Of a stretch of DNA of 64,000 bases, positions 1 through 64,000 are shown one piece after another. Numbering within the stretch: the stretch's first letter is position 1; every line of letters starts with the position of its first letter. The stretch is taken from IMG/VR virus record IMGVR_UViG_3300005537_000001, positions 124,001 through 188,000 of that record; one strand, 5' to 3'. The notes under the pieces were generated by a model that worked only from the letters and a program-made list of their open reading frames with translations, had not been told where the DNA came from and did no database searches. The position numbers and the translations under genes are program-made.

Positions 1-183
1 ACGCCGGATGAAGTTGGAAGCATCTTACGTGAACACTTTGGATTAGCTAACTCGCTCGGCGTTAAATCGGAAATCAACTTCATGCTTGAAGAGGGAGTAG
101 GCCGGTTTGTCGGAGTTGATATCAAACTGCCGGTCACGATAGTACGCGGCCAGGTAAAATCAGACGCAACGCTAGATAAATAG
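1..183 (+). CDS. 3' end of a hypothetical protein (partial, ends in TAG)
   Basis: Frame +1 is open from base 1 to TAG at 181-183 (TPDEVGSILREHFG...ATLDK*). Confidence 0.6.
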   Translation, partial: TPDEVGSILREHFGLANSLGVKSEINFMLEEGVGRFVGVDIKLPVTIVRGQVKSDATLDK

Positions 184-198
184 AACCTCATTTCTAAT

Positions 199-272
199 TC
201 GCCCGTAGCTGAGTGGTTTAGCGAGGAACTCTAAATTCCGGTACGTGGGTTCGATTCCCATCGGGCGATCCA
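199..272 (+). tRNA. Amber suppressor tRNA (anticodon CUA), probably Gln-type body
   Basis: Acceptor TCGCCCG/CGGGCGA, D arm GCT/AGC, anticodon loop CT-CTA-AA in GGAA/TTCC stem, GGTTCGATTCC T arm, T73 then CCA; U1-A72 and U73 as in this phage's tRNA-Gln(CTG). Confidence 0.9.
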
Positions 273-284
273 CAACATTGGGGA

Positions 285-557
285 GTGAACATGGCAGCAC
301 ATGTAAAGCGCCGCGATTACGAGGATAGGGTTGATTCGGAATACGGTCTACGAGCTCTCCGAGCCGACATAGATCATCATCTCGCTCACCGACCACTGAT
401 AAACAGCACCTATCACGATCGGCGACTTCCCGTTAATCTATGCGATGAGATCGTTTCAAAGTATTCGACGAGGGGATGGCTGGTTGACTACAACATCCTT
501 GACACCGCCACCGTTTTCTCATTCATGAAATCTTCTTTCCCACATTTGTCAGGTTGA
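285..557 (+). CDS. hypothetical protein
   Basis: ORF with GGGAG SD; no recognised motif. Confidence 0.6.
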   Translation: MNMAAHVKRRDYEDRVDSEYGLRALRADIDHHLAHRPLINSTYHDRRLPVNLCDEIVSKYSTRGWLVDYNILDTATVFSFMKSSFPHLSG

Positions 558-558
558 T

Positions 559-593
559 GTTTACTTTCTTGAAATAGCGTGATAGTATAAATA
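559..593 (+). promoter_or_regulatory. Overlapping T4-like early (GTTTAC...TAGTAT) and late (TATAAATA) promoters
   Basis: GTTTAC 559-564, TAGTAT 583-588, TATAAATA 586-593. Confidence 0.65.
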
Positions 594-697
594 CATTATG
601 AAGTAGATCGCACCTTGACTGGTGCAGCTGCACGGGGTTACAGAATAAGGTCATCAGCCAACCTTCCGTGAATTGGCTCAACGAACTGGAGATTATC

Positions 698-1036
698 ATG
701 AACGCCTAGGTTTCTTCCCACAAGACGTATCTGTACGCCGTTTCTCGTCGCGACATCCCTCTCGCGCAGCAGGCCGTACAAGCGGCACATGCTGGCATTG
801 AATATGCTTACGAGCATGGGCGCCCACTCGATCATCACCCCTCCTACATTCATCTAACCATCCGTGATAAGCCTCACCTCGAGGAGCTTAAATCACGCCT
901 CGCGTCTGAAGGTATTTCGACCACCGAGTTTCATGAACCATACCAGGAATGGGGAATGACCGCGCTTGCCTGTCTTCTTACCGAGGATCAGCGCCACCAT
1001 CTATCTGATTTACAACTATGGAGAGCACACGCGTGA
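698..1036 (+). CDS. Pth2-family peptidyl-tRNA hydrolase with in-frame amber codon at codon 4
   Basis: GGAG SD, ATG AAC GCC TAG, then open frame: KTYLYAVSRRDIPLAQQAVQAAHAGIE...EFHEPYQEWGMTALAC...LSDLQLW, matching the Pth2 pattern (YxxxRxD, Q-x-x-H-A, TALA, terminal LxL); absent from the ORF track. Confidence 0.8.
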
Positions 1037-1596
1037 AAATAAATTATACCCAAAACCCACTCGCGACAACTATTGAGCTTAACGAAGTCGAAAAGAAGGA
1101 ACTGTGGTACAAGGTAAAGGTAGAGGAGCTAAAGGAACGGCTTTTCATGGCGTATTTTCGATTGAGCGATGGTGATATTGACTCTGCTAAGTCGGAGCTG
1201 GATCCCAAATATTATTCTGAAGATGCAGGTGGAAAGACACCTATCGATGCGCGAGTTGACGAACTTTACGGTTGGTATCTTAGCGAGCTTTCCGAAGGTG
1301 TGCATGGCGGTGACTGCACGTGTTCTGCCTGCGCGTGTCCAAAGTGTCACGCTGAACAGTTAATCGGAATCGACACCATGCCCGGTCTTGGAAAGCACAG
1401 CGCGTCCAAAATTATTCACGCGTTCACCGATACCAGAACTACCGCTAAAGACGTTGTCGCGCATCTGAGAAATAACCCGATAAAGGTAACCGAAGATTGG
1501 CACCGTGCGCACATCAACCGCTGGACGACTGAGCAGGCAGCCGCGATAGATTGGCTCGAAAATTATCGTATCAACATTCTAGGAGAAACACCATGA
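1033..1596 (+). CDS. hypothetical protein with Cys cluster (HGGDCTCSACACPKC)
   Basis: ORF track 1018..1596; GTG start at 1033 overlaps the upstream TGA. Confidence 0.7.
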   Translation: MKINYTQNPLATTIELNEVEKKELWYKVKVEELKERLFMAYFRLSDGDIDSAKSELDPKYYSEDAGGKTPIDARVDELYGWYLSELSEGVHGGDCTCSACACPKCHAEQLIGIDTMPGLGKHSASKIIHAFTDTRTTAKDVVAHLRNNPIKVTEDWHRAHINRWTTEQAAAIDWLENYRINILGETP

Positions 1597-2249
1597 CGTA
1601 GAACCGGTCAATAACTCTCGATCACCTTCGCGAACAGATGCAAGCTTGTTTTCAGGCTCCGAATCTTAACATGTTGCAGCACGGAGAGATGGTTCATTCT
1701 CAATACGCACAGCTCATCGCAGCGCTCAACGCGAATGATACTCAGTACAAAGAACTTCGCGACGTTTATGCTCGGTATAGGGATAAGCTTCCCGCACCCG
1801 AAGTGCTAGAGCGCTATCATACATACCATGACTGCGGAAAACATCTCTGCGAGATTATCGATGGGTGCACCGGTAAGCGACAATTTCCCAACCACGCGGA
1901 AATTTCAGCCAAGCAGTATGCGACCATCTTTCCTGAAGATGGGTTTACGAAGCAGCTTATCGCCATGGACATGAACTTTCACATCCTGCGCGGTGATGAC
2001 CTGATTAGAACCTGTCGAAGCCCGTTCGCGCCAATTCTTTACTTCACGGCGTGGGCTGAGATAAACGCGAACGCGGAGATGTTTGGCGGAAGACAGTCGG
2101 AAAGTTACAAGATTAAAAGATCCAGATTAATTCAAGCTGGAAAGAAGCTACTAAACCATAAGGAGAACAACAATGTGGCCATTCTCAATGTTCAAGCGCA
2201 GCCCAGTGCAGGAGAAGAAAATTTATCGGTGCAAGGTGTGCAGCTATGA
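1593..2249 (+). CDS. HD-domain phosphohydrolase with in-frame amber codon at codon 3
   Basis: AGGAG SD, ATG ACG TAG (1599-1601) in frame with ORF 1638..2249; H...YHDCGK...FPNHAEIS motifs as in HD domains; ATGA overlap with the upstream stop. Confidence 0.75.
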
Positions 2250-2667
2250 AGCACCATCCTTAATGCAGATATCTTATCACTATTGCGAAGATGCTGATGT
2301 GAAATTTGCATTTACGACTCGGGATGAATACGCGACATATCGAGAAGATTGGAAGGCGCGCTACGCCGCTCAAATTCTCAATATTAGACAAGCTAAGGAG
2401 GCCTTTAAGCTAGCGCACCGTAAGTTCTCGATTGAATCCAAAGGTGAAAGATTCTGGCCGATTCTAGCATCTGATGAAGAGATGAGTCGATATAAGGCAC
2501 TGCGTCCGGTGCACGGTGAGATGGAGACTGCTCGATCATCTCTCAAGATGGCTAAGCAGGGAGCAACTGATCTTCTCGCTGAGAGAGGAGATTCAAAGGT
2601 TGAAGCTGGCCGACAGCGCGATCTTCGACTACAGCATAAACCTGTGTACGTTGTAGCAGCATCGTGA
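2173..2667 (+). CDS. hypothetical protein
   Basis: ORF with AGGAG SD. Confidence 0.65.
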   Translation: MWPFSMFKRSPVQEKKIYRCKVCSYEAPSLMQISYHYCEDADVKFAFTTRDEYATYREDWKARYAAQILNIRQAKEAFKLAHRKFSIESKGERFWPILASDEEMSRYKALRPVHGEMETARSSLKMAKQGATDLLAERGDSKVEAGRQRDLRLQHKPVYVVAAS

Positions 2668-2681
2668 TAAAATGATTGAGA

Positions 2682-2759
2682 GTCTCCGAGGCGAAGTCAG
2701 GTAAACGCAGCGACCTCTAAAATCGTTAAGAGTGGGTTCGAAGCCCACCGGAGACGCCA
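2682..2759 (+). tRNA. Second amber suppressor tRNA (anticodon CUA), amino-acid identity unclear
   Basis: Acceptor GTCTCCG/CGGAGAC, D arm GCG/CGC, loop CT-CTA-AA, T arm GTGGG-TTCGAAG-CCCAC, G73 then CCA. Confidence 0.85.
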
Positions 2760-2846
2760 TTCTGATTGTACTTCTCTGATTATACGATATAGAATTTCAT
2801 TCACTGAAAAAGTGATTTGAAATCTTTTGTAACTTAGGAGAACTCG

Positions 2847-3938
2847 ATGAAGACTACGTCAATTTTTGCTGCAGCAATCCTTGCGCTGATCAGCGCAACG
2901 GCGATTGCAAATGGTTACGTTTATCCGGATGGACACGGTGGTTACAAAGATGACCACGGTCAACCTTGTGACCAGTATGGAAATCCCAAGCCAAAACCCA
3001 CCCCAACTCCCCCACCTAAGCCGACCCCCACACCAACGTCAAGCAGCTCTTCATCGAGCTCTTCATCGAGCTCGTCCTCAAGCGCAGCTGGTGGAAATGC
3101 GTCAGCAACCGGTGGCTCTGCGAATCAACAGCAGTCTCAGCAGCTAAACAATAGCGGAAATTCTACCAACGTGAATAGCGTTACCGGTGGAAATTCTTCT
3201 GCTTCTATCGCGTCCGGCGCTGTGAAGGTCAACAACACCGCAAGCGGCGGAGCTGGTGGTTCAGCTACTGGCGGCAATGCAACCGGCGGTTCAGCCTCAA
3301 TCAGCGCTGGTGCAGTGCAGAACACAGTAGCTGGTGGTACAGCGTCGATCGCGGCCGGTGCCGTTCGAAACACCAACACGTTGTCGACTGGAGCATCTAC
3401 GTCGAGCGCAAACAACAATGGAAATCTTTCCAACGTTGGTAATGCTTCAGCTGTAACCGGTGCATCTACGTCTTCCGTTGGTAACATTACGGCGGGTGCT
3501 GGAGCTGGCGCGAACGCTGGTGACAACAATGGCAACGGTTCAAACAACACGGCGATCAACACTACGTACGCCGCGGCAAGAATTCCAGTGAGTACCGCCT
3601 ATTCAGCTGGCCTGACCAGTGGATTGGACACGTGTCTTGGTTCGGCTTCTGGTGGCTTGCAGCTACCATTGGTTGGCGCAACGTTTGGATCAACCAAGAC
3701 GGATGATAATTGCGTCAAGATCAAGCGGACGCACCTGGTAGCGGAATTCAGCATTCCGGCGGGATGCGCGTACATGCTGAAGAACATTCCGGGTGCCAAG
3801 GAAGCCTTTAACGAGGTCGGTGCCGTATGTCTTCCTCCGCCTGCTGTGACAACGGCGCCTCTGCCAACCGATGCGGTGACGCACGATGAGCTGCGTGAAG
3901 TCGAAACTCGCATCACAACCAAGATGGTTCAAAAGTAA
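2847..3938 (+). CDS. Exported low-complexity (Pro-Thr/Ser/Gly/Asn-rich) protein with Cys-rich C-terminal domain
   Basis: Signal peptide MKTTSIFAAAILALISATAIA; PT repeats; poly-Ser. Confidence 0.8.
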   Translation: MKTTSIFAAAILALISATAIANGYVYPDGHGGYKDDHGQPCDQYGNPKPKPTPTPPPKPTPTPTSSSSSSSSSSSSSSSAAGGNASATGGSANQQQSQQLNNSGNSTNVNSVTGGNSSASIASGAVKVNNTASGGAGGSATGGNATGGSASISAGAVQNTVAGGTASIAAGAVRNTNTLSTGASTSSANNNGNLSNVGNASAVTGASTSSVGNITAGAGAGANAGDNNGNGSNNTAINTTYAAARIPVSTAYSAGLTSGLDTCLGSASGGLQLPLVGATFGSTKTDDNCVKIKRTHLVAEFSIPAGCAYMLKNIPGAKEAFNEVGAVCLPPPAVTTAPLPTDAVTHDELREVETRITTKMVQK

Positions 3939-3983
3939 AGTGATCGGCTGGATGCCCTTGATCCAGCCAATCTCTTCAGGAGA

Positions 3984-4493
3984 GTGAACATGAAAACTTT
4001 AGCAATCATGATGCTGCTTATTTCATCCGCCGCCGTCGCCAAGGATCCAGCTATTGATGTGGATTGCAACAAGATGGCCACAAACGCTAAAAGCTTTGCC
4101 CAGCTGAAAGCGACCGGCGTAGCAAATACGCCAGAGCAATTTTCAAGTTTCATAGTTTCTCCAACCGTTCAAACGTACCCGATTCGGTCAATTCTCAGCT
4201 ACGTGTTTGAGTCAAGCGACAAGAGTCCAGAGCAGATATACGCGGCACTCTACGGGCGCTGCGTGCAGATGGGGTACAAGGATCTTCTTCAGTATTTTAC
4301 CGAACGCGAAGCTTACCTGGACATGAAGGTTACCAATGATGAACTGGTTAAAAAACTTGCGACATCTGAACACGATCGTGGAGTTCTACTGCAGCAAATT
4401 TCACAGCTGAAGCAGATTATCGCATCTCAGCCTGCAAAACACCGCGCAAATTATGTTGTTGATACGACACCGTTGGTAGTTAACGGTAAATAG
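3984..4493 (+). CDS. Exported hypothetical protein
   Basis: Signal peptide, C-terminal coiled coil. Confidence 0.7.
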   Translation: MNMKTLAIMMLLISSAAVAKDPAIDVDCNKMATNAKSFAQLKATGVANTPEQFSSFIVSPTVQTYPIRSILSYVFESSDKSPEQIYAALYGRCVQMGYKDLLQYFTEREAYLDMKVTNDELVKKLATSEHDRGVLLQQISQLKQIIASQPAKHRANYVVDTTPLVVNGK

Positions 4494-4590
4494 TATTCGT
4501 AACAACATTTTCAAGGCGGAGAATACCGTTAAAGAAAGTTACGACATTTGGGAGTCTAGGATGGACTCCCATTATTTTTGAGGAGAGAAA

Positions 4591-4875
4591 ATGAACATCA
4601 CTTTTGATTTTGACAAGATGATGAAGTTGTCTACAAATCCAGCTGCATTCGAAGCTGAGCGGACCAAGATCATCAATTCTTACATCGATTCTCTACCAGA
4701 GGAGAATAGACAGGCAGCGCACCGATTCCAAAATGATTTGGATTTAAAGCGAATTACGCTATCATCTTCCGATTTTATCGCTTACTGTTCAGCGCGCATC
4801 CAGCAGAATCTGGTAAAAGTTGATGCGCTATCCACATCAGCTAAATCAGCGCTGCTTAAGCTCTCCCAAGAATGA
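4591..4875 (+). CDS. DUF3135-like protein
   Basis: FDxMMxL...PAAFEAERxxII...LP...RFQxxLD pattern. Confidence 0.55.
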   Translation: MNITFDFDKMMKLSTNPAAFEAERTKIINSYIDSLPEENRQAAHRFQNDLDLKRITLSSSDFIAYCSARIQQNLVKVDALSTSAKSALLKLSQE

Positions 4876-4994
4876 TTTTCGATTCGCACGCATATACACG
4901 CGATAGCTGCCATGTTATAATTGCTTCACGATAGGATAGTTTGAACCGCCGGCAGGTAGATAAATAGTTCTGCGGAACCTACTAGGAGCAACAG

Positions 4995-5279
4995 ATGAAA
5001 GTTTTCGAAATTTTGAGAAATGATACACCTGCCGTAACTGAACAGCAAATCATAGATCGTTTGAAATCTTTCGATTGGAAGTATGAATTTTCCGAGGACG
5101 CGCGCCGCGTCGAAAAGGGTAACAGGGAGCTCGAGGTCCTTGAGAACATGGTTTACAGTCTTTGGAAAACTAGCCCTGAAAAAGCGGTCAAGATATGGAA
5201 TGAAAATGCTCCCGGGTTTAAAGGTCATACAACCGTAGTTCCATCATTTCTCTTTAGACTCCAGCAGCAGGAAAAGTAA
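4995..5279 (+). CDS. Probable virion internal protein (MKVFEIL N-terminus)
   Basis: Late-type ATAAATA upstream; capsid-targeting-like N-terminus. Confidence 0.6.
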   Translation: MKVFEILRNDTPAVTEQQIIDRLKSFDWKYEFSEDARRVEKGNRELEVLENMVYSLWKTSPEKAVKIWNENAPGFKGHTTVVPSFLFRLQQQEK

Positions 5280-5370
5280 TGTCGATATTACTACAGCCGG
5301 ATGTAATATTGCTGCTGGTTGTTGTGATGCTGGGCGCGGCAGCCATATCGCTAATGACCACGCGAAAGTA

Positions 5371-5964
5371 ATGTTCTTCTATCGCTACAAGCCGCGCAGC
5401 ACGCATCTTCACAAATTTGAAGCTGAGATGCACAAGCGCTATCTGTCAAAACGGTGTAAGCTGGTTAGATGCATCACGCCTACGCTACACGTTTTCAAAT
5501 TTTTCGATCGCAATGATCGAGATTGGATCTACTGTGCGATCAACCCAATCATCGCAAAAACATTCAAGCCAAAGCGTACCCTCAAGGCAAATCCAGCTAT
5601 CTACGGTTTTTGTTCACTTACAAAGATCCCAAGATGGGTAGCGCACGAAGTGTCAATGCTGTACGTAAATCCCGATGCACGCGGCAAAGGCATCAGTAGC
5701 TTTATCTACGACACGGTTCTCAAGGACAAGATCATTTTGGTTTCCGGAGAGCTGCAAAACATACGCGCCAGAGCCATCTGGATTAAGCTGGTTAAGAATG
5801 AAAGCTACACGGTGTGGGCACAGGATCTCATGGACCTCTCGCGCAAGGATATTGTCTACATCGAAAATGATGAACTGAGTTGTAGCTTGAAGCTCTACAA
5901 CGATCTCAAGATGAAGCGCCGCAAGAAGAAGGAAGACATTCGACTGATTGCGGTGATCAAGTGA
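5371..5964 (+). CDS. GNAT-fold acetyltransferase-like protein
   Basis: LYVNPDARGKGISS acetyl-CoA motif A. Confidence 0.7.
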   Translation: MFFYRYKPRSTHLHKFEAEMHKRYLSKRCKLVRCITPTLHVFKFFDRNDRDWIYCAINPIIAKTFKPKRTLKANPAIYGFCSLTKIPRWVAHEVSMLYVNPDARGKGISSFIYDTVLKDKIILVSGELQNIRARAIWIKLVKNESYTVWAQDLMDLSRKDIVYIENDELSCSLKLYNDLKMKRRKKKEDIRLIAVIK

Positions 5965-6254
5965 TCAGATGCCCACTGTGCCTTCGCGAGCTTGGAACGA
6001 TAAACGTTGACTCCCATCACCTTATCCCTAAAGCCTTTAAGGGAAAGGAACTGGTAGATCTTCACAAAATCTGTCACCGTAAGATTCACGCTACGTTTAG
6101 CGAAAGAGAGCTGCTTCACTACTATCACACGATAGATCGACTGCTTGAAAGCGAGCACATTCAGAAATTCGTTAAGTGGGTAGCAAAGAAGCATCCAAGC
6201 TTCTACGACAGCAGCGATGAAACTGCTTCCCGTAAGGGTAAGCGTCGCCGGTAG
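5961..6254 (+). CDS. Small HNH endonuclease
   Basis: CPLC...HHLIPK...LHKICHRKIH. Confidence 0.8.
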   Translation: MIRCPLCLRELGTINVDSHHLIPKAFKGKELVDLHKICHRKIHATFSERELLHYYHTIDRLLESEHIQKFVKWVAKKHPSFYDSSDETASRKGKRRR

Positions 6255-6266
6255 TATAAATACCAG

Positions 6267-7484
6267 GTGATCTCAAACCTGGGTAAAATAATGAAGATCG
6301 TTAAGGCGTACGCAGTTCTAGAACCAACACTTCACCAGTCAGTTACTGAAGCTGGATGGTTGGATTCTATCAAGCAGCGGGTTGGCTTGGGTCAGCCAGC
6401 TCCTAAGCAAGCTCAACCGGCGCAACCCGAACCACCGGATGTTGCAAGACCAACGGCTACGTCAGAAGCGGATGATCCACTCGGCCACGTGGTAGGATCT
6501 ATTCTAAAACCGGTTACATCTGGACAAACGCGCTTCGTTCTCAAGCTCGATCGCGGTGAGCTAACGTCTCTTTATCTCAAGAATGACGCGAACACCCACC
6601 TGCAGCTCGCTAAGCAGCTGCTCGGCGTTACCGAAAGCGCGAAATATTCCCTCATATCGCTGCTAGAAGATCCAGCTACCGGTGAACCAAATGATCCTAA
6701 TTCAGTTCAAGCTGCCCAGGCTGATCTAGCGAAGGCCGCTCCCGCAACAGCGGCAAAACCCGCTCAACCAAAGGCCGCTCCAAAAGCAAAACCTAAAGCT
6801 ACGGCAAAGCCAAAATCCACCGCTCCCGTTAAGGCGCTACCAGCTGGATACAAATTTTCTGACTTGATCAGCAACAACAATGGTAAGGACTACACGGTTC
6901 TGCTTGATGTACCTCAACAGCTGGCTAAAGCATACCAGGCAAATCCAACACCAGAAACTCTTGCGCAGATGATGAATCACAAGTACTATGCTGCTACCAT
7001 CAGCAATTCTCGCGCACAAAGAATAGCACAATATATGGACAAAGCAGCTGGGGATATTGATGCTGAAGCTGTTGCATTCAATCCAGATATCATCGTAAAT
7101 TACCCCGCTGCCCAAACCATCAAGCAAGCAAAGCTTGAGTGGAACAAAGCTCATGCTGATGTCCACAACAAGATGACTAATGGTGATTTCGATAAATCTG
7201 CAACTACTGTGGCGCCAACAGCTCAGCCAGCCGCAGATCAAAATCCAAGCGAGCCCGCCGCAACCAAGCAAGCCCCGACGACACCAGCGGAAACACCACC
7301 GACCGGTGAGACGGCTGGAGTAACCGCGGCTGCTGATTCGACACCTCCAAATACCGTTAACGCGGCTCACGATTCTCTTCTAGCTCTCTCTAGAAAATTC
7401 GCAAAAGATGATCCTAATCGAAAGATCTTGGACAAAGCTTTACAGGTTATCAAGCTGATGCAGAAGGCCACCACTATCAAGTAG
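6267..7484 (+). CDS. Ala/Pro/Lys-rich late protein, probable virion internal protein (likely start ATG 6291)
   Basis: TATAAATA at about 6255; VTE/LLE protease-like sites. Confidence 0.7.
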   Translation: MISNLGKIMKIVKAYAVLEPTLHQSVTEAGWLDSIKQRVGLGQPAPKQAQPAQPEPPDVARPTATSEADDPLGHVVGSILKPVTSGQTRFVLKLDRGELTSLYLKNDANTHLQLAKQLLGVTESAKYSLISLLEDPATGEPNDPNSVQAAQADLAKAAPATAAKPAQPKAAPKAKPKATAKPKSTAPVKALPAGYKFSDLISNNNGKDYTVLLDVPQQLAKAYQANPTPETLAQMMNHKYYAATISNSRAQRIAQYMDKAAGDIDAEAVAFNPDIIVNYPAAQTIKQAKLEWNKAHADVHNKMTNGDFDKSATTVAPTAQPAADQNPSEPAATKQAPTTPAETPPTGETAGVTAAADSTPPNTVNAAHDSLLALSRKFAKDDPNRKILDKALQVIKLMQKATTIK

Positions 7485-7709
7485 TGTATTCTTCACAGAC
7501 TTCATGATACAATACTTCATCAGTTCAAACAGGATGAATGTCATGACCGTCACCCAAGTCGCTACTGATCTTCGCAAGCTGATGGCTAAGCTTACCGATT
7601 CCGAGCTGGAGCTGTTCGCCGCCAAAATGGGTGTTGATACCGTCGGTCTTATCCGGACTGAAATTGAAGAAGAATGCGTCGCTGTCGAGCAGTATACGTT
7701 CACCCACTG

Positions 7710-8138
7710 ATGAGCGCCAACGATCCCCAGCTTAAAAACCTTTATCGATGGGAAGGGTCGAACGGTTGGGATGTGTCTAACGCAAGCTTCAAGAAAGCTA
7801 AAGATGCAATCATTTTCGCGTGCAGCTATTTTTCGGTGAGCGCGCCAGAAATCAAGCTGCACAAAAATAGAAATCTTCCGTTTTCGATTCCGGATAAAAT
7901 GGTCATTGGGCTGCAGCGCGACCGCTATTTAAACGTGCCTATCGCGCTGCATGAAGCTTCACATCACATAGCGTGGCACTTGTTTGGATCAAGAATACAA
8001 GATCACGGCCCTACGTTTTTAGGAATTTATCTCCACCTCCTTGAAACGGTGGAGGTTGACACCCGGGTTGCGCTGCGTACCAGCGCTCGAGCCCACAAGT
8101 TGAAATGGCGAACAATTATCCCAAGGAGTTTGATATGA
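7710..8138 (+). CDS. SprT-like zinc metalloprotease
   Basis: LHEASH...DHGPTF. Confidence 0.65.
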   Translation: MSANDPQLKNLYRWEGSNGWDVSNASFKKAKDAIIFACSYFSVSAPEIKLHKNRNLPFSIPDKMVIGLQRDRYLNVPIALHEASHHIAWHLFGSRIQDHGPTFLGIYLHLLETVEVDTRVALRTSARAHKLKWRTIIPRSLI

Positions 8139-8610
8139 GCAGTAGAGTACACACAACCCAAAATATGTCTGGTTGGGATTTGAGGGCTCTGCAAAATCGA
8201 GCAAGGGAGCTTAATGGCATCATTCAGGCCGAATCTTTGCGCCGCAGCGCCGCTCAAGAAGAGCTTCGTCAAATTGACATCCATATTCGTGAGCTGGATA
8301 GGGTCTCAAAGCAGACAGCTAAGGCGAGCATGCAAGAAAAGGTAGAAAAGATAAAAACCATCATCAAAGAGTGCCAAGCAATCGCGACTGAAGCGAACAT
8401 CGAGTTTTCACTGTCGGATATCGGCTACATGACCGAGGATGAAATGTTGGACAATGGCTGGCAATCAAGCAGCTGTTAAATCAGGTTGTACTTTTGATCT
8501 CCCATAGGGTATAAATATTGCGTACTCAGCAATTACCATGTTGAGGACAACATAAACTGACTTTAACCAAACCATTGGGTGCTAGTCAACACCGTTAAAT
8601 AGGAGATAAA

Positions 8611-9564
8611 ATGATGTACTCAGATAAGCTAGCCATAGCAGTCAAAGTAAATGGCAAGGTCCTTCGAGAATTCAAGGACACCGCATTCGTTCCATTCGGA
8701 TACGAATATTCCCTCTTAATTCGCAACCTCAACTCAGTACGCTGCCGCGTAAGCATTTCGATCGACGGCAAGGACATAGCTGATGGTGATTCATTCATCA
8801 TCAACGCAAATTCCTCGTTGGAGATTGAGCGCTTCCTCAAGAACGGTAATATGCGCGCCGGAAATCGCTTCAAATTTATCGAGCGTACCGCCGGCGTCGA
8901 AGCGCACCGTGGTGGAGCTCAAGTTGAAGACGGTATCATTCGCGTTGAGTTCGAATTCGAGAAGGAACTGGCGCCATACAAGCAGCACTATCCGGTTTGG
9001 GAACCGACACCATGGGTTAAGCCAGTTTGGCCAAAACCATACTGGTACGGTTCGCCAGGTGACATCACGTATGGATCAATCGGCGGTAGTTCAGCTGGTT
9101 TCACCAGCAACATGAACACGCTAAACGATGGGCACTCGGCATCTTGCAGCTTTACCGCTAATTCTGCTGGGGCAGCATCGATAAATTGCTCAGCTGCGGC
9201 AACATCCGATTCGATGTCATACGGAAAGGGCATTGATGGTGGAAGAAAACCGGATGCCTCGCTAACCAAGAGCACCGTTCGCGCCCGCGGGTTCGTGCCA
9301 TCAGCTGAAGAAAAGATAGTCAATGAAGCTGGAATCACAGCACCTGGATCTATCTCAAACCAGCAGTTCCACAACGTGTCAGACATCAACGGTGATGGCG
9401 TAAAGCACGCGATGGTTGTCCGCCTGGTAGGTGAAATTGGTCAGAACAAGATAACCCGTCCAGTGACGGTTTCTTCAAAACCAAAGTGCACCTCATGCGG
9501 GCGTACGAATAAATCAAGCAGCAAATTTTGTGTCGAGTGCGGCACAAGCTTGGTCATCGTCTAA
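8611..9564 (+). CDS. Phage protein with C-terminal zinc ribbon
   Basis: CTSCG...FCVECG; strong SD. Confidence 0.75.
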   Translation: MMYSDKLAIAVKVNGKVLREFKDTAFVPFGYEYSLLIRNLNSVRCRVSISIDGKDIADGDSFIINANSSLEIERFLKNGNMRAGNRFKFIERTAGVEAHRGGAQVEDGIIRVEFEFEKELAPYKQHYPVWEPTPWVKPVWPKPYWYGSPGDITYGSIGGSSAGFTSNMNTLNDGHSASCSFTANSAGAASINCSAAATSDSMSYGKGIDGGRKPDASLTKSTVRARGFVPSAEEKIVNEAGITAPGSISNQQFHNVSDINGDGVKHAMVVRLVGEIGQNKITRPVTVSSKPKCTSCGRTNKSSSKFCVECGTSLVIV

Positions 9565-9569
9565 AAACC

Positions 9570-9598
9570 AAGGCGGTAGGTAAAACTACCGCCTTTTT
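9570..9598 (+). terminator. Intrinsic terminator
   Basis: AAGGCGGTAG-gtaaaa-CTACCGCCTT then T run. Confidence 0.85.
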
Positions 9599-9631
9599 AG
9601 GCTCCGGAATTAGGTCGGTCCTAAATACCTG

Positions 9632-10072
9632 ATGGATGATGAAATCGAAAGCGCTATAATCCCTGATAAGGGTATCTGGAACAAAACTCGTGAGATAGTA
9701 TCGAGTCCGGTTTCCGCTATCTCGAAGATGACCAAGGAGAGTCCGGCTATGGTTCTCATCGCGATTCTACTGGTAGTGCAGCCGGTAGTTCAAACCGGCA
9801 TCGATCTCGTAAGAAGCTTCATCGAGTTTAAGCAAGATCTGGATCCAAACACCAGACCGGTAACAAAAGCGGAACTCGACGTCATCAACTCAAAGATCGA
9901 TTTTCTTGAAAAGCTAGTTTTGGCCGACACCGCAGATGATCGCAAGCTGCTTAACAGTCAGCTGAAGAGATCTACGGCTAAGTCGGTAGATTACGATTCT
10001 CTGAAAAAGAAACTCGATGATGTCGAGAAGAAGGCTGACGAAGATTACAAGGAACACAAGCCTAAGAAGTAA
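9632..10072 (+). CDS. Membrane-anchored hypothetical protein
   Basis: One hydrophobic segment, coiled-coil tail. Confidence 0.65.
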   Translation: MDDEIESAIIPDKGIWNKTREIVSSPVSAISKMTKESPAMVLIAILLVVQPVVQTGIDLVRSFIEFKQDLDPNTRPVTKAELDVINSKIDFLEKLVLADTADDRKLLNSQLKRSTAKSVDYDSLKKKLDDVEKKADEDYKEHKPKK

Positions 10073-10127
10073 AATTTACTTCTGAAATCAAGCATGATAT
10101 AATACCTTACAACCTGAGGTATTCCCA

Positions 10128-10424
10128 ATGCTTGCCGAATACACATCAATCGAGCGTAGATCACACATCCGCCACCGCGCCCGAACAGACGTTCGCATTC
10201 GAAAATTAAGCGGTCAATCCAAGATGTGCCGAGCTGTTAACCTATCAGCTCAGGGCGTTGGCATCCAAACAGATGACATGGGGCTTCTCAAGGGTGAGAT
10301 AGTCCAGCTTGTTTTCGCTATCAACCTCGGCTCCGTTAGCAAGCTTCACCGTCGAACTGCTCGAGTTGTTCACGTCCGCTCCGGTGTTACCGGATTTTTC
10401 ATGGACGCCTTCGCGGGTAAATGA
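10128..10424 (+). CDS. PilZ-domain (c-di-GMP-binding) protein
   Basis: ERRSHIR (RxxxR) and NLSAQG ([D/N]xSxxG) motifs; early promoter upstream. Confidence 0.8.
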   Translation: MLAEYTSIERRSHIRHRARTDVRIRKLSGQSKMCRAVNLSAQGVGIQTDDMGLLKGEIVQLVFAINLGSVSKLHRRTARVVHVRSGVTGFFMDAFAGK

Positions 10425-11449
10425 TGAAACCAAAGCTTCTAACCAGGGGAGAATTTCGCGACAGCGTCTTTCGCCGCGATGGATCCAAGTGCATCTTCTG
10501 CGAACAGCCCGCGGCAGATGCTCACCACATTCTTGAACGTCGCCTATGGCCAGACGGTGGATACTATCTGGAGAACGGTGCCAGCGTTTGCCCTCAACAC
10601 CACCTCGAGTGCGAGCGAACAACCATCAGCGTTGAAGAGGTTAGGCACGCGGCCAAAATCACTAAGATCTGGGTTCCTCCGCATCTGTACGATGATCACA
10701 TCTACGATAAGTGGGGTAACCCCATCTTGGAAGATGGTCGCCGAGGTCGGGGTGAGCTATTTTTTGACGAGTCGGTGCAAAAGGCTTTGAAAGAAGGAGG
10801 TGTTCTTGATCTCTTTACCCCCTATGTCAAGTATCCGCGCACACTCCATCTCCCTTGGTCTCCTGGATTTACTGATGACGACAAGGTTATGGAAGAACTT
10901 GATGCATTCAAGGACATGATAGTTGTCGTCACCGAGAAGATGGATGGTGAGAATACCACCATGTACCGCGATCACATCCACGCGCGCAGCATCGACAGCA
11001 GAGGTGGAGAAGATAGGGCATGGGTGAAGCAGTTTCACGCCCGCATCGCCCATGAGATACCAGAAGGTTGGCGCATCTGTGGTGAGAACCTTTGGGCAGA
11101 GCATTCCATCCACTATGACAATCTTAGATCGTATTTCTACGGCTTCAGCATCTGGAATGAAAAGAACGTTTGCCTTTCGTGGCATGATACGGTAGAATGG
11201 TTTTACCTTCTTGGTATCGAGCCCATGCCGGTGCTTTACAACGATTTTTGGGATACCGCAAACATCCGCAACCTTGAAAGATATCTGAAGTGGGAGAACA
11301 ACGAAGGTTACATCGTTCGAGTCGCTCACAGCTTTCCATATTCTCAATTCCGCAGAAGCGTTGCAAAGTTTGTCCGCAAGGGTCACGTCCAGACAACGAA
11401 GCACTGGCGAGCTGGGCGATCATTTATTCAAAATGGACTTGCACGATGA
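10421..11449 (+). CDS. HNH domain fused to ATP-dependent RNA ligase
   Basis: CIFC..DAHHI...NGASVCPQHH; KYPRT, EKMDGEN (motif I), EGYIVR, KFVR. Confidence 0.85.
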   Translation: MMKPKLLTRGEFRDSVFRRDGSKCIFCEQPAADAHHILERRLWPDGGYYLENGASVCPQHHLECERTTISVEEVRHAAKITKIWVPPHLYDDHIYDKWGNPILEDGRRGRGELFFDESVQKALKEGGVLDLFTPYVKYPRTLHLPWSPGFTDDDKVMEELDAFKDMIVVVTEKMDGENTTMYRDHIHARSIDSRGGEDRAWVKQFHARIAHEIPEGWRICGENLWAEHSIHYDNLRSYFYGFSIWNEKNVCLSWHDTVEWFYLLGIEPMPVLYNDFWDTANIRNLERYLKWENNEGYIVRVAHSFPYSQFRRSVAKFVRKGHVQTTKHWRAGRSFIQNGLAR

Positions 11450-12453
11450 ACTTTTGGTTTCTCATAACAATTCAGGGCGCCCTGACCATCCTCTGGATGT
11501 TCTATCCGATGTTGTTCGAAAAGTGGGAGCATCAGGGCCGCATGTATTATCCGCATGGAGAGTACATCGACGTAATATTGGATTATTCTGGCCCGCGACT
11601 TGGTGATCGCGAGGCGCAGCAGCTTGCCCTTACCCACTTCAAGGTGGTGATGAAGTGGAAAAAGATCTTAGGCGCTGGAATCATCGCGCTGTACTTTGTG
11701 TCTCAAATCATGGGTCACTATGGAGTTTTACGATGACTAACTGTGATGCGTGCGCGGCTGGCACCTGCGCTCAAAAGCTGTCGCTGTTTGACACCATCGT
11801 AGAGATGGCTCAAACGCCGCTGATACCAGATGGTGAGGAAAATACCTATGAAGCTGGATATCATGATGGTCACGTTACGTTTGCCCGTGAACTCTGCGAA
11901 ATGCTGGGTGTAGAAGTAATCGAGCGCGAAGTAGAACCAGAGGAAGAATCAGATGAGTGAAGTTGAGCACGACCAATTCTGGACACAAGTCGAAGATGAA
12001 TTTGGCGGCTGGAAATGGTATCCAATCGATCATTTCTTCTACGCCACGTACCACTGGAAAGATGGTGTCGGAATCATTAGGACGGATCCTATCGCGTGGT
12101 TAGAGTCATCAGGTAATTATCACCACGTCATAAGCGGTAAAGATCTCAACGGTATCTCCAAGCGAGAAAAATTCGATTCAATCGCTAAGGCGCTTCGACG
12201 CATGGCGGATATCATCGAAGATCATGAGCGCAAGCAGGTGGGAGATAGTAATGCTTAGCTGGAGAGTAATTTACCCATCCGGAAATCGTCGTAAGCTTTC
12301 CATAGCGCAGGTACGCGACTATGAAGCTGACGATTGGGATCTTGCCTCGCGTCGAGAATTTGACGATGAGGAAGAATGCCGGCAGTACATGATCGAGCTG
12401 GCAGAAGATCACGGCCTTGAGTATGAAGGTCAACACAAGTTCTTGGATTAAAC

Positions 12454-13221
12454 ATGCATTGGGTAATTCAAGAGGATCTCTTTCAGGAAAACGGACGTGA
12501 AGTTCTTCTTGACATCTTGGAAAAGATGGGCATCCCATTTCAGGTGGTCAAGATTGTTCCATTCTCGCACGAACTGATTCCAGAAGTTACCGCGACTAAT
12601 CCGATTATCACCAACGGTTCCGTTATGCTCTCCAAGATAGCGCGAGAGCGTGGTTGGGAACCTGGAGGATATCTCAATGACAACTTTGACTATCGCGTTT
12701 GGTTCCCACACCTCAAGCCGTACCTCCTAAACAGCGACGCTGTTTTCTGCACCGCAGCTCACGCCTTCCCAGATCCAAGATGGTCCGATGTATTCATTCG
12801 ACCACAGCTGGACAATAAGTCCTTCAATGGACAGGTGATGACGATGGAAGAATTTATCATCTGGAAGGCTGGTATTTTGGTTGGTGACAACGAGCAAGTT
12901 AAGCCAGATACAGAGATCATCTACACCACGCCCAAGAAGGTGGGCCAGGAACATCGACACTTTATCGTAGATGGAAAGGTGGTGACAAGCAGCCGCTACA
13001 AGCTGAATGGACGATCAAATCAGCAGGCGGGAGCTGATGACTACATCGTCGACTTCGCAAATCGAATGGCGGGCATCTTTTCGCCGGCAAGAGCGTTCGT
13101 GCTTGATACCTACGTTACTGGAGATGAGCTTGGAATTGTAGAGCTTGGATGCGCCGCCAACGCCGGTTTCTACAAGTGCGATGTTCAGAAATTGGTGATG
13201 GCATTGGAGGACGCTGTATGA
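12454..13221 (+). CDS. ATP-grasp (R2K/DUF4343-like) protein
   Basis: FIRP..DNKSFNGQV, EHRHFIVDGKVVTSSRY, FVLD..IVE...AGFY. Confidence 0.75.
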   Translation: MHWVIQEDLFQENGREVLLDILEKMGIPFQVVKIVPFSHELIPEVTATNPIITNGSVMLSKIARERGWEPGGYLNDNFDYRVWFPHLKPYLLNSDAVFCTAAHAFPDPRWSDVFIRPQLDNKSFNGQVMTMEEFIIWKAGILVGDNEQVKPDTEIIYTTPKKVGQEHRHFIVDGKVVTSSRYKLNGRSNQQAGADDYIVDFANRMAGIFSPARAFVLDTYVTGDELGIVELGCAANAGFYKCDVQKLVMALEDAV

Positions 13222-13646
13222 TAATCGACGCGATCAAGCGAGCGTATAAGACCGCCAGGGAGCGCGGATGGGATTCAGTGTATTGGGCGATCGATCTTCA
13301 CGGTGTCTGCTTTCCAAGCAACTATGCCCGCGGCAGCTACGAGTTCATCCATGACGGCGTCATCCATGGTTTGCGCGCCATCAGCCTTCGACCGGAATCA
13401 AAGATAATTCTTTGGTCATCCGCTCATCCCAACGAGCACGCCGACATCATTGACTTCTTCCAGCTTGAACATGGAATTAGAATCTGCTATTTCAACGAGA
13501 ATCCCGAGATTAAAAGCACGGCCACCGGCAACTTCGAGAAGAAATTCTATTTTAGCGTTCTTCTCGATGATAAGGCGGGATTTGATCCGCATACCGACTG
13601 GCAGCTGATTACGGATTATTTGAGAAATAATCCGGAACGCTTATGA
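13218..13646 (+). CDS. HAD-like hydrolase
   Basis: AIDLHGV, ILWSS, LLDDKAGF. Confidence 0.7.
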   Translation: MIIDAIKRAYKTARERGWDSVYWAIDLHGVCFPSNYARGSYEFIHDGVIHGLRAISLRPESKIILWSSAHPNEHADIIDFFQLEHGIRICYFNENPEIKSTATGNFEKKFYFSVLLDDKAGFDPHTDWQLITDYLRNNPERL

Positions 13647-13960
13647 CGTACGAAACAAACATCCTGCTTCAAACTATCCGGCTCGCTCGTAAGGAGCGAA
13701 AACCACTTGCTAACATCAGCTTGAAGCTTGTTGAAGAGGTCGGTGAGCTGGCCGAGGCCGTTAACCACCTTGAGGGATACCTCCCGCACAAAACGATGAA
13801 GGAAGAACTTATCGGCGAGGTTGCGGATGTAATCCAGTGCGCGATAACCATACTGGTAAAGACAAAACCAGAGATTTTTGATGAAGAGATCGTGCTTCAG
13901 CTGGCGCGAAGCTTGGATCACAAGAATTCGAAGTGGGAGAGATTATTAGCTGACCGATGA
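13643..13960 (+). CDS. MazG-like nucleotide pyrophosphohydrolase
   Basis: KLVEEVGELAEA...EVADV. Confidence 0.85.
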   Translation: MTYETNILLQTIRLARKERKPLANISLKLVEEVGELAEAVNHLEGYLPHKTMKEELIGEVADVIQCAITILVKTKPEIFDEEIVLQLARSLDHKNSKWERLLADR

Positions 13961-14243
13961 TAAATACTCGTTTACGAGGAAGACGAGATGATCAACTGTA
14001 AGCCGTACAACAAGACGATCACCGATGATTTGAACACGGCTTACCGTGCCCAGGATATTCACTGGTTTCACCGTGAGATCCGCCGTCTCTGTAAGATAGT
14101 TGCTAGCCGTCCAAACAACTTTGACAATACTGTCGACTACGATCACGTTACGAGCCGCCTTCAGGTATGCCTTGCCTTCGCCGATTCCTTCGTTAGGCAT
14201 GGTGAAACAACCCAACTAATTTGCGACATGGTGAACTTCTAAA

Positions 14244-15344
14244 ATGAAACTACACGAGATACATAAGGCTAAAACAGAGGTTTCAGCTGAGCAGCGCAAG
14301 CTGTACAATGCTATCGTCAAAGCGATAGCCAAGACGGTTAAGATGGCAAATTCAAACGCTCTCGGTCAAGCTGGTCCAACCGACATAAATCCAGAATACC
14401 TAACCCGAATTGGCAATGGTCTAAAGGCGGCAGCTCTCGGTGGTAAGGATGATTTCGAGAAGGATTGGTCGAAGCTTGCTAGTAGGCACACAGATTTATT
14501 TGCTCATCTCGCTGATGAAATTTTCTCAGAATTAGGTGTAGACACATACGATGAGATGATGACTAAGCTTAAGCAGCTTAAAGAGGCAGATGAGACCGAC
14601 GTTGACGCACCAGAAGCTAAGGATGATGAGCTTGAGGCTGATAAGAACGCAGCCGAAGCAACCCCCTCCCCACAGGAGGACGTCGGTTCTGTCTCTCAAG
14701 CCGAAGGTTTCAAGAAATCCAAGAAGGAGATGTTTGCTTTTGGAGCAACTCGACCAGTAACACTTCTTACCAAAGACGAGAAAATCGGCGGCATGGACAT
14801 TACGCTTCAATACGTTATCAACCCAAAGACCGGAGCGTGGAGCTTGCGAGCCGCGCTGCAGGGACAGAGCGCCGAAGATATGGTTGAGTTTGAAACTGGA
14901 GAGGATCCAACCTCACTCATCAAGAATCTTAAGAAAAAGAAAAAGATTACTCCTCACCAGCTTGTAGACAACCTTAATCCACCTGCCGATAAAATCGGTG
15001 CCAAGAAGCCACCAGCTCCAGTTCCAACATCAACTCCAGAAAAACCAGAAGATGACGAGGAAGAATCAATTGATGAGGCTGTCAAGTCCAAGTTGTCCAA
15101 GGATATGATTTCGAAGGAGCTTCGTCGTGGTATCATGATGGCATGGAACGCTATTGGTCATGATCTCCTCGACGCGCTTGGTGAAGATGCAGACAATGAA
15201 TTGATTATGGATTCGGTTGCGACCACTGACATGATGCATTCCTATGGATCACCAGAAGCGTCAAAGGAACTTCGTAAACTATTTGACGATTACGGAGTGG
15301 CGGCCGTTCATAAGCTTCTTTCTAAAGAAATTCACCTCAACTAA
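14244..15344 (+). CDS. Probable virion internal (poly)protein
   Basis: MKLHEI N-terminus; internal LKE/IDE sites; acidic linkers. Confidence 0.7.
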   Translation: MKLHEIHKAKTEVSAEQRKLYNAIVKAIAKTVKMANSNALGQAGPTDINPEYLTRIGNGLKAAALGGKDDFEKDWSKLASRHTDLFAHLADEIFSELGVDTYDEMMTKLKQLKEADETDVDAPEAKDDELEADKNAAEATPSPQEDVGSVSQAEGFKKSKKEMFAFGATRPVTLLTKDEKIGGMDITLQYVINPKTGAWSLRAALQGQSAEDMVEFETGEDPTSLIKNLKKKKKITPHQLVDNLNPPADKIGAKKPPAPVPTSTPEKPEDDEEESIDEAVKSKLSKDMISKELRRGIMMAWNAIGHDLLDALGEDADNELIMDSVATTDMMHSYGSPEASKELRKLFDDYGVAAVHKLLSKEIHLN

Positions 15345-15360
15345 CCTGTGAAAAATAACT

Positions 15361-15450
15361 GTTTACTTTTGATTTGCTTTGTGGTATTATTTTCTTTCTC
15401 GATTAGAACTGTTAGTTCTGATTCCAAAGTTTTTTGTTTCCGTATAAATA
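15361..15450 (+). promoter_or_regulatory. Early (GTTTAC...TATTAT) and late (TATAAATA) promoters of the tRNA operon
   Basis: GTTTAC at 15361, TGG-TATTAT ending 15390; TATAAATA 15443-15450. Confidence 0.7.
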
Positions 15451-15497
15451 GTTTCGCGCTGAGCAGTCAGCGATAACCTAACTGAGGATTATTTTTA

Positions 15498-15629
15498 ATG
15501 TTCACCTCTTCATTCAAACACATTATGGTCAAGACCTGGCAAAATTGCCAGCGTACCATCGTGCGCTTTGAAAGAAAGCAACATGATAATACGCAAATTG
15601 CCCTCAGTGACGAGTACGAAGGTTTGTAA
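15498..15629 (+). CDS. Leader peptide (43 aa) of a putative attenuator upstream of the tRNA array
   Basis: GAGG SD; MFTSSFKHIMVKTWQNCQRTIVRFERKQHDNTQIALSDEYEGL*; 3' end overlaps the antiterminator. Confidence 0.75.
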   Translation: MFTSSFKHIMVKTWQNCQRTIVRFERKQHDNTQIALSDEYEGL

Positions 15630-15688
15630 AAGTACAAACAAAAGTTTCGAAAACTGAGGGAGCCAAAAAGCTCCCTCAGTTCGTTTTT
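15601..15688 (+). terminator. Terminator (15652-15688) with competing antiterminator (15601-15660)
   Basis: AACTGAGGGAGC-caaaaa-GCTCCCTCAGTT-CGTTTTT; alternative CCCTCAGT(15601)/ACTGAGGG(15653) enclosing CGAAG/TTTCG and GTTTGTA/TACAAAC. Confidence 0.8.
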
Positions 15689-15897
15689 GGAGACGGCTCC
15701 AACCCAGCTTCAAGGCTTGCTGGGTGATCAACCAAGTCGGACCGCGATGATACTGGCGAGTAGTCTTTAGCCAGCGGAGTGCGATAAAGGCAAGAATTTG
15801 GTAAAAGAGATTCCCATCGGGAATCTCAAAACTGAACGCGGCGCAACCCTTTCTGGGCTCTACGCCGCCGTTCTTCTGATTATGAGAATCCATAGGA

Positions 15898-15968
15898 GTG
15901 GCTGTAGCATAAAGGTAATGCCTCACGCTGTGACCGTGACCAAGCCGGGTCAGTACCGGTCAGTCACC
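15898..15968 (+). tRNA. tRNA-His(GTG), atypical T loop, no encoded CCA
   Basis: TCACG-CT GTG AC-CGTGA. Confidence 0.7.
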
Positions 15969-15984
15969 CCTCTGGATTTTCTAT

Positions 15985-16061
15985 GGTGTTTATGGTGTAG
16001 TGGTCTTGCATCCAAGGTTGTGATCCTTGTGGTGAGGGTTCGATCCCCTCTAAACACCCCA
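15985..16061 (+). tRNA. tRNA-His(GTG) with G-1
   Basis: CAAGG-TT GTG AT-CCTTG; CCA. Confidence 0.9.
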
Positions 16062-16067
16062 ATTTTA

Positions 16068-16141
16068 GCCCGCTTAGGATAGTGGTAGTCTGACTGTTTC
16101 GTAAGCAGTAGGCCGGTGTTCGATTCACCGCGTGGGCACCA
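16068..16141 (+). tRNA. tRNA-Thr(CGT)
   Basis: ACTGT-TT CGT AA-GCAGT; CCA. Confidence 0.85.
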
Positions 16142-16144
16142 AGT

Positions 16145-16240
16145 TTGAGTGTAATGGCGACTTATCTTGGTTCGATTCCAAGTTTAGAATGGTTCTGTGA
16201 CGACGGTCAAGTCGAAGGGTTCGATTCCCTCTCCACTCAA
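16145..16240 (+). ncRNA. tRNA-like RNA with two T-loop hairpins
   Basis: TTGAGTG/CACTCAA closing stem; CTTGG-TTCGATT-CCAAG and AGGG-TTCGATT-CCCT; CGACTT/AAGTCG. Confidence 0.5.
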
Positions 16241-16249
16241 TTCACGTTT

Positions 16250-16324
16250 GAACCGTTCGATTTCTGGTGAGATCACCAGCCTTTCAAGCTGGCCAGATGG
16301 GATCGTTCCCCATACGGTTCGCCA
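16250..16324 (+). tRNA. tRNA-Glu(TTC)
   Basis: CCAGC-CT TTC AA-GCTGG; CCA. Confidence 0.9.
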
Positions 16325-16328
16325 ATTT

Positions 16329-16416
16329 CAGGAATTAGCTCATTGGAGATACGAGAGAGCACTCGGTTGCCGAAAGCACCGAGAGGTTGTTGGTTCGATT
16401 CCAACATTCCTGACCA
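16329..16416 (+). ncRNA. tRNA-Pro-like body with anticodon loop replaced by an extended CGAAA-capped hairpin
   Basis: CAGGAAT/ATTCCTG-A-CCA; CTCGG-T-TGC-CGAAA-GCA-CCGAG. Confidence 0.65.
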
Positions 16417-16422
16417 AATTAC

Positions 16423-16497
16423 GGGTTGTTAGCTCAGAGGCAGAGCATCCGGTTCTTACCCGGACGGTCGAGATTTCAAAATTCTCACAACCCACCA
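16423..16497 (+). tRNA. tRNA-Lys(CTT)
   Basis: TCCGG-TT CTT AC-CCGGA; CCA. Confidence 0.9.
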
Positions 16498-16501
16498 ATA
16501 T

Positions 16502-16572
16502 TCCCTTGTAGCTTAAACAAAGCCCGGCATTTACGGCCGGAGATGGAGGTGAAAGACCTTCCCAGGGAGCCA
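16502..16572 (+). ncRNA. tRNA-like RNA with loop ATTTACG (nominal UUA anticodon, non-canonical)
   Basis: TCCCTTG/CCAGGGA-G-CCA; CCGGC-ATTTACG-GCCGG; T arm GGAGG-TGAAAGA-CCTTC. Confidence 0.6.
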
Positions 16573-16577
16573 AATAT

Positions 16578-16648
16578 TCCCTGGTAGTTTAACTACTAGA
16601 ATAGCGCGTATACGCGTGGTGGAGGTGAAAGACCTTCCCAGGGAGCCA
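16578..16648 (+). ncRNA. tRNA-like RNA with 4-nt anticodon loop; 3' half identical to 16502-16572
   Basis: TCCCTGG/CCAGGGA-G-CCA; GCGCG-TATA-CGCGT. Confidence 0.6.
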
Positions 16649-16654
16649 AATTTT

Positions 16655-16730
16655 GGGATCGTAGCTCAGAGGCGAGAGCAGGGCCCTTTTAAGGCCAAGG
16701 TCGAGATTTCGAAATTCTCCGGTCCTACCA
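16655..16730 (+). tRNA. tRNA-Lys(TTT)
   Basis: GGCC-CT TTT AA-GGCC; CCA. Confidence 0.9.
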
Positions 16731-16737
16731 AACAAAT

Positions 16738-16863
16738 GGTGATGTAGTGTAATGGCAGCACGCGAAAACATCGATCGCAAATTTTGTTGTGACCCAACCG
16801 TCAGTGATTGGTTATCCACTCATAAAGGCGAAGATTACGTTCGAATCGTAACAATCACCACCA
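16738..16863 (+). ncRNA. tRNA/Y-RNA hybrid (circularly permuted YrlA-like) ending in CCA
   Basis: GGTGAT/ATCACC-A-CCA, D arm, TTACG-TTCGAAT-CGTAA T arm; anticodon arm replaced by ATCGATCGC-AAAT-TTTGTTG...CAACCGTCA-GTGATTGGT-TATC. Confidence 0.65.
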
Positions 16864-16870
16864 AACAAAT

Positions 16871-16946
16871 GCCGCTTAAGCTAATCTAGTGAAAGCGTGG
16901 GCCTGAAGAGCCCGATAGCTCGGAGCGTAACCGAGAGGCGGCACCA
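16871..16946 (+). tRNA. tRNA-Phe(GAA)
   Basis: TGGGC-CT GAA GA-GCCCG; CCA. Confidence 0.85.
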
Positions 16947-16954
16947 AATTTTAT

Positions 16955-17030
16955 TCCGGGTTAGCTCAGCGGTAGTAGCCCCTCGCTGTTAACGAGGTTG
17001 TCGGGAGTTCGATCCTCTCACCCGGAGCCA
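16955..17030 (+). tRNA. tRNA-Asn(GTT)
   Basis: CCTCG-CT GTT AA-CGAGG; CCA. Confidence 0.9.
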
Positions 17031-17037
17031 ATTCAAC

Positions 17038-17111
17038 GGTCCCTTGGTATATGGGTATTACACTGCGCTGTCTACGCGGTAAAGCGAGTCCGAGTCTCGC
17101 AGGGATCGCCA
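17038..17111 (+). tRNA. tRNA-Asp(GTC)
   Basis: CTGCG-CT GTC TA-CGCGG; CCA. Confidence 0.9.
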
Positions 17112-17269
17112 CTATTAACGGATCTTACGTTGACCGCCAAACAGCGCGCATAACCAGCAATACGCTCGTCCAACCGCAAGCTGCTTCTTGCAGCCGGGGT
17201 TTTGACAATTAACACGTGGCTTCGGTTTATCCAACCCAAGGGCGCGACGGTTTGCTGCCCAATAAGCCA

Positions 17270-17935
17270 TTACGAAACAACAGTCGCGTAAAATGCAAGC
17301 GCCGCTTCTAGCGTAGCAAATACCATCGTTGAATCTACTTGAGCGGCAGTTCTTGCTGGATTCAAGTAAGAAATCAAATATGATACGGTGGTTACGGTTG
17401 GAGACGCTTGAGCCATTGACACCGACGTTACGACTCCCTTACCGACGCCAAACGTGGCAGCTTGTACAACGAATACGTTGGCGGTAGGAAGGAACGTGTA
17501 GAGAACGGTATTGGATTCTGTGAATACGATTGGATCAGTTCCAATGATAATGGCTCCACCGCTACCAGTTCCAGCCATCGTCACTAGCCAGCTTGAGTTA
17601 CCATTAACGGTGCCGTTGACTACGAAGATAAAGATGCCAAGCTTAACTTGAGCTGCAACATGGTTGTCAAAGTCAACCGCGCGGGTAAGAACCCAGCTAG
17701 CTGAAACTGAACCAGGATTGGTGACAACGTAGACACCATTTTGAGTAGGATCAAGCTGGTTGGTTAGGAGAATGCGATCATTCGCGCTTGCCGCGAATCC
17801 ATCAACAACCAGCGCCGTTTGCGTGGATGAGGTTAGGGTAGCTCCAACACCAAGAGTGCCGTTAGCGTATGTACCTGCAAGGTTGACTGGTGATGCCGCG
17901 TGAGCAGAATCTAGAGTGCCGGTTACTGTCAACAT
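17270..17935 (-). CDS. Tail-fibre-associated structural protein, antisense within the tRNA array
   Basis: RILLTNQLDPTQNGVY..WVLTRA domain shared with 43610-48169; AGGAG SD and ATAAATA late promoter on minus strand. Confidence 0.8.
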   Translation of the reverse strand: MLTVTGTLDSAHAASPVNLAGTYANGTLGVGATLTSSTQTALVVDGFAASANDRILLTNQLDPTQNGVYVVTNPGSVSASWVLTRAVDFDNHVAAQVKLGIFIFVVNGTVNGNSSWLVTMAGTGSGGAIIIGTDPIVFTESNTVLYTFLPTANVFVVQAATFGVGKGVVTSVSMAQASPTVTTVSYLISYLNPARTAAQVDSTMVFATLEAALAFYATVVS

Positions 17936-17975
17936 TTTATTCTCCTAAATTCGTTTAAAGACAATTCTTATTTAT

Positions 17976-18050
17976 GCTCCATTAGACTTCTGGTGAGGTT
18001 ACCGCTCTCTCAAAGCGGATAGGTGGGATCGTAACCCACATGGAGCGCCA
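17976..18050 (+). tRNA. tRNA-Glu(CTC)
   Basis: CCGCT-CT CTC AA-AGCGG; CCA. Confidence 0.9.
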
Positions 18051-18056
18051 CCAAAT

Positions 18057-18137
18057 TTGACAACCGACTCGCGACCGAGGGTTATCCATCCAAGATAAAC
18101 ATCCTCAACCGCAATGCCGCAAGGCCTTTGTTGTCAA
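18057..18137 (+). ncRNA. Y-RNA-like small RNA
   Basis: TTGACAAC-C-GA / TT-GTTGTCAA bulged-C terminal helix; GGTTATCC motif. Confidence 0.55.
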
Positions 18138-18146
18138 TTAGATTAT

Positions 18147-18220
18147 ACCACCATAGTTCAATGGTAGAACGTCTGGCCGATTACCGGAATACGCGGGTCC
18201 GATTCCTGCTGGTGGTACCA
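18147..18220 (+). tRNA. tRNA-Ile(GAT), C33
   Basis: TCTGG-CC GAT TA-CCGGA; CCA. Confidence 0.8.
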
Positions 18221-18225
18221 AATTT

Positions 18226-18310
18226 TAGGATATTGCGTGAGACTGCCACGGTATGCTGCAACCTCGTAAGAGGCATCGCTCGCTAGGTTCGACTCCTAGG
18301 TATCCTATCA
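18226..18310 (+). ncRNA. tRNA-Cys-like RNA with a hairpin inserted in the anticodon arm
   Basis: TAGGATA/TATCCTA; CT GCA AC followed by CCTC-GTAA-GAGG; CTAGG-TTCGACT-CCTAG. Confidence 0.5.
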
Positions 18311-18314
18311 AATT

Positions 18315-18386
18315 CGTGGCGTGGCAGAACGGTCATGCACCGGTTTCATAAGCCGTCCCAAGCAGGTTCAACTCCTGCCGCCACGA
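18315..18386 (+). tRNA. tRNA with CAT anticodon (Met or Ile2)
   Basis: CGTGGCG/CGCCACG; TT CAT AA loop. Confidence 0.8.
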
Positions 18387-18426
18387 CACAAAGTGGATTT
18401 TCTATAAGTAGAGATAAGGAGGACAA

Positions 18427-19218
18427 ATGTTCTATTATCTCTACAAAATCACGAATAACGTGAATGGAAAAATCTACGTCGGGTATCATAAAACCTCTAA
18501 CATAGATGATGGTTACATGGGATCCGGGAAGATTATCAAGCACGCAATTAAAAAGCACGGCTTAGATAACTTTACAAAAGTCATACTTGAGTATTTTGAG
18601 AATGCAGAAGCTATGTATGCGCGAGAGAAAGAAATTGTAGATGATGATTTTCTAGCTCGACCCGATGTCTATAACCTAAGACGCGGAGGAAACGGTGGGT
18701 TTGATCATATCAATAAAAATCGAACCGCCGAGGAATGGTCTCGATTAGGAAAATTGAGACGAGCAAAATCTAAAGGAAACACAGGTAAAATATTTAGTGT
18801 TGAATGGAAAGCTAATATTAGCAAATCGTTAAAAGGTAGTGATAATTCAGCAGCAGTTGAAGCGGCCAGATCCAAAAAATCTAACCATAAACGAAAACTT
18901 ACGATGAGAAAACGTAAGCATCAACAAGGTGAAAATAATTCCAATTTTGGAAAAATTTGGATAACTGATGGAATAAAAGCTGTCAAAATTAGAAAAGATC
19001 AGATACATGAATATCTTGAACGTGGATATATGTTGGGTAGAACAATTAAAATTCCAAAAATAAAACACATTACTAAAGCTGAACTCTACAATGATATTCA
19101 ACCTAAATGCAGAAATCCAAAATGTAATAACAGCTTGTCGCTTATGCAATTTGTCAAAAATATCAAATCGTGTTGTAAAGCATGCGCTAATTCAACACGT
19201 TATTCGGGGATCGTCTAA
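18427..19218 (+). mobile_element. GIY-YIG homing endonuclease (Seg-like) inserted in the tRNA array
   Basis: YLYKITNNVNGKIYVG..GYMGSG..YNL; AT-rich; stop overlaps tRNA-Gln. Confidence 0.9.
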
Positions 19219-19278
19219 CTGGCAGGACATTGAGCTTTGAACTCAGAAATCTTGGATCGTACCCAAGTCCCCGAACCA
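19204..19278 (+). tRNA. tRNA-Gln(TTG)
   Basis: TTGAG-CT TTG AA-CTCAG; CCA. Confidence 0.9.
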
Positions 19279-19285
19279 AATTATC

Positions 19286-19379
19286 GCCGAGGTAGCTCAG
19301 AGCTGGTCAAAACCCAGCGCCGGTAGAGCGGGTGCCCAACAGCACCGCGTCGTTGGTTCGAATCCAACCCGAGGCGCCA
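19286..19379 (+). ncRNA. tRNA-like RNA: D-loop hairpin insert, 6-nt anticodon loop, GA/GA mismatches in acceptor stem
   Basis: GCCGAGG/CCGAGGC-G-CCA; GCTGG..CCAGC insert; GGTGC-CCAACA-GCACC. Confidence 0.65.
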
Positions 19380-19386
19380 AGTTTAT

Positions 19387-19462
19387 TCACCGATAGTTTA
19401 ACTGGCAAAACCTTCGTCTCTGAAACGAAAGAGTCCTGGTTCGATCCCAGGTCGGTGATCCA
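19387..19462 (+). tRNA. tRNA-Gln(CTG)
   Basis: TTCGT-CT CTG AA-ACGAA; CCA. Confidence 0.9.
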
Positions 19463-19468
19463 AATTAT

Positions 19469-19544
19469 GCCCTCGTAGCCTAAAGGATAGGTGCTACGCT
19501 TCGAACGTAGAAAGATGCGGGTTCGAGTCCTGCCGAGGGTACCA
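19469..19544 (+). tRNA. tRNA-Arg(TCG)
   Basis: CTACG-CT TCG AA-CGTAG; CCA. Confidence 0.9.
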
Positions 19545-19551
19545 CCAAAAT

Positions 19552-19651
19552 GCCGAAGTAGCTTAGAGTGGTGCGCAAAATAAATCCACGTCGGTAGAGC
19601 GTCCACCCGGAAACGTGGAAGACGATGGTTCGAATCCATTCTGAGGCACCA
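19552..19651 (+). ncRNA. tRNA-like RNA paralogous to 19286-19379 (D-loop insert, 8-nt anticodon loop)
   Basis: GCCGAAG/CTGAGGC-A-CCA; GTGG..CCAC insert; TCCAC-CCGGAAAC-GTGGA. Confidence 0.65.
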
Positions 19652-19655
19652 ATTT

Positions 19656-19731
19656 CTCCCTATAGTGAAGCTGGATATCACGAGGTCGTGCGAAGGCCTA
19701 AGCAGAGGTTCGACTCCTCTTAGGGAGGCCA
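19656..19731 (+). tRNA. tRNA-Arg(GCG)
   Basis: AGGTC-GT GCG AA-GGCCT; CCA. Confidence 0.85.
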
Positions 19732-19750
19732 CATTCAAGTAAATAGCTGC

Positions 19751-20263
19751 ATGAAAGCATACGAACTATTCGAGGATACAAGAATATACTGGCACGCCAG
19801 CCAAAGCGATCTGCCCCTTGGTAAGGTGATAGCGTGGAAGGCTAAGCAGAAGCACCACTTTGGTGATTATGAGAAACTTCTGGAATACTTCCGTCCAGCT
19901 GGAGCTTTAAGCAGATTGACATCTTTCTTTCTTGCAAATACGCGCCAAGGTGCTGAGCAATTTGGTAGAGGGAATACCTATAAGGTTCAAGCCGTTGGTA
20001 AAACAAGCTCCCACTACATTGGCTGGATAGGTCTTCTTACTGGATTGCCCATGATGGTTGGGTATAAATCCGGGCACGGATACACGGTGAAAGTTTCTAG
20101 GGAGCTTTCAAATCCAGATGTCAAATACATCTGTGAGCAATATTGGTCTGGCAAGAAGCCATCGACAAAAGATTTCAAGCGATTTGATGAAGAGCCAGAT
20201 GGTGAGAGCTTCATTCAAGAAACTCTTGCGCCAAAGATAATCTGTCTCAAACATTTTGAATAA
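19751..20263 (+). CDS. Probable virion protein with ADP-ribosyltransferase-like (Arr/DUF2441-like) fold
   Basis: MKAYELFE start; YWHAS..L..G, LEYFRP...SRLTSFF, YW, distal E. Confidence 0.5.
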   Translation: MKAYELFEDTRIYWHASQSDLPLGKVIAWKAKQKHHFGDYEKLLEYFRPAGALSRLTSFFLANTRQGAEQFGRGNTYKVQAVGKTSSHYIGWIGLLTGLPMMVGYKSGHGYTVKVSRELSNPDVKYICEQYWSGKKPSTKDFKRFDEEPDGESFIQETLAPKIICLKHFE

Positions 20264-20264
20264 C

Positions 20265-20338
20265 GTCCCGTTCGTCCAATGATAAGACGACAAGTTGCAA
20301 CCTTGTAGACGCTGGTTTGATTCCGGCACGGGACTCCA
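20265..20338 (+). tRNA. tRNA-Cys(GCA)
   Basis: ACAAG-TT GCA AC-CTTGT; T73-CCA. Confidence 0.9.
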
Positions 20339-20344
20339 AATTAT

Positions 20345-20422
20345 TGGCACTTAGCGTTCAGGGTGAGTGCGCCGCACTGTTAATGCGGAACGAGACTGGT
20401 TCGATCCCAGTAGTGCCAGCCA
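20345..20422 (+). tRNA. tRNA-Asn(GTT), second copy
   Basis: CCGCA-CT GTT AA-TGCGG; CCA. Confidence 0.9.
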
Positions 20423-20429
20423 AATTAAT

Positions 20430-20506
20430 ATGGGTGTGTCAGGTAATTGGCTAACCGGCTGCGCTCCAAACGCTTCGATGGGGTTCGAATCCCTCCACCC
20501 ATGCCA
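20430..20506 (+). tRNA. tRNA-Trp(CCA) with only 3 canonical anticodon-stem pairs
   Basis: ATGGGTG/CACCCAT-G-CCA; CTGCG-CT CCA AA-CGCTT. Confidence 0.75.
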
Positions 20507-20542
20507 AATATCTCTAAATAACTCATCGACCTGGAGTACGCT

Positions 20543-21205
20543 ATGAAGATTTACGAGTTACTAGAAGCAAGTGATCCTAATTCACCGTCTAATCAGCTGC
20601 GCAAGTTGAAAGGTAACAAGGATGAACTCATCAAGCACATTCTTACTAAAGTTAAGGATGGTCGCTACGATTATGCTAAAAAGGTTGTAGCGCTCGCTAG
20701 AGACAAAGGAATAGATTATCCCGAATTTGATTCTGTTGAGAAGAGCATAGGTAGAGGCGTAGCAGGAAATGCAACCCATGAACCAAGCTACAATGAAAAG
20801 AGCAGATCACTTCAGGGTAGAGTAAAAGATTGGCACAAGCTTATGGGCGTCAGCGATAAAGATGTCGCCACCGCGCACCGTGAAATCAGCAGTTCGAAGC
20901 AGTATTTGGATCTCATACACGCGGGAATGACGGATATATCCACCCCACAGCAAAAGAAGAATGGCACCTTCAACTTTAGCGTTAAAGACGAACCGGGTTC
21001 ATATCAAGTGTATGGCAACGGTCAGCTCCGTCACATGAAGCCGTTAATGGGGTATGGTGGATATGGTCGACTAAAACATCAGCTGGTAGCTTCGCTTAGA
21101 CCAACTATTATCGCGGGTGATCCGGTAAAATCGCTGCTCAAAACATACGAGGCGGCGATGGAAAAGATGCTCGCCTACTTCAAGCGCGCAAGATCGCCAA
21201 AATAA
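20543..21205 (+). CDS. Probable virion internal protein (paralog of 28564-29238)
   Basis: MKIYELLEA; shared GDPVKS..KTY and GxDxPEF..I/VxKS motifs. Confidence 0.75.
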   Translation: MKIYELLEASDPNSPSNQLRKLKGNKDELIKHILTKVKDGRYDYAKKVVALARDKGIDYPEFDSVEKSIGRGVAGNATHEPSYNEKSRSLQGRVKDWHKLMGVSDKDVATAHREISSSKQYLDLIHAGMTDISTPQQKKNGTFNFSVKDEPGSYQVYGNGQLRHMKPLMGYGGYGRLKHQLVASLRPTIIAGDPVKSLLKTYEAAMEKMLAYFKRARSPK

Positions 21206-21209
21206 TTTT

Positions 21210-21282
21210 GCCCTCGCCGGTGGATACGGCCACAGGTCTTCTAAACCAGTAGGTGGAGGTTCGATTCCTCTCGAGGGCGCCA
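21210..21282 (+). tRNA. tRNA-Arg(TCT), reduced D arm
   Basis: GCCCTCG/CGAGGGC; CT TCT AA; CCA. Confidence 0.8.
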
Positions 21283-21287
21283 TTTAA

Positions 21288-21362
21288 GCCGTTGTCGTAT
21301 ATTGGTAATACAGATCCTTGGTAAGGATCAAAACGAGTGTTCGATTCACTCCTGCGGCACCA
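21288..21362 (+). tRNA. tRNA-Thr(GGT)
   Basis: GATCC-TT GGT AA-GGATC; CCA. Confidence 0.9.
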
Positions 21363-21381
21363 ACAAGTAAATAAAAGTACT

Positions 21382-21804
21382 ATGAAAATACTTCTACATC
21401 CAGATCCAACTCTTAGCAAGATAAGCCATCCAATCGAAGAGATTAATGACGGCACTATCGAGCTAATCAACAACATGTTCATTACCATGAACGAAGCTGG
21501 TGGTATCGGTCTGTCGGCAATTCAGGTAGGTGTTGACAAGCAGCTGTTCATCATGAGCATCAACGGTGCCAGCTACATCTTCATCAATCCGGTTATCACG
21601 TGGAGATCTCCAGAAACTCAAACGATCAACGAAGGCTGTCTCAGTCTTCCAGGTACGTTCGTCGACATGACCCGCAGCGCTAAGATTATAGTGAACGCGT
21701 TTGGGGTTGACGGTAAGATATTTGAGGTTGAAGCAACCGGTCTCCACGCCGCGTGCATTCAGCATGAAATGGATCATCTAAGCGGAAAGACGCTGCTCTC
21801 CTAA
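21382..21804 (+). CDS. def: Peptide deformylase
   Basis: GIGLSAIQVG, EGCLS, QHEMDH. Confidence 0.95.
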   Translation: MKILLHPDPTLSKISHPIEEINDGTIELINNMFITMNEAGGIGLSAIQVGVDKQLFIMSINGASYIFINPVITWRSPETQTINEGCLSLPGTFVDMTRSAKIIVNAFGVDGKIFEVEATGLHAACIQHEMDHLSGKTLLS

Positions 21805-21869
21805 TTCAGTGGTAGAATGCCTGCATGACACGCAGGATGTGGTAGGTCCGATTCCTACGGAGAGCACCA
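21795..21869 (+). tRNA. tRNA-Val(GAC), overlapping the def stop codon
   Basis: CCTGC-AT GAC AC-GCAGG; CCA. Confidence 0.85.
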
Positions 21870-21926
21870 ACATCGTGGTCTAGCGATAAATACTATCCTA
21901 GACCATTTTCATTGCGTGGGATTTGA

Positions 21927-22118
21927 ATGAAAGTAGCAGAATTACTTGAACGCGATTATGTTTCGGATGTGTGGAGCGCCAAACCACTTAAGCTCCTTAA
22001 CAGGTACAGCAAGAAGGATTTGAGCAAGGCGCTCAGTAGAAAGCCGTCAGCGCAGACGGTAGTGATAAGAAACACCGCCACCGGTGACATCGTTGGCAAG
22101 CGAACTATCATACAATGA
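21927..22118 (+). CDS. Small probable virion internal protein
   Basis: MKVAELLE; late-type ATAAATA upstream. Confidence 0.6.
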   Translation: MKVAELLERDYVSDVWSAKPLKLLNRYSKKDLSKALSRKPSAQTVVIRNTATGDIVGKRTIIQ

Positions 22119-22456
22119 AACTTCAAGATTTATTCGAGTCAAAATACGCATCGGTTCCTCTATCACAGATACAACCGACAGAAGATTGGCAGGTACCTAT
22201 TGATGATAGGCTTTTAGCATATGTCGATGGTGAAAAGAATACCGTGCCGCGAATTTATGATGACATCAAAAATGGTATTGGAATAAAGCATGCTCTGGAA
22301 GTTTCTAGGATAGCAGATACTTCTAAGAGCTGGAAAAAGACATTTCCACCGAAGCCTGGAAAGGTATATTATTTGCATAATGGCCACCACAGATATGCGG
22401 CGGCTGTTTTAGCAAAATTGAAAAATGTTAGGGTTAGAATAGGAAAAGGAGCATAA
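22115..22456 (+). CDS. ParB/Srx-like domain protein with capsid-targeting-like N-terminus
   Basis: MKLQDLFE; YLHNGHHRYAAA. Confidence 0.7.
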   Translation: MKLQDLFESKYASVPLSQIQPTEDWQVPIDDRLLAYVDGEKNTVPRIYDDIKNGIGIKHALEVSRIADTSKSWKKTFPPKPGKVYYLHNGHHRYAAAVLAKLKNVRVRIGKGA

Positions 22457-22457
22457 G

Positions 22458-23120
22458 ATGAAGCGCATTATAGAAATTAAATCTGCCGAAGGCGGCACAG
22501 ATAGCAAGCTCTTCGCGCAAGATCTTGCCAACGCATACGTAAAGTATCTCACCCGAGTCGGCTGACTCCACCGCCGCATCGATTCGCTGACAATCGAGGT
22601 TGATGGACAGGATCTCTCAGCGCTTCACCAAGAAGCTGGTGGTCATCGAATCCAGCGGGTTCCACCAACCGAACGTTCTGGTCGCACCCACACCTCTACC
22701 GTTACCGTCGCCATCATCAACCCGCAAGAAGCTAAGCTGATTGAGTTCAACGAACGTGACTTCAGGATAGAGTGGTACTCTGGTACCGGTTCTGGTGGAC
22801 AACACCGTAACAAGCACCAAAATTCTTGCCGAATATTTCATACCCCAACTGGGACGGTTGCCACCGCACAATGTAGGAGCCGAGAAAATTCCTTGAAGGA
22901 AGCGAAGGTAAATATCCTTGAACGTCTAAACGCTCAGCTCTCCGGAGCAGCCCATCAAGCACTATCAATGGATAGGAAAACTCAGATGGGTTCCGGAGAG
23001 CGGGGTGACAAGATCCGCACCTACCGCTTCCAAGACAATATCGTCAAGGATCACAACACCGGAAAGCAGGCGCAAACCGACAAGGTGATGGCTGGAAACT
23101 TTCAACTGCTTTGGAGATAA
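22458..23120 (+). CDS. RF1-type peptide chain release factor (lacking domain 1) with in-frame TGA at codon 36
   Basis: MKRIIEIKSAEGGTDSKLFAQDL..Y..RVG*LH...EAGGHRIQRVPPTE.SGRTHTS...GSGGQHRNK...GSGERGDKIRTY; PxT and GGQ motifs; TGA 22563-22565. Confidence 0.9.
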
Positions 23121-23550
23121 CATGCAATACGAACCATTTTGGATATCTGGAGTCACAAACCTGCTGCGGTGGAATGGTGTCGAGATAGTTGAGATACCAA
23201 ACACCGAAGGGCTATCGCCGTCCAAATTCCTTGATCAATTCATGGATGCATTTTGACCAGATTGAAATGATCGAGGATAAGCTGCTGGAGATTGGAGACA
23301 GCTTAAGCCAAGCGCTGCGGGAAGCTGCAGAGCTAAGGAAGAACAAGCTGGAACCGTCTCCAGGACTGAAGGAGCAGATAGCGCACCTCCGCAAAAGACA
23401 GGAAACCTTTCTAGAAAGCCTGGAAACGTGGAAGACCGTTCTTCGAGAATATCCAAACTACGATCGTTAACCTGAAATTGTACTGGTAACCCTATGCATG
23501 TTAGAATATGGAATAAATAGGGTACAGGTCCATCCACTAAAGGTATCTCC

Positions 23551-25092
23551 ATGAACATTTTGAAAACCGTTGTCGCCCTCAACGAGGATGCTCCACCATC
23601 CGGTCCTAAAGAAGTTATCGATCGCTTGAGCAAAGCGCTGGTCGGTAAAAAGATTACCGCTTTTGGACCTAACGGCAGAGGACTTTGGGGTGATCACCAT
23701 GAGGTTCAATCCTACCGCATCAAGCGCGTTGTTGGCCACCTTGGTCCAATGGATGATGGTGAACCGGAATGGGGTAACATTGACATTCACCTAGATGGTT
23801 ACCACGCCGGCGGTGTCAAGGGTAAGGATGAGAAAGGAAATCCAACCATCCTCGGCGGAATGATCTACACCGATAGAACATTCGAGAAGCACCTGAAGGC
23901 GCTGCTTCACTCAGTTCCAGCTATGAAGTATGTTAAGAGCATTGGTTATTCAGAGCAAGGAATGCAGGGTAAGAATTTTGTAAACCTCGACATCGTATTC
24001 AACAAGAAAGAACTTAACAACGCGATGGCTGACAGCCTTATCCGCAAGGGTGGGAAGCTTAAGGAAGATGCCGCCGAACAAATGCCCGCCGCTCCGAAGA
24101 AGCATGAGCCACTCCCAAAAATAGGTCAAAACATAGTCGAGCACCTGCAAGCTCTGCAGGCGACCTTGGACATGCTCTGCATCAAGACCCGCGGCTTTTC
24201 ATTCAACGTTGTTGAAGAAAGCTTCTACGAATTTCACTCATTCTTGAATCTCACCATCGACTATCTCCACAAGGAATCATACGAGGTTGCCGAGCGGGTT
24301 CGGTCGATCGACGCGATGGCCAACTACGCGCTAGCCGACGTTTCTAGCAAGTCAAGAATTAAGGACGCTGAGAAGCTGGTAACATCGTTCCCAGAAATGG
24401 TGAAGGAGCTTCTAGCTGACTATGAGATAGTTAGTGATTTGGCGCGCCGCATATTTCACATGGCCACCGAAGTGGTTGATGCTGGAACCATCGCGCTCGC
24501 TACCAGCCTAGCGCTGAAGATTGAGCATTTCATGTGGGAAATCCGGGTGATGGTTGGTAAGGATCCAGCTGACAAGGTTAAAGAATCTGTTTCAGAAGCC
24601 AAGAAGAATGATGGTGACTACGACATCCACGTCAAGAAGGTACCAAGCGGTACATACTACGGTAAGAATCTTACCCACACCATCATCGACACCAAGCACC
24701 CCGTCCTAAAGAAGCGCTACGGTGAAACTGGCGATGGATTATCCGCCGCCGCCCTAGCAACGATCAAGAAGGCGTACAAGGTTAAGGAAGCTGAAGAGAG
24801 CTTATGCTGTGAGTTCAATCTCGTTGAAGCTAAGAAAGCTGAAAAGAAAGATCCTTCAAGCGTAATCCTGGACATTGCGGTTCAGGGTGGTGGGCACAAG
24901 ATGGGAACCGATGAGGACACCATCAAGTGGGCCAAAAAATTTAACTGCACGGCTAAGAAGCTTAACACCGGCGGCCGCGGAGGCTGGCCAGAGTGGAAGT
25001 TTACCGGAGATCCAAAGGACATCCGCCGCCTAGTTACAAACTACACCGGTAAAGGCAACGACGTGGAATATCTTTTGGGACACGAGGATTAA
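23551..25092 (+). CDS. Multidomain probable virion polyprotein containing a Dps/ferritin-like domain
   Basis: Late-type promoter; LNE/LKE/VKE/VSE/LVE linkers; KTRGFSFNV..FYEFH...EVAERVR aligns with Dps. Confidence 0.75.
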   Translation: MNILKTVVALNEDAPPSGPKEVIDRLSKALVGKKITAFGPNGRGLWGDHHEVQSYRIKRVVGHLGPMDDGEPEWGNIDIHLDGYHAGGVKGKDEKGNPTILGGMIYTDRTFEKHLKALLHSVPAMKYVKSIGYSEQGMQGKNFVNLDIVFNKKELNNAMADSLIRKGGKLKEDAAEQMPAAPKKHEPLPKIGQNIVEHLQALQATLDMLCIKTRGFSFNVVEESFYEFHSFLNLTIDYLHKESYEVAERVRSIDAMANYALADVSSKSRIKDAEKLVTSFPEMVKELLADYEIVSDLARRIFHMATEVVDAGTIALATSLALKIEHFMWEIRVMVGKDPADKVKESVSEAKKNDGDYDIHVKKVPSGTYYGKNLTHTIIDTKHPVLKKRYGETGDGLSAAALATIKKAYKVKEAEESLCCEFNLVEAKKAEKKDPSSVILDIAVQGGGHKMGTDEDTIKWAKKFNCTAKKLNTGGRGGWPEWKFTGDPKDIRRLVTNYTGKGNDVEYLLGHED

Positions 25093-25100
25093 TATCGCAT

Positions 25101-25203
25101 AGAGATGTCGTATAATGGTATTACCCCGGTCTCCTAAGCACTTTCCTAAAGAGAGTTTTTAGGAAAACCGATGACGGGAGTTCGATTCTCTCCATCTCTG
25201 CCA
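25101..25203 (+). tRNA. tRNA-Trp-like gene with a 29-nt insertion in the anticodon loop
   Basis: AGAGATG/CATCTCT-G-CCA; removing 25135-25163 gives CCGGT-CT CCA AA-ACCGA. Confidence 0.7.
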
Positions 25204-25219
25204 CGTATAGGAAATAAAC

Positions 25220-25540
25220 ATGATAGAAAAACCTATAAGCATTGTGCCACTTGACAACATTGACGAGATAGTTGCTGACATCACAACAAAGCTATCTGCA
25301 GAAGATAAGGTTTACATTGCCAATGGTACATTGCGTGAAGCAAGATCTCTCCACCACTCTCTTGGTCAATGGATCCGAAATACGTATTCTCTCTGGCACC
25401 TCAGCCCGCTAACACTCCGTTGGCGCTCACAACCAGAAACGCACGACATTCGCGATGGTGTAGATTACAGTCAAGATCACCCAGATCAAGTTTCCGATAA
25501 AATCATCGAAGCGCTGTGGTACAAGCTTCAGGACTGCTGA
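25220..25540 (+). CDS. hypothetical protein
   Basis: LHHSLGQWIRNTYSLW..HPDQVS. Confidence 0.65.
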   Translation: MIEKPISIVPLDNIDEIVADITTKLSAEDKVYIANGTLREARSLHHSLGQWIRNTYSLWHLSPLTLRWRSQPETHDIRDGVDYSQDHPDQVSDKIIEALWYKLQDC

Positions 25541-26109
25541 TGAAACTTTCTGATCTCTATGAGATGCCATTACGCGCTGGCAACCTTGAAAAATCAGCCC
25601 AAGATTTTGCAGATAAAAACCGAGAGCAATGGCTAAAAGCTGAACACGTAGGCGATATCGGTCAGTTAATAGTTAGAAAGGATAAGCTTGTTTACTCTGT
25701 TTGGGATGGTGACAAGCTGGTTGCATGTGCGTCGTTGGAAGATGGAAAATATGGATCTATTGTCGACAACGTATGGGTGAATAAGGATTATCGCCGGCAA
25801 AAAATATTCTCCAAGCTTCTTTGGTTCTTTAAATCTCGGGAAGGTCGCGATAAGCTGCTGCTTGGAAAGGTTCATTCGGACGATACCTATCAGCTGATAA
25901 ATGGCGTTGGGCTATCAAGATTTCAAAAATACTGGATTAAGGATGGAAAAACCGAGCCATTCTCACCCGCCACAGTAGATAAATTTTATGGTAGTGAATA
26001 TGGATGGCAGCTTGTTTTGGAAAATGGTGATGATTTTTTTAACGATTTTCCTAGATTTTCCGGCTGTCATAACTGGATACAAGAAGATTATGAGTGGCAA
26101 ATAGCATGA
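25540..26109 (+). CDS. GNAT-like protein with capsid-targeting-like N-terminus
   Basis: MKLSDLYEM; VWVNKDYRRQKIFS. Confidence 0.65.
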   Translation: MKLSDLYEMPLRAGNLEKSAQDFADKNREQWLKAEHVGDIGQLIVRKDKLVYSVWDGDKLVACASLEDGKYGSIVDNVWVNKDYRRQKIFSKLLWFFKSREGRDKLLLGKVHSDDTYQLINGVGLSRFQKYWIKDGKTEPFSPATVDKFYGSEYGWQLVLENGDDFFNDFPRFSGCHNWIQEDYEWQIA

Positions 26110-26423
26110 AGATTACAGAAGCAGCAGCTAAGAAAATAAACGAGCACGTTAGCGCGAACCCCGACATAGCTGATGGATTTAGAATCGCGGTAGTTGGTGG
26201 TGGATGCTCTGGTTTCCAATATGATTTTACTCTCTCGCTTGAAGAAGAGGATGATGTGGTAATCGTAAAGGACGGCACGCGGATCTACATAGATCCAATC
26301 TCCATGACGTATCTCGATAACGCTGAATTCGATTACATCGAAGAAAATTTCAGCTCACGATTTGTTTTCAGAAACCCAGCCGCAAAATCAACGTGCGGAT
26401 GTGGTTCATCTTTTTCGGCCTGA
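26106..26423 (+). CDS. IscA/ErpA/HesB-family Fe-S carrier
   Basis: GGGCSGFQY, NP.AKSTCGCGSSF. Confidence 0.95.
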   Translation: MKITEAAAKKINEHVSANPDIADGFRIAVVGGGCSGFQYDFTLSLEEEDDVVIVKDGTRIYIDPISMTYLDNAEFDYIEENFSSRFVFRNPAAKSTCGCGSSFSA

Positions 26424-26424
26424 T

Positions 26425-26871
26425 ATGAAGCTATTGGAAATCGCAATGCCACTAGAAAAAGCCGGATTTATCCCCTACATATACGAAGATGATAAGCCGC
26501 TTTTCTATTTCATGGTTCCATCAGATTCTAAATTTGGTGGTCCACAGCCAGCCATCGCTAAGGGTCACGTTGATCCCGGTGAGAGCGTAAAGGCGGCAGC
26601 GATTAGGGAAGCATCAGAAGAATTGGGATTGAAATCTTCAAACATAATTCCAGGTACAGTCAAGCTGGCGTGGAAAGGTAAGATTGAAGGCAATAAGTCG
26701 GCCTATGTCATGACGGTCTACATCGGTGAAATTCGCAAGAAGAAAGATTTTTCAGAACCGTGTAGTGAAACCGGTTCTACGCATTGGATGACCGCGCGGC
26801 AGTTTGAAGCTGAAGGACGAAAATCACAGGTTAAAATCGTTCAGGCGGCGCGTCGTTTACTTTCGCATTGA
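26425..26871 (+). CDS. NUDIX hydrolase
   Basis: KGHVDPGESVKAAAIREASEELG. Confidence 0.9.
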   Translation: MKLLEIAMPLEKAGFIPYIYEDDKPLFYFMVPSDSKFGGPQPAIAKGHVDPGESVKAAAIREASEELGLKSSNIIPGTVKLAWKGKIEGNKSAYVMTVYIGEIRKKKDFSEPCSETGSTHWMTARQFEAEGRKSQVKIVQAARRLLSH

Positions 26872-27220
26872 AGCAGGATATAATACTCAATCACATAGAG
26901 GAAAACTAAGATGGGAGAAGCTAAGCGTAGGGGAACTTTCGAACACCGCCGGCAAGAAGCCGTAGTTCGGGATGAGCGCGTTAGGGCGGAAGCTGATCGC
27001 CTTTTCAAGCAGTGGAAGGCCAAGCAGGAACCGAAGTCAGTTACCCCGCAGGGTGAAACCCTAGTTGTCGGATAATGAATCCAGTTCAGAAGAAAAAGCG
27101 AGATGGACTTCTCGCAACTCAAGTAATCTCTTCATCTAAAGCGAAGAAACACGCAGCGCGCCCCACCCAGCAGACCAAGCGCGTTAACATCAGCCATCTA
27201 CTTATACCGCGGACTAAGCA

Positions 27221-27766
27221 ATGAGAAGAACGTTCGATCCAGCTGTAAACACGATCTACGTAGATTTGGACGGCGTGCTCGCAGATTTCGATAAGTTTGT
27301 TCTCGAAAACGTTGGTAGAACATTCCAACACCAGGTTAAAAACCTCGCGCAGGAAGATGCTGAAATGTGGAATTTCCTCAAGGGAGTGCCACAGCTGTAC
27401 CTCAACCTAGAACCCACCGCGTACGCCCACCAGCTTTGGAATCACATAATGTCATTCGGCGCCAACGTAGAAATCCTCACTGCGATTCCGCGCCGCACGT
27501 TTATCACCGAGGCTGAACAGAATAAGCGAGATTGGGTTGCCCGTCACATTGATCCGAGAGTGAAGGTCAACATCGGTCCATTCTCCGCCGACAAGTGGAA
27601 GTTTGCAAAGCCAGCTGACATTCTGATTGATGATCGATCTGACAACATTCAGCAGTGGATAAATGATGGGTTTGGCATCGGTCTACTTCACTACTACACC
27701 AATCATGAAAATACGATCACTAAGCTCACCGACATAGTGACCGAGCGAAACCGACTTCACGGTTAA
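27221..27766 (+). CDS. 5'(3')-deoxyribonucleotidase (HAD)
   Basis: YVDLDGVLADF, ILTA, LIDDR. Confidence 0.85.
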   Translation: MRRTFDPAVNTIYVDLDGVLADFDKFVLENVGRTFQHQVKNLAQEDAEMWNFLKGVPQLYLNLEPTAYAHQLWNHIMSFGANVEILTAIPRRTFITEAEQNKRDWVARHIDPRVKVNIGPFSADKWKFAKPADILIDDRSDNIQQWINDGFGIGLLHYYTNHENTITKLTDIVTERNRLHG

Positions 27767-27834
27767 ACTCAACCTCCATCGGCGATCTGATAAATAGATC
27801 AATCAGTCGTACTCTCAAGTTTGGAGATTATCAA

Positions 27835-28560
27835 ATGAAGCTTAACGAACTTATGGACCTGGATTCCATGAAGGGACAAGTAGACCCAGCTGAAATGCGC
27901 CGCCGCATCGTCAAGGGTGGAAATGATCCATTTGGTAAGATAGCTAAGTCATCCAAGAAGGATGACAAGAACAAGAAAGCTGACATCAAAAATGAGAGCT
28001 ATGAGGACGACCTCGTAGAAGGTAAATCAGATCCTCAAGCAAGGGCATATGCCGCTCTTGAACGAAAGGTTCGCCCTTTCGTAACTGCGATGCTCAAGAA
28101 AAATGAACGCATGAGCGATGCCGCGCTTAACCGCAAGATTAAGGCGTGGTTGACCGAAAAGGGAATTGATAAAAAGGATCACAGTGAAGCCCACGGCATC
28201 ATCATCGACATGCTTGGTGACGCCCGCGAGATGGGCCAAACTACGATTAAGGAAGGTAGTCAGATAAATGGCAAGGTGCGGGGCAACGTTGCGGTGCTTT
28301 GGAATATATCTGCTGGCGAGTATCCACACAGTCAAATAGGTATGGAAGAGGAAGAAGTTTCGAAGTACAAGAAGGATCTTCCAGCCGACGTTTGGAAAAA
28401 ATATGAGCATGCTTGTTCAGGTAGCACGTGTGAACCTCTTACCGTGTATCATCGCCACGGCACCGACAAGCAAGAAATCGTTGATCATCTAGTGCAGCTT
28501 GCTAAAAAGTTTAAGGGTGGAGAAAATGATCGGCCACCGCACGATGTAACTTTTGGATAG
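27835..28560 (+). CDS. Probable virion internal protein (ends TAG, in frame with next gene)
   Basis: MKLNEL; LVE/IKE sites; late-type promoter. Confidence 0.7.
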   Translation: MKLNELMDLDSMKGQVDPAEMRRRIVKGGNDPFGKIAKSSKKDDKNKKADIKNESYEDDLVEGKSDPQARAYAALERKVRPFVTAMLKKNERMSDAALNRKIKAWLTEKGIDKKDHSEAHGIIIDMLGDAREMGQTTIKEGSQINGKVRGNVAVLWNISAGEYPHSQIGMEEEEVSKYKKDLPADVWKKYEHACSGSTCEPLTVYHRHGTDKQEIVDHLVQLAKKFKGGENDRPPHDVTFG

Positions 28561-28563
28561 CCC

Positions 28564-29238
28564 ATGAAGGTTAACGAGCTTCTCGAAGCAAAGATCGATA
28601 AGCCATTCGGTAACGCAAACAGCAAGCCGATTTATCATCCAGAGACAGGCCATCTCCGCGGGTCAACGCGTGATTGGTTGACGCTCGGTGATGCAACTCT
28701 TGCCGACGTTCAAAAGGCGATACCAATCATCAAGCAATCTGATATTTTCAAGCAAGCTGAAAACATCGGGTTGAAATACGAGGGTAAGCCAACGCGCGAG
28801 CGCAATGGCTCACTGTACTTTGCTCGGCAGATGCCGCTCAAAAAGCTAAACATTAGCAAGGATAAGGACTCAATCATAAAGGCAGCTTTGAAGGCCTTGA
28901 AGGCTGGAGATCAATCTAAAGCTAGACAGATAGTAGATGCTGCCAGAATCGATGGTTTAGATTTCCCAGAATTTAAATCCATCGACAAAAGCCTCGGCGA
29001 CACCCCAGCTTCAAATTCATACTACATAGTTTATCCAAATGGTCAGGTTCGAGTATCATCAGATGGAGCGCATTATTACGCGCTTATCAAATCGCCAAAA
29101 CCAAGAATGGTTGTTGGTGATCCGGTAAAATCAATAGTGAAAACTTACGCGCAGGCGATCGAAAGAATGATCGACGTGTGGAAGAAATCAAGAGAGCGAA
29201 AAGAACCATACTATATGCGCGGTGCGCCTCGACCCTAA
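28564..29238 (+). CDS. Probable virion internal protein (paralog of 20543-21205)
   Basis: MKVNELLEA. Confidence 0.75.
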   Translation: MKVNELLEAKIDKPFGNANSKPIYHPETGHLRGSTRDWLTLGDATLADVQKAIPIIKQSDIFKQAENIGLKYEGKPTRERNGSLYFARQMPLKKLNISKDKDSIIKAALKALKAGDQSKARQIVDAARIDGLDFPEFKSIDKSLGDTPASNSYYIVYPNGQVRVSSDGAHYYALIKSPKPRMVVGDPVKSIVKTYAQAIERMIDVWKKSRERKEPYYMRGAPRP

Positions 29239-29279
29239 TCACGGGTTCAATAAATAAGTAATTCTTCAAGGAGATTAAC

Positions 29280-29576
29280 ATGTTCAACTTCGTTACACCA
29301 GTTCTTTCATTTATGTTTGACAGCCTATTCAACGCACACACCTACGCCGGTATATTTCTCGGCGCCGTCTTTTCCCCACTCTGGGTAAAGATTTGGGCAT
29401 TCGTCTCAGCAAAAGTTGTTAAGATGTTCCCAAAGGCAGCTCCAGTTATAGCTGAAGTAGACAACGTAGCGTCAGATGTCGTTAAGGTAATTACTCCAGT
29501 AGCCAATCAAGTTGACGCTGTAGTAACACCGGCCAAGGTAATTCCAGCTGGTCCAGTTACAAAGGCATCTAAGTAA
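29280..29576 (+). CDS. Small membrane protein
   Basis: Hydrophobic N-half; AGGAG SD. Confidence 0.65.
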   Translation: MFNFVTPVLSFMFDSLFNAHTYAGIFLGAVFSPLWVKIWAFVSAKVVKMFPKAAPVIAEVDNVASDVVKVITPVANQVDAVVTPAKVIPAGPVTKASK

Positions 29577-29598
29577 GGAGTCCCTTACAAATCAAATC

Positions 29599-29628
29599 AA
29601 GGGACTCCAACGTTGGAGTCCCTTTTTA
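29599..29628 (+). terminator. Intrinsic terminator with an upstream competing strand
   Basis: AAGGGACTCCAA-CG-TTGGAGTCCCTT-TTT. Confidence 0.8.
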
Positions 29629-29902
29629 GTTTCTTGAAGATGAACGACGCAATCGTAAATAGCTAGTGACCTGATTGGTTTACTTATGCAGGTCCGCATG
29701 ATATAATCACACCAGATCCAGGATCTGGCGAGGAGACGAAAATGTCGGTCACACTGGATCTGATTAATGGAATAAGCGTGGGTTTGGAATATCTTTCCGC
29801 TAATGAAGAACACGAGAATACCATCATCGTGGATCTCTTGGTAATAAGACTACTGATACAGTGGTAAGATGATTAGAATGGTATGACATAAGGAATAATG
29901 GC

Positions 29903-30475
29903 ATGGCACTAATATTGCAGCTTGACAACACCGGTCAACCTAACAAGTGGATAACGTGGCAAACGGCCGTAACCTATCACGCGAAGAATCTGGTAGCTTG
30001 GGAACTCGGTGAGGTAGAAACGGTGGTGCGCGGTGGAACCAGCGCGCAAACTGGCGAACGCACCGTAGTCGTTACATCCTCAATCATGGCCGTCAAGGGC
30101 AGCGTTGGCAAGCGAAAGCACCGTCCGCCAGCTCTAAACAACCGTGAGCTATTCCGGCGCGATCGCCATCTCTGCGGATACTGTGGCAACCAGTTCAGCG
30201 ACTCCAAGCTGACGCGCGACCACATCATTCCGAAGGCCCAAGATGGTAAGGACACGTGGATGAATGTTGTGTCGTGCTGCGCGCGCTGTAACCAGCGCAA
30301 GGACAACAAAACTCCGCAAGAAGCCGGCATGCAACTGCTCTTCACGCCGTACGTTCCATCACGCGCGGAGCATTTGATTCTCGCGAATCGAAACATCCTC
30401 GCTGATCAAATGGAATTTTTGCTATCCTTCGTTGATGAAAAGTCACGTCTTCGAGCGCAGCTAACCAAGCAATGA
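29903..30475 (+). CDS. HNH endonuclease (McrA-like)
   Basis: RDRHLCGYCG..TRDHIIP..WMNVVSCCARCNQRK. Confidence 0.9.
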   Translation: MALILQLDNTGQPNKWITWQTAVTYHAKNLVAWELGEVETVVRGGTSAQTGERTVVVTSSIMAVKGSVGKRKHRPPALNNRELFRRDRHLCGYCGNQFSDSKLTRDHIIPKAQDGKDTWMNVVSCCARCNQRKDNKTPQEAGMQLLFTPYVPSRAEHLILANRNILADQMEFLLSFVDEKSRLRAQLTKQ

Positions 30476-30622
30476 TCTGTCCGGATTGTAAGGTGGAGAT
30501 GCGGTTGAGTCAATCTTACCGTGAGCCAGCTCCAGTAACCTTTTATTGGGTCTGCGAGAATGGTAATTGCTCAAATGAAATCCTCTACCACCTAGACGGC
30601 AGTCCATCAACATCCGCTCTTT

Positions 30623-31186
30623 TTGGAGAAAATTGTGAGCGATAAAAAACTAGAACCTAAGCTTGAACGAATGTTGATGTTTCAAACGGTCGGTAAGCTA
30701 GTAATAGGTGCTGTCGCATCAGCTTCATCGGTCTATCTATGCGGTAGCACGCTCGGGTGGACCATTATGTCAATGGTTGCAGCTGGAATTTTAACTTGGT
30801 TTCTGATGAAGCTCGGAATTATCATGGTCACCATATTTTTCCAGCTTGTATTTTACCGCGGCGACTACGCTGCCCTTCTTGCCGACGCGAACAAGGCGCA
30901 AGAAATTCTCAACAGGCGCTCTGACGTAATCATCAAGCGCGTTGGTGGGTCAATACCGACCGCGGAAATTATCAAAACCGATGAAAAATCGATTGGCTCA
31001 TTCGATGGAACAGCATTTTACGAGTGGGTTGAGCTACTCGGTAAGGATGGTAAAAACTATCGCTTCAACTACTATGGCACCGACGCTTCTCGCGCGCCCA
31101 AGAGGAGACCAATCCCAGAAGATTGCATCTACATCGCGCCTGGAATACTTTATCAGGTTGCTCCTGAGATAAATACCTCCGCATAA
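30623..31186 (+). CDS. Membrane protein
   Basis: Two hydrophobic segments. Confidence 0.65.
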   Translation: MEKIVSDKKLEPKLERMLMFQTVGKLVIGAVASASSVYLCGSTLGWTIMSMVAAGILTWFLMKLGIIMVTIFFQLVFYRGDYAALLADANKAQEILNRRSDVIIKRVGGSIPTAEIIKTDEKSIGSFDGTAFYEWVELLGKDGKNYRFNYYGTDASRAPKRRPIPEDCIYIAPGILYQVAPEINTSA

Positions 31187-31241
31187 TTTCGGAAAATAAA
31201 TTGTACTTTTGCCCTACGGCATGTTACAATTTCCGAGTTAA

Positions 31242-31321
31242 AGAGTTCAACGGAACCGGAGTTAATTGGTTATCTTGCATTACCCGATTAACAATCATTT
31301 GTTTCACTCCATTTGAATTCT
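31242..31321 (+). ncRNA. Mini Y-RNA-like RNA upstream of Ro60
   Basis: GAGTTCAA/TTGAATTC; GGAAC-C-GG/TT-GTTTC bulged helix; GTTAATTGG/CCGATTAAC; early promoter 31201-31230. Confidence 0.65.
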
Positions 31322-31328
31322 CGCAGTT

Positions 31329-31718
31329 AAAATTTCTTTGCTCAACGTGATCACCAAAGTTCCTCCACCGGAGCAGCTTGGTTAACAATCATGTACGTTA
31401 GTGGATGGGTGTTGTTACCCCTGCAGGGTTCAGCACGCGCAAACGGTGTCAAGGCTGTTCCACCAAATTCTTGAATGGTTGCTGGTTAGAGAAAATCAGA
31501 TAGTGCTGACTGACCGTCAGATAGTTGCTGGTTAGAATGACCAGATAGATTACCGCATAGTCGAATCAAGCGGTGTAGGTAGGCACAATGGGAATAGTCC
31601 CATCGTGTAATTTGTTCGAAACCTTCGGGTTAGACTCATGATTTTCGGATCATGTAAACTATCGAAGTTCCCAACTGCAACATTTGTTGGGGAATTTTGT
31701 TGATCACGTTGAAATTTT
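31329..31718 (+). ncRNA. Giant (~390 nt) Y-RNA-like structured RNA immediately upstream of Ro60
   Basis: TCAACGTGATCA.CAAAGTTCCTC / GGGGAATTTTG.TGATCACGTTGA long-range stem; CAC-C-GGA/TTTGTT helix; GCAG(C)TTGG/CCAACTGC; internal UUCG hairpins. Confidence 0.65.
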
Positions 31719-31758
31719 GCCGTCGCTAGCAACGATAGCCGCTATAGGAGATCATATC

Positions 31759-33393
31759 ATGGCTAAGAAGAACTCAATCTACATCAACACGATGTCTACT
31801 AATCCACGTACGACCGTTACACCACAGACTCAGGCATTGCCTGGTCGTGAAGCCGAAATGGTTGCAAACTCCGCGGGTGGAGTTACGTTCCAACTTGACG
31901 TTTGGGGACAGCTCGATCGCTTCCTAATCCTCGGATCAGATACACCAACGTATTACGCTTCAGCGAAGACGCTCACGAAGCAAAACGGTGCGAACGTTCT
32001 CAAGGCTATCAAGCTTGATGGTACAAAGACCGTTAACCGCATCACCGAAATCTCTCTTGGCGGTCGCGCTCCGAAGAATGATCCTGCCGTGTTCGCCTTG
32101 GCGCTCTGCGCCATTCATGGTGATGAAAACACCGTTAAGGCCGCCTACGCGGCTCTACCGAAGGTTTGCCGAATCGGCACTCACCTGTTTCAGTTCGTCG
32201 CGGCGCTCGATGAAATTGGCAAGTGGAACGCAGCCGCAAAGCGCGGTGTTGCAGCGTGGTACACCGGCCGAGGTGTCGACAAGCTGGCAGTTCAGCTCTT
32301 GAAGTACCAGTCTCGCGATGGCTGGGCGCACCGCGACGTCCTACGGCTCGCGCACGTCAAGCCGGCTAATGATGTTCAGTCTGCCCTGTTCCGCTACGCG
32401 GTTAAGGGCGCCGAGGGACTTGAACCGAACACTGAGGTTCCTCAGCTGCTCGTTGACTTCGAGAAGCTCAAGACCGCCGACGCGAAAACAACGATCAAGT
32501 TGATCGAGTCTAACGACGACATCACTTGGGAAATGATCTCGACCGAGCATCTCAAGGATCCAAAGGTCATGGCCGCGATGATCCCAAACATGGGGCTGAC
32601 CGCTCTTATTCGCAAGCTTGGTCAGCTGACCAGCATCGGCGTCATCAAGCCGTTGTCTTCGGACATGTCGGTCGTTCTCAATAAGCTTACCGACACTGAG
32701 GCCCTAAAGGGTGGTCGCGTTCACCCACTTCAGCTCCTAATCGCGCTGAAGCAATATTCTGTTGGACATGGCTTGAAGGGTAGCTTGGTGTGGAAGCCGG
32801 TGGCGCAGGTTGTTGACGCGTTGAATGATTCGTTCTACGAGGCGTTCAACTTCATCCCAACGACCAATGAGGGTTACCTGTTTGGTCTTGACATCTCCGG
32901 TTCAATGTTCGGTGGTGAGGTATCCGGCGCGCCGGGTATGTATCCAGCCGAAGTATCAGCGGTTATGGCTCTTGCCGTCGCGAAGCGTGAGAACAACTAT
33001 GAGATGTTCGGATTCGACAAGACTCCGAAGCCTTTGAAGATTTCTCCGTCGATGCGCCTGGATACTGTTATTGAGGCGATGAAGAATCTCCGCTGGTCAG
33101 GTGGTGGTACTGACTGCTCGCTGCCGATGCTGTACGCGCTTGATCGTGGATACAGTGGCATATCTGCCTTCGTTACTTTCACCGATAATGAAACATGGGC
33201 CGGCAAAATGCAGCCAGTAGAAGCATTGGCTCGTTACCGTAACAAATACAACCCAGCTGCAAAAATGATTGTCTGCGGTATGACTGGAACCCCATTCACT
33301 ATCGCTGATCCAAAAGATCCGGGGTCACTTGATCTTGTTGGATTTGACAGCTCTTGCCCTCAGTTGATACAGAGCTTTGCCAGCGGGAAATAA
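31759..33393 (+). CDS. rsr: Ro60/TROVE-domain RNA-binding protein (Rsr)
   Basis: NSAGG..F, LDRFLILG, KYQSRDGWAHRDVLRLAH, vWA DISGSM, GGTDC, TDNETW, LDLVGFD. Confidence 0.95.
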   Translation: MAKKNSIYINTMSTNPRTTVTPQTQALPGREAEMVANSAGGVTFQLDVWGQLDRFLILGSDTPTYYASAKTLTKQNGANVLKAIKLDGTKTVNRITEISLGGRAPKNDPAVFALALCAIHGDENTVKAAYAALPKVCRIGTHLFQFVAALDEIGKWNAAAKRGVAAWYTGRGVDKLAVQLLKYQSRDGWAHRDVLRLAHVKPANDVQSALFRYAVKGAEGLEPNTEVPQLLVDFEKLKTADAKTTIKLIESNDDITWEMISTEHLKDPKVMAAMIPNMGLTALIRKLGQLTSIGVIKPLSSDMSVVLNKLTDTEALKGGRVHPLQLLIALKQYSVGHGLKGSLVWKPVAQVVDALNDSFYEAFNFIPTTNEGYLFGLDISGSMFGGEVSGAPGMYPAEVSAVMALAVAKRENNYEMFGFDKTPKPLKISPSMRLDTVIEAMKNLRWSGGGTDCSLPMLYALDRGYSGISAFVTFTDNETWAGKMQPVEALARYRNKYNPAAKMIVCGMTGTPFTIADPKDPGSLDLVGFDSSCPQLIQSFASGK

Positions 33394-33456
33394 GTTCCTC
33401 TAACGTAATGCTGCAGCTCGAGCCTTTAGAATTATTGGCTCGAGCTGGCAGCATCT

Positions 33457-34122
33457 TTAGATTGCATATATATGCCCGACTATGTAAGGTGGGACACTAT
33501 TTAGGAATCCGTAAACTACGGAATATTGATGATCGATCTGATAAGGATCATTTGAATATCCGTATCCTCCTCTCTTTTCAAAATTTTCTAGTAGGTGTAG
33601 TGGTTGTCGATTAGTAACTTTGTCTACTTGATATTGATATTTTTGAAAATCGCTCTTGCCCTCTAAACCAGCGTAAACCCCAAAACGCGTAATGGCAGTG
33701 TTGATAGCGGCGCGAACGAATAGATCATTGCCATTTTCATCAATCGTGTTTCTCTTTGTTTCAACTGTTTTTGCTATCCCTTTGTAAGAGCCATCTGGTA
33801 ATCGTCGTGATGAAGCAACGGCCAACATATTCTTCTGAAACCCGGTTAACCCATTTTCATCTTTAACACTCATAGTGGCTCTTCGTTTATCCATAAGCAG
33901 TTGTCTTCGTGTTTTACCATCAACAGCTTCATTCATGGTTATATTCGCCTTTGCTGCGCCTAGTTTTCCAGTACCGCGTAATATTTTTGTTTTTCCAGCT
34001 TTACGAGCTGCGATAATAGACTTTCTTAATCCTGTAACTGGATCTATTTCTTGCGCTCTTCTGAGCGCAGCCAATGAATAATTTCTTCGTTTGATTTCTG
34101 GATCAACGGGAATGTATGCCAT
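33457..34122 (-). pseudogene. HNH homing endonuclease frameshifted at an (AT)n run
   Basis: YQIDH...GHI; deleting one AT at about 33466-33473 restores CNLKMLPARANNSKG..CSITLEEL. Confidence 0.65.
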
Positions 34123-34486
34123 TTGGTCATTTTCTCCTGTGCGATATCCTGTTATTTATTGGAAAATCATGGTTATGACAGATATTGAGTTAGCTTATAA
34201 ATAGATAATCTCAAAATGGGAGGTTTCATGTTTAAGATGCTATCTAACCTAGCAAAGGCGGCAGTGTCTGTAGCTGTAACGCCAGTGATGCTAGTTGCGG
34301 ATGTAGTGACTATTCCGGATTCTGCCATGAACAACACGGCACCATTCAAGCGCACGGCAGACATGCTCCAAAATGCAGGTGAGTGCATCGATAGAGCCGT
34401 AACACCGGAATAATCTGATTCGATTGTACTTCTAGGTGGGGGTGAGTTAAGATAACTCATCCCTCTTGCCTTGATAAGAAAATAAC

Positions 34487-35236
34487 ATGATCAATCACCC
34501 GTATTATCCCAATGGAAATGTTTACCTCTCCGGGGGTATGCAATTTGCCGCAGATCTTGGAGCTGGTTGGAGAGAAGTTTGCTCAAAGCGACTTCGAATT
34601 CTCGGGTTTAATCCAATCGACATCGCCGCCCTTGACATCGCGTATTCTGACGCTCATGGGCACCTCTACCGAAATCTGGTGTCTAGCGAGGAACTTCTAC
34701 TTCGCAAGTCAAACATTCGAAAGCACTTCATCGACGCGGACATCAAGCTTGTTCGAAATGATTCCGACGCGGTAATCATTCTGTACGACGAAAGCGTTCG
34801 TAAGGGAGCTGGAACAACCAGTGAAGTGCATGAAGCGTTTATGCAGGACATTCCTGTCTATCTCATCAACACGTACAAGGACATCGCCGAAGTCCCTGGC
34901 TGGATGCAAGCTGAAACTACGATCATCTTCAATGAATTTGAAGAGCTATATTCATATCTTGGTGGTTTGCCAAAGGGCATCCTCAAGCGCGATGAGTATG
35001 GAAACCGCCGCTCCGGCAACTATTACCTTTGTTCGCTCTGCGGTAATGTAGAGGAAAAGAAGAAGACTCACTACGTGTCCTTGGTTCGCCCATCGTACTG
35101 CAAGAAGTGCGTGGAAACGGTAAAGTATACCCACGAAGCTAACTTTGATCGCTATATGTTCTTCAAAGCTTCTCTCGAACGCGCTGAGCCACATCACGCG
35201 GTCGATTACATGATCCCACAAAACCAGAGCAAATAA
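34487..35236 (+). CDS. Nucleoside 2-deoxyribosyltransferase-like protein with Zn finger
   Basis: VYLSGGM..WRE, D..V..SD.VI, GAGTTSE; CxxC..CxxC. Confidence 0.7.
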   Translation: MINHPYYPNGNVYLSGGMQFAADLGAGWREVCSKRLRILGFNPIDIAALDIAYSDAHGHLYRNLVSSEELLLRKSNIRKHFIDADIKLVRNDSDAVIILYDESVRKGAGTTSEVHEAFMQDIPVYLINTYKDIAEVPGWMQAETTIIFNEFEELYSYLGGLPKGILKRDEYGNRRSGNYYLCSLCGNVEEKKKTHYVSLVRPSYCKKCVETVKYTHEANFDRYMFFKASLERAEPHHAVDYMIPQNQSK

Positions 35237-35548
35237 ATGCCATACATAACCCAAGAACAGCGCAGGGAGTTAGACGCTGAAATTCTCTCCCTAGCTGAGA
35301 AGATTAAGAACAATCACAACCATACTCATGCTCGCAATGGTGAGATGAATTACACCATCTCCCGCTTGATTCGTGAAGTTTACGGCCCAAAGCGTATTCC
35401 AGATCCAGGTGCTCAAGGTACGTGGCGCTATGCCGACATCAACGACGTTGTTGGTATGCTGGCGTGCGCCAACATGGAATTCTACCGCAAGGTTGCTGCA
35501 CCATACGAGGACATCAAGGAAGAGCAGAATGGTATCGTCTATGACTGA
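35237..35548 (+). CDS. Conserved phage protein often found near nucleotide-metabolism genes
   Basis: MPYI...GEMNY...EFYRK..APYED.K..NG. Confidence 0.65.
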   Translation: MPYITQEQRRELDAEILSLAEKIKNNHNHTHARNGEMNYTISRLIREVYGPKRIPDPGAQGTWRYADINDVVGMLACANMEFYRKVAAPYEDIKEEQNGIVYD

Positions 35549-36086
35549 AACTCACGATCACGTATGGGTTGAAATGAGTTGGCAGGAAGCTTATCCAGCT
35601 ATACACGGTATCAAGTGTTCAGTTCCGGGTTGCAACGTTGAGCGCTTAGGTTGGTTTGCCAGGGCTGATCGCACCGTAAGTTCAGACGCTTCCGAATTCG
35701 CAGGAGATACCGGCTGATGGATGAATTCACCTATACGGATGATAACGCGTATTTTCTACCAACTGGTGATATAGTTCCAAAGGTGTGCCCGTATTGCAAG
35801 TGTGAAGTAGCAAAGCCAAAATCTGCTGAAGATTTTCTAGACACCCACAGTGATTGTTTTCCATGCTAGACGAATTTGTAAAGCGGGTTAGAATTTGTGA
35901 CGCGTTAGAGCGGGCACGTAGGAATATTACCATCACGCATTTTGCCGATACATCTTTTGATGGTGAGTATGGTGATTCCTTTATTCCAATTTGCACCGGG
36001 CGGCCGCTGAAGTTTCAGAACGCCAGTTACATTAGAAGCAAGGTAAATTGCAAGCGCTGTCTCGCAAAAATAAGATGTGGATTTTG

Positions 36087-36614
36087 ATGACCGACATCTA
36101 CATAGTTGCAGCCGTAGCCCTTAACGGCGTCATCGGCAGCTCGAGCACCAACAAGATGCCATGGCATCTTCCGCAAGATCTAGAAAACTTCAAGGCCGTT
36201 ACCATGGGTAAAACCGTAGTGATGGGCCGGAAAACATTTGAGAGCATCGGTGGAGCTCTTCCTGGTCGGCGCAATGTGGTCATTACCAGCAGCCAGCGCT
36301 TTCGTTGGGCAAACAAGGTAACAACCTACGAGAGCGTATCAGAAGCTTTCAAGAAAGAAAAGCACGATTTATACGTTATCGGTGGCCAGAAAATTTTTGA
36401 AGAAGCTATGACGCTTATCCCCAAGAAATTTTTCATAACAGTTGTACTTGCTAAGCCAGAAGGTGATATAATTTTTCCTAGCGACGGTTATAGCTTTCTC
36501 AGCCGCTTCTACATGCCGAAAAACAGCTTCATTCTCTATCACCAGCTTAACGAACCCAAGTGGATAGAAGAAAATGGATTCAAATACCAAATCAACGAAT
36601 ATGAACGAAATTAG
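36087..36614 (+). CDS. folA: Dihydrofolate reductase
   Basis: NGVIG..MPWHLPQDLENFK, MGRKTFESIG..LPGRRNVV, VIGG. Confidence 0.92.
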   Translation: MTDIYIVAAVALNGVIGSSSTNKMPWHLPQDLENFKAVTMGKTVVMGRKTFESIGGALPGRRNVVITSSQRFRWANKVTTYESVSEAFKKEKHDLYVIGGQKIFEEAMTLIPKKFFITVVLAKPEGDIIFPSDGYSFLSRFYMPKNSFILYHQLNEPKWIEENGFKYQINEYERN

Positions 36615-36727
36615 GCTCTTGTTACTCTAACCCCTTTATAAAATGAATCAAACTTGCAAATTGCACGATTGTAAAGTGTTGAGTACTTATAACCATTTTT
36701 CTCATGATTAATTCTGATAACATTACA

Positions 36728-37282
36728 ATGCGAATATTTATAGATTCTGAGTTTTCCGATTTTATCAACACTGATCCGATTTCAATCGGACTTGTAGCTT
36801 CCAACGGTGCCGAGTTCTACGCTGAAAATCTTGACGCGGATAAGAGCTTAGCATCAGATTTCGTGCGGGCTAATATCTGGCCATTGCTCACCCCGAACAC
36901 GCACGGTATGAAGGAAACCGAGCTCTCTGCTCGACTTTGGTGCTGGTTAGATGAGCTACCGTGCAAGCACTTCATAGTGATGGTCGACTATCATACCGAC
37001 TGGCAGATCATGCACTACTTCTTGGATGGTCAAGCCCATCCCAAATTTCACTCCATTCAAAACGTGTTTCACGAGATGCTAGCTTGGTCAAACAAGCAAA
37101 TTATGAACGGCTCACCGCATGATTGGCAGCAGATGTATAACCGGCTGCAGAATAACTTCGCGTATGGTGTTCAAGAGTACTTCGCGCGCACGAAAGAAAT
37201 TCCACATCACGCGCTTTCGGATGCTAAGGCGAATAAAGAAGGATATGACCGGCTAGTCCGAGAATTTGGGATGCCGCCGTAA
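36728..37282 (+). CDS. DEDDh 3'-5' exonuclease
   Basis: FIDSEF..ISIGLV, HHALSDA. Confidence 0.8.
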   Translation: MRIFIDSEFSDFINTDPISIGLVASNGAEFYAENLDADKSLASDFVRANIWPLLTPNTHGMKETELSARLWCWLDELPCKHFIVMVDYHTDWQIMHYFLDGQAHPKFHSIQNVFHEMLAWSNKQIMNGSPHDWQQMYNRLQNNFAYGVQEYFARTKEIPHHALSDAKANKEGYDRLVREFGMPP

Positions 37283-37420
37283 GTTCACTTTCAAATTTTA
37301 ATTTATACTTCTGCCGCAAAATTGTGCTCTGCTAGTCCTTCCTTTTGATCTGATCGTACCGCGTTACGGTACATGAGCATAAATACAGCTGATACCGTTC
37401 AACAGATAGGAGAGATCTGA

Positions 37421-39379
37421 ATGAAATTGAGTTCAACCTTCACTTCATCTTTCGCAAGAAAGTTTGCATCCAACGCCGAGATGCCCATTCTGGATTATCT
37501 CGATCTCTGTAAAACCGATAAGATGGTGTATGCCAACGCGGCAGAACGAATTTTAGCTTCCATCGGTGAACCAACGGTAGTCGACACTTCAAGCGACCCT
37601 CGCCTATCACGCATTTTCAGCAACAAGAAAATACGTACCTACGAGGCGTTCAAGGAGTTTTACGGAGCTGAAGAAGCCATTGAGCGCATCGTCGCCTACT
37701 TTACGGCCTTCGCTCAGGGGCTAGAAGAATCAAAGCAGATCCTTTATCTCAAGGGACCGGTTGGTGGTGGTAAAAGTTCTTTGGTCGAGCGGCTTAAAGA
37801 ACTAATGCAGACATATCCGATTTATGTTTTGAAGGATCCTTCAGAGAAAAATGCGGAACTGCAGCTCTCTCCTCTGTTCGAAAGTCCGCTCGGCCTTTTT
37901 AACAAGCTTGAGCATGGTGAAGAGCTGGAAAAAGAGTATGGCATTTCTCCACGCTATCTCAACACGGTTTCTTCAGGCTGGGCGCAGCAGAAGCTCCAGG
38001 AATTCGGTGGTGATTGGACTAAATTCAGCGTTGTCAAGATTTATCCAAACAAGGATTCCCAGATTGGCATCATGAAGGTTGAGCCAGGCGACGAGAATAA
38101 TCAAGACGTTTCAGTTCTTATCGGCAAGACCGATATTCGCAAGCTGAAAACTTATCAGCAAAATCACTCATACAGCTACAGCTACTCCGGTGGTTTAAAC
38201 CGCACGACCCAGGGTTTCATGGATTTTGCCGAAATGTTCAAGGCGAACATTAAGACGCTAAATCCGCTCTTGATGGCGACGCAAGAACACAACTACAACG
38301 GTACCGAAAATATCCCAGCGATGCCGTACATCGGCATCATCTGCGCCCACTCAAACGAGGCAGAATGGTTCAAGTTCCGAAACGATAAGTCAAATGAGGC
38401 CTTCCTAGACCGCGTTTACATCGTCAACGTTCCATACTGTCTACGAGTTAGCGAGGAGCAGAAAATTTACGAGAAGATGCTCCGAGGTTCAAGCTTGAAG
38501 AATGAGGCGTGCGCCCCTGAAACCCTGAAGGCGCTGGCCGAGTTCATGGTCCTCACGCGCCTGCGTGAACCAGAAAACAGCACTATCTACGCCAAGATGA
38601 AGGTGTATGACGGTCAGAACGTGAAGGATACCATGCCGATGGCTAAGCCTTACGAGGAGTACCGCGAGGCTGGTGGTATCGATGAAGGTATGACCGGCTT
38701 GTCTACCCGCTTTGGCTTCAAGATTCTTTCAGCGACTTACAACCTACGTCCGGAAGAAATTCAGGCCAACCCAATCGACCTCATGTACGTTCTGGAACAA
38801 GCGCTAAAGCGCGAGCACCTGCCAAGCGAAGCTCAGGAACAGTACCTTGACTTCATCAAGTCGTGGGTGCAGCCGCGCTACTTCGAGTTTATCGACAAGG
38901 AACTTCGCATGGCGTACCTCGAGTCCTACAGCGAGTTTGGTCAGACGATGTTCGAGCGCTACTGCTTGTTTGCCGAATCATGGTGCGATGACGTTACCTG
39001 CCGCGACCCAGAAACTCACACGCTTTTGAACCGCGAGCACCTCAACACTAAGCTTGAAGAAGTAGAAAAGGCAGCTGGCATTCCAAACGCGAAGGATTTT
39101 CGCAACGACATCGTGCACTACGTTCTTCGCTACCGCTCGCGCAATGAAGGCAAGATGCCAAAATGGAATGAGTACGAAAAGATCAAGGTCGTCATCGAGA
39201 AGAAGATGTTCTCAGCTACTACCGAAATCATGCCAATCGTTTCATTCACACCAAAAGGTTCAGCTGAAGAGCAGAAGAAGCATAACGACTTTGTCGCTCG
39301 CATGAGAAGCAAAGGATATACTGACAGACAGATTCGCACGCTAGTAGATTGGTGGTGTAACAACCGGAAAGCCTCGTAG
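37421..39379 (+). CDS. yeaG: PrkA/YeaG AAA+ serine kinase family protein
   Basis: QILYLKGPVGGGKSS, EPGDENNQD, EMFKA, HSNE.EW, NEAFLDR. Confidence 0.95.
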   Translation: MKLSSTFTSSFARKFASNAEMPILDYLDLCKTDKMVYANAAERILASIGEPTVVDTSSDPRLSRIFSNKKIRTYEAFKEFYGAEEAIERIVAYFTAFAQGLEESKQILYLKGPVGGGKSSLVERLKELMQTYPIYVLKDPSEKNAELQLSPLFESPLGLFNKLEHGEELEKEYGISPRYLNTVSSGWAQQKLQEFGGDWTKFSVVKIYPNKDSQIGIMKVEPGDENNQDVSVLIGKTDIRKLKTYQQNHSYSYSYSGGLNRTTQGFMDFAEMFKANIKTLNPLLMATQEHNYNGTENIPAMPYIGIICAHSNEAEWFKFRNDKSNEAFLDRVYIVNVPYCLRVSEEQKIYEKMLRGSSLKNEACAPETLKALAEFMVLTRLREPENSTIYAKMKVYDGQNVKDTMPMAKPYEEYREAGGIDEGMTGLSTRFGFKILSATYNLRPEEIQANPIDLMYVLEQALKREHLPSEAQEQYLDFIKSWVQPRYFEFIDKELRMAYLESYSEFGQTMFERYCLFAESWCDDVTCRDPETHTLLNREHLNTKLEEVEKAAGIPNAKDFRNDIVHYVLRYRSRNEGKMPKWNEYEKIKVVIEKKMFSATTEIMPIVSFTPKGSAEEQKKHNDFVARMRSKGYTDRQIRTLVDWWCNNRKAS

Positions 39380-39392
39380 CCCAGGTTGACAG

Positions 39393-39947
39393 ATGTTAGG
39401 GCAATATTACTGCTACATATTTCGTGATCCCAAAACCGAGATTCCTAGATACGTTGGCAAGGGAGTGAATGATAGAGTTTGGACTCACATAGATTATCCA
39501 TCTAACACTCGCACTGATAGGATGCTAGTGAAGAGACATAGGGAAGGATACTCTTGTGTACCCGAAATTATCTACTGCAAGAATGAGGAACAGGCTTTCA
39601 GTTTAGAGATGTGGTTCATTTGGAAATATGGGCGTGAAGATCAAGGTCGAGGTACACTTTTCAATCTCACAGATGGTGGAGAAGGTTTGACAGGTATCTC
39701 AGAAGAAACTCGCCAGAAGATGTCAATAGCTAAAACTAGATATCTCACTGGTAGAAAACACGATGAAGCAAGACGCAAGAGACAAGGGCAGAGGATGAAG
39801 GGTATTCCGAATGTCGCAGCGAGCAAGAAGCTTCAAAAGCGTTGCACTGTAGATGGTGAGAATATCTATCCATCTGTTAGAGATTTAGTGGCAGCACTAG
39901 GTCATGGTAAAAATGGAGCACGATCTCCAAGTTTGAGGTTCATATGA
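39393..39947 (+). mobile_element. GIY-YIG homing endonuclease with NUMOD3-like motif
   Basis: YCYIFRDP..RYVGKG..R..H; NLTDGGEG..SEETRQKMS. Confidence 0.85.
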
Positions 39948-40104
39948 ATAATGAAGTAACTAAAACAGCGATTGCGGGTCTGGCCGCATCCATCAACCGC
40001 GTAGCGGAACAACTAGCCGTACAAAATAATCAGCAGGTTTTGCAGAACAATCTTCTAAGACGAATCGCTGACGCTCTTGATCAACAGAATTCAACGGTGC
40101 GCTG

Positions 40105-40428
40105 ATGGGCTACTCACATGAAGAATTAAGTGAAATTTGGTGGGCCTCTACAAAGCCCGCGCTGGCGCCATATGCGGATCATTACAAATTTGGAATCGAT
40201 GCGTGCGGGGCTTTGATAGAATGGGCAGCATATGGTAAGGCTGATTCAGATAATCCCGGCAACACAGCATGGGAAGTAGCGCACAAGATCGCCATTGCAG
40301 AGGGTGGAACAGACAATAAAAACAATCTTATAGCCCTTCAGTGGACGAATAATCGCAGACAGGGCACTCGCCCACTTCGAGTTTTCCTTGAAGCCGTGAG
40401 CGAGCATATGACTTGGAAACGCAAGTAG
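40105..40428 (+). CDS. HNH-like endonuclease
   Basis: WEVAH...GGTDNKNNLIALQWTNNR. Confidence 0.7.
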   Translation: MGYSHEELSEIWWASTKPALAPYADHYKFGIDACGALIEWAAYGKADSDNPGNTAWEVAHKIAIAEGGTDNKNNLIALQWTNNRRQGTRPLRVFLEAVSEHMTWKRK

Positions 40429-40686
40429 TGCGAATCAATATAAACCAACTTAACACAAACCCACAGGAAATTGAACCAAACGATTTGACAATTTCCGAAA
40501 CAGGGCCGTGGAGCGTGAGCGTTGGAAAGTCTGAGGCAGGTACCTTGAAGGTATGCCTTCAGTCGGATGATTTTCACCACGACGTCGCTTTGTACATCAC
40601 TGGAGATTTCTGCGATAATGACCAGCGAATCGAATATGCTCGACTTCTTGCCGATCGAATGAATCGTATGCCGAAGGAGTAAAGAC

Positions 40687-42105
40687 ATGTCTTTCATCCT
40701 CATCGATAGAAGAAAGGCGGGTAGGGGAAAATCATCTTCAAACCGTCAAAAGCTCATTAAGCGAATAAAGGGCTTCATCAAGGCATCTTCCCCGCAAAAT
40801 ATTGGCAAATTCGGGGTTTCTGGTCAGAACAACCCAGCCCCTGGGGCTGGTGGATCCAGCCCTGTTAAGGTTGCCGGCGCGGCTCTTGAGGAACCGCACT
40901 TTCACTATTCTAGGGATGGCAATCATACAGCAATTATCATTGGCAATCAAGAGTATGATCGCGGTGATGAAATAGAAATACCATCCGATGAAGGTAGCTC
41001 AAGTCGGGGTGGTCCCGGAGATGCCGGTGAAGACGATTTCATAGTCTCTGTCGCGCGCGACGAATTTTTGGATCTTTTCTTTGAGGATTGCGAGCTACCG
41101 AATCTAGTCAATGAGAAGTGGACTGAGAGGCTTGATAATAAAACCCAACAAGCTGGGTTTTCTACTATTGGTTCTCCGGCTCAGCTAAGCGTAATCCGCA
41201 CCTACAAGCAAGCTCTCGGACGCTCAAGCGCGATGGCAGCTTTGGTGGAGGATGAAAAGGAAGAGCTGCTAGAAGAGCTTGCGGCAATATTTGAAAATTT
41301 AACCGGCGCTAAGCATGGCACTCCTGAAGAACTACTCCGGGTGCTCAACATCCACATGACGATTAACCTAATGCAGGATGAAGTCGGTAAACGAATAGCT
41401 TCGATCCTATCCCGTCTCAAGGAGCTAGATGACGAGATTGATTTCCTGGATGGGTTCGATTCTTCCGATCTTCGCTACCGCAAGAAGGAAGCTAAACCTC
41501 TCAAGACGGTAGACGCCGTTCTCTTCATGCTCATGGACATTTCCGGCTCCATGGATGAAACAAAGAAGACGATAGCCCGTCGTTGGTTCGCGCTGTTCTA
41601 CGCGTTCATTCGCCGGCGCTATCCAAACACCGAGCTTGTGTTCATCGCTCACACCGATGAAGCGTTTGAAATGTCCGAAAATGATTTCTTCTCCACGCGG
41701 GTCAACGGTGGAACTACCGTATCTCCAGCGCTGAAGATGATTAATACCATAATCAAAGAGCGCTACGATCCGAATGAAGTCAACATCTACATATCCCACG
41801 CGTCAGATGGTGATAATTGGGATGAGGACAACAGCGTCGTCATCGATGAAATGATCGGTGAGGGCAACCTCATGAAGAAGATCCAACTGTTCAGCTACGT
41901 TGAAGTTGGTAAACCGATGGGAACCGGCTGGTTTAACGTTGGAGCTGGAATATCAGGAACTACTACGAGAGAAGATACCGGGTTGTGGGTAGCCTACGAT
42001 AAGGTTCGCGATGGGGTAGTTGATAAGAAGATGACCCTGTCGATAATCGAATCGGCGGATGAATGCTACCCAGTGTTTCAGAAAATTTTCAAGAAGAAAA
42101 AATAA
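40687..42105 (+). CDS. yeaH: YeaH/YhbH (vWA) protein
   Basis: LIDRR..KSSSNRQK, DLRYR, LMDISGSM, GGT.VS, HASDGDNW. Confidence 0.92.
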   Translation: MSFILIDRRKAGRGKSSSNRQKLIKRIKGFIKASSPQNIGKFGVSGQNNPAPGAGGSSPVKVAGAALEEPHFHYSRDGNHTAIIIGNQEYDRGDEIEIPSDEGSSSRGGPGDAGEDDFIVSVARDEFLDLFFEDCELPNLVNEKWTERLDNKTQQAGFSTIGSPAQLSVIRTYKQALGRSSAMAALVEDEKEELLEELAAIFENLTGAKHGTPEELLRVLNIHMTINLMQDEVGKRIASILSRLKELDDEIDFLDGFDSSDLRYRKKEAKPLKTVDAVLFMLMDISGSMDETKKTIARRWFALFYAFIRRRYPNTELVFIAHTDEAFEMSENDFFSTRVNGGTTVSPALKMINTIIKERYDPNEVNIYISHASDGDNWDEDNSVVIDEMIGEGNLMKKIQLFSYVEVGKPMGTGWFNVGAGISGTTTREDTGLWVAYDKVRDGVVDKKMTLSIIESADECYPVFQKIFKKKK

Positions 42106-43613
42106 TGACGCAACCACTTATTACCTCGCGCACCGATTGGAACGAAGGACTAATCAATAACATCACCAAGATTATTGAGGAAGTAGCTCATGAGGAGCTT
42201 GACATCGATCCAAGCAAGGATATATACCCCAACCAGATCGAAATAATTCCAGCTGAAATGATGATCGACGCGTACGCGTCTGTTGGTATGCCGGTAAACT
42301 ACAGTCACTGGTCATTCGGCAAAGAGTTTCTCAAGAATTGGACAAAGTACCAGAAGGGTCGAATGGGACTCGCGTATGAAATCGTCATCAATTCTAACCC
42401 GTGCATCTCATATCTCATGGAGGAAAACCCAGCCATAACGCAGGCGCTGGTTATAGCGCACGCCGCGATTGGCCACAATTTCGTCTTCAAGAATAACTTC
42501 ATGTTCAGGGAATGGACAACTCCAAGCTCCATCATTGATTACATGATCTTCGCCAAGAACTACATCAAGGAGTGCGAGGAAAAATATGGTGAGGACGAGG
42601 TTGAGCAGCTGCTCGATGCCGCTCACGCCTTATCGACGCACGCTGTTGATAAGCAAAAGCGAAAGCACAAGAAGAAAAAGACAGAAGAGGACAAGCTGAA
42701 GGAAGAAGCCAAGAAGGCCGATGATAAGCACAAGGACATGGACATCATCATCCAAACCACGTCGGTTGTAGCCCCTGAAAAGGAAAAGACCGATCAAGAC
42801 TTGGACCGGGTTAACGACGAGGAAAATATTCTCTACTTCATCTACAAGCACGCCCCAAACATGCCCCAGTGGAAGAAGGAAATCCTGCGCATCGTGTACA
42901 AGATTCAGCAGTACTTCTACCCGCAGGGACAAGACAAGACGCTAAATGAAGGCATGGCGACCTTCACCCACTTCCACATCATGGACACTCTGGAGCAGCG
43001 CGGAATAATTTCACCGGATGCTCAGCTTGCTTGGCTGCACCTTCACTCCAACGTAGTGTATCAACCAAATATGCGCTCGAAGCACTATGACGGTAGCTTC
43101 AACCCGTACGCCTTAGGCTTGGATATACTTCGAGAGATAAAGAGAATTTGTGAGTATCCAACTAAGGAGGATCAAGAATGGTTTCCTCACCTAGCTGGAG
43201 AGGATTGGAGAAAGCAAATCAAGCTCGCGGTTACTGACTATCGAGATGAAAGCTTCATCGAACAATTCTTGACGCCTAATCTTATGCGAAAGTACAACAT
43301 GATGAGCGTCAATTATACGGGATCCAAGGGAATCGTTACCGAAATTTCTGACGATATCGGCTATCGCAACATGCGCCGCTCCCTTGCCGCGCAGTACAAT
43401 CCGATCAATTTTATTCCAGACATCGTGGTTAGCGGTGCGCGGATGAGAGCGGATAGAATGCTGACTCTCGAATATAGACCGTATCTTGGCAGATCACTGC
43501 ATGAAGCTACTGCTAAGAAAACGCTGGCACACGTTAAGGCGCTATGGGGATATGACGTTGAAATAGTAGAAAATGCCGGTGACGACGTCTACAGAGTTCT
43601 CTACAGAACTTAA
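42105..43613 (+). CDS. ycgB: SpoVR/YcgB family protein
   Basis: YPNQIE, GMP..Y.HWSFGK, GLAYEIVINS.PC, YFYPQ...NEG.ATF, NPYALG. Confidence 0.93.
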   Translation: MTQPLITSRTDWNEGLINNITKIIEEVAHEELDIDPSKDIYPNQIEIIPAEMMIDAYASVGMPVNYSHWSFGKEFLKNWTKYQKGRMGLAYEIVINSNPCISYLMEENPAITQALVIAHAAIGHNFVFKNNFMFREWTTPSSIIDYMIFAKNYIKECEEKYGEDEVEQLLDAAHALSTHAVDKQKRKHKKKKTEEDKLKEEAKKADDKHKDMDIIIQTTSVVAPEKEKTDQDLDRVNDEENILYFIYKHAPNMPQWKKEILRIVYKIQQYFYPQGQDKTLNEGMATFTHFHIMDTLEQRGIISPDAQLAWLHLHSNVVYQPNMRSKHYDGSFNPYALGLDILREIKRICEYPTKEDQEWFPHLAGEDWRKQIKLAVTDYRDESFIEQFLTPNLMRKYNMMSVNYTGSKGIVTEISDDIGYRNMRRSLAAQYNPINFIPDIVVSGARMRADRMLTLEYRPYLGRSLHEATAKKTLAHVKALWGYDVEIVENAGDDVYRVLYRT

Positions 43614-46600
43614 ACTACCTCTGTAATCTTCAGATAGCTGCCAATCAGCACCAAAAATCCATTTGTGTTTGATGAATTTTCAGCGAACGAAAGGGCAAAT
43701 GTCCCGCCCGTCGTTACGCGCGCGATACCGGTAGCGCGAATGACGTTGTCAGCACCTTGTCCGGTGGTTGAAATAGTTGTATATGTTACCGACGCACCAG
43801 TTACCGACGTTTGAAGGGCTGCTAACTGCTGCGTTTGAACGGTTCCATTTACTATTCCATCTACCAGCGCCGAGCCGTAGATAAATGCACCACCGCCGGT
43901 AAGGCTTGCATTAAACTTTAAGCCACCTGCCGCTCCGCCCGCGTCAGCGGCCTGTACAAAAAGCAATATTTCGTATTGAAATGATCCAACTCCAATCGAT
44001 GCCGTGAGGTGAGTGCTGGAAGTTAGAGTTGTTGAATTATACGTTTCATTTGCAGACACGCCCTTAATTATCGGGAGGCCCGCAACAGTAACGGTAGTCC
44101 ACTGTGGAGGTGCACCGGATCCCTGTGAGGTTAGAACTTGACCGGATGTTCCAAGCGGCGTAGTAGAAGCTGGTAAGCTCCAATCTCCAGCTGGTCCGAT
44201 TGTCAAGCGCGTTGTTGAGGCGGTAGTTCCCGTTTGGAGTATCAGCGATCCAGCTGTTCCAGTTGGAGACGTACCTGTTTGAATAGTTACGCTACCTCCC
44301 GCACCAGATGTTACGCCGTTGCCGCCCATCACCGTGACGGCGCCGCCGGCATTTCCTGAACCGACGGCATTGTTTCCAGCTACCGTTGCCGTACCACCAG
44401 CACCGTTGGTTGGAAAGCCACCGATCAATCGCGCGTTACCGCCGGGTCCCGACGTCGTGCCACCAGACCCACCAAGCACCGTAGTTTGGCCACCAGTTGC
44501 AGTTGATCCACCTGTACCACCCTGAACAACTACAGAACCTCCAGTATTCGCGCCCGTTCCGCTGCTACCGATAAATGATGTAGTAACACCGGTAGTTGTT
44601 CCAGTTACTGCCTGAAGCGTAAGTCCGGTTGCAGCTGTGCCAACGTTGAGAGTTGTACCAATACTTGTTGTTCCAGAAACGGTAAGAGATGCTAACGTTC
44701 CTACCGAGGTAAGCGATGATGTAACAACGTTAGCCGCAAGCGTTGTTCCAGTGAGCGTACCGGCAGCGGCGGCGGGTGCGCCGGCCCATGTTGGAGGACC
44801 ACCAGCAGTTACGGTGGTCAACACCTGTCCAGCTGTTGCTGCTACCGCTCCAGCTCCCATGAGCCACTGTCCTGAACCATCTATCTGAAGGCGTTGAACA
44901 AGCGCGGAACCAATAGGGGCAGTCTTGAAGATGAGAGTACCGGGGGTACCTGATGGTGATGGTGAGGTGCCACCTTGAATAGTTACGCTACCTCCCGTAC
45001 CAGCGGTGGAACCATTTCCATTACCGGCAGAAATTGATATGTTTCCCGCCGTAAGTCCGCTACCAGCAGTTAAGCTTACTGAACCACCACTACCTATGTT
45101 GTTGCCACCGTTATTGCCTCCGGATCCAGCCGTTAGCGTTATACTACCACCGTCACTTTCTGTAGTTCCACCAACCGTATTACCACTACCGGCATTAACT
45201 ATGAAGCTAGAACCAACACCACCGGATCCACCAGCACCTTTGCCACCGTTAAACGTAAAATTAGCATTTGAAGTGGGTGTTGTAATTTGATTTGAAGCAT
45301 TAGGAATGGTAAATGTTATTGATCCTGCTGCCGCGTTAGCTGCGGTGTTTCCAGTATTGGGCGTACCTGATGTAAATTGCAGAGCGCCGCCGCCAACCTG
45401 CGTGCTGTTAGCTCCCAAAATGGTTATAGTTGGTGGTGTCGTGGTTACGGATGATGGCGCGGTAATGGTTGGAGAGACTGCTGTCGTTCCAAACGTCAGC
45501 GTTGCTGTACCAGCCGTCCAAACCAATCCGGTATCTGACGTAAACGCGCCGCCCGTGTTGTACTGAATTGCTCCAGTACCACCAGTCGTGCTAGCTGAGG
45601 TGCCGTTGGTCCAAGTTGGAGGATTGCCCGAGCCCTGAGATGTTAAAACTTGATTTGTTGACCCAGCTGACCCAGCAAGCAACCATGACCCATTTCGATC
45701 GATCGTTAGGCGTGAAACTGATGATGTTGTTCCTGTTTGGAGATCTATGATTCCTTGATTGGCACTTCCGGTACCAGTTGGAACCAAACCACCCTTTAGG
45801 ACTATATTTCCAGGTAGCCCGGTTGCTGGAGCTGCGCCACCGGTAAGAATTACGTTTCCGGCCGCGCTCGCAGTCGCGGTTGTGCTACCACCAGTTAGAG
45901 TTACCGCTCCACCAGCCGCACCGGTACCTGTTGAAACACCGCCGGTAATAGATACTTGACCGGCTATCGCTGAATTGGTAGCAGCACCGCCGGCTATCGT
46001 GACTGCTCCAGACGTGCCGGCACCGGTAGCGGTACCCGCGGTTATGCTTATCGCGCCACCAGCTCCAGATGTCGCGTTGCTACCAACTATTGCAAGCGTT
46101 GTTCCACTGGTTGTACCGGCATTCGCTGAAATAGTTGGTCCAAGAGTTCCGGTACCCATCGCGTGAGTTTGGGTTGTATCATTCCACGTGAAGTCGCTGG
46201 TACCAGTCAACACGCCGCCAGCGCTTCCATATCCAATCTGCGTAGCAGTTAGAGGCGTAGTTGTTACGGTATTTGCGATAGTTACCGTACCATTGTTGGA
46301 CTGGGTTATGGAGATACCAGTTCCAGCTACAAGAACCGGATCAACGGTGTAGTACTGATTGGTTGCAATAATGTCTACGGTTATCCATGAATTTGCCGGC
46401 ACGCTGGTAGGCGCACCGGTTGCTGAGCCATCGATCGCGCCACCATTTGCCGGATAAACGTTTATCGCAGTTCCAGTTCTGTTGATGACGGTTATCTCAC
46501 GCCCAATGTTTGCGACTGACGTAGTTGGAAGAGAGACTCCTCCGCTGCCGGTAGTAACAACGTTTGTATCCGCGGTAAGAACGGTTGCCGTTGCTAAAGT

Positions 46601-48169
46601 TGTTCCGGCGGCCGCTACCGTAGGTAGCGTGTTAAAGCTTAAACCACCTCCCATCGTTAGCGACGTTAGGGTACTTACCGACGTTAGCGAGGATGCGGTT
46701 ACTCCTGAGTTAAGGGTGCTACCAGTTAAGTTGGCGGCGGGTACCGATCCAGCTGAACCTCCAATGCTCAGCGCGGCGGCGGTGCCGCTAAAATTAGTAC
46801 CGGTTAGCGTTGGAGTTGTTGTCCAAGTTGGCGTACCAGCTATTTCTTGCAGCACACCGGTGCCCTGCGCTAGAAACGTTGTAGTTCCAGCTCCACTTTG
46901 AAATGGAATGCTGTTAGCAGCCCCACCAGCGATGTTGGTAGCGGTTGTAGCGGTAGAAGCCGACGCAACAGTTCCGGTGACGCTTACCGTTACGGCACCA
47001 GCCGCACCAGACACGGAGATGTTGGTACCAGCGGTTATCGACGTAACGCCGGTATTGTTTATCGTATTTCCGGTTATGGAGATACCCGTTCCGGCTACGA
47101 ACGTACCCGACCCGCTAAACTGGACGTAGGTAATGCTGGTTGTACCAACCGTGATGGTCGTGGTATTGTTGTTTACCCAACCGGTTGTTGACTGCGTTGT
47201 TCCACCGTTGACGTATACAGCTTCACCTTCTATCTGCGTCCCCGTTGTAGAATCAGTAGATCTCGTCCACGCGCCGGAAGACGATATGTAGATGCCATTC
47301 TGCGTTTGATTGGTTTGGTTCTTAACTAGAACGCGCGACGATGATGTTGTAACTCCATCGATAGTCTGCTCACCTGATAGCGTGATGTTGACGATGGTCG
47401 CGCAGACGACTTCCTGCTTCCAGGAAAATCCAGCTATCACCGCGTCAACGTAATTCTTGGTGGCGGCACCCAAGCCAGTCGTTGGATCTGCCGCGAGAAT
47501 AAGTGGGCCGGTAAGAGTTCCACCGGTGAGAGGTAGGTTTCCAGATGCTGTTCCGGTAAGCGCTCCAACAAACGTCGTGGACGTAACCGAGGTAAGTCCA
47601 GCTATGGTGGTTGCTGTAGTTCCAAGTGAGATGGTGGTCGAACCTACCGTAACGCTGCTGTTTGACAGCGCGCCGTTGGGAATGCTCGTAAAGTTAGTGC
47701 CGGCAAACGTTGGTGCTGCACCAGAATTTATGTCTTGCGGTAGCGATAGAGTTACGGCACCGGTTGAAGCTGACGCGATGATTTGATTTGCGGTACCGGT
47801 TATGCTGGTTACCGAGCCACCAGCACCAGCCGCTGCCCATGCAGGCAGTCCGCCAACCATAGTTAGCACAAAACCGTTAGTTCCAGCCGCTATAAATCCG
47901 GTAGTGCTTACGCCAGTTTGAAATGGAATGCTTCCCGCCGCTCCACCAGCGATTGACGTTGAAATTATTGATGGATCGCTATCTTGAACTGATCTATTCC
48001 AGGTGCTCGTCGATGTTGCAAAAACGTACAATCCCGACTGAAATGAACCGCCAGGAATTATGTAGAAAAGTTGACCATCGTCCGGTGATTGTGGGAAGGT
48101 AAGCCCGGTGTCAACGACACAATTTCTAATGTTAGAACCTTCAAATAATGAAATACCATCAATGTGCAT
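43610..48169 (-). CDS. Long Gly/Thr-rich tail fibre-like protein (1519 aa)
   Basis: AATKNYVD, RVLVKNQT..QNGIY, repeated GQVLTSQGSG.PP.W and GG.V.I.GG repeats. Confidence 0.85.
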   Translation of the reverse strand: MHIDGISLFEGSNIRNCVVDTGLTFPQSPDDGQLFYIIPGGSFQSGLYVFATSTSTWNRSVQDSDPSIISTSIAGGAAGSIPFQTGVSTTGFIAAGTNGFVLTMVGGLPAWAAAGAGGSVTSITGTANQIIASASTGAVTLSLPQDINSGAAPTFAGTNFTSIPNGALSNSSVTVGSTTISLGTTATTIAGLTSVTSTTFVGALTGTASGNLPLTGGTLTGPLILAADPTTGLGAATKNYVDAVIAGFSWKQEVVCATIVNITLSGEQTIDGVTTSSSRVLVKNQTNQTQNGIYISSSGAWTRSTDSTTGTQIEGEAVYVNGGTTQSTTGWVNNNTTTITVGTTSITYVQFSGSGTFVAGTGISITGNTINNTGVTSITAGTNISVSGAAGAVTVSVTGTVASASTATTATNIAGGAANSIPFQSGAGTTTFLAQGTGVLQEIAGTPTWTTTPTLTGTNFSGTAAALSIGGSAGSVPAANLTGSTLNSGVTASSLTSVSTLTSLTMGGGLSFNTLPTVAAAGTTLATATVLTADTNVVTTGSGGVSLPTTSVANIGREITVINRTGTAINVYPANGGAIDGSATGAPTSVPANSWITVDIIATNQYYTVDPVLVAGTGISITQSNNGTVTIANTVTTTPLTATQIGYGSAGGVLTGTSDFTWNDTTQTHAMGTGTLGPTISANAGTTSGTTLAIVGSNATSGAGGAISITAGTATGAGTSGAVTIAGGAATNSAIAGQVSITGGVSTGTGAAGGAVTLTGGSTTATASAAGNVILTGGAAPATGLPGNIVLKGGLVPTGTGSANQGIIDLQTGTTSSVSRLTIDRNGSWLLAGSAGSTNQVLTSQGSGNPPTWTNGTSASTTGGTGAIQYNTGGAFTSDTGLVWTAGTATLTFGTTAVSPTITAPSSVTTTPPTITILGANSTQVGGGALQFTSGTPNTGNTAANAAAGSITFTIPNASNQITTPTSNANFTFNGGKGAGGSGGVGSSFIVNAGSGNTVGGTTESDGGSITLTAGSGGNNGGNNIGSGGSVSLTAGSGLTAGNISISAGNGNGSTAGTGGSVTIQGGTSPSPSGTPGTLIFKTAPIGSALVQRLQIDGSGQWLMGAGAVAATAGQVLTTVTAGGPPTWAGAPAAAAGTLTGTTLAANVVTSSLTSVGTLASLTVSGTTSIGTTLNVGTAATGLTLQAVTGTTTGVTTSFIGSSGTGANTGGSVVVQGGTGGSTATGGQTTVLGGSGGTTSGPGGNARLIGGFPTNGAGGTATVAGNNAVGSGNAGGAVTVMGGNGVTSGAGGSVTIQTGTSPTGTAGSLILQTGTTASTTRLTIGPAGDWSLPASTTPLGTSGQVLTSQGSGAPPQWTTVTVAGLPIIKGVSANETYNSTTLTSSTHLTASIGVGSFQYEILLFVQAADAGGAAGGLKFNASLTGGGAFIYGSALVDGIVNGTVQTQQLAALQTSVTGASVTYTTISTTGQGADNVIRATGIARVTTGGTFALSFAENSSNTNGFLVLIGSYLKITEVV

Positions 48170-48196
48170 TAGAAATCTCCGACATGTTTAGCATAT

Positions 48197-48574
48197 TTAG
48201 CGTAATGTGGGCTTTGGATTGTCGTAATCGTCTATCTTGTAGAACAGGCTTGTTTCTACCTCGGTGCTTGCAACCATGTCTTCCCATCTGTCAGGAAGAC
48301 CGTTGATAAACATGTTGATGATTTTGGTGTTATCTTCCAAGGCGCAAATTTCATGCTCCTTGGTAGAATCAAAATCATCAAACAGCTCTCCTGCCCGCGC
48401 TATTTTTTGCCAGTCGCGGCCATAGACGCATACCGAACCCTTGAGCACGACAATGTTGTGAAAGTGCTGCTCAATCTTGTGGGCATGCATTCTAATTCCA
48501 GAACCCTTTTGCATGAAGGTGTAGATGGGTCCACAGATGATACCCGATTTGTAGAAATCTATCTTGATGCGCAT
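48197..48574 (-). CDS. Cupin-fold protein in the tail-fibre operon
   Basis: MHAH...H..VVLKGSV...HEICALEDNT. Confidence 0.7.
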   Translation of the reverse strand: MRIKIDFYKSGIICGPIYTFMQKGSGIRMHAHKIEQHFHNIVVLKGSVCVYGRDWQKIARAGELFDDFDSTKEHEICALEDNTKIINMFINGLPDRWEDMVASTEVETSLFYKIDDYDNPKPTLR

Positions 48575-49983
48575 TATGTGTATCTGATAACGATGTGTCC
48601 AACCGTACCATCAGCTGGGTCGGTAGACAGAGATCTGCCATCTCCACCTGGATTGCCGGTACCATTGGTTCCTACGATAGCTGCTCCACCAGCTCCAGGA
48701 ATGCAGATAGATCCGGCGGTGCCTGAATTACCAACTAAGTTTGCGAGGGTGCCACCAGTTCCAACCGCGCCCGCCGCGCCCGCCGTTCCACCATGACCAG
48801 CTCCTGGTGAATTACCGCCAGCACCGCCAGGAGGTCCAGTCATCGTTGTAAATCCTGTAAAAGTTCCAGCTGTAACGCTTGACTGCAATCCAGCTCCACC
48901 CACCGTGCACGATAGCGTGTGGCCGTTCTGCGCTGAAACAGAGTAGGATGATCGCGAGTACCCACCAGAACCTCCACCTCCACCAGCATCAGAGGTGCAT
49001 ATGTTGGTAGAACTGCCGCTACCGCCGGTAGCGCCACCTCCCCACACCTCGATGACCATAGTTGTCGCACCGCTTGGGATAGTTTGGGTTGTGGTTCCAG
49101 CCGCGCTAAGGGTAACGGTTGATGGCGTGAACGGTACGGTTGTGTTTGTTACGCTCCACGTAACCGTGTTTGACGTCGCGCTGGTGTGACCATCAGATAC
49201 AACGCAGTGCATCGTGCCGGAAGTAACGCCACCGTTATCTGCTGCCGTCGCTGTTACGGCTGTAGCTGCTGAGCTTGGCGCGGTTAGGGTACCAGAACCA
49301 GATAAAATTGACCATGAGAATGAATAGGTTCCAGTTCCATTAGCTCCAGCTACCGTAGTTGAAGATGTTGTTCCAGAACCAGATGGCGCGCCTAGCGCGC
49401 CAGAAACCGACACGTTACCAGGCTGGGTACCAATAGTTGTCGCAATGTACGTGTTTGTAATCGTCCAGCTTGCTGAATTTGTGTTGGTCGTACTATTTCC
49501 ATCCGACACGGCACACGTGATGGTTCCGCTCAATGATGAGTTTGCACCAGGTGCCGCCGAAACGCTGGCGACGGTAGACGTTGTGGATCCATTCGTCGTG
49601 TTGGTATTCAGCGTTCCACCAGCCCCGGTTATTGACCAGGTGTAGGTGTAGCCGCTTTGCTTACCCTTTGATCCGACGGTGCTGGTGGTATTAGTTGTTT
49701 GCGACGCGCTTGCTGGCTGTGAGCTTGAAACCGAAATGTTTGAAATACCGGCGGCAACAACGTTAGTCGAACCTATAGTTGCAAATCTTGAGGCAATGTC
49801 GGAGCCACCCTGATCAAATCCAATTCCGCCTGCAGCTGAACCAGAACCGGCCGCGGCGAAGATTGCATTTAGATCGCTGTTTCCAGCCGTAAATCCAGTT
49901 GCGGCGGCTTGAGGCCACCCGGCGATGAGCGGCGCTAGAAGCGAAGCTAAATCTGTACCTGCATGGCGAAAATTGCTTGTCAT
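48574..49983 (-). CDS. Gly-rich tail/receptor-binding accessory protein
   Basis: Ig-like YTWS repeats; IEVWGGGA..GGGGGSGGY glycine-rich domain. Confidence 0.75.
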   Translation of the reverse strand: MTSNFRHAGTDLASLLAPLIAGWPQAAATGFTAGNSDLNAIFAAAGSGSAAGGIGFDQGGSDIASRFATIGSTNVVAAGISNISVSSSQPASASQTTNTTSTVGSKGKQSGYTYTWSITGAGGTLNTNTTNGSTTSTVASVSAAPGANSSLSGTITCAVSDGNSTTNTNSASWTITNTYIATTIGTQPGNVSVSGALGAPSGSGTTSSTTVAGANGTGTYSFSWSILSGSGTLTAPSSAATAVTATAADNGGVTSGTMHCVVSDGHTSATSNTVTWSVTNTTVPFTPSTVTLSAAGTTTQTIPSGATTMVIEVWGGGATGGSGSSTNICTSDAGGGGGSGGYSRSSYSVSAQNGHTLSCTVGGAGLQSSVTAGTFTGFTTMTGPPGGAGGNSPGAGHGGTAGAAGAVGTGGTLANLVGNSGTAGSICIPGAGGAAIVGTNGTGNPGGDGRSLSTDPADGTVGHIVIRYT

Positions 49984-50059
49984 CAGCTGTTACCCATATA
50001 AAGATGAAATATTTATCACAGATTGAATGATTTGGACGCTTAGCTGCATAAATAGGTTC

Positions 50060-50935
50060 ATGATATCATTCAAGCAATTTTTGACAGAAGGTGCGCCTAA
50101 AGCGCACAGGTACAGCAGCCGACGCGCTACGGCGGAAGATATCATCAGAGCCCTCGAATTTGTGTCCAAAGCTGTTAGCGTTCCGGTAACCACCCTTAAA
50201 GGCGATCTGATCGGATCCGCACGACTAGCTCTGGTCGGCAAGAAACAAGATGCTGGTGATATTGACATCGCCTTTAAACCAGCTGATTCGGCTGATGCTG
50301 AGATGGTCAACGGCAAGATGCTTAAGGCCGTTAAAGGAAGAGGCGCGTTTAACGCTGGTACGAAGGTAGGATCCTATTCGGTACCAATCAAGGGCGGATT
50401 CATTCAAGTTGACTTGATGTTCGTCAGCAACAAAAAGTGGGCGAAGTGGATGTACCACTCATCCCACGAATCCAAATATCCTGGAGCCGTTCGCAACATC
50501 ATTCTATTCACGGCGCTGGCGCACTCACAGGAAAAAGATAAGGATTTCGTCATTCGAGACAATGGTAAGCCAATCATCCGAGCGTCGAAGTCAGTTAAGA
50601 TGGATTCTGGCATGGAACGTCTCTTCAAGATGGCAAAGTTCAACAAGAAAGCTGGAACGTATAACAAGAGCCTTGAGAAGGTTGATCCTAAGGCGATTGA
50701 AGCGCATCTTCGCGACATCGGTCAGGAAATTAAATTCTCCCACGAATCAGATTTAACCGACAACCCCGATCACGTTGCCGCCCACATCTTCGGTCACGGA
50801 GTTACGGCAAAAGATCTGATGACGGCAGAAGATGTCATCAACCGAATACATCAGCTACCAAACGCTAAAGAGATCATTCAGGCCTCAAGATCAGAACTTA
50901 AACGACTTAAGCTACCAATACCTGCTGAGCTTTAA
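50060..50935 (+). CDS. Pol-beta-like nucleotidyltransferase with capsid-targeting sequence
   Basis: MISFKQFLTEG; IGSA...GDIDIA, IQVDLMF. Confidence 0.7.
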   Translation: MISFKQFLTEGAPKAHRYSSRRATAEDIIRALEFVSKAVSVPVTTLKGDLIGSARLALVGKKQDAGDIDIAFKPADSADAEMVNGKMLKAVKGRGAFNAGTKVGSYSVPIKGGFIQVDLMFVSNKKWAKWMYHSSHESKYPGAVRNIILFTALAHSQEKDKDFVIRDNGKPIIRASKSVKMDSGMERLFKMAKFNKKAGTYNKSLEKVDPKAIEAHLRDIGQEIKFSHESDLTDNPDHVAAHIFGHGVTAKDLMTAEDVINRIHQLPNAKEIIQASRSELKRLKLPIPAEL

Positions 50936-51076
50936 CTGTTTACTTTTCCAGATCAGCGTGATAAGATTTAATCTCTTACATGGTAGTCTCCTTTGCACAC
51001 CATGATTCAGGGCTCCATTGGAGCCCTGCTTTTTGATTCTCACCCGCCTAAATACAAAAACAATCCAGGGGTGCTC

Positions 51077-51865
51077 ATGCAATATCTACGTACGACCGAC
51101 ATTCGTCAACAATTCAAAGATCTACTCGCCACCAGAAAATTCACGGCCGTCAACCGTGAAGGATCGATGACGAACTTAGTTGGTAAAACGACAATTGAGA
51201 TAGTTGGAGCTTCATTTATCGCCGACGAAGAGTCAATCTTTGGAAGCGTCAATTGGGATTACGTGAAGCGAGAAGAGGAATGGTACAATTCAATGTCGCT
51301 CAACGTGAACGACATCCCTGGTGGACCGCCCAAAATTTGGAGTTCCGTTGCTGATAAAGACGGATTTATTTGTAGCAACTATGGCTGGTGCATATATTCC
51401 CCAGACAATGGATTTCAACCAATGGACTTGGAACGTAGAGCAACAGGTGCCGCCCCGCAAAAAGTATGGAACATGTATGGTCGCGGCAACAGCATACCAT
51501 GCAATCAATATACCTCGGTAATCGAAGAGCTTAAGAAGAATCCAGAATCGCGCCGCGCCATGATGATCTACACTCGACCATCAATGTGGTTGGATTACAA
51601 CAAAAATGGGCGCTCTGATTTTATGTGCACCAACACTGTGCAGTATCTCATTCGCGATGGTGCCCTTCACGCCGTTGTCCAAATGCGAAGCAATGACGCA
51701 ATCTTCGGCTACAAGAATGACCGCGCGTGGCAGCAGCACGTCCTCGAGAAGGTATCTAAGGATGTTGGCGTTCCAGCTGGAAACCTATACTGGCAGGTTG
51801 GCAGTCTCCACGTTTACGCTCGCCACTATGGCCTGGTTGATCCAACCTGGATACCAATTGAGTGA
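51077..51865 (+). CDS. dCMP hydroxymethylase (T4 gp42-like)
   Basis: SNYGW, DFMCTNTVQYLIRD, MRSNDAIFGYKND, SLHVY; Asp in ND as in gp42 rather than the Asn of thymidylate synthase. Confidence 0.9.
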   Translation: MQYLRTTDIRQQFKDLLATRKFTAVNREGSMTNLVGKTTIEIVGASFIADEESIFGSVNWDYVKREEEWYNSMSLNVNDIPGGPPKIWSSVADKDGFICSNYGWCIYSPDNGFQPMDLERRATGAAPQKVWNMYGRGNSIPCNQYTSVIEELKKNPESRRAMMIYTRPSMWLDYNKNGRSDFMCTNTVQYLIRDGALHAVVQMRSNDAIFGYKNDRAWQQHVLEKVSKDVGVPAGNLYWQVGSLHVYARHYGLVDPTWIPIE

Positions 51866-52245
51866 AGCAGCTATTTCTAGCCGCCTTGATGATGCCAGCT
51901 ATTTCAGCCGCCGGGATCCCGGACATCATTGGAACGGCGGCAGCGAACGGTAGAATAGTTTTTGATGTTGCCATTCATGATACGTCAATCGCTGCGATGG
52001 CGAGCGGTGGTGAAGTGTACCGCAAGATGGGTGAGCGCTCTGAAATTTTCGTCGCCTTCAAGCACAGCAGCAATTCTACCGATTCGACCGAAAACATCAC
52101 GATATTAACCGAAGACCGCTACGCCGCCGGATTTCTCTATCGATTCTCTCCACGAAATTCAGCAAAGATCGGATACATCAGCTTAAGAATCAACGGCTAC
52201 AACTATTCAGCATCTGGCATCGAGCTGATTCACTGCTTTCGCTGA
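51862..52245 (+). CDS. Exported hypothetical protein
   Basis: Signal peptide. Confidence 0.6.
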   Translation: MKQLFLAALMMPAISAAGIPDIIGTAAANGRIVFDVAIHDTSIAAMASGGEVYRKMGERSEIFVAFKHSSNSTDSTENITILTEDRYAAGFLYRFSPRNSAKIGYISLRINGYNYSASGIELIHCFR

Positions 52246-52381
52246 CCAGATTTTTCAACATCCTGAAGAGGATAAATACTACGTCTGATTCAAATGTACA
52301 ACCACCATCACGCGTGGTATAATGGTCATTCATCTTGAATAAGAATCAGATTTTCCCTTTCATAACTTGGAGTATTTTTAA

Positions 52382-53008
52382 ATGAAGAAGATTCTTCTAG
52401 CCCTCGCTTTGACTCTCGGAATGGGTGTTGCAGCTGCGGCGGATCTATCATCTGTCGGATCTACCGGCGTTGAAGCAACCGTTGATTATAGCTACGCTCG
52501 TTCAATTGGCACACCATCATATCTCGCAGAACACCAAGCTCTTGCTGGCGTTCAGGTAAATGCTGGAGCTCTCGGTTCTTTTGGACTTGAGGCTGGTGAC
52601 ACGCAGCTAGTTACCAACTATCGCCTGAACTTCACAACCTTCGCCCTTGGCTACGCTAACGGCTTCAAGGTTGGTTCGCTCAGCGTTGTTGGAAACGTCA
52701 ACTACCTGGTTGCAACGCAGGATAAGTGGTTTTTCAGCGGTCGTAACGGTTCTGCCTCGATCGACGAGGTAATTGGAACCGTAGAAGTGAACGCGCCCAT
52801 TACGTCGAGCGTAAAGTTGTTCGCCGATTACAGCCACGCGTACGCATGGGTTCCTGCCTTAAGCGCTGGTGGTCTTACAAGCAACGGTGCTTCCCTTGGC
52901 GCGTACGTCAACCTTTCCAAGAGCGTGGTAGCTAAAGCTGGCTATACCCGCGATTGGACAGCTGGTAACGCGCAGGGCCTCCTTGCATCTCTGTCGTACA
53001 AGTTTTAA
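52382..53008 (+). CDS. Outer-membrane beta-barrel protein
   Basis: Signal peptide, alternating strands, C-terminal LSYKF beta-signal. Confidence 0.8.
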   Translation: MKKILLALALTLGMGVAAAADLSSVGSTGVEATVDYSYARSIGTPSYLAEHQALAGVQVNAGALGSFGLEAGDTQLVTNYRLNFTTFALGYANGFKVGSLSVVGNVNYLVATQDKWFFSGRNGSASIDEVIGTVEVNAPITSSVKLFADYSHAYAWVPALSAGGLTSNGASLGAYVNLSKSVVAKAGYTRDWTAGNAQGLLASLSYKF

Positions 53009-53021
53009 GCTGACTTGAGTT

Positions 53022-53050
53022 AAAAGCCGAGATTGAATCTCGGCTTTTTT
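53022..53050 (+). terminator. Intrinsic (bidirectional) terminator
   Basis: AAAAGCCGAGA-TTGAA-TCTCGGCTTTTTT. Confidence 0.85.
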
Positions 53051-53099
53051 CTGATCCGGATCCGTGTATATCTGATTGTAATCGTGTTAAAATAAGCGC

Positions 53100-53594
53100 A
53101 TGTATCTAGACGCGGTAATCGAATCAAGAAAAGCCGGAAAACCTACCAGCGAGCTTATTGAGCTATGGCAAAAGGACATTCGTCACACGCTAAACCTAAC
53201 TCGCTTCAAAGGTATCGATCATGAACTCTACAGGGATTTAGCTTCATTCGCGATGCTAACCGTTCTCCGTCATTGGAAATCATTTGACCCGACTAAATCA
53301 GATAATCCACTCGCATGGTTTAGACAGTGCATTCTTGGAGCTATAATTCAAGAGCTGGCACACGAGAAGCGCAACAAGTCAATTACGCGAGATAATAGCC
53401 TAAGAGGTCAACTTGGAATCAATTCTTTGGATAAAGGGGCTATCATCAAGTCAATTCTCAAGCGCATGCGGGATGGATATGATTCGAAGACTCTCCTAGA
53501 CACGATCAATTATGTTCAAAAAGCTGGGTTAAATTTTACCGAATTCGAAGTTATCAAAAAGAGCCTAAAGAATGAAATACGAACAACAAATTGA
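53100..53594 (+). CDS. gp55-like sigma factor domain plus C-terminal shared module
   Basis: SFDPTKSDNPLAWFRQC..AIIQ...EKR resembles T4-like gp55. Confidence 0.65.
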   Translation: MYLDAVIESRKAGKPTSELIELWQKDIRHTLNLTRFKGIDHELYRDLASFAMLTVLRHWKSFDPTKSDNPLAWFRQCILGAIIQELAHEKRNKSITRDNSLRGQLGINSLDKGAIIKSILKRMRDGYDSKTLLDTINYVQKAGLNFTEFEVIKKSLKNEIRTTN

Positions 53595-55302
53595 CGCGGC
53601 ATTCGTTAGACTAGGCTTCTCTCCTCGTGATGGTCAGAGGGAAGCGGTAGATAAGATTCTAACAGCATTCATCGACGAGAAGGCAAAGAACGTCATTCTC
53701 AACGCGTCAACCGGCACCGGCAAGTCAATCATCGCCGCGGCGACAGCTGAAGCTCTGACGGCGGCAAAGGGTGGTAAGGATAATCAGGTGCGTTCGTCCA
53801 TCTCACTCACCGCTACCAACGTTCTTTCGAAACAATACGATGCCACCTTTCACGGGTTGGGAGATGCTGGCAAGTACATCATGATCAAAGGCGCGAACAA
53901 CTACGGTTGTTCAGCTCTATCGACCGCCGGTGAACAAGCAAACGCCGAGCAGTGCGCTTGGTTCACGATGCTGCAAAACCGGGATGAGTTCAGCGGCGTT
54001 ATGCGGGATCACTGCGACAAGTGTGAATATCTCTTGATCAAGAAGCAGAAAAACCTTGTCCGACACCTCACCACAAACTATTCATACTACTTTGTGGATC
54101 GCATGTACACTGGCAAATTTGAGAATAGAGATCTTTTGATTTGGGATGAGGCGCACCTCGTCAACGATCTGTTTAGCGAGCACAACGCTATCTACTTTTC
54201 ACAGAAGCGCATGCATGGCTTCCAAGAGGAAATCGCAGAGACCGTCGGTCTAACCAACGTGCAGATCGCAAAAACTATCTCATCAATCGCGAAGGATCTT
54301 GGTATCAAGGGCAAGATTTGCGAAAGCAACTACATGACGTATCTTACCGCGCTGCAGACAGTCTACAGCTACGCTCGAGATCAAGGTGCCGAGAAAGCCG
54401 AATACGCCCTGCACGGCAATCGAATGAAGGAGTATTCAAAGTACAATCGCTTCATGAACAAATACCGCGGACTGTGCTGCAAGATCAGCGATCTGTTTGA
54501 GCATAACTTTGATCATATCTTTGAGTATAAGGAAGAAGATAAATCGGTTTCGATAAAGCCAATTTTCGTTGGCACCATGATTGATTCGCTGCAAAGCGCT
54601 GAGCACAATCTATTCATGTCGGCCACCATTTCAGAGGAATTTGCGGTCAAAACGCTTAACTTGGATCCAACCGTTACCCGCTTCATCAAGCTTCCTCCAA
54701 GCTTTCCAAAGGAGAATAAGGAAGTCGTGTTCTTCGATACGCTCTCGCTGAGCTACACGTCGCTGCAGGATGCTAAGGTGGTAAAGCAGCTTAGAAGAAA
54801 CGTAGCCAAGATCGTAAAGAAGCACGTTGAAGAGGGAGATCGAGGAATCATTCTCACTCCAAGCTTCAAGCTGCAGGGTGAAATCGTAGACGAGATTAGC
54901 TCCATCAAAGGCTACAAGCTGTTCGAACAGAGACAAGGTGAGAAGCTTGAAAACGTGCTAGTAGCGTTCAAGAGCTACAAAGGTGGACCGGCAGTTTTGA
55001 TTTCTCCATCGCTTTTTGAGGGTGTTGACTTACCCGGTGATCTATCGCGATTTCAGATAATTGTTAAGGCACCATATCCGTCTCTTGGTGACAAGCGCAT
55101 GAAATTTATCCTTGATAAACACCCGTCACTTTACAACATCATCACGATCATGAAGCTGACGCAGGGAGCAGGTCGCTCTGTGCGATCAAAGGATGATTTC
55201 GCGGTCACCTACATGTTGGATAAAAATGCTGAACGACTGTTTACTTCCAGTGCCAACATCTGGCGAGACGAATTTCAACTTCGCTTTACAAAGTTCCTCT
55301 AG
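53572..55302 (+). CDS. DinG/XPD-family helicase
   Basis: PRDGQ, ASTGTGKS, DEAH, EGVDLPGD, QGAGRSVRS; Cys cluster. Confidence 0.9.
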   Translation: MKYEQQIDAAFVRLGFSPRDGQREAVDKILTAFIDEKAKNVILNASTGTGKSIIAAATAEALTAAKGGKDNQVRSSISLTATNVLSKQYDATFHGLGDAGKYIMIKGANNYGCSALSTAGEQANAEQCAWFTMLQNRDEFSGVMRDHCDKCEYLLIKKQKNLVRHLTTNYSYYFVDRMYTGKFENRDLLIWDEAHLVNDLFSEHNAIYFSQKRMHGFQEEIAETVGLTNVQIAKTISSIAKDLGIKGKICESNYMTYLTALQTVYSYARDQGAEKAEYALHGNRMKEYSKYNRFMNKYRGLCCKISDLFEHNFDHIFEYKEEDKSVSIKPIFVGTMIDSLQSAEHNLFMSATISEEFAVKTLNLDPTVTRFIKLPPSFPKENKEVVFFDTLSLSYTSLQDAKVVKQLRRNVAKIVKKHVEEGDRGIILTPSFKLQGEIVDEISSIKGYKLFEQRQGEKLENVLVAFKSYKGGPAVLISPSLFEGVDLPGDLSRFQIIVKAPYPSLGDKRMKFILDKHPSLYNIITIMKLTQGAGRSVRSKDDFAVTYMLDKNAERLFTSSANIWRDEFQLRFTKFL

Positions 55303-55335
55303 TGTGATATAATTGGTCATCCACCGGAGAATTAA

Positions 55336-55920
55336 ATGACACCAAAACAAGTGTATGCTGTAGAGGGCTTGGACCGCCTGGGCAAGTCGACCCTCATTCA
55401 GGGCATCCTCGACAAGCTTGGATATTATCAAGTTATTCACTTTGCAAAACCTCAGCGCCTAAAAATATACGAGGATGCTGCAAAGGTAGATGGCGTCCCG
55501 CATGGTGGTCAAGCAGCTTGGCACTATCAAGCTGAGAGCTTCCGAAATTCCATGCTGATAGCAAGTTCAGGCGCTCGGATTATCTTTGATCGTTGGCACA
55601 TTGGCGAGGCCGTTTATTCCCCACTTTACAGAAACTATTCTGGAGATTACGTGTTTAACCAAGAGCGACACTCCAATCTTGACCAGCATCCAAGCCTTCG
55701 ATTGATCCTTCTGACTGAGAATTTCAAATTCTCTCAACATTTTGTAGATGATGGTAAGTCCCTTGGATCAGGATCGTTGCGTGATCGATGGGATGAGCAG
55801 GGCCGTTTCACCGGCGCGTTTGACAGATCAAGCATCAAGGATAAGCGCGTCGTGTGCGTTACGGCACCAGACGGCAATTTTCGTCCAAAGGAAGATATTT
55901 TAGAGGAGGCCCTATCATGA
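55336..55920 (+). CDS. dNMP (thymidylate-like) kinase
   Basis: EGLDRLGKST, IIFDRWH.GE.VY. Confidence 0.8.
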   Translation: MTPKQVYAVEGLDRLGKSTLIQGILDKLGYYQVIHFAKPQRLKIYEDAAKVDGVPHGGQAAWHYQAESFRNSMLIASSGARIIFDRWHIGEAVYSPLYRNYSGDYVFNQERHSNLDQHPSLRLILLTENFKFSQHFVDDGKSLGSGSLRDRWDEQGRFTGAFDRSSIKDKRVVCVTAPDGNFRPKEDILEEALS

Positions 55921-56412
55921 GCTCACTTCCGTACGTTTTAGTTTACATTCTTCTAAGCAGCACAACCGGAGAGCGAGTTGGTAATCCGGTGTTAGTGAGC
56001 GGCCCGTATGAAAGCGGAGCTGCATGCGTAAAGCATCAGGCTAAACTGCCAACCCAGCGTCCAGACAAAAACGGCAACATCAAGTTTTTCGAGTGCAATC
56101 CAACTAATCAATACATAGCTCCGGCGGAATCATCAACATGAGCATCACGGCAGGGGATGGACCCATTCATTTGGCAGAGTTTAGTATCTGCAAAAAGCAA
56201 CCACACTCCGAATCTAGCGTTACGGTTCCTGTGTGGATAACTCAATCAAGCTTGGATGGACTTCAGGCGCTCATTCGCTTTACCTATGGTTTGAGAGCCT
56301 CGGGTAAAGGATCGATTCCGGGTGAGTTTGAGTTGATAATGTTCTACCGCCAGCTTGCGTCAGCTATTCGAAGTGCCGACAACAAGGCTAATGGAATTGG
56401 AGAAGAATCGGC

Positions 56413-57600
56413 ATGAGAAGCAATCCTAACGCACACATGAAGGTCGGCGTAATCAAGTTGGGCGCGCGGATAGCCTTCAACGCTAACGATACGTCTGGCG
56501 CGAATGGTGAGGCGCGTAGCATCATCAACATGCTTGACTTAGGAGGAGCGGATGTTCATATCTTCACGAAGATACTTGCTAAAGATACTCTTAACAAGAT
56601 GTTTGTATGGCATGATCTTGGAAAAGAGGACTACGACACAAAAGGTCTAGATGTACTCCTAGTCATCAACGGTAACGTGAACTTTTTTGGTGGCGCTGAG
56701 GATGTTTCCCAGCTCCTAAACTACAAGATAATCAACGAATTCGACGGTCCAGTTTTCTACGCGTACTGTGATCCAGAGCTGACTCTCAAGCAGGTATGGC
56801 CGTCGGTGGCGAAGAAGCCATGGGCAAAGAATTGGGAGCGTGAGGAGCTTGAAATCGTTCGAAACGATATCATCTATCTCAGCCAGCCATACGACGTGTT
56901 AGCGGTGGCAAAGAACTTCAGCAAGAGCGAAGTCAAGCCAATGAGCGTGAAGCACTTTCCATTCGAACAGTTTCCATGCTTGACCGCGTGCTCTTACCTT
57001 GCTGAATTTGCAGATGACAATGGACCGCTGAAATTCAATCCAAATCCAGAGGTTGATCTCTCCTACGGTGGCACGATGCGCGGTGGTAAGCGCATCGAGA
57101 AAATGCTCAAATTCTACTTTGGTCATCCCGATATTTCAGTTGAAATGTTCGGGAAGATTGACGCATCAGATTTTGTTCCATGTAAGCTCGGAACAGTTCC
57201 TATACCGTACCCCCACTTTTCTGGTCCGGTCAAATATGACCAGATGATTCCCAAGATGAACAAGGCCTTGGCGCACTGCGTTATCGGTGATCCATACTAC
57301 GAAGAGATCAACGACATGCCGCAGCGCACCTACGAGAGCATCATGGCTAACGTGGTGACGTTTATCGATCATGACATGGATAAGCTCCGACGCGTGTATG
57401 GCCGCGACAAAGTTCTAGCTGATTTTCTATACGTTAAGGATCGACAGGAGCTTAGCGAGAAGATCCTGCTCCTGAAGACAGACACCAACCTTCGACGTCA
57501 AATCTTGGACGATCAAGCTAAAGCTGTCAACTTCAACGCTTACGAGTACAGCGCAAACTTCGTAAAGGAATTGAATTCAGCGTGGTGGCGTGCAAAATGA
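56413..57600 (+). CDS. DNA beta-glucosyltransferase homolog (T4 BGT-like)
   Basis: VINGNVNFFGG, QVWPSVAKKPWA, YGGTMRGGKRIEKM, IGD..Y, RTYES mirror T4 BGT. Confidence 0.88.
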   Translation: MRSNPNAHMKVGVIKLGARIAFNANDTSGANGEARSIINMLDLGGADVHIFTKILAKDTLNKMFVWHDLGKEDYDTKGLDVLLVINGNVNFFGGAEDVSQLLNYKIINEFDGPVFYAYCDPELTLKQVWPSVAKKPWAKNWEREELEIVRNDIIYLSQPYDVLAVAKNFSKSEVKPMSVKHFPFEQFPCLTACSYLAEFADDNGPLKFNPNPEVDLSYGGTMRGGKRIEKMLKFYFGHPDISVEMFGKIDASDFVPCKLGTVPIPYPHFSGPVKYDQMIPKMNKALAHCVIGDPYYEEINDMPQRTYESIMANVVTFIDHDMDKLRRVYGRDKVLADFLYVKDRQELSEKILLLKTDTNLRRQILDDQAKAVNFNAYEYSANFVKELNSAWWRAK

Positions 57601-57817
57601 AGCTTAACATCACAACACCAGTCAAACCAATACCCCACCGCCTCACCAGCTGCTTTGAAGTTGTTTCAATTCAGTCAGAGCGGGAATCTACGATGGAAAT
57701 TCGTGGAGGATTTGATGATGTGCGCCCAATAATTGATCTGTTAATGTCAAAAGGAAAGAAATTGTCCATCTTTTGGTATGATATCTTCGGCGACAAGTAC
57801 AACGTAGAGGTTCAAGA

Positions 57818-58561
57818 ATGAATACTGGTAGTCATCACGGTGATCCATCACTTACGCTATACGAACTGGAAACATGCGTAGAGCTTGTTAAGTGGATAAA
57901 GAATGGTCTGCCCCGCTGGCTTCCAAGCGCTGACGCCATCAAAGAGTGGAGCAAGAATCAAAATGCATCTACGATGGCGGTCCGTGGACTAATTTCAGAC
58001 AGACAAATTAAAACGTGCAACGACATGGTTCGGTGGATCCGAATTGCCCGAGCTGAACGCTATGATAAGCTCGGGGATTCACCGAACTGGTTGCCACAGA
58101 TTTCAGACTTGTTGAAATCAAGGTTGTTCTGGCGCTTGCGCGACGGAAAGGATCCTCTACCGCATCCACCTCCCACAGCATATTCATGCCCTTGGTATGA
58201 ACTGATTGAAGATGGTCGAGCTCATTGGGCATACGATTGCTTCGTGCACAAGCCGGGTGAAGCTGGATTATGGGGTCGATATGAAGTGCCAATTGCAAAC
58301 ATAGGTCAATGCCCATACGAAGTGCTGACGTGGTCTGACAAAGAAGAAACCATTCCATTTTCTGTAAGCTATGGTCCATACCTCTTTAGGACGTTCTACG
58401 GTCCGTTTGAAACGCATCAGTTTGACAGTGAAACCAAAACAGTTTCGCGCATTACCATCAATGGTTGGTGGATCAAGTACGTTTCGGACCCTACGGCGGA
58501 GGGTGCGTTCGATATGAAGGATGAAGAACTGCCGTATAAAATCGGTCAAAGCAGGGACTGA
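57818..58561 (+). CDS. hypothetical protein
   Basis: ORF in operon. Confidence 0.65.
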   Translation: MNTGSHHGDPSLTLYELETCVELVKWIKNGLPRWLPSADAIKEWSKNQNASTMAVRGLISDRQIKTCNDMVRWIRIARAERYDKLGDSPNWLPQISDLLKSRLFWRLRDGKDPLPHPPPTAYSCPWYELIEDGRAHWAYDCFVHKPGEAGLWGRYEVPIANIGQCPYEVLTWSDKEETIPFSVSYGPYLFRTFYGPFETHQFDSETKTVSRITINGWWIKYVSDPTAEGAFDMKDEELPYKIGQSRD

Positions 58562-59058
58562 TGCGCTTCACGAAGCAATATACGTTAAGTGATTGCGGTC
58601 CAGTAGCTGTCCTCAATATTCTCAAGTGGGCAGGGATGAAGGTAAGCTACAAGGATCACATCAAGCACCTCAAGAAAGAATGCAAGTTCGTTAATGACGC
58701 GTCCTTTATCGGTGTTAGATGGTGGAATATTCGAGCTGCCCTGAAAAAGATTGGTAGTGGAGCGTTGAGTGTTAGGACGTATCATGTCAGAGATATCGAA
58801 GTGCTACAGCGACATGTATCACGAGGCGGTGCTTTTATACTACGGTATCGATCAGCCCCAAGAACAGAGGAGAACCCTCCGGGGCATTTTCATTACAGCG
58901 CTGTCGTACCTCATGCTGACGGCGAAAGCTTTTTATGGCTGAATCACAACCCGGAACGTATGAAGATGGTTGTGACGGCTAGAATTTTGGAATCACATGT
59001 GCTGAGTCAATCACAATTCGGGGATGTACCCGTCGCGCTGCTGATCAGAAAAATCTGA
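58561..59058 (+). CDS. C39-like cysteine peptidase
   Basis: Q...DCGP, HYSAV. Confidence 0.65.
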   Translation: MRFTKQYTLSDCGPVAVLNILKWAGMKVSYKDHIKHLKKECKFVNDASFIGVRWWNIRAALKKIGSGALSVRTYHVRDIEVLQRHVSRGGAFILRYRSAPRTEENPPGHFHYSAVVPHADGESFLWLNHNPERMKMVVTARILESHVLSQSQFGDVPVALLIRKI

Positions 59059-59115
59059 TCGGACTTTCCCGTAAATAAAGCCGAGCCCGGACTTCGGGTC
59101 AAGCGGAGAAATAAA

Positions 59116-61005
59116 ATGAACATCGTAATTTTGGCTGGTGGAACCGGTTCTATCGCCCTTCAAACTGGCCTCTATGAGCTGCTAGATAAGCAGATCGGCG
59201 ATATTGACACCAAGATAATCGTCAACTGCTACGATAATGGTTTAAGTACGGGAAGTGTCCGCAAGGTAATGGATGGAAAAATCCTTGGGCCTTCTGATCT
59301 TCGAAAGAATCAAACTACGCGTCTCCAGCTTGAAAATCCAAAATCTCCGTGGCTAAATTTTCTAAACATTCGCTTTACCGTAGAGTCATCAAAGGCTAGA
59401 AGCTTCTGTCACGATAAGATTACTCAGCTTGCGGTAACCGGTGGTATTTCCGATAGTCTGACTGATCTTCGTCTCGCTGTAGATGCATACTTCAGCATAG
59501 CGGTAGCTGAGAAGATAGATTATAACGACTTCTCACTAGCCAACATCATCTACGCTGGTTTGGCCAAGCTGAATGGGTACTCGCTGCGAAAGGCAGCAAC
59601 GATAATGGCCGGATTGATGGGCATCAAGGATAACGTCCTTCTCAATGATGATCGCTCTTTGTTTCTTGGAGCCATCACCAAATCCGGTAAGAGAATCGCC
59701 GATGAGGGTGACATCGTTTCGTGGGGCGACAAGGAAGATCCATTCGTGGACATCTTCTTTACGGATGCAGATGGATATGACACAGATGAAGTTGGCACCA
59801 TGCCGCATCTTTGTGAAGAAGCTGAGCAGGCAATTCTCAGCGCCGACCTTGTAATTCTTTCATCTGGAACGCTTTGGTCATCCTTGATACCGACCTACGC
59901 GTCGATCGGATTTGATCGAGCGATCAACAACACTAAAGCCAAAATTTTGATGATCTTGAACCGTCAGCCGGATAAGGATTCACCCGGTCAGACTGCATCC
60001 GAAATCATTGACATTTTAATTCCTAAGTATTTTCCAACCAAGCTTATTCACGTTGTTGGTGATTCGAGCGGAAGTGAGCAGATGAATACGCTTGATGATA
60101 ATTCTCTCGATAAGATCGCATCATTCGCCACGTTTAACATGGGCCCGCCGGTGGATGTTGCAAAGGACACGCGCCACCAGCACATGCAGCTTGGCCGCGC
60201 CGTCGCGCAAACATATTTCAAAGACTATCTAAACAGCGATTACTACATGTTTGACTATGACGACACTTTGGTTGGACGTGGAAATAGGTGGCCGCTCGCC
60301 TCACGCGAAAATACAGCTGGCATCTCCAGGCTCAACAGCATGGAATTCAATCGCGCCGGTAAGCACGCGATCCAGATAGGTATCTGCACCGGAAATACCG
60401 TAAAATCGGTCAACTTGCGTGGAGCGCCGGGATCAATGTTTACGACGCTCGAAGTTTTCGCTGATGGTGGTGCCAATAAGTATTCTTACGACACATCACC
60501 ATCAGGAAATGACGATGACGGCGTCGCCTCCAAGCTGATGATCTGCGTTAACCAAAATCTGATCATTCCACCGGAAACCATCAACACCATCGTAACAAAT
60601 CTGAGAGATGCCGGAATACCTCTGTCTAAGATTGACAATCGTGGCAACGTTCTCATCGCCATCAAGCCAATCGACCCCGAATATCGACAGCTTGTTTTGC
60701 AAGTAGCAAAATCGATCGTTGAACGATTCGGGCTTAACGTTCGAATCGCCGGCAGAACTACGGTCGAAATCTGCAAACCAAATCTGTCAAAGATAGATGC
60801 CATCAAATATGTCTTCAAGGCAAAAAACGCAAAGTCAATTACCTACATCGGAGATGAGCTCGACTCAGGAAACGACGCGGTCGTTGAAAAGCTATCACAT
60901 GAACTTCCAACCCTCAAGTGCCTACACGTTAAGAACCCGGTTCAGACGGCGTTCTTCATCAAGACGCTCATCCACCACATTGAAAGGAAAATGTGTGTCA
61001 GCTGA
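59116..61005 (+). CDS. CofD/YvcK-like domain fused to HAD phosphatase/phosphomutase
   Basis: LAGGTG, DNGLSTG..R, GPSDLR, ADLVILSSGTLWSSLIP; FDYDDTL, K..AI, YIGD...GND. Confidence 0.8.
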   Translation: MNIVILAGGTGSIALQTGLYELLDKQIGDIDTKIIVNCYDNGLSTGSVRKVMDGKILGPSDLRKNQTTRLQLENPKSPWLNFLNIRFTVESSKARSFCHDKITQLAVTGGISDSLTDLRLAVDAYFSIAVAEKIDYNDFSLANIIYAGLAKLNGYSLRKAATIMAGLMGIKDNVLLNDDRSLFLGAITKSGKRIADEGDIVSWGDKEDPFVDIFFTDADGYDTDEVGTMPHLCEEAEQAILSADLVILSSGTLWSSLIPTYASIGFDRAINNTKAKILMILNRQPDKDSPGQTASEIIDILIPKYFPTKLIHVVGDSSGSEQMNTLDDNSLDKIASFATFNMGPPVDVAKDTRHQHMQLGRAVAQTYFKDYLNSDYYMFDYDDTLVGRGNRWPLASRENTAGISRLNSMEFNRAGKHAIQIGICTGNTVKSVNLRGAPGSMFTTLEVFADGGANKYSYDTSPSGNDDDGVASKLMICVNQNLIIPPETINTIVTNLRDAGIPLSKIDNRGNVLIAIKPIDPEYRQLVLQVAKSIVERFGLNVRIAGRTTVEICKPNLSKIDAIKYVFKAKNAKSITYIGDELDSGNDAVVEKLSHELPTLKCLHVKNPVQTAFFIKTLIHHIERKMCVS

Positions 61006-61810
61006 TCTATACATAATCGCGGCTGGGAAGGGTTCACGGATGGCCGTGAACATACCAAAGGCGCTGGTGCCCATCGTAGAGGAACCCTGTCTGACCACCA
61101 CGCTGCAGCAGATCGGGCACAAGTTCAACAACGTCTTCGTAGTAACCAATGAGGATGTTCAGGATCAATGGGAAGCGTATTTCAACAAGCTGGATAACGC
61201 ATATCCAGAGCTTGCGAAAAATGTCGTCAACATTCCCATCAGATCGGGACTGGGTGATGGTCACGCCGTGCTGTGGGGGTTGAAGGGCGCGATGGATCTC
61301 CAACCAAAGAATGTTGGATCGCGGTGGGAAGCTGCCGATGATATCGTTATCGCGTGGGGCGACGTATTTTTTCCTCAAGCTGAAATCATTGATGAGCTGC
61401 TGTCCAAGCGGCGGCTGAATGGTGTCATTCCAGCCGTTCGCGAGAATACACCATACGTTTCTCTGCTGACCGATGAGCGCATGCTGTGCAAGTCAGCCGA
61501 CTTTTCAAAGTATGGCGAAAATCACCCAACCGGATTTCACGATCAATCCGTGTTTAAATTTGTTAGACCACAGTTGAATCAAGCTTTAACAACCCTGCAT
61601 TCTGCATTCTGGAAGAATGGTCGCTACATAACTCCAGGTGGTGAGCTGTCGCTGCTTCACGTCTTTCACTACATGTACAACATCCAACAGGCGTGTAGCG
61701 TGTACGAAACTGATTATCCCACCCTATCATTCAACACGCTTGATGAAGTTGCCGGCATTCAGCGAGAAATCGATTTAAAGTGGAAAGAAAAATTTAGGAA
61801 AAATTCATGA
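60995..61810 (+). CDS. Sugar-phosphate nucleotidyltransferase (GT-A/GlmU-N-like)
   Basis: IIAAGKGSRM...PKALVPI, GDGHAV, WGD, FNT..E. Confidence 0.85.
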   Translation: MSADLYIIAAGKGSRMAVNIPKALVPIVEEPCLTTTLQQIGHKFNNVFVVTNEDVQDQWEAYFNKLDNAYPELAKNVVNIPIRSGLGDGHAVLWGLKGAMDLQPKNVGSRWEAADDIVIAWGDVFFPQAEIIDELLSKRRLNGVIPAVRENTPYVSLLTDERMLCKSADFSKYGENHPTGFHDQSVFKFVRPQLNQALTTLHSAFWKNGRYITPGGELSLLHVFHYMYNIQQACSVYETDYPTLSFNTLDEVAGIQREIDLKWKEKFRKNS

Positions 61811-62466
61811 CCCGCCCCCTCCTCGTAACGCTAACAGCTCCAACGTGCTCTGGCAAAAGCTACCTTCTCACATACATCAGGGACACCGCAAAGCGTCCAT
61901 GCCTAACCTCAACAACTACTCGTCCTCCTCGAGAAGGAGAAGTTGAAGGACTGGATTATCACTTTATCTCCGTCGAAGAATCAAAAAGCATCGAAGCTGC
62001 TGGTGGTTTCGCTGAGCTAGCGATCTTTCGCGGGCACCGCTACGGTGTTACAAAGCAGGAGTTTAAAAAGAAGCTGGAGATGGGTCCAGCGTTTCTGATC
62101 GTTGAGCCAAGCGGTATCGATCACTACGTGCAGCCAGCTCTCGATATGGGTGCTGTCTGGTTGAAGTATTTCGTTTACACCAAACCAGCTGAACTCGTTG
62201 AACGTTTCAAGAAGCGGTTTGAAGCTGACGTTGCTAAGGTGCTCACCCCCATTGTGAGTCGCGAGGGCTATATTTCGCTTACACCAAATTCCAAAGTGAT
62301 TGACACTGTCAAATCCTACACTGATCGTCTTATCCATCTGCTCGGACCTGAAGCGACGTGGTTTGAAGCCAAGCAGTGGGACGGCATCCTGTATGGTGAC
62401 AAGCACCCAACCGAAAACTTGAAGATCATCGACGCCGATATCAGATATAAGCTGGATAACAACTGA
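61807..62466 (+). CDS. gmk: Guanylate kinase-like protein
   Basis: APTCSGKS, TTTRPPREGEVEGLDYHF, YG. Confidence 0.85.
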   Translation: MTRPLLVTLTAPTCSGKSYLLTYIRDTAKRPCLTSTTTRPPREGEVEGLDYHFISVEESKSIEAAGGFAELAIFRGHRYGVTKQEFKKKLEMGPAFLIVEPSGIDHYVQPALDMGAVWLKYFVYTKPAELVERFKKRFEADVAKVLTPIVSREGYISLTPNSKVIDTVKSYTDRLIHLLGPEATWFEAKQWDGILYGDKHPTENLKIIDADIRYKLDNN

Positions 62467-62500
62467 ACGAAGCAAGATTCTAACGAGAGTAAATAACAAC

Positions 62501-63097
62501 ATGAAATTCACTGACGAAGAAGCCCTTCAACTTATGCGCGAGGGTGCCAAACTACCTAAGCCAGGGTTTGGAGCTTTGTCTCCAAGAGCGAACATGGTAT
62601 CAGATCCAAAGAACGCTATAACTCCTGCTGAAGCGTTGAACAAAATTGAAAAATGGCGTGAAGGTCTACCAACTGACTGGGTTCAAGATATTGCCGATAT
62701 GCATACGAAATTTGGTTTCAATGAAAAAACCAAAAAAATGGATACTAATACATTGAAGGCTCTTCTTAACTTTAGAATTGCATTTCTCAATGAAGAGTTA
62801 ACTGAATTGCAAGAAGCAAAAAGCGCCGACGATGTTGTAGACGCATGTATCGATTTAATCGTTATCGCGATAGGAACTCTCAATCTATTTGAGGTAGATG
62901 CTAATCTAGCATGGAATCGCGTTCACGGTGCCAACATGTCAAAACAAGCCGGAATTAAACCTGGTCGTAAATTTGCATCTGTTGGTCTTGATCTCATGAA
63001 GCCTGATGGTTGGACAGCTCCGACTCACGTAGACAACGTAGGACTGCTGCAATACTGCTTCGGTGTTCAACCATCACAACCATGGTCGGGAAAATAA
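62501..63097 (+). CDS. MazG/PRA-PH-like dNTP pyrophosphatase
   Basis: EELTEL...VDACID, VHGANMSK, KPDGW..P. Confidence 0.8.
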   Translation: MKFTDEEALQLMREGAKLPKPGFGALSPRANMVSDPKNAITPAEALNKIEKWREGLPTDWVQDIADMHTKFGFNEKTKKMDTNTLKALLNFRIAFLNEELTELQEAKSADDVVDACIDLIVIAIGTLNLFEVDANLAWNRVHGANMSKQAGIKPGRKFASVGLDLMKPDGWTAPTHVDNVGLLQYCFGVQPSQPWSGK

Positions 63098-64000
63098 TCA
63101 TGCGAAAAATTGAACTAAAACCTAGGGATGATGGGTCATCTGATATTCTCATAGATGGTGAAAACCATCAGATCGCATGGACTAAAGAACTCACCTATGA
63201 CTTTAAGCATAACCATTATGAAAATCTTGAAGATGAAGTGCTCAACGCGCTTATGGGACATAATTTAACACTCGAAGAAGCTCAAGAAGTTATCAGGCTA
63301 GGGAAAACTAAATGACCAAACAAATCAAATCGGTTGACTATATTCTCAACGACAGGGGTGACACTAGCCACGCTATCGTTATCTATCTTGATGGTACTCG
63401 TGAAACTATCTCCTCGAAGGAGCGCATTCTCGAAGTCACCAACCAAATCAAGTTTCAATCTAAGCAAATTTTGATGGAAGGTACATGAAAACTACCGTAG
63501 ATCAATTAATGCTGCTCCTGATGGACGAAGCACAGGATCTTCTCGATAAGCAAGATCCAGGCTATGAGATAGCGGTTGCTTATTCTGGAACGTCGGTTAT
63601 TCTCGACCCAACCGGAAAAGTTGTACTAATCATTAAACCGCCGAAGTGTATATTTGACGAGGTAGCATGAGCATTTGGGCGCACGAACACGACCCGTCTC
63701 ACGCGATCAAAATCGTCTACCCGAATGAGATTGGGCTCAATAACATAGTCGAGCTGCACTATAGCATCGATCCAGTTACCCAGCTTGCTAAGTTTATTGT
63801 GTCGCTAGAGGCTTTACAAGACCTAGTGGCTTTAGCGAAGACCAAAGGTGTGAATATTGATCTCATAATGCTTGATCGCTAACGAATTGAAGCGTTGTGC
63901 TTCAAACCGAGTTGAGTACTCAACTCGAATTTTTTGATGTATAAGAAATATTTAGGAGTCTCCAAATGTCAGTATCTAAGTCAGTAGCTTCAGCTCAAAA

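What the first reader, a model, noticed from the sequence alone, without database searches (positions are those of the whole stretch)
19286..19651. Two paralogous tRNA-like RNAs sharing a D-loop hairpin insert and tandem G-A acceptor mismatches
Both begin GCCGA and end GAGGC-N-CCA (pairs 4-5 are G.A/A.G). Both carry AG-[hairpin]-CGGTAGAGC in the D loop with different sequence but retained pairing, and have 6- or 8-nt anticodon loops. Conservation of the oddities between diverged copies implies selection for a distinct RNA class (inference).
Basis: partly seen in the sequence, partly recalled or inferred. Interest (0 to 1): 0.7.

Follow-up and report, generated by a model that had tools for sequence, protein, structure and literature searches.

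The report
Five-armed tRNA look-alikes in a phage
Two genes in a giant soil phage's tRNA cluster encode tRNA-shaped RNAs with an extra hairpin arm, a mismatched acceptor stem and an anticodon loop of the wrong size; dozens of other phages carry similar genes, which I could not find described in the literature I searched, so they probably imitate tRNA rather than read codons normally.

Summary
Window 19286-19379 (A, 94 nt) and 19552-19651 (B, 100 nt) lie 4-7 nt from ordinary tRNAs in a 368-kb phage's tRNA array. Both just pass the Rfam tRNA threshold (30.3 and 35.8 bits, cut-off 29). ARAGORN misses both.

Each keeps the tRNA core: U8, A14, G18G19, the TTCGAAT loop and an encoded CCA. Each also has a hairpin inserted after A14-G15-A16, tandem G4.A69/A5.G68 mismatches, and a 6-nt (A) or 8-nt (B) anticodon loop without U33. 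A and B differ by six compensatory pair changes.

They are not isolated. Pattern scans found at least 58 distinct D-loop-hairpin tRNA-like genes in viral contigs, and the hairpin covaries in two large families. Of these, 39 carry GAA (the Phe anticodon) and only 13 have a normal loop. Cellular hits are mostly archaeal tRNA genes with canonical anticodon loops, probably D-loop introns.

The closest relatives of A and B share their body, but every anticodon loop differs, and most have some other acceptor-helix irregularity.

Best reading, at moderate confidence: these are processed, L-shaped, tRNA-Phe-derived mimics, not routine decoders. Their target is unknown; one candidate is a host defence that acts on tRNA. 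Expression could not be tested. The tandem G.A is private to A and B. I rate this a new variant of a known kind.

The parts
19286..19379 (+). Copy A, a five-armed tRNA-like gene of 94 nt including the encoded CCA
   Evidence: Rfam tRNA 30.3 bits with a 24-nt D-loop insert. ARAGORN does not call it. It starts 7 nt after tRNA-Gln(UUG) and ends 7 nt before tRNA-Gln(CUG). The minimum-energy fold is a cloverleaf with an extra hairpin.
19302..19318 (+). Extra arm of copy A, inside the D loop after A14-G15-A16: GCTGG-TCAAAAC-CCAGC
   Evidence: Read from the sequence. The hairpin folds alone at -7.3 kcal/mol. There is no second copy elsewhere in the genome.
19289..19290 (+). G4 and A5 of copy A. They face A69 and G68 (19372, 19371), forming a tandem G.A/A.G in the context 5'-CGAG-3'.
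   Evidence: cmscan marks both pairs as non-standard. Read from the sequence.
19336..19341 (+). Six-nt loop CCAACA on the 5-bp anticodon stem GGTGC/GCACC of copy A. It has no U33 and no readable anticodon.
19552..19651 (+). Copy B, a five-armed tRNA-like gene of 100 nt including the encoded CCA
   Evidence: Rfam tRNA 35.8 bits with a 29-nt D-loop insert. ARAGORN does not call it. It starts 7 nt after tRNA-Arg(UCG) and ends 4 nt before tRNA-Arg(GCG).
19568..19589 (+). Extra arm of copy B, at the same D-loop position as in A: GTGG-TGCGCAAAATAAAT-CCAC
   Evidence: There is no second copy in the genome.
19555..19556 (+). G4 and A5 of copy B. They face A69 and G68 (19644, 19643). The neighbouring pair 6-67 is A-U here and G-C in copy A.
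19607..19614 (+). Eight-nt loop CCGGAAAC of copy B. It contains GAA (the Phe anticodon) followed by A37, and can close to G-[GAAA]-C with a 2-nt bulge. U33 is absent.
   Evidence: The loop is CTGAAAC in the tRNA-Phe of Sinorhizobium phage Phosso, whose G26, variable loop GCGTC and T arm resemble those of A and B.
16329..16416 (+). Probable third member of the phenomenon: a tRNA-like gene with a 15-nt D loop and an anticodon arm closed into a long hairpin with a CGAAA loop
   Evidence: Rfam tRNA 50.6 bits. Sequence. Fold z-score -3.6. ARAGORN does not call it.

Best explanation
A and B are two diverged paralogues of a phage-borne class of tRNA-derived RNAs, probably derived from tRNA-Phe, that have a fifth arm.

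Shown:
- They keep everything a tRNA body needs: a 7-pair acceptor helix with encoded CCA, U8, A14, the D stem, G18G19, a T arm with TTCGAAT, and a G15/C48 pair.
- They are spaced like the neighbouring tRNAs.
- A stem-loop is inserted at D-loop position 16/17.
- The acceptor helix holds a tandem G.A.
- The anticodon loop is not the 7-nt, U33-containing loop that triplet decoding uses.

Inferred:
- They are transcribed with the array, cut out by RNase P and the 3' nucleases, and fold into an L shape with the extra arm protruding at the outer corner of the elbow.
- They then act as tRNA mimics rather than routine decoders. They would occupy or titrate a factor that recognises the acceptor, T arm, elbow or CCA of tRNA.
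- One candidate target is a host anti-phage tRNA-directed enzyme. Alternatively, they serve as a charged but ribosome-excluded acceptor.
- B, which keeps G34-A35-A36 and A73, may still be a PheRS substrate. A has no recognisable anticodon.

I hold the structural and class part with about 0.85 confidence and the mimic mechanism with about 0.4-0.45.
For: tRNA body and array context.

Compensatory changes between A and B, read from the sequence and aligned: pair 6-67, four of five anticodon-stem pairs, and pair 50-64.

The class is real:
- 58 distinct genes have a true insert.
- The D-loop hairpin covaries in fam1 (23 sequences) and fam2 (17 sequences).

The insert belongs to one lineage. Scans with two other D-arm types give almost only tandem-fragment artefacts.

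Phe link:
- 39 of 58 genes have GAA in the loop.
- fam2 keeps T-G-A-A with only one variant, TGGAA in L028.
- A and B share G26, the variable loop GCGTC and the T arm with a bona fide phage tRNA-Phe.
- Relatives L255 and L257 have the acceptor pair GCCCAGG/CCTGGGC with discriminator A73. From memory, unchecked, this resembles alphaproteobacterial tRNA-Phe.

Against routine decoding:
- Only 13 of 58 genes have a 7-nt loop with U33. Many have loops of 3-5 nt, including GNRA-type caps (GTGA, GAAA, CGAAA).
- In the ten closest relatives of A and B the stems covary, while the loops are almost all different: CCAACA, CCGGAAAC, CTAAACC, CTAAGGA, AGAAG, CTTAAACT, CTGGTAA (twice), AGGG, AAGA.
- Phages with large arrays carry the five-armed gene in addition to a canonical tRNA-Phe(GAA). 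This genome also has a Phe(GAA) at 16871-16946.
- Eight of ten close relatives have an irregular acceptor/T helix. That helix is the surface used by EF-Tu (textbook knowledge) and by defence nucleases such as Cas12a3 (PMC12851939).

Background: tRNA-directed defences and phage tRNA counter-measures are established (PMC10264068, PMC11555353, PMC13056530).
Against: - No expression, processing or charging data exist. No RNA run was listed.
- No binding partner was identified. No protein gene was found to co-occur with the class, apart from what relatedness among the phages explains.
- fam2 and part of fam1 have canonical Phe loops, so the fifth arm is compatible with a conserved anticodon and possibly with decoding.
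- Conservation of GAA fits decoding as well as it fits PheRS recognition.
- Natural 8-nt loops can decode triplets, as in yeast mitochondrial tRNA-Thr (PMC7609411).
- Whole-body similarity of A and B to typed tRNAs does not single out Phe. Asn, Thr and Phe score alike.
- The tandem G.A occurs only in A and B and could be inherited without being selected.
Confidence: 0.45

Rival explanations
1. Hardened decoders. A and B are working tRNAs, with B reading Phe through GAA in an 8-nt loop. The extra arm, the odd acceptor and the remodelled 5' side of the anticodon loop would make them poor substrates for host tRNA nucleases while PheRS and the ribosome still accept them.
For: - fam2 keeps U33-G34-A35-A36 nearly invariant together with the fifth arm and a bulged acceptor in 17 of 17 sequences.
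- Some fam1 members have canonical TTGAAAA or CTGAAAA loops.
- In B and in fam1 the extra nucleotide lies immediately 5' of G34, where several anticodon nucleases cut. Phage tRNAs are known to escape nucleases through anticodon-loop changes (PMC10264068, PMC11555353).
- An 8-nt loop can still decode triplets (PMC7609411).
Against: - A has a 6-nt loop with no plausible anticodon.
- Many class members have loops of 3-5 nt.
- U33 is missing in A and B.
- Loops differ among the closest relatives, which is not how isoacceptors evolve.
- Canonical tRNA-Phe genes coexist with the five-armed gene in the same arrays.
Confidence: 0.22
2. Frameshift-promoting tRNAs. The 8-nt loop of B would read a quadruplet such as UUCC (+1), and the 6-nt loop of A would promote -1 or doublet reading, as part of programmed recoding of phage genes.
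For: The loop sizes alone. Engineered and mutant tRNAs with 8-nt loops can shift the frame; this is my own knowledge and was not tested here.
Against: - Relatives have loop sizes from 3 to 10 nt with no 6/8 pattern.
- U33 is absent.
- The genome reads well in the standard code, with about 90% of it covered by frames open for at least 100 codons.
- No split genes were looked for, so there is no positive evidence.
Confidence: 0.04
3. Intron-containing tRNA genes. The D-loop hairpin would be a small intron that is removed to give an ordinary D loop, as in archaeal D-loop introns.
For: - In cellular genomes the same pattern finds mainly archaeal tRNA genes with a D-loop insert and canonical anticodon loops.
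- Removing the insert would leave a normal 7-nt D loop, AGCGGTA.
- Other tRNA-like genes of this phage carry inserts in the anticodon loop.
Against: - There is no bulge-helix-bulge motif. The hairpin stem is continuous, and a 3-nt and a 7-nt single strand lie on the same side.
- The phage has no tRNA-intron endonuclease and no RtcB.
- The host is bacterial, judged from the permuted tmRNA.
- The anticodon loops would still be aberrant after removal.
- The hairpin covaries and is capped by stable tetraloops such as TTCG in the large families, which points to a structure kept in the RNA.
Confidence: 0.07
4. Decaying duplicates. A and B would be pseudogenes of array tRNAs that picked up insertions and loop damage.
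For: - Their scores are just above the Rfam threshold.
- Phage tRNA arrays contain other degenerate copies, for example genome 117940-118014 and 144432-144504.
- The acceptor mismatches could be unrepaired damage.
Against: - Six compensatory double changes between A and B keep every stem paired.
- All tertiary-interaction nucleotides and CCA are intact.
- The insert is at exactly the same position and still pairs in both copies.
- The same architecture recurs and covaries in dozens of unrelated phages.
Confidence: 0.07
5. Processing or scaffold elements. The tRNA body would serve only to be recognised by RNase P and the 3' nucleases, as punctuation or as a stabilising scaffold. The function would lie in the hairpin payload or in a neighbouring RNA.
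For: - fam1 genes lie 0.53-1.04 kb upstream of GOLLD RNA, on the same strand, in 9 of 9 loci. tRNAs are reported inside or beside GOLLD (bioRxiv 10.1101/2024.12.08.627333; PMC6582537).
- Other tRNA-like genes of this phage carry long hairpins in place of the anticodon loop.
Against: - This genome has no GOLLD or ROOL, and there is none near the closest relatives of A and B.
- A and B are flanked by ordinary tRNAs that need no extra punctuation.
- Hairpin loops are not conserved in sequence and are often generic tetraloops.
- No complementary target of the loops exists in the phage genome.
Confidence: 0.1

Closest known systems
Canonical bacterial or phage tRNA, especially tRNA-Phe(GAA) (Rfam RF00005)
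   Same: Acceptor helix with encoded CCA, U8, A14, D stem, G18G19, T arm TTCGAAT and a 4-5-nt variable loop. Placement inside a tRNA array. B has GAA and A73. G26 and the variable loop GCGTC match the tRNA-Phe of phage Phosso.
   Different: A 17-22-nt stem-loop inside the D loop, a tandem G.A in the acceptor, an anticodon loop of 6 or 8 nt without U33, and a barely passing model score. ARAGORN misses both.
Archaeal tRNA genes with D-loop introns (bulge-helix-bulge type)
   Same: An insert of similar length at a similar D-loop position. The same search pattern retrieves them.
   Different: The archaeal genes have canonical 7-nt anticodon loops. From general knowledge, not tested here, their introns form a bulge-helix-bulge motif and the hosts have the splicing endonuclease. 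A and B have no such motif, their phage encodes no endonuclease or RtcB ligase, and the host is bacterial.
Phage tRNAs with anticodon-loop changes that evade host tRNA nucleases (PMC10264068; PMC11555353)
   Same: Phage-encoded, located in tRNA arrays, and changed in the anticodon loop.
   Different: The published cases are point changes in otherwise standard 7-nt loops of decoding tRNAs. Here the loop size changes, an arm is added and the acceptor is irregular.
tRNAs beside or inside GOLLD RNA (bioRxiv 10.1101/2024.12.08.627333; PMC6582537; PMC5737381)
   Same: The largest five-armed family (fam1) lies just upstream of GOLLD in 9 of 9 loci.
   Different: The genome holding A and B has no GOLLD or ROOL. 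The papers I searched do not mention a D-loop hairpin.
Frameshift-suppressor and other tRNAs with 8-nt anticodon loops (for example yeast mitochondrial tRNA-Thr, PMC7609411)
   Same: B has an 8-nt loop with the extra nucleotide 5' of the anticodon.
   Different: Those tRNAs have an otherwise normal body. A has 6 nt, relatives have 3-10 nt, and no recoding site is known here.
Non-decoding tRNA mimics: the tmRNA tRNA-like domain, bacterial Y RNA (YrlA), and non-proteinogenic tRNA-Gly used for cell-wall synthesis (from my own knowledge)
   Same: A tRNA shape used for something other than ordinary decoding. Features of the acceptor/T helix that would lower EF-Tu use.
   Different: There is no Rfam match to tmRNA or Y RNA at A or B. 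The topology is a complete cloverleaf with 5' and 3' ends in the acceptor. No Fem-type or L/F-transferase is encoded in the phage.

Membership tests
tRNA (Rfam RF00005) | Score at or above the curated gathering threshold (29 bits) | tested here: met
   A scores 30.3 bits and B 35.8 bits, each over the full model 1-71.
tRNA (Rfam RF00005) | Seven Watson-Crick or G-U pairs in the acceptor stem | tested here: not met
   Pairs 4-69 and 5-68 are G.A and A.G in both copies. The other five pairs are standard.
tRNA (Rfam RF00005) | Elbow and core nucleotides: U8, A14, G18G19, T54-T55-C56, A58 | tested here: met
   All are present in A and B, read.
tRNA (Rfam RF00005) | Seven-nt anticodon loop with U33 and a purine at position 37 | tested here: not met
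   A has CCAACA (6 nt) and B has CCGGAAAC (8 nt). Neither has a U at the position before the anticodon.
tRNA (Rfam RF00005) | D loop of about 7-11 nt | tested here: not met
   The D loops are 27 nt (A) and 32 nt (B) and contain a stem-loop.
tRNA (functional decoder) | Aminoacylation and use on the ribosome | not testable with these tools
   No RNA-seq run was listed. Biochemistry is needed.
tRNA-Phe | Anticodon G34-A35-A36 and discriminator A73 | tested here: inconclusive
   B has GAA in an 8-nt loop and A73. A has neither GAA nor A73 (it has G73). Whole-body similarity does not single out Phe.
Intron-containing tRNA (bulge-helix-bulge type) | Bulge-helix-bulge motif at the exon-intron borders | tested here: not met
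   By inspection, the hairpin stem is continuous, and the 3-nt and 7-nt single strands flank its base rather than lying staggered across a 4-bp helix.
Intron-containing tRNA (bulge-helix-bulge type) | Splicing endonuclease and ligase available | tested here: not met
   The phage genome has no PF01974 or PF01139 match. The host's set is unknown, although a bacterial RtcB is possible.
Intron-containing tRNA (bulge-helix-bulge type) | A canonical tRNA after removal of the insert | tested here: not met
   The D loop would become normal (AGCGGTA), but the anticodon loop and acceptor would stay aberrant.
Frameshift-suppressor tRNA | Eight-nt anticodon loop with an extended anticodon, plus matching recoding sites | tested here: inconclusive
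   The loop size fits for B only. Recoding sites were not searched. The standard code reads about 90% of the genome as open frames.
GOLLD-associated tRNA | GOLLD RNA adjacent on the same strand | tested here: not met
   The genome has no RF02032 match. The feature is met only for the distant fam1 relatives.
tmRNA tRNA-like domain, tRNA-Sec, allo-tRNA | Family covariance model, or the 8/5, 9/4 or 9/3 arm lengths with a long variable arm | tested here: not met
   Only RF00005 matches A and B at E up to 1. The acceptor/T arms are 7/5 and the variable loop is 4-5 nt.
Five-armed (D-loop-hairpin) phage tRNA-like class, a grouping proposed here | A stem-loop of at least 4 bp inserted after A14-R15-N16 and before G18G19, in a TAGCTYAG...GGTAGAGC D arm with an intact T arm | tested here: met
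   A and B match the pattern together with 58 other distinct IMG/VR genes. The hairpin covaries in fam1 and fam2.

The most novel reading that the evidence does not exclude
Phages carry a widespread, so far undescribed class of five-armed RNAs derived from tRNA-Phe. Their anticodon loop has been freed from decoding. They act as decoys or inhibitors of host immunity that targets tRNA, or as Phe acceptors kept off the ribosome. The extra D-loop arm and the irregular acceptor helix are the functional handles. A and B are a duplicated, diverging pair of such mimics.
Probability: 0.3. Interest if true: 0.85.

Novelty: new variant of a known kind. Interest (0 to 1): 0.62.

Why it matters
Why phages carry tRNA genes is still debated: to adjust codon supply, or to counter host defences that destroy tRNA.

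A recurrent tRNA-shaped RNA with an added arm and a non-decoding loop would be a third kind of player: molecular mimicry of tRNA by phages of bacteria. ARAGORN missed A and B and misfolded most of the related genes. It would also show that the tRNA elbow tolerates a whole extra helix, which matters for tRNA engineering.

The link between one large family and GOLLD RNA offers a new way into that RNA's unknown function.

Practically, phage tRNA counts and 'pseudo-tRNA' calls in metagenomic catalogues probably hide this class.

Tried and rejected
- **Expression.** Two searches for sequencing runs listed only one soil DNA run and no RNA run.
- **Covariance model.** I used IUPAC pattern scans of the whole viral, metagenome and genome collections instead. 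These patterns fix the D-arm sequence, so members with other D arms are under-sampled.
- **Cultured phages.** BLAST of A/B and of fam1 and fam2 representatives against cultured-phage records found no five-armed homologue. Sinorhizobium phage Phosso has none.
- **Orthologous arrays.** A search with a neighbouring protein found only the same phage.
- **Intron reading.** No bulge-helix-bulge motif, no tRNA-intron endonuclease, no RtcB.
- **Private Phe system.** No PheRS, L/F-transferase or FemAB in the phage.
- **Kink-turn reading of the G.A pairs.** Rejected by inspection: there is no 3-nt bulge next to the tandem G.A.
- **Mobile-hairpin reading.** The two hairpins occur nowhere else in the genome.
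- **Antisense reading.** The genome holds no complement of the D-hairpin loops or the anticodon-arm loops.
- **Ribozyme or known RNA family in the inserts.** None found.
- **Amber recoding,** suggested by the two CUA tRNAs. The genome does not support it, so I used table 11 throughout.
- **Isoacceptor typing by whole-body similarity.** Inconclusive.
- **Shared neighbouring proteins.** The conserved neighbours of fam1 and fam2, including an 84-aa ORF, reflect relatedness of those phages and have no counterpart in this window.
- **Literature.** Six searches found no description of a D-loop hairpin in phage tRNAs. The review of non-canonical tRNAs (PMC7609411) does not list one.
Full report
**Setting.** The window is bases 124001-188000 of a 368,054-bp IMG/VR virus record with direct terminal repeats. 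It comes from a soil metagenome. The genome carries 53 matches to the Rfam tRNA model, all on the + strand between 104.8 and 149.2 kb. ARAGORN of them. The standard code fits: frames open for at least 100 codons cover about 90% of the genome, and TAG ends 63 of 335 long frames. The phage also encodes a permuted tmRNA (75 bits), which suggests a bacterial host of a group with two-piece tmRNA, and a CCA-adding enzyme. Near the finding lie a GIY-YIG homing endonuclease, a peptide deformylase and proteins of unknown function.

**The observation.** Both elements are exactly as described.
- Copy A, 19286-19379: GCCGAGG TA GCTC AGA [GCTGG TCAAAAC CCAGC] GCCGGTA GAGC G GGTGC CCAACA GCACC GCGTC GTTGG TTCGAAT CCAAC CCGAGGC G CCA.
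- Copy B, 19552-19651: the same plan, with hairpin GTGG-TGCGCAAAATAAAT-CCAC, anticodon arm TCCAC-CCGGAAAC-GTGGA, a 4-nt variable loop, acceptor GCCGAAG/CTGAGGC, discriminator A and CCA.

cmscan aligns both over the full tRNA model. It places a 24-nt and a 29-nt insert in the D loop and marks pairs 4-69 and 5-68 as non-standard. The scores are 30.3 and 35.8 bits against a threshold of 29. ARAGORN finds neither, even with introns allowed.

A starts 7 nt after tRNA-Gln(UUG) and ends 7 nt before tRNA-Gln(CUG). B starts 7 nt after tRNA-Arg(UCG) and ends 4 nt before tRNA-Arg(GCG). Nearly all tRNAs of the array encode CCA, and none of the ARAGORN-called tRNAs has tandem mismatches at pairs 4-5.

Between A and B, pair 6-67, four of five anticodon-stem pairs and pair 50-64 have changed on both sides and still pair. 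U8, A14, G18G19, the T loop and G15/C48 are unchanged. This is the signature of two diverged copies under selection for a tRNA-like fold. It is not chance, and it is not decay.

**Relatives.** The exact pair recurs on a second IMG/VR contig (L005). After removing cases where a tRNA fragment precedes a whole tRNA, 58 distinct genes other than A and B remain.

They fall into recurrent families:
- **fam1:** acceptor GGTATTR, hairpin GGGAGA-TTTA-TCTTCC.
- **fam2:** acceptor GGTTG(A/T)GG with a bulged nucleotide, hairpin AACTC-TTCG-GGGTT.
- **A smaller group close to A and B.**

RNAalifold recovers a cloverleaf with a stem-loop inside the D loop for fam1 (23 sequences) and fam2 (17 sequences). The hairpin shows double compensatory changes, for example 7 of 17 sequences at one fam2 pair. 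The acceptor bulge is present in 17 of 17 fam2 sequences. The loops that cap the hairpin are generic (TTCG, TTTA), so the arm itself is conserved rather than a sequence in it.

The insert belongs to this D-arm lineage. Equivalent scans with GGGAGAGC or TAGTTCAG/GGTAGAAC D arms return ten loci, eight of them tandem-fragment artefacts.

Only 17 of the fetched hits passed the tandem-fragment filter, and two of those (L213, L224) are not convincing tRNA folds. Eleven come from archaeal MAGs, nearly all with canonical 7-nt anticodon loops, so they are probably D-loop introns. The few bacterial cases lie on MAG contigs of 7 to 57 kb.

No cultured phage has a homologue.

**What kind of tRNA they derive from.** Thirty-nine of the 58 genes have GAA in the anticodon-loop region. 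fam2 keeps T-G-A-A, with a single variant. A and B share G26, the variable loop GCGTC and the T arm with the annotated tRNA-Phe of Sinorhizobium phage Phosso. That tRNA's loop, CTGAAAC, differs from B's CCGGAAAC only by replacement of U33 with C-G. Metagenomic relatives L255 and L257 have the acceptor pair GCCCAGG/CCTGGGC with A73. B therefore looks like a remodelled tRNA-Phe. A, with G73 and loop CCAACA, has lost any readable identity. Whole-body similarity alone does not settle the type.

**Why I doubt routine decoding.**
- Only 13 of 58 genes have a 7-nt loop with U33. The others have 3-6 or 8-10 nt, including closed GNRA-type caps. B can close to G-[GAAA]-C, and fam1 to C-[GAAA]-G.
- Among the ten closest relatives (A, B, L255, L257, L260, L108, two genes in L002, L079, L072), the anticodon stems covary but the loops are almost all different. 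That is the opposite of how isoacceptors evolve.
- In phages with large arrays the five-armed gene is extra to a canonical tRNA-Phe(GAA) (L002, L079, L034, L047, L106, L108).
- This genome has its own Phe(GAA) at 16871-16946, plus further tRNA-like genes whose anticodon arm is closed or extended: 16329-16416, 25101-25203, and genome 107788 and 109626.
- Eight of the ten close relatives have an irregular acceptor/T helix: tandem G.A, a bulge in the 5' strand, or an extra C between T stem and acceptor.

That helix is what EF-Tu and some defence nucleases grip. Cas12a3, for example, clamps the acceptor stem, T arm and CCA (PMC12851939). Other defences cut anticodon arms, with tRNA-Phe among the reported targets of a bacterial Schlafen (PMC13056530). 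Phage tRNAs are known counter-measures (PMC10264068, PMC11555353).

**Most likely mechanism.**
- Shown: a complete tRNA body with a fifth arm, an irregular acceptor and a non-standard loop, embedded in a tRNA array, belonging to a covarying class found mainly in phages.
- Inferred: co-transcription and processing like the neighbouring tRNAs; an L shape with the arm projecting from the outer corner; action as a mimic that engages a tRNA-binding factor instead of decoding. B may possibly still be charged with Phe.

The main rival is that they are nuclease-resistant decoders. fam2's conserved anticodon and the tolerance of 8-nt loops in nature (PMC7609411) keep that reading alive.

The intron, pseudogene, frameshift and scaffold readings are less likely. 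There is no bulge-helix-bulge motif, no endonuclease and no RtcB. The stems are maintained by compensation. Loop sizes show no pattern. There is no GOLLD or ROOL here. The hairpins are not repeated and have no complementary target in the genome.

**Known or new.** The review of non-canonical tRNAs (PMC7609411) and six full-text searches gave no description of a D-loop stem-loop in phage or bacterial tRNAs. The closest published ideas are archaeal D-loop introns, anticodon-loop escape mutations in phage tRNAs, and tRNAs beside GOLLD. I rate the finding a new variant of a known kind: tRNA-derived, but with an architecture and probable use that have not been catalogued.

**Limits.** There is no expression or biochemical evidence. 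The searches used patterns that fix the D-arm sequence. The function is inferred.

Noticed in passing
window 16329-16416 (+): A third odd tRNA-like gene (Rfam 50.6 bits; ARAGORN misses it). It has a 15-nt D loop, and its anticodon arm is closed into a long hairpin, CUCGG-U-UGC-CGAAA-GCA-CCGAG. Its fold z-score is -3.6.
   Followed up: partly
window 25101-25203 (+): A tRNA-Arg(CCU)-like gene (45.2 bits) with a 29-nt insert after the anticodon. The insert pairs with the anticodon loop, which turns the arm into one hairpin of about 17 bp. There is no bulge-helix-bulge motif, and ARAGORN misses it.
   Followed up: partly
window 16871-16946 (+): A tRNA-Phe(GAA) with a canonical anticodon loop (CTGAAGA). 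Its D loop lacks G18G19 and its T loop is AGCGTAA instead of TTCRANY. It scores 40 bits, and ARAGORN misses it.
   Followed up: partly
window 199-272 and 2682-2759 (+): Two tRNAs with a CUA (amber-reading) anticodon. The genome nevertheless reads well in the standard code, and TAG ends 63 of 335 long open frames. There is no sign of genome-wide recoding.
   Followed up: partly
genome 107788-107913 and 109626-109751 (outside the window; L247, L252): Two tRNA-like genes with inserts of about 50 nt on the 5' side of the anticodon loop, one ending TTGAAAA (Phe-like) and one ending CCAAA (Trp-like). No Rfam family matches the inserts.
   Followed up: partly
genome 90274-90555 (L249:1528-1809) and genome 68829-69197 (L263): The phage encodes a permuted (two-piece) tmRNA (RF04321, 75 bits) and a CCA-adding enzyme (PF01743, 67 bits, in a 377-aa open frame).
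   Followed up: partly
L017:2005-2095 with L017:2622-3029, and eight further loci (L066, L022, L012, L117, L010, L082, L111, L055): The largest five-armed family (fam1) always lies 0.53-1.04 kb upstream, on the same strand, of a GOLLD RNA 3' domain (285-320 bits). tmRNA was detected in six of the nine loci, and an SmpB gene lies near the tRNA-like gene in about half of the fam1 loci. fam1 and fam2 genes follow the same conserved 84-aa ORF.
   Followed up: partly
window 18427-19218 (+): A GIY-YIG/NUMOD3 homing-endonuclease ORF lies inside the tRNA array. Its last 15 nt overlap the start of tRNA-Gln(UUG) at 19204.
   Followed up: no
genome 110919-111001 and 111111-111196 (L252): A pair of near-identical tRNA-Leu-like genes (anticodons CAA and UAA) with a 15-nt D loop and no long variable arm. 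This is unusual for bacterial tRNA-Leu.
   Followed up: no
L217 (CPR bacterium MAG), L133 and L138 (Clostridia MAGs): A few bacterial MAG contigs carry D-loop-hairpin tRNA-like genes with anticodon arms closed by 3-4-nt loops (GAAA, GCC, CGG). They may be prophage or mis-binned phage DNA.
   Followed up: no

What the first reader, a model, noticed from the sequence alone, without database searches (positions are those of the whole stretch)
20430..20506. tRNA-Trp(CCA) with an unzipped anticodon stem: candidate UGA reader for the release factor gene
The top two anticodon-stem positions are mismatched (CT/TT) and the D arm is irregular. Established: D-arm changes (Hirsh suppressor) and shortened anticodon stems increase UGA readthrough by tRNA-Trp(CCA). 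Inference: this tRNA, transcribed under the attenuator, may license expression of the TGA-interrupted release factor 2 kb downstream.
Basis: inference. Interest (0 to 1): 0.6.

Follow-up and report, generated by a model that had tools for sequence, protein, structure and literature searches.

The report
Irregular phage tryptophan tRNA, recoded release-factor
A 368-kb soil jumbo phage carries a misshapen tryptophan tRNA 2 kb from a release-factor gene that is interrupted in every relative examined by a UGA stop at a tryptophan position; the stop must be read through, but relatives show this tRNA shape is not needed for that.

Summary
Window 20430-20506(+) is a tRNA-Trp(CCA)-like gene, third in a Cys-Asn-Trp cluster. 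It has a perfect 7-bp acceptor stem (A1-U72), G73 and an encoded CCA. It is irregular: C27.U43 and U28.U42 mismatches, a 4-nt connector, a 3-bp D stem and a 4-bp T stem. Default detectors miss it (Rfam 26.7 bits against a cut-off of 29).

The stronger result is downstream. The RF1-like gene (22458-23120; no domain 1; PPT and GGQ motifs) has one in-frame TGA (22563-22565, GGC TGA CTC). That TGA sits at the G-W/F position of RF1 and is present in 80/80 and 75/75 related IMG/VR loci. Synonymous sites are saturated and pN/pS is about 0.3 on both sides. The genome otherwise uses TGA as a true stop (38% of genes). This is a conserved, gene-specific UGA readthrough site, most likely decoded as Trp.

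The proposed link to this tRNA is only partly supported. Two complete relatives with the same TGA have a single canonical 5-bp tRNA-Trp(CCA). The weak-stem Trp lineage also occurs in phages without the RF. Mismatched stem tops are common in other tRNAs of the family. In its favour, two relatives carry tRNA(UCA). A second Trp-like tRNA, with a 29-nt anticodon-loop insertion, lies at 25101-25203.

The parts
20430..20506 (+). Irregular tRNA-Trp(CCA) gene. A1-U72, G73 and CCA are encoded. The anticodon stem has only 3 pairs (C27.U43 and U28.U42 mismatched). It also has a 4-nt connector, a 3-bp D stem and a 4-bp T stem.
   Evidence: ARAGORN relaxed; Rfam tRNA 26.7 bits, below the 29-bit cut-off; sequence; homology and synteny with L011 and the phage Trp lineage.
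20265..20422 (+). tRNA-Cys(GCA) at 20265-20338 and tRNA-Asn(GTT) at 20345-20422. They lie immediately upstream in the same tandem cluster, with 6-7 nt spacers.
   Evidence: ARAGORN and Rfam.
21337..21804 (+). Peptide deformylase gene between the tRNA and the release factor. It belongs to the same translation-related gene neighbourhood.
   Evidence: Pfam PF01327, E=5e-41.
22458..23120 (+). Truncated RF1-like class-I release factor gene of 220 codons. It has PCRF and RF-1 domains, a PPT (PxT-type) motif and GGQ. It lacks domain 1. AAGGAG lies before the ATG.
   Evidence: Pfam; NCBIfam, RF1 175 bits against RF2 111 bits, both below the equivalog cut-offs; PDB alignments to residues about 112-340 of RF1. 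It is the only RF-1 domain gene in the genome.
22563..22565 (+). In-frame TGA (GGC TGA CTC) at codon 36, aligned with the Trp/Phe that follows a conserved Gly in RF1. This is the programmed readthrough site.
   Evidence: TGA at the same column in 80/80 loci, 75/75 loci of a second scan and 78/78 unique genes. The fourth base is A in 55, G in 16, C in 8 and T in 0.
25101..25203 (+). Second Trp-like tRNA gene (A1-U72, G73, CCA end) with a 29-nt hairpin insertion inside the anticodon loop (CTCC[...]AAA). Removing the insertion would give a CCA anticodon and a C27.A43 mismatch. Excision at 37/38 would give CCU instead.
   Evidence: Rfam tRNA 45.2 bits; sequence and fold; the body is most like the family's tRNA-Trp; a homologue with a 28-nt insertion at the same site is in L011.

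Best explanation
The element is a real but structurally weakened tRNA-Trp(CCA) gene of a complete 368-kb soil jumbo phage. It belongs to a phage Trp-tRNA lineage whose anticodon stem is never fully paired.

It sits in a translation module made of a tRNA array, peptide deformylase and an RF1-like factor. The RF1-like gene carries a family-wide conserved in-frame UGA at a Trp position.

Full-length factor can only be made when a ribosome reads that UGA through in frame. The UGA therefore acts as a gene-specific throttle or sensor that ties phage RF1-like output to the balance between UGA suppression and RF2 activity.

Any Trp tRNA can supply this: host, phage canonical, phage weak-stem, or UCA in some relatives. 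The tRNA at 20430-20506 may raise the yield, but it is not a dedicated or necessary licence.

Shown here: the tRNA anatomy, the conservation and selection of the TGA, and standard TGA=stop usage elsewhere in the genome.
Inferred: Trp as the inserted residue, competition with RF2, and any contribution of this particular tRNA.
For: tRNA:
- Searches give the anatomy.
- Orthologous position with L011.
- 21 unique lineage members with 17 different, fully paired acceptor stems; all have at most 4 anticodon-stem pairs (A31.C39 in 20 of 21; the window copy has 27:43 and 28:42 open).
- No TrpRS gene in the phage, and the bacterial Trp identity elements are kept (sequence).

RF site:
- The TGA aligns with Trp of Streptococcus mutans and Thermotoga maritima RF1 and with Phe of Thermus RF1.
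- Exactly one internal stop, always TGA, in 80/80 and 75/75 loci.
- pS is 0.76-0.79 with pN/pS 0.29 upstream and 0.33 downstream.
- No in-frame start codon until 22893.

Genetic code:
- Code-11 ORFs of at least 80 aa cover 87.5% of the genome, and no recoding improves this.
- TGA is the stop of 139 of 370 ORFs.
- Coding potential collapses after TGA as it does after TAA and TAG.
- No other convincing TGA-interrupted gene was found.

Decoder:
- A Trp-like tRNA(UCA) in G001 and two tRNA(UCA) in G010.
- 4-bp-stem tRNA-Trp(CCA) reads UGA in E. coli (PMC13092985).

Not required:
- G003 and G004 have only a canonical 5-bp Trp(CCA).
Against: - There are no expression data. Only one DNA run, a soil metagenome that is probably the source, holds the sequence.
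- The inserted amino acid is not known.
- The tRNA scores below both detectors' default thresholds and combines four irregularities, so it may be poorly functional.
- Only a near-identical copy (L001) shares its exact shape, so covariation cannot be tested for it.
- The RF2-sensing role is an inference. RF1-type factors do not read UGA, so this is not self-regulation of the prfB kind.
- The first 60 nt after the TGA fold better than shuffles (mean z -1.64), but no consensus structure exists. A stimulatory element is neither shown nor excluded.
Confidence: 0.5

Rival explanations
1. The unzipped anticodon stem and irregular D arm make this tRNA-Trp(CCA) a specialised UGA decoder, and its expression is what permits synthesis of the release factor.
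For: - Two top pairs of the anticodon stem are open.
- 27:43 mismatches are enriched in the family's Trp tRNAs: 12 of 33 against 105 of 732 other tRNAs (Fisher p=0.002), and against 8.2% in bacteria (PMC13092985).
- L049 has a canonical and a 3-bp-stem Trp tRNA in tandem.
- Relatives carry a UCA anticodon.
- The gene lies 2 kb upstream of the RF on the same strand.
- There is experimental precedent in E. coli.
Against: - The same TGA is kept in complete genomes that have only a canonical 5-bp Trp(CCA) and no UCA tRNA.
- The weak-stem lineage is present in two complete and one 89%-complete phage records without the RF gene.
- 27:43 mismatches are commoner still in Lys(CTT) (71%), Sup(CTA) (50%) and Lys(TTT) (41%).
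- 38% of the phage's own genes stop at TGA.
- A single C27A change alone gave no UGA readthrough in vitro, according to PMC13092985.
- A 3-bp stem was not studied there.
Confidence: 0.2
2. The tRNA is a decaying pseudogene, or an RNA with no decoding role. The RF's UGA is read, at low level, by host tRNA-Trp alone.
For: - It has the lowest Rfam score of all tRNAs in the window (26.7 bits, against 30-60 for the others) and is missed by default ARAGORN.
- It differs from its nearest homologues by a 2-nt insertion, a 1-nt deletion and two stem mismatches.
- Its folding energy is no better than shuffles (z=0.18).
- The other Trp-like gene is interrupted.
- The phage carries several other aberrant tRNA-like genes.
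Against: - The acceptor, D and T stems differ from L011's on both strands yet still pair, and the acceptor is a perfect 7 bp.
- The identity elements and encoded CCA are intact.
- The anticodon and T loops are canonical.
- Both Trp-like paralogues are kept, in conserved order, in L011 at 64% RF identity.
Confidence: 0.2
3. The TGA is a nonsense mutation or sequencing error, and the release-factor gene is dead.
For: TGG to TGA is a single transition at a Trp codon.
Against: - TGA is present in all of about 106 distinct contigs, at 55-100% protein identity and 35-57% GC.
- Both halves are under purifying selection, and no other stops occur.
Confidence: 0.01
4. The phage or its host reads TGA as a sense codon throughout (code 4 or 25), so nothing special happens at this site.
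For: TGA at a Trp position is what code 4 would give. Some relatives have tRNA(UCA).
Against: - Reading TGA as sense gives no gain in coding density.
- 139 of 370 ORFs end in TGA.
- Coding potential drops after TGA (-0.16) as it does after TAA (-0.08).
- No TGA occurs inside the 105 longest ORFs.
- In G001, which has tRNA(UCA), 13 of 19 local ORFs end in TGA.
Confidence: 0.02
5. The UGA is bypassed by another route: selenocysteine insertion, A-to-I editing to UGI, a frameshift, or a split protein.
For: The first 60 nt after the TGA are on average more structured than shuffles.
Against: - The alignment to RF1 is collinear in the zero frame through the stop.
- There is no CUU UGA C or SD-like cassette here, unlike L230.
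- There is no consensus hairpin.
- The UCA tRNAs of relatives have ordinary, not Sec-type, cloverleaves.
- There is no in-frame restart codon for 109 codons.
Confidence: 0.03

Closest known systems
Blastocrithidia-like 4-bp anticodon-stem tRNA-Trp(CCA) (Kachale et al. 2023; bacterial survey and E. coli test in Fakih et al. 2026, PMC13092985)
   Same: A CCA anticodon with a 7-nt loop, and loss of the 27:43 pair at the top of the anticodon stem. It is proposed to read UGA as Trp by C.A pairing.
   Different: Here two top pairs are open, leaving 3 bp. The D arm, connector and T stem are also irregular. The genome keeps TGA as a stop. Only one gene would need the activity, and no function has been tested.
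Hirsh UGA suppressor (E. coli tRNA-Trp G24A). From established knowledge; mentioned in PMC13092985.
   Same: A tRNA-Trp(CCA) whose change outside the anticodon is proposed to raise UGA reading.
   Different: The defining G24A change (U11-A24) is absent; the best fold has G11-C24. The D-arm irregularity here is a 2-nt longer connector and an A10.G25 mismatch.
prfB (RF2) programmed +1 frameshift at an in-frame UGA (10.1101/2024.09.24.614795)
   Same: A release-factor gene interrupted early, at codon 36 here, by an in-frame UGA. Bypass of that UGA sets the factor's yield and competes with RF2.
   Different: This is zero-frame readthrough, not a +1 shift, and there is no CUU UGA C or SD-like element. 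The factor is RF1-type (PxT), so the sensing would be of host RF2, in trans, and not autoregulation. A true prfB-type cassette does occur in another huge-phage RF (L230).
UGA readthrough of the phage Q-beta coat gene by host tRNA-Trp, giving protein A1 (established knowledge, from memory)
   Same: A phage gene product depends on low-level decoding of UGA by Trp-tRNA(CCA) in a standard-code host.
   Different: There the stop ends a complete protein and readthrough adds an extension. Here the stop lies inside a domain at a conserved aromatic position, so only the readthrough product can be functional.
Code-change modules of TGA-recoded phages: suppressor tRNA(UCA) + TrpRS + RF1 (Borges et al., 10.1101/2021.08.26.457843)
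   Same: Phage-encoded RF1 together with Trp-type tRNAs able to read UGA. Some relatives have UCA.
   Different: Those modules are themselves written in standard code and serve genomes with many in-frame TGAs. Here the genome is standard-code, the RF1 gene itself carries the only TGA, and there is no TrpRS.

Membership tests
tRNA (Rfam RF00005 / ARAGORN) | Score at or above the curated threshold for the cloverleaf model | tested here: not met
   Rfam gives 26.7 bits against a gathering score of 29. Default ARAGORN gives no call. It is found only with relaxed thresholds.
tRNA (Rfam RF00005 / ARAGORN) | Four-arm cloverleaf with a canonical T loop, a 7-nt anticodon loop (U33, purine 37) and GG in the D loop | tested here: met
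   ARAGORN fold and sequence: T loop UUCGAAU, anticodon loop CUCCAAA, D loop AAUUGGCUA. The RNAfold MFE is also a four-way junction.
Bacterial tRNA-Trp | CCA anticodon, G73 discriminator, A1-U72 (identity elements from established knowledge) | tested here: met
   Read directly from the sequence. The best body matches in the family are tRNA-Trp(CCA).
Blastocrithidia-like tRNA-Trp(CCA), as defined in PMC13092985 | Exactly 4-bp anticodon stem unpinned at the top, 7-nt loop, no A9C or G24A | tested here: not met
   The stem has 3 pairs, with 27:43 and 28:42 both open. The loop is 7 nt. Position 9 cannot be assigned because the connector has 4 nt.
Blastocrithidia-like tRNA-Trp(CCA), as defined in PMC13092985 | Reads UGA as Trp | not testable with these tools
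   This needs a reporter assay or mass spectrometry.
Hirsh-type suppressor | G24A in the D stem (U11-A24) | tested here: not met
   In the ARAGORN fold the D stem is AGGU/ACCG, so 11:24 is G-C.
Class-I release factor RF1 (prfA) | PCRF and RF-1 domains, GGQ, PxT tripeptide | tested here: met
   Pfam PF03462 (3.6e-20) and PF00472 (1.5e-16). GGQ and PPT are seen in the translation. RF1 models score higher than RF2 models.
Class-I release factor RF1 (prfA) | Full-length equivalog including N-terminal domain 1 | tested here: not met
   175 bits against a cut-off of 400. The match covers model positions 107-333 of 347 and PDB residues about 112-340.
prfB-type programmed +1 frameshift | CUU UGA C slippery site with an upstream SD-like sequence, and continuation in the +1 frame | tested here: not met
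   The context is GGC UGA CUC, and homology continues in the zero frame.
Stop-codon reassignment (code 4 or 25) | TGA used as a sense codon genome-wide and not as a terminator | tested here: not met
Programmed stop-codon readthrough | An in-frame stop conserved among diverged homologues, with purifying selection on both sides | tested here: met
   78 of 78 unique genes carry it; pN/pS is 0.29 upstream and 0.33 downstream, with pS about 0.78.
Programmed stop-codon readthrough | Demonstrated full-length product | not testable with these tools
   No RNA or protein data exist.

The most novel reading that the evidence does not exclude
A large family of soil and freshwater jumbo phages uses a gene-specific UGA-to-Trp readthrough inside its own RF1-like gene as a sensor of the host's RF2-to-suppression balance. 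The family has repeatedly remodelled its Trp tRNAs to set that readthrough: open anticodon-stem tops, A31.C39 bottoms, a CCA-to-UCA change, and insertion-bearing copies. The window's 3-bp-stem tRNA would then be one such tuned decoder. It would be the first natural case of a shortened-stem tRNA-Trp(CCA) serving programmed readthrough of a single gene in a standard-code genome.
Probability: 0.2. Interest if true: 0.85.

Novelty: new variant of a known kind. Interest (0 to 1): 0.62.

Why it matters
Release-factor genes are the classic case of recoding used for feedback (prfB). An RF1-type gene gated by the stop codon that only RF2 reads would be a new cross-regulatory design. It is conserved in more than 100 phage contigs.

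I found no report of it in the literature I could search. Gene callers split or drop this gene, so phage translation inventories probably undercount it.

The tRNA side gives a natural test panel for the recently proposed rule that weakening the anticodon stem lets tRNA-Trp(CCA) read UGA. The panel comprises canonical, top-open, bottom-open, 3-bp, UCA and insertion-bearing Trp tRNAs, all within one phage family.

It also warns that an odd tRNA lying next to an interrupted gene is not evidence of a functional link. Here the comparative data argue against dependence.

Tried and rejected
- Near-identity DNA search of the phage collection found no match. A protein search found only relatives below 40% identity, so there is no cultured relative.
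- Scans for other TGA-, TAG- or TAA-interrupted genes in the genome. The candidates were low-complexity shadow ORFs or neighbouring genes in the same frame. The counts (TAG 4, TGA 11, TAA 17) show no recoding signal. The method has low power, since it missed the RF site itself.
- Consensus RNA structure after the TGA. RNAalifold on 32 sequences found no pairs, although local folding z-scores are low. This is inconclusive.
- Promoter and terminator scan for the 'attenuator' found nothing on the plus strand.
- Sequencing-run search found one DNA run, probably the source, and no RNA.
- A loose regular-expression search for UCA tRNAs in the genome was uninformative. Absence of a UCA tRNA rests on ARAGORN at default and relaxed settings.
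- LR756504.1 also has an RF1-like gene with an in-frame TGA. At 27% GC it uses too few TGAs for its code to be settled.
- A first regular expression for interrupted Trp tRNAs was too strict. The relaxed one found the L011 homologue.
- Not run: the large protein searches, structure prediction and complex prediction. The family scans left the protein identified, and no binding claim is made.

Full report
**Setting**

The window is bases 124001-188000 of a single 368,054-bp contig. IMG/VR classes it as a complete virus with direct terminal repeats. GC is 48%. The genome carries about 50 tRNA genes and a tmRNA. The only public run that holds this stretch is a soil metagenome, probably the source. 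No cultured phage is close.

**The observation**

The sequence at 20430-20506 is not reported by ARAGORN at default settings or by Rfam at its gathering score. A local Rfam scan gives tRNA at 26.7 bits against a cut-off of 29.

The fold has these features:
- A perfect 7-bp acceptor stem with A1-U72, then G73 and an encoded CCA.
- Four nucleotides instead of two between the acceptor and the D stem.
- A D stem of three pairs plus A.G, around a normal D loop.
- An anticodon stem whose two top positions are C.U and U.U, above three G-C pairs.
- A canonical CU-CCA-AA loop.
- A 4-bp T stem with a canonical T loop.

The gene follows tRNA-Cys and tRNA-Asn with 6-7 nt spacers. Folding energy alone is unremarkable (z=0.18).

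**The release factor**

The gene runs from 22458 to 23120, with AAGGAG before the ATG. It has a single in-frame TGA at 22563-22565 in the context GGC TGA CTC.

Read through, it has PCRF and RF-1 domains. It scores better on RF1 models than on RF2 models but far below the full-length cut-offs, because the N-terminal domain 1 is missing. It has a PPT tripeptide (RF1-type PxT) and GGQ. It is the only RF-1 domain gene in the genome.

The TGA aligns with the Trp of Streptococcus mutans and Thermotoga maritima RF1, and with the Phe of Thermus RF1, just after a conserved Gly. No in-frame start codon follows until 22893.

**Conservation of the TGA**

A scan of IMG/VR found 254 related loci, of which 80 were kept. 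They range from 56% to 100% identity, and their contigs reach 524 kb.
- Every one of the 80 has exactly one internal stop, a TGA, at the homologous codon.
- A second scan seeded from the most distant member gave 75 of 75, adding about 26 further contigs.
- One more came from a different search.

Among 78 unique genes the TGA column is invariant. Synonymous sites are saturated (pS 0.76-0.79), and pN/pS is 0.29 upstream and 0.33 downstream.

The preceding codon is Gly in 78 of 79. The base after the TGA is A in 55, G in 16, C in 8 and never T. From memory, U in that position gives the strongest termination in E. coli, but amino-acid constraints could also explain the pattern.

This rules out a pseudogene or a sequencing error. 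It establishes a programmed, zero-frame recoding site.

**Genetic code**

The phage does not read TGA as sense in general.
- ORF coverage under code 11 is 87.5% and does not improve when any stop is read through.
- TGA terminates 139 of 370 ORFs.
- Coding potential collapses after TGA just as it does after TAA and TAG, and none of the 105 longest ORFs contains a TGA.
- Scans for further interrupted genes found nothing convincing.
- Relatives behave the same way, including G001, which has a tRNA(UCA).

**Trp tRNAs in the family**

I collected 37 unique CCA or UCA tRNAs from the relatives.
- 21 have a full 5-bp anticodon stem.
- 12 lack the 27:43 pair. The mismatch is C.U, U.U, U.C, C.A, G.A or C.C.
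- The window copy lacks both 27:43 and 28:42.
- L049 carries a canonical copy and a 3-bp copy in tandem.
- L011 lacks the bottom pair.
- The closest non-identical relative (G001, 72% RF identity) has a Trp-like tRNA with a UCA anticodon and G73.
- G010 has two tRNA(UCA) with A73, plus a CCA copy.

Loss of 27:43 affects 36% of the family's Trp tRNAs. That compares with 14% of its other tRNAs (Fisher p=0.002) and 8.2% of bacterial tRNA-Trp(CCA) in PMC13092985. These counts are not corrected for shared ancestry. The mismatch is more frequent still in Lys(CTT), Sup(CTA) and Lys(TTT).

**The lineage of the window's tRNA**

A pattern built on the 3' half of the tRNA found 28 IMG/VR stretches. Together they give 21 unique Trp tRNAs with 17 different, fully paired acceptor stems. 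Twenty of the 21 have an A31.C39 mismatch at the bottom of the anticodon stem, and five (the window copy among them) also lack the top pair. Position 31 was not fixed by the pattern. The window copy is the only one with G31-C39, and it has the two top pairs open instead. A stem of four pairs or fewer is therefore a constant trait of this lineage.

Gene order (Arg-TCG, Cys, Trp, Thr-GGT) is shared with L011, so the window tRNA is its positional orthologue. Relative to L011, the acceptor, D and T stems differ on both strands yet still pair. This argues against plain decay.

**Tests of the proposed link**

Three results argue against dependence of the RF on this tRNA shape.
1. For the complete genomes G003 and G004 I fetched the regions where the tRNA model had found matches and took a census. 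Each has 53-54 tRNAs, one Trp(CCA) with a canonical 5-bp stem, no UCA tRNA and no interrupted Trp gene, yet each keeps the RF TGA. Several other complete genomes yielded only a 5-bp copy in pattern and model searches, which are less exhaustive.
2. Of 24 records that carry the weak-stem lineage, only one has the RF gene. Two complete records and one 89%-complete record lack it.
3. An efficient UGA reader would read through 38% of the phage's own stops.

In favour of a contribution: Trp-type tRNAs with UCA occur in two relatives, and 4-bp-stem tRNA-Trp(CCA) promotes UGA readthrough in E. coli (PMC13092985). That paper notes that a single C27A change had no effect in vitro. It did not study 3-bp stems or phages.

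**Mechanism I think most likely**

Ribosomes reaching codon 36 either terminate through host RF2 or accept Trp-tRNA by near-cognate pairing and go on to make the only functional product. The yield of the phage RF1-type factor would then rise when RF2 is limiting or Trp-tRNA is abundant.

The phage adds Trp tRNA to the pool. Weak-stem or UCA variants may raise the rate, but they are not needed. The phage has no TrpRS, and the tRNA keeps the bacterial Trp identity elements, so the host enzyme would charge it.

The purpose is inferred, not shown. It could be to hold UAA and UAG termination capacity when RF2 falls, or to time expression.

**Comparison with known systems**

- The closest analogue in logic is the prfB frameshift, but this is readthrough and would sense RF2 in trans.
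- The closest in decoding are Q-beta A1 readthrough (from memory) and the short-stem tRNA-Trp(CCA).
- The code-change modules of recoded phages combine RF1 with tRNA(UCA) and TrpRS, but they are written in standard code.
- Another huge phage (LR745208.1, L230) has an RF with a textbook AGGGG..CTT TGA C +1 cassette.
- LR756504.1 (L231) has an RF1-like gene with a TGA seven codons further on. Its code could not be settled.

I found no paper describing an in-frame UGA in a phage RF1 gene. This holds only for the library I could search.

**A further finding that qualifies 'the only Trp tRNA'**

Rfam reports a 100-nt tRNA at 25101-25200. Its body is Trp-like: A1-U72, G73, a CCA end, and best matches to the family's Trp tRNAs. 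Its anticodon loop is split by a 29-nt hairpin (CTCC[...]AAA).

L011 has a homologue with a 28-nt insertion at the same place. The ends are conserved and the hairpin differs in sequence on both arms while still able to pair.

Excision between positions 35 and 36 would give CCA with a C27.A43 mismatch. Excision at 37/38 would give CCU. Whether and how the insertion is removed is unknown. 'Enigmatic' tRNA introns are on record for Lak megaphages (PMC6784885).

**Verdict**

The inference that the RF needs UGA readthrough is confirmed and extended to a whole phage family. The claim that this tRNA is what licenses it is plausible but not supported by the comparisons, and it needs the reporter experiment.

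Noticed in passing
window 25101-25203 (+); homologue at about L011:1810-1912: A Trp-like tRNA gene whose anticodon loop is split by a 29-nt hairpin insertion (28 nt in L011). The insertion site and ends are conserved and the hairpin covaries. Splicing, if any, is unknown, and the anticodon could be CCA or CCU depending on the excision point.
   Followed up: partly
window 19286-19379 and 19552-19651 (+): Two paralogous tRNA-like genes with 24-29 nt hairpin insertions in the D loop, tandem G.A/A.G mismatches at acceptor positions 4:69 and 5:68, and C instead of U at position 33. Rfam scores are 30.3 and 35.8 bits.
   Followed up: no
window 16329-16416 (+): A tRNA-like gene with a 12-nt anticodon loop. 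Relaxed ARAGORN calls it 'tRNA-???' with a 2-nt anticodon. All other arms are regular.
   Followed up: no
window 199-272 and 2682-2759 (+); relaxed ARAGORN adds a third outside the window at G000:C1:110919-111001: Two to three amber-suppressor tRNAs (CUA) in a genome that shows no excess of in-frame TAG and also encodes an RF1-type factor, which reads UAG. Relatives also carry one or two. Their purpose is unexplained.
   Followed up: partly
L085 (G001:C1:190515-190591) and L130 (G010:C1:about 199800-200050): Opal-suppressor tRNAs in relatives that use the standard code. One is Trp-like with UCA, G73 and a C27.A43 mismatch. The other two are a tandem pair with UCA and A73.
   Followed up: partly
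L230 (LR745208.1) and L231 (LR756504.1): Other huge-phage truncated release-factor genes are also recoded. L230 has a prfB-type AGGGG..CTT TGA C +1 frameshift site. L231 has an in-frame TGA seven codons after the W/F position.
   Followed up: partly
L233-L260 (IMG/VR loci): A widespread phage tRNA-Trp(CCA) lineage with a conserved A31.C39 mismatch at the bottom of the anticodon stem (20 of 21 unique sequences). It is found in phages with and without the RF gene.
   Followed up: partly
window 22566-22625 and the homologous stretch in 40 relatives: The 60 nt after the TGA fold more stably than shuffles (mean z -1.64, against -0.1 to -1.0 elsewhere in the gene), but no consensus structure was found. 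The window copy has a TCGATT...AATCGA stem starting 21 nt after the stop.
   Followed up: partly
outside the window: G000:C1:90242-90646: A phage-encoded tmRNA (tag ANDAFFGEELRLAA). This is another ribosome-rescue and termination function in the same genome.
   Followed up: no

Follow-up and report, generated by a model that had tools for sequence, protein, structure and literature searches.

A domain-1-less RF1-type release factor of a jumbo phage with a conserved UGA inside its gene

How can a release factor gene be expressed when a stop codon lies inside it, and why should a phage keep such a stop? The question is raised by an RF1-derived gene at 22458-23120 (plus strand) of the window, a stretch of 64,000 nucleotides which is part of the 368-kb jumbo phage contig IMGVR_UViG_3300005537_000001 from IMG/VR and is identical to that contig over this locus. 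The gene consists of 35 codons, an in-frame TGA and a further 184 codons followed by TAA. A sequence-only reading of the window had described it as an RF1-type factor without domain 1 whose frame continues through an in-frame UGA, and this observation is confirmed with exact coordinates. The start codon ATG (22458-22460) is preceded at a distance of 6 nt by a strong Shine-Dalgarno sequence, AAGGAG (22446-22451, plus strand), and the TAA of the upstream gene ends at 22456. The frame meets TGA at 22563-22565, followed by C (UGA-C), and then stays open to the true terminator TAA at 23118-23120. The neighbours are peptide deformylase, a 113-aa ORF and a ferritin-like protein.

Both pieces of the gene match release factor profiles in register. 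The N-terminal piece (22458-22562) hits Pfam PCRF positions 103-132 and aligns to Thermus thermophilus RF1 residues 107-138. It supplies the first strand and helix alpha5 of domain 2, including the AEGGTD tip at 22485-22502, the element that reads the first stop codon base in RF1. The body (22566-23117), which comprises the rest of domain 2/4 and domain 3, hits PCRF 150-194 and the RF-1 domain. In NCBIfam the prfA profile scores 150 bits, prfB 96 and prfH 48, however all are below the equivalog cut-offs (150/146 bits against 400/423 for RF1, 48 against 167 for PrfH). The PPT tripeptide, a PxT-type stop codon “anticodon”, lies at 22662-22670 within GGHRIQRVPPTE, and the GGQ peptidyl-tRNA hydrolysis motif, invariant in the family alignment, at 22794-22802. 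PPT is present in at least 90% of the clade. Alignment with cellular RF1 and RF2 shows that about 115 N-terminal residues (domain 1, which contacts RF3 and the L11 stalk) and about 20 C-terminal residues are absent compared with the cellular RF1 of about 360 aa, and that the stop aligns with Trp of three cellular RF1s and with Phe of an RF2. The residues around the recognition loop (Q before the tripeptide, its first P and third T, TE after it, and HTST) match RF1 and not RF2. The family consensus (GGHRIQRVPPTE..GRVHTST) departs from RF1 at two points, as Asp replaces Glu at the alpha5 tip, where both RF1 and RF2 have Glu, and Pro occupies the middle of the tripeptide, as in SPF of RF2. The AlphaFold2 model of a full-length family member (P0033, 65% identical to the body of the window's gene) has a mean pLDDT of 92.6, shows the N-terminal piece forming a helix at residues 15-35, and finds its best PDB matches in open, ribosome-bound RF1 (TM 0.92, rmsd 2.0 Å), whereas closed crystal forms score about 0.55. 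Domain 1 is held to be dispensable for release and codon specificity but needed for RF3 (PMC1586002, citing Mora et al. 2003).

The stop is neither a sequencing error nor the mark of a pseudogene. Among 103 distinct homologous genes collected from IMG/VR, ENA, JGI and Logan contigs (49-100% amino acid identity), which come from independent samples and assemblers, TGA occupies this codon, codon 36, in 103, which is far beyond chance, even though the counts include related sequences and are not independent events. The flanking codons vary, and the true terminator is TAA in 94 of the 103. Database proteins of 222-224 residues with W at the site could be taken as evidence for TGG, however they are code-4 gene calls on short contigs and their DNA has TGA. 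Nei-Gojobori dN/dS over 25 disjoint pairs is 0.14 upstream and 0.15 downstream of the stop, so both parts are translated and constrained alike. The two conditions which had been named beforehand as fatal to the sequence-only reading, TGG in homologues and relaxed selection downstream, were thus both examined and came out in its favour. In GenBank no cultured phage relative was found above 40% identity, and the hits obtained are host contamination or other huge-phage release factors.

Genome-wide reading of TGA as Trp is also rejected for the window. TGA is the commonest stop of long plus-strand ORFs in the window (36 of 78), it ends 125 of 440 long ORFs in the flanks of relatives, and full-length Pfam domains end at TGA stops. 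Long open frames at 43.6-50 kb, apparently interrupted only by TGA, are the antisense of three minus-strand fibre-like genes, and the same-frame pair at 58561/59116 is two separate genes, since the CofD domain starts at residue 3 of the second. No other gene with an in-frame TGA was found in the window. There is no tRNA with a TCA anticodon in the window or among 652 tRNA/tmRNA predictions in the flanks of the related release factor loci (a count in which contigs fetched twice appear twice), and the extra tRNA-like genes found only by Rfam are neither tRNA-Trp nor opal suppressors. Nevertheless, as the window covers only 64 of 368 kb, an opal suppressor or an RF2 gene elsewhere in the genome cannot be excluded.

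By which route could the ribosome reach the body of the gene? A frameshift in the window's gene is rejected, because the homology continues in frame 0, the other frames close at once, and the codon before the stop is GGC without an internal Shine-Dalgarno sequence. Re-initiation is unlikely, since no in-frame ATG, GTG or TTG occurs before 22893, which is past GGQ, and in the family the first such codon after the stop is not conserved (median 50 codons, range 4-148). No readthrough-stimulating RNA structure or SECIS-like element was found: RNAalifold returned 0 pairs around the stop in 32 diverse members, and the fold of the window's own sequence is no better than shuffles (MFE z = -0.37). Relatives at 39-50% identity (P0126, P0129 and P0178) have TGG at the site, so Trp is the ancestral and presumably the inserted residue. 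This agrees with E. coli data, in which TGA is the leakiest stop, is replaced almost always by Trp, and is made stronger by a following T (PMC11126739). None of the 103 internal stops is followed by T (A 76, G 18, C 9), whereas 15 of 36 ordinary TGA stops in the window are, although the absence of T may partly reflect which amino acids are allowed at the next position.

The wider family extends this picture. In a search clustered at 50% many viral representatives have only 160-190 residues, that is, they are calls which begin after a gate. At the DNA level, members at 37-46% identity (loci L091, L160, L163 and L164/165) have TGA at the same codon, while the distant loci L089/L090 have TGG there and an independent TGA four codons downstream. 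Some close relatives have lost the gate (Ala in P0136, Leu in P0161, TGG in P0126), therefore it is not indispensable. On a quick maximum-likelihood tree all members with TGA at the Trp position fall in one well-supported subclade (SH-aLRT 98) with gate-less members interspersed, so the gate is old and is occasionally lost or regained. In a sister subfamily, around P0150, 53 of 81 distinct loci have the N-terminal piece one frame behind the body and need a +1 frameshift. The junction is CTT-T-stop in 53 of 53, with GGAGG placed 3 nt upstream in 25 of them. The site, GGAGGGG-N-CTT-T(GA/AG/AA), with the consensus C-GGAGGGG-T-CTT-TGA-C, follows the prfB design, and CTT stands at the very position of the window's gate. 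Two independent assemblies agree base for base over 617 nt. The stop in these sites is TGA in 34, TAG in 16 and TAA in 3, with the same PPT loop in all three groups, and the subfamily is also RF1-like by profile. A further 11 loci carry two in-frame TGAs.

It is considered, with moderate confidence, that the gene is functional and that its expression is gated by programmed readthrough of UGA as Trp. In this view ribosomes start at the strong Shine-Dalgarno site and after 35 codons meet UGA, where most would be released by host RF2, leaving a useless 35-residue peptide, while a fraction would decode UGA with tRNA-Trp(CCA) by C-A wobble and go on to make the 220-residue factor. The yield would then be set by the contest between RF2 and UGA-reading tRNA-Trp, rising when RF2 is scarce or busy and UGA termination is slow, or when a good UGA-reading tRNA-Trp is plentiful. 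Some related phages encode a tRNA-Trp(CCA) right next to the gene, and several of these have the 4-bp anticodon stem that raises UGA readthrough in E. coli (PMC13092985), which is a lead in favour of this view and no more. The most likely task of the product is extra RF3-independent termination at UAA and UAG, supplied when the termination capacity of the cell runs short; as this phage ends nearly half of its genes in TGA, relieving RF2 of UAA work would help. The analysis itself establishes that the gate is conserved, that both halves of the gene are under selection, that Trp is the ancestral residue, that related genes carry a prfB-like frameshift gate at the same codon, and that no alternative route to the body was found. 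The readthrough mechanism, its dependence on RF2, release activity and codon specificity, and the physiological purpose are inferred from sequence alone. It should be added that a factor strictly specific for UAA and UAG offers no evident reason for control by a UGA sensor, and that the mixed stops of the frameshift subfamily fit a factor reading all three stops, or a generic termination sensor, better than a specific RF2 sensor.

The main rival is true autoregulation as in prfB, in which the factor itself would recognise UGA despite its RF1 ancestry, terminate at its own gate and limit its own synthesis. This remains possible but is less likely. The family repeatedly evolved gates built on a stop codon at one site, including the exact prfB design, which in prfB is autoregulatory (PMC12421855), and TGA, TAG and TAA gates coexisting with an unchanged PPT loop are expected if the factor reads all three stops; the Asp at the alpha5 tip and the Pro in the tripeptide point the same way. 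On the other hand, apart from that Pro the recognition loop is RF1-like, P-x-T reads only UAA and UAG by the tripeptide rule (Ito et al. 2000), and profile scores favour RF1 by more than 50 bits. A readthrough gate at a Trp codon can only be TGA whatever the specificity, so the window's clade says nothing on this point. In its boldest form, which is tentative, this reading would mean that jumbo phages carry a large family of RF1-derived, domain-1-less factors autoregulated through recoding gates at one fixed codon, by UGA readthrough in the window's clade and by CUU-UGA/UAG/UAA +1 frameshifting in a sister clade, because the factor reads all three stops. It would be the first omnipotent bacterial-type class I release factor and the first autoregulatory recoding in the RF1 lineage.

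It is also conceivable, though unlikely, that the gate is a timer and not a sensor, opened at a set stage of infection by a phage-encoded UGA decoder, either a tRNA-Trp(CCA) with a 4-bp anticodon stem or a tRNA(UCA) elsewhere in the genome, as part of a staged change in decoding. A tRNA-Trp(CCA) gene lies immediately upstream of the release factor gene in loci L004, L024/L154 and L089, and at least four of 13 distinct phage tRNA-Trp genes near the release factor gene have a mismatched 27:43 pair, a form which raises UGA readthrough in E. coli and occurs in 8.9% of bacterial tRNA-Trp genes (PMC13092985). Code-change modules of suppressor tRNA, TrpRS and RF1 are described in TGA-recoded Jade phages (bioRxiv 10.1101/2021.08.26.457843), and the loci with two in-frame TGAs would need efficient decoding. 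However, the window holds no tRNA-Trp, most release factor loci have some other tRNA or none next to them, and a strong UGA decoder would extend many proteins in genomes where TGA is a frequent genuine stop. Enrichment of tRNA-Trp beside the gene is only suggestive, with 17 tRNA-Trp among the 652 predictions and adjacency in two or three lineages. A passive attenuator, in which the leaky stop merely keeps a potentially harmful factor at a few percent of its initiation rate, is doubtful. It is consistent with the strong Shine-Dalgarno sequence, with the fitness cost of release factor overproduction (PMC12421855) and with UGA readthrough of a few percent being normal in E. coli (PMC11126739), nevertheless a weak ribosome-binding site would do the same without wasting initiations, and the conservation of TGA in 103 sequences, the independent gate four codons away and the elaborate Shine-Dalgarno-stimulated frameshift site at the same codon all point to selection for the stop codon contest itself. 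Artefact or decay, to which only the splitting or code-4 translation of the gene by gene callers could point, is practically ruled out by the evidence above.

The interpretation given by the sequence-only reading is partly supported. The RF1 type, the absent domain 1, the intact PxT and GGQ, the TGA at the Trp position and the dependence of the full protein on decoding of that UGA, hence on RF2 versus a UGA-reading tRNA-Trp, are all borne out. Its claim that the factor cannot terminate at its own gate is not shown, as it rests on the tripeptide rule only and is weakened by the mixed gates of the sister subfamily. The proposed cross-wired circuit, in which UGA readthrough would yield a factor closing a UAG-gated pth/HD operon, is not supported: Pfam scans of 68 ORFs and ORF pieces across the window returned no pth and no HD gene, and no gene with a convincing in-frame TAG was found. 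Two tRNA(CUA) genes do exist (199-272 and 2682-2759), and antagonism between these amber suppressors and the factor is no more than a possibility.

Huge phages are known to encode RF1, RF2, tmRNA and peptide deformylase (PMC7162821), but recoding control of release factor synthesis has been a textbook peculiarity of RF2. The prfB gene is likewise interrupted early by an in-frame UGA (codon 26 in E. coli, codon 36 here), so that output depends on how slowly the stop is read; there the event is a +1 frameshift on CUU-U preceded by an internal Shine-Dalgarno sequence, a device shared by relatives of the window's gene, while in the window the frame continues in frame 0 and the RF1-derived factor, judged by its PPT loop, should not read UGA. 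A 2025 survey of more than 12,000 bacterial genomes found no programmed recoding in prfA (PMC12421855). An early in-frame UGA read through by a near-cognate tRNA when the factor is short is the design once expected for RF2, yet Atkins et al. 2016 state that no RF2 gene has it and that the RF1/UAG counterpart is unknown (PMC5009743); here it occurs in a phage RF1-type gene, with UGA instead of the RF1-specific UAG. Literature searches, in a library that does not cover all journals, found no earlier description of recoding in phage RF1 genes. The giant virus release factor gene needing both readthrough and frameshifting (PMC5009743) and the readthrough/NMD autoregulation of plant eRF1 (PMC5397192) also involve stop codon recoding, but concern eukaryote-type factors which read all three stops in eukaryotic hosts. 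In phage Qbeta UGA is decoded at low efficiency by tRNA-Trp to give the longer A1 protein, however both products are functional there, whereas here the short one is a 35-residue fragment. The phage RF1 of code-change modules (Borges et al., bioRxiv 10.1101/2021.08.26.457843) is associated with tRNA genes and UGA decoding as Trp, but those modules are written in standard code and serve genome-wide recoding with a tRNA(UCA) and a TrpRS. PrfH and ArfB/ICT1 are GGQ factors that lack domain 1 and act without RF3; PrfH lacks a PxT/SPF-type loop and is paired with RtcB, and ArfB lacks the codon-reading domain altogether, which the present protein keeps.

What is new is that a viral RF1 lineage carries both designs, an in-frame UGA and a prfB-like frameshift site, at the same codon and in hundreds of sequences, which suggests that RF1-type factors also use recoding control. 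It gives a natural system for asking what a stop codon gate senses when the gate codon and the predicted specificity of the factor do not match, it raises the possibility of a bacterial-type factor with broadened stop codon reading, and under the favoured reading it would show that phages tune host termination capacity and not only tRNA supply. In practice, annotation pipelines currently split these genes or translate them with code 4, so that the family is recorded as 160-190-aa fragments.

In a sister subfamily of short phage RF1-like genes, found at the related loci L161 and L170-L263 (for example L172:1400-1520), a +1 frameshift is needed at a prfB-like site (GGAGGGG-N-CTT-T-stop), and the stop, which lies at the same codon as the gate of the window's gene, is TGA in 34, TAG in 16 and TAA in 3 loci. 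Another subfamily (loci L206, L216, L218, L226 and L236-L243) is characterized by two conserved in-frame TGAs located eight codons apart (..NH[TGA]REGFVSL[TGA]ITGKG..). Such an arrangement would need efficient UGA decoding, however the flanks of these loci show no clear genome-wide recoding. In one subclade (loci L023, L029, L035, L037, L051, L061, L067 and L081/L082) a permuted tmRNA gene lies immediately downstream (just 3') of the gated RF gene, linking the factor to ribosome-rescue functions. The window has no tmRNA.

Phage tRNA-Trp(CCA) genes lie next to the RF gene in the related loci L004 (2799-2871), L012 (1480-1553), L024 (2607-2680), L120 (1509-1584) and L089 (456-529), and in four of these five, with the exception of L089, the top pair of the anticodon stem is mismatched, a form which has been reported to read UGA. 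The window comprises two tRNA genes with a CUA (amber-reading) anticodon, at 199-272 and 2682-2759. The first has an A27-G43 mismatch giving a 4-bp anticodon stem, whereas the second has a 4-bp stem with a 9-nt loop. No target gene with an in-frame TAG was found in the window. Four further tRNA-like genes (19286-19376, 19552-19648, 25101-25200 and 16871-16943) were found by Rfam but missed by ARAGORN: two are paralogues with a 24-29-nt insert in the D-arm and odd anticodon loops, one has a 31-nt hairpin insert in the anticodon loop, and one is an ordinary GAA tRNA. In and around the tRNA array there are also genes for a Ro60/TROVE-vWA protein (31684-33393, preceded by a 497-nt gap), an RNA ligase (10421-11449) and a peptide deformylase (21337-21804), suggesting an RNA repair and translation-maintenance region.

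The phage also carries, at 37421-43613 of the window, a gene trio of PrkA kinase, DUF444 (YeaH-like) and SpoVR-like proteins, which is a bacterial stress operon. The only sizeable minus-strand block is located at 43610-49983 and comprises genes of 1519, 125 and 469 aa, of which the two large ones are rich in Gly/Thr/Ser/Ala and fibre-like, and their antisense mimics long TGA-interrupted ORFs on the plus strand. At least seven otherwise unrelated or unannotated ORFs of the window, starting at 19751, 20543, 21927, 22115, 25540, 27835 and 28564, begin with the same motif, MK-[LVI]-x-[ED]-L-[FLM]-E, which may be a shared N-terminal signal or indicate a paralogous family.

Follow-up and report, generated by a model that had tools for sequence, protein, structure and literature searches.

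A conserved hairpin insert within the anticodon of a jumbo-phage tRNA-Trp gene, predicted to require protein-dependent splicing

The introns known in the tRNA genes of bacterial systems are group I ribozymes of about 200 nt or more, found in the anticodon loops of tRNA-Leu(UAA), fMet, Arg(CCU) and Ile. Protein-dependent tRNA splicing is considered an archaeal and eukaryal trait and is not known from bacteria or their viruses. In that pathway, a short intron in the anticodon loop adopts a bulge-helix-bulge structure, with both splice sites in 3-nt bulges flanking a 4-bp helix, and is removed by EndA/Sen before the halves are joined by RtcB or Trl1. Two further systems are relevant. Intervening sequences of bacterial 23S rRNA are excised by RNase III without rejoining of the fragments (reviewed in PMC8708148), and phage T4 repairs tRNA-Lys cut by the anticodon nuclease PrrC with Pnkp and RNA ligase 1 (Rnl1). 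Inserts in the anticodon region of tRNA genes have been reported in Lak megaphages as "enigmatic" introns, with no structure or mechanism (PMC6784885). Literature searches for a described phage or bacterial hairpin tRNA intron, or for tRNA splicing by RNase III plus a ligase, found only the Lak report.

The DNA analysed here, referred to as the window, is a 64,000-nt stretch corresponding to bases 124001–188000 of a 368,054-bp IMG/VR phage record with direct terminal repeats. The record carries about 45–53 tRNA genes and a tmRNA. A sequence-only reading had singled out window positions 25101–25203 as a Trp-like tRNA gene with a 29-nt intron-like insert in the anticodon loop. That observation is confirmed, and its coordinates, arithmetic and hairpin description are all correct. 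The locus and its neighbours comprise the following features.

25101–25203 (+), whole gene of 103 nt, predicted precursor of tRNA-Trp(CCA) with an encoded 3' CCA
25101–25134 (+), 5' exon, tRNA positions 1–35: acceptor strand AGAGAUG, D arm, 5' strand of the anticodon stem, and C32 U33 C34 C35
25135–25163 (+), 29-nt insert (predicted intron), starting UAAG and ending UAGG, folding as a hairpin
25164–25203 (+), 3' exon: A36 A37 A38, 3' strand of the anticodon stem, 4-nt variable loop, T arm, 3' acceptor strand, G73 and CCA
25132–25138 (+), 5' strand of the predicted junction helix (U33 C34 C35 plus intron nt 1–4), with the 5' junction between 25134 and 25135
25158–25164 (+), 3' strand of the predicted junction helix (intron nt 24–29 plus A36), with the 3' junction between 25163 and 25164
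25140–25156 (+), predicted upper stem (25140–25145 with 25151–25156) and 5-nt loop (25146–25150) of the intron hairpin
23551–25092 (+), upstream ORF of 513 aa with a DNA-binding phrog_3636 domain, its stop codon 8 nt before the tRNA
25220–25540 (+), downstream ORF of 106 aa (phrog_16192, unknown function), starting 16 nt after the CCA
20430–20506 (+), the only insert-free Trp(CCA)-like gene of this phage, with A1-U72, G73 and CCA but an irregular long anticodon arm

The gene reads as a cloverleaf. The acceptor strand 25101–25107 pairs with 25193–25199, the D arm spans 25110–25124, the anticodon stem is formed by 25126–25130 and 25167–25171, and the T arm spans 25176–25192. G73 lies at 25200 and the encoded CCA at 25201–25203. 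C27-A43 and U13-U22 are mismatched. The loop region 25131–25166 holds 36 nt instead of 7. Removal of 25135–25163 leaves the 7-nt loop CUCCAAA with anticodon CCA, and this cut between positions 35 and 36 is the only 29-nt deletion that gives CCA in this sequence. Removal of 29 nt at the canonical 37/38 site leaves CUCCUAA with anticodon CCU.

The Rfam tRNA model (RF00005) scores the gene at 45.2 bits against a gathering score of 29 (E 2e-6 for the window), aligning model positions 1–71 and leaving a 31-nt block of the anticodon loop unaligned. No group I intron, ribozyme or other RNA family matches, even at E up to 1. ARAGORN misses the gene at default settings. At relaxed settings it calls Pro(AGG) with a 27-nt intron at position 32, a placement supported neither by homologues nor by alignment with intron-less genes. 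The anticodon arm with the insert folds to −18.3 kcal/mol, with z = −4.26 against shuffles. The DNA is identical across the region in an independent Logan assembly of the probable source run, with no variants or gaps, and in a second IMG/VR contig from another sample, and is thus not an assembly artefact. The gene is packed between two co-directional ORFs, and a promoter and terminator scan around it gave nothing above shuffle level.

The insert is conserved beyond this phage. Pattern scans using only the anticodon-arm letters and the T-loop found 12 further copies (about 10 distinct sequences): two in other IMG/VR phages, namely a complete 350-kb jumbo-phage genome (G001) and a 55-kb fragment, eight in further distinct metagenome contigs, and two in MAG contigs. 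Each of the 13 copies reads CUCC, then 26–31 nt (28 nt in nine of them), then AAAACC. Most sit in dense tRNA arrays typical of jumbo phages, and one sits beside a GOLLD RNA. The sequence-only reading had named a private duplication absent from relatives as grounds for refutation, and this condition does not hold. Among cultured phages, no close relative was found in the INPHARED collection by megablast or blastn, and only intron-less tRNA-Trp genes matched. A search with the upstream 513-aa protein returned only a near-identical contig and two distant, uninformative loci.

Eleven sequences were aligned and tested against a structure made of the cloverleaf plus the extended anticodon arm. In this alignment, 92.7% of cells are paired, compared with 72% in shuffles and 40–54% when partners are slid by 1–3 columns. 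Changes on both sides occur in 24 of 35 pairs, a level reached by 0 of 500 shuffles. The acceptor stem is 98.7% paired and all seven of its pairs covary, as do 3 of 4 pairs in the D stem and 4 of 5 in the T stem. In the anticodon-plus-insert helix, 10 of 19 pairs show compensatory change, including the first intron pair, which is U-A in eight sequences and A-U in two. The columns equivalent to the upper stem (40–46 with 54–60) also covary. The junction-proximal letters, GGTCTCC and GGAAAACC, were fixed by the search patterns. Their invariance is therefore partly by construction, and the three junction pairs U33-A36, C34-G and C35-G cannot show covariation. Overall, the family is under selection both as a tRNA and as a hairpin.

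Several lines of evidence identify the tRNA as Trp. The exons of one family member from the pattern scans (L034) are 93% identical to annotated tRNA-Trp genes of Cellulophaga phages. In a joint alignment, the intron-less tRNA-Trp genes of Cellulophaga phage phi4:1 and Microbacterium phage Leaf show a single gap, exactly between CTCC and AAAACC. The window's gene has A1-U72 and G73, the identity set of bacterial TrpRS, and lacks A20, the major ArgRS determinant. Among the eleven aligned sequences, G73 is present in 9 and A1-U72 in 7. In G001, ARAGORN finds tRNAs for every amino acid except Trp, together with an intron-less Arg(CCU), and the insert-bearing gene therefore fills the one gap in the set. 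No TrpRS was found in the phage. In the window's own phage, the other two Trp(CCA)-like genes are both aberrant: 20430–20506 scores 26.7 bits, below the Rfam threshold, and genome 109626–109748 carries a ~51-nt insert and has no CCA end.

All 13 copies are predicted to fold the same way. Outward from the anticodon stem, a small internal loop places C32 opposite A37 and A38. A continuous helix follows, with the pairs U33-A36, C34-i(N) and C35-i(N−1) predicted in all 13 copies and i1-i(N−2) in 12 of 13, the exception being a single copy (L011). In eight of the 13 copies, the stem comprises 11 layers on both strands from the 5' junction to the terminal loop. The terminal loop has 3–8 nt and is a tetraloop in seven copies. 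In the window's gene, the helix of 25132–25138 with 25158–25164 is the same in the MFE and centroid folds, and a C/U mismatch separates it from the upper stem. The anticodon would thus be masked in the precursor.

The junctions were fixed independently by alignment with the intron-less genes. On the predicted fold they fall, in all 13 copies, inside one duplex and are offset by 2 nt, so that the excised hairpin and the remaining tRNA would each carry a 2-nt 3' overhang. This geometry is the hallmark of cleavage by RNase III-family enzymes, and a stem of about one helical turn above the cut also fits such enzymes. There are no 3-nt bulges and no 4-bp spacer, and the fold is therefore not a bulge-helix-bulge. 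Two other insert-bearing tRNAs of this phage (genome 107788 and 109626, with 51–52-nt inserts) do not form such a junction helix, and a mechanism common to all of its odd tRNAs is not supported.

Both complete phages encode a T4-type Rnl1. In the window's phage it lies at genome 273603–274622 and matches TIGR02308 with E 1e-48, below the curated cut-off, and phrog_562 with 9e-80 over profile positions 14–352 of 377. In G001 it lies next to the tRNA arrays and matches TIGR02308 with E 2e-91, above the cut-off. The best cultured match is Ralstonia jumbo phage RsoM2USA at 41% identity. Both phages also carry a Pnk-type kinase domain (phrog_505 / TIGR04075 Pnkp, E 1e-16) joined to an HD domain, fused in G001 and split into neighbouring ORFs in the window's phage (phrog_6931 and phrog_505), while the T4-type phosphatase domain is absent. 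By analogy with bacterial HD-Pnk enzymes, this pair may form a module that heals 2',3'-cyclic phosphate and 5'-OH ends. Such repair sets are frequent in jumbo phages as counter-defence (PMC7824862), and they show capability rather than dedication to this intron. A TIGR00324 search for EndA found nothing in either phage, whereas archaeal controls were detected. No RNase III was found in either phage, nor was RtcB in a weak search with a single E. coli protein. No Rnl2 match was found in the window's phage, although that model also matched no control genome.

A subgroup of copies has an intron starting AAUG, A73 and no encoded CCA, and occurs singly in Bacteroidota contexts. One copy lies in a 305-kb contig of a Chitinophagaceae MAG, near dapA and an RNase Z gene. 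That genome has a normal tRNA-Trp at its tuf locus and encodes RNase III, but no Rnl1 or RtcB was found in this incomplete MAG, in a search that did not extend to other ligase families. Another copy lies beside a Drt2 defence reverse transcriptase, a MobB relaxase and RadC on what looks like a mobilisable element. The class is thus not restricted to phages, and in bacteria it is an accessory gene in variable regions.

The locus is best explained as a working tRNA-Trp(CCA) gene whose anticodon is split between C35 and A36 by a hairpin intron of a conserved, previously undescribed class. In this view, a double-strand-specific RNase III-type enzyme, that of the host since none was found in the phage, would make the staggered cut, leaving C35-3'OH and 5'P-A36 held together by the anticodon stem, and the phage Rnl1, whose known substrate is a broken anticodon loop, would seal them. 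The analysis itself establishes the gene, its conservation and its Trp identity. The fold and junction geometry are predicted by thermodynamic folding and supported by covariation, and the ligase is identified by homology. Removal of the insert, cleavage by RNase III, sealing by Rnl1, charging by TrpRS and decoding of UGG are inferred, as the only public run found to hold this sequence is the source DNA metagenome. Post-transcriptional removal of the insert to give tRNA-Trp appears more likely than not, but the specific route through RNase III and Rnl1 remains tentative. Below the cut there are only three pairs before a 1×2 internal loop and the 5-bp anticodon stem, a substrate that RNase III may or may not accept.

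The interpretation offered by the sequence-only reading is partly supported. It correctly described a real tRNA gene with a Trp-type body and an insert that extends the anticodon arm into a long hairpin, too short for a group I intron, so that any removal would need protein enzymes. The RNA ligase it invoked is indeed encoded by the phage. Its alternative of canonical splicing to Arg(CCU) does not fit, whereas its suggestion of an unspliced decoy is not excluded.

It is possible, though unlikely on present evidence, that the insert is spliced by a different endonuclease. A phage- or host-encoded metal-independent RNase could recognise the hairpin and leave 2',3'-cyclic phosphate and 5'-OH ends, which the HD-Pnk module would heal and Rnl1 would seal, as in T4 anticodon-loop repair. 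The presence of HD and Pnk-type domains in both complete phages agrees with this model, since RNase III products would not need healing, and most phage genes are of unknown function. However, no candidate endonuclease was found, the 2-nt offset and the ~11-layer stem have no explanation in this model, and the healing enzymes are explained equally well by defence against host anticodon nucleases (PMC7824862).

An equally unlikely but surviving possibility is that the insert is never removed. The RNA could act with a masked anticodon as a decoy or sponge for a tRNA-Trp-directed nuclease, a modification enzyme or another tRNA-binding factor, or as a regulatory RNA. No spliced product has been seen, the bacterial copies occur as accessory genes beside a normal tRNA-Trp, once next to the Drt2 reverse transcriptase, and neither Rnl1 nor RtcB was detected in the incomplete MAG. 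Phage tRNAs are proposed to counter tRNA-targeting defences (PMC10264068). On the other hand, a decoy has no need to keep the exact halves of a Trp anticodon loop, a covarying acceptor stem, G73 and an encoded CCA, and in G001 the gene fills the single gap in an otherwise complete tRNA set.

Less likely still, the hairpin could be an RNase III processing site without re-ligation, yielding nicked tRNA or tRNA halves, or serving to process or destabilise the polycistronic transcript. The RNase III-like geometry, the tight packing between co-directional ORFs and the precedent of rRNA intervening sequences are compatible with this reading. However, a tRNA nicked inside its anticodon cannot decode, which conflicts with the conserved tRNA-Trp identity features and the lack of any other Trp tRNA in G001, and a ligase specialised for broken anticodon loops is encoded.

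A tRNA pseudogene disrupted by a small palindromic insertion is very unlikely. The rejection by ARAGORN, the two stem mismatches and several other aberrant tRNA-like genes in this phage could suggest decay, but the 13 copies in unrelated contigs show compensatory changes in every stem and a constrained intron length. Splicing at 37/38 to give tRNA-Arg(CCU) is the least likely reading: although the arithmetic works for this sequence and ARAGORN finds no tRNA-Arg(CCU) in this phage, the same rule would give Trp in three homologues and Arg in the others for one homologous body, A20 is lacking, G001 already has an intron-less Arg(CCU), and the intron-less relatives are annotated Trp with the gap at 35/36. 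A brief test for TAG recoding, prompted by CUA tRNAs, was not specific, and no alternative code is claimed.

More broadly, it is possible, though less likely than not, that bacterial viruses and some Bacteroidota elements carry a dedicated protein-only tRNA splicing pathway, in which a ~28-nt hairpin intron masks the CCA anticodon, is excised by RNase III and is followed by rebuilding of the loop by a phage Rnl1. Maturation of tRNA-Trp would then depend on a phage enzyme, acting as a timing or self-only switch for translation. This would be a third mechanistic class of tRNA intron beside group I and bulge-helix-bulge, and a physiological splicing role for T4-type RNA ligase 1. The restriction to tRNA-Trp might reflect gating of the single Trp codon, UGG, by a phage enzyme, or protection from a Trp-specific anticodon nuclease. 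The class is compact, conserved and easily synthesised, which opens a hitherto enigmatic phenomenon to direct experiment. Standard bacterial tRNA finders miss such genes, which makes phage tRNA sets look incomplete.

The locus can be compared with each of the known systems in turn. Like group I introns, the insert interrupts a bacterial-system tRNA gene within or next to the anticodon, but it is only 29 nt and has no conserved ribozyme core. Like archaeal and eukaryal protein-spliced introns, it is short, lies in the anticodon loop and is predicted to pair with the anticodon in the precursor, and archaeal tRNA-Trp is a classic intron carrier. It differs in its predicted continuous helix, its position at 35/36 rather than 37/38, the lack of an EndA match in the phages and its bacterial context (tmRNA, T4-type genes). 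As in 23S rRNA intervening sequences, a short extra hairpin in a stable RNA has both ends in one helix and could be removed by a staggered double-strand cut, but here the halves must be ligated to restore a 7-nt loop. The proposed sealing of a broken anticodon loop is the same chemistry as in T4 repair, and a Rnl1 homologue and a Pnk-type, putatively end-healing kinase are encoded here. In T4, however, the break is damage inflicted on a host tRNA, whereas here it would be a programmed maturation step of the phage's own tRNA, and the putative healing phosphatase is an HD domain rather than the T4 HAD-type domain.

The Lak megaphage introns are likewise inserts in the anticodon region of tRNA genes of very large phages, conserved across samples and matching no known intron family, a grouping that is only descriptive (PMC6784885). 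The Lak inserts sit in Phe, Gly, Thr and Tyr tRNAs and were placed at or next to the canonical site by a eukaryotic tRNA predictor. The insert described here is a plain hairpin of 26–31 nt, always in tRNA-Trp and always at 35/36, with a defined, predicted junction helix and a candidate ligase encoded in the complete phage genomes that carry it.

The window contains several further unusual tRNA and tRNA-like genes, located as follows.
Window 199-272: a tRNA with a CUA anticodon.
Window 2682-2759: a second tRNA with a CUA anticodon.
Window 16329-16416: an 85-88-nt tRNA.
Window 19286-19376 and 19552-19648: two tRNA-like genes with an insert in the D loop.
Window 20430-20506: a Trp(CCA)-like gene without the hairpin insert.

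The two CUA anticodons are amber-reading, and ARAGORN labels both tRNAs as Pyl. The related complete phage G001 has two such tRNAs as well. A crude ORF-cover test revealed a gene-poor stretch at genome 225-250 kb in the standard code. However, cover in this stretch rises not only when TAG is read through but also when TGA is, and stop-codon recoding is thus not shown. The phage also encodes a tmRNA outside the window, at genome 90242-90646, with the tag peptide ANDAFFGEELRLAA, which supports a bacterial host.

The two genes at 19286-19376 and 19552-19648 score 30.3 and 35.8 bits and carry a 24-29-nt insert inside the D loop. Both display tandem G.A / A.G mismatches at acceptor pairs 4-69 and 5-68, along with non-standard anticodon loops. 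They look like a separate class of modified tRNA-like RNA. The tRNA at 16329-16416 scores 50.6 bits against the Rfam model in the whole-genome search, but ARAGORN at relaxed settings can only label it "tRNA-???" with a 2-base anticodon. In G001, a 98-nt tRNA at G001:C1:62293-62390 (L017; Rfam 32.4 bits) has a long variable arm and an apparently 9-nt anticodon loop, and is not called by ARAGORN.

An HD domain plus a Pnk-type kinase (phrog_6931) is present in both phages, outside the window. It forms a single protein of 374 aa in G001 (G001:C1:221144-222268, minus strand), but is divided between two neighbouring ORFs in the window's phage, G000 (G000:C1:26171-26773 and 27262-27849). It is probably an RNA end-healing module partnering Rnl1.

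Three members of the hairpin-intron tRNA family on other contigs lie in the following contexts.
L025:4948-5045 (+): a bacterial copy, adjacent to a Drt2 antiviral reverse transcriptase at L025:2954-4531 (-).
L093:~1966-2065 (+): a chromosomal bacterial copy on a 305-kb contig of a Chitinophagaceae MAG.
L044: a member with a 31-nt insert in a ~30-gene tRNA array, with a GOLLD RNA at L044:13793-14246 (-) at the edge of the array.

The reverse transcriptase next to the L025 copy matches the NCBIfam Drt2 model with 398.8 bits, above its cut-off, and the PADLOC model with 6e-130. It lies ~400 nt from the tRNA-like gene on the opposite strand, with a MobB relaxase and RadC nearby. The tRNA-like gene may be linked to the defence system, or may instead mark an integration site. 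The L093 copy contains a 28-nt insert and A73 but no CCA, and sits among unannotated small ORFs beside dapA and an RNase Z gene. The same genome has a normal tRNA-Trp at the tuf locus. The GOLLD RNA of L044 (RF02032, 161.7 bits) contains an embedded tRNA.

The window's phage has three Trp-like genes, all of which are abnormal in the anticodon arm. In addition to the hairpin-intron gene at 25101-25203, the gene at 20430-20506 possesses A1-U72, G73, and CCA, but its anticodon arm is irregular and lengthened, and it scores below the Rfam threshold (26.7 bits). The other Trp(CCA)-like gene, at genome 109626-109748 (G000:C1) outside the window, contains ~51 extra nt and has no CCA end. A Phe(GAA)-like gene at genome 107788-107910, also outside the window, contains ~52 extra nt. 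In the Phe(GAA)-like gene and the Trp(CCA)-like gene at 109626-109748, the insert is located at the 5' side of the anticodon loop. These two inserts do not form the junction helix seen at 25101-25203, and they resemble the longer Lak-type inserts.
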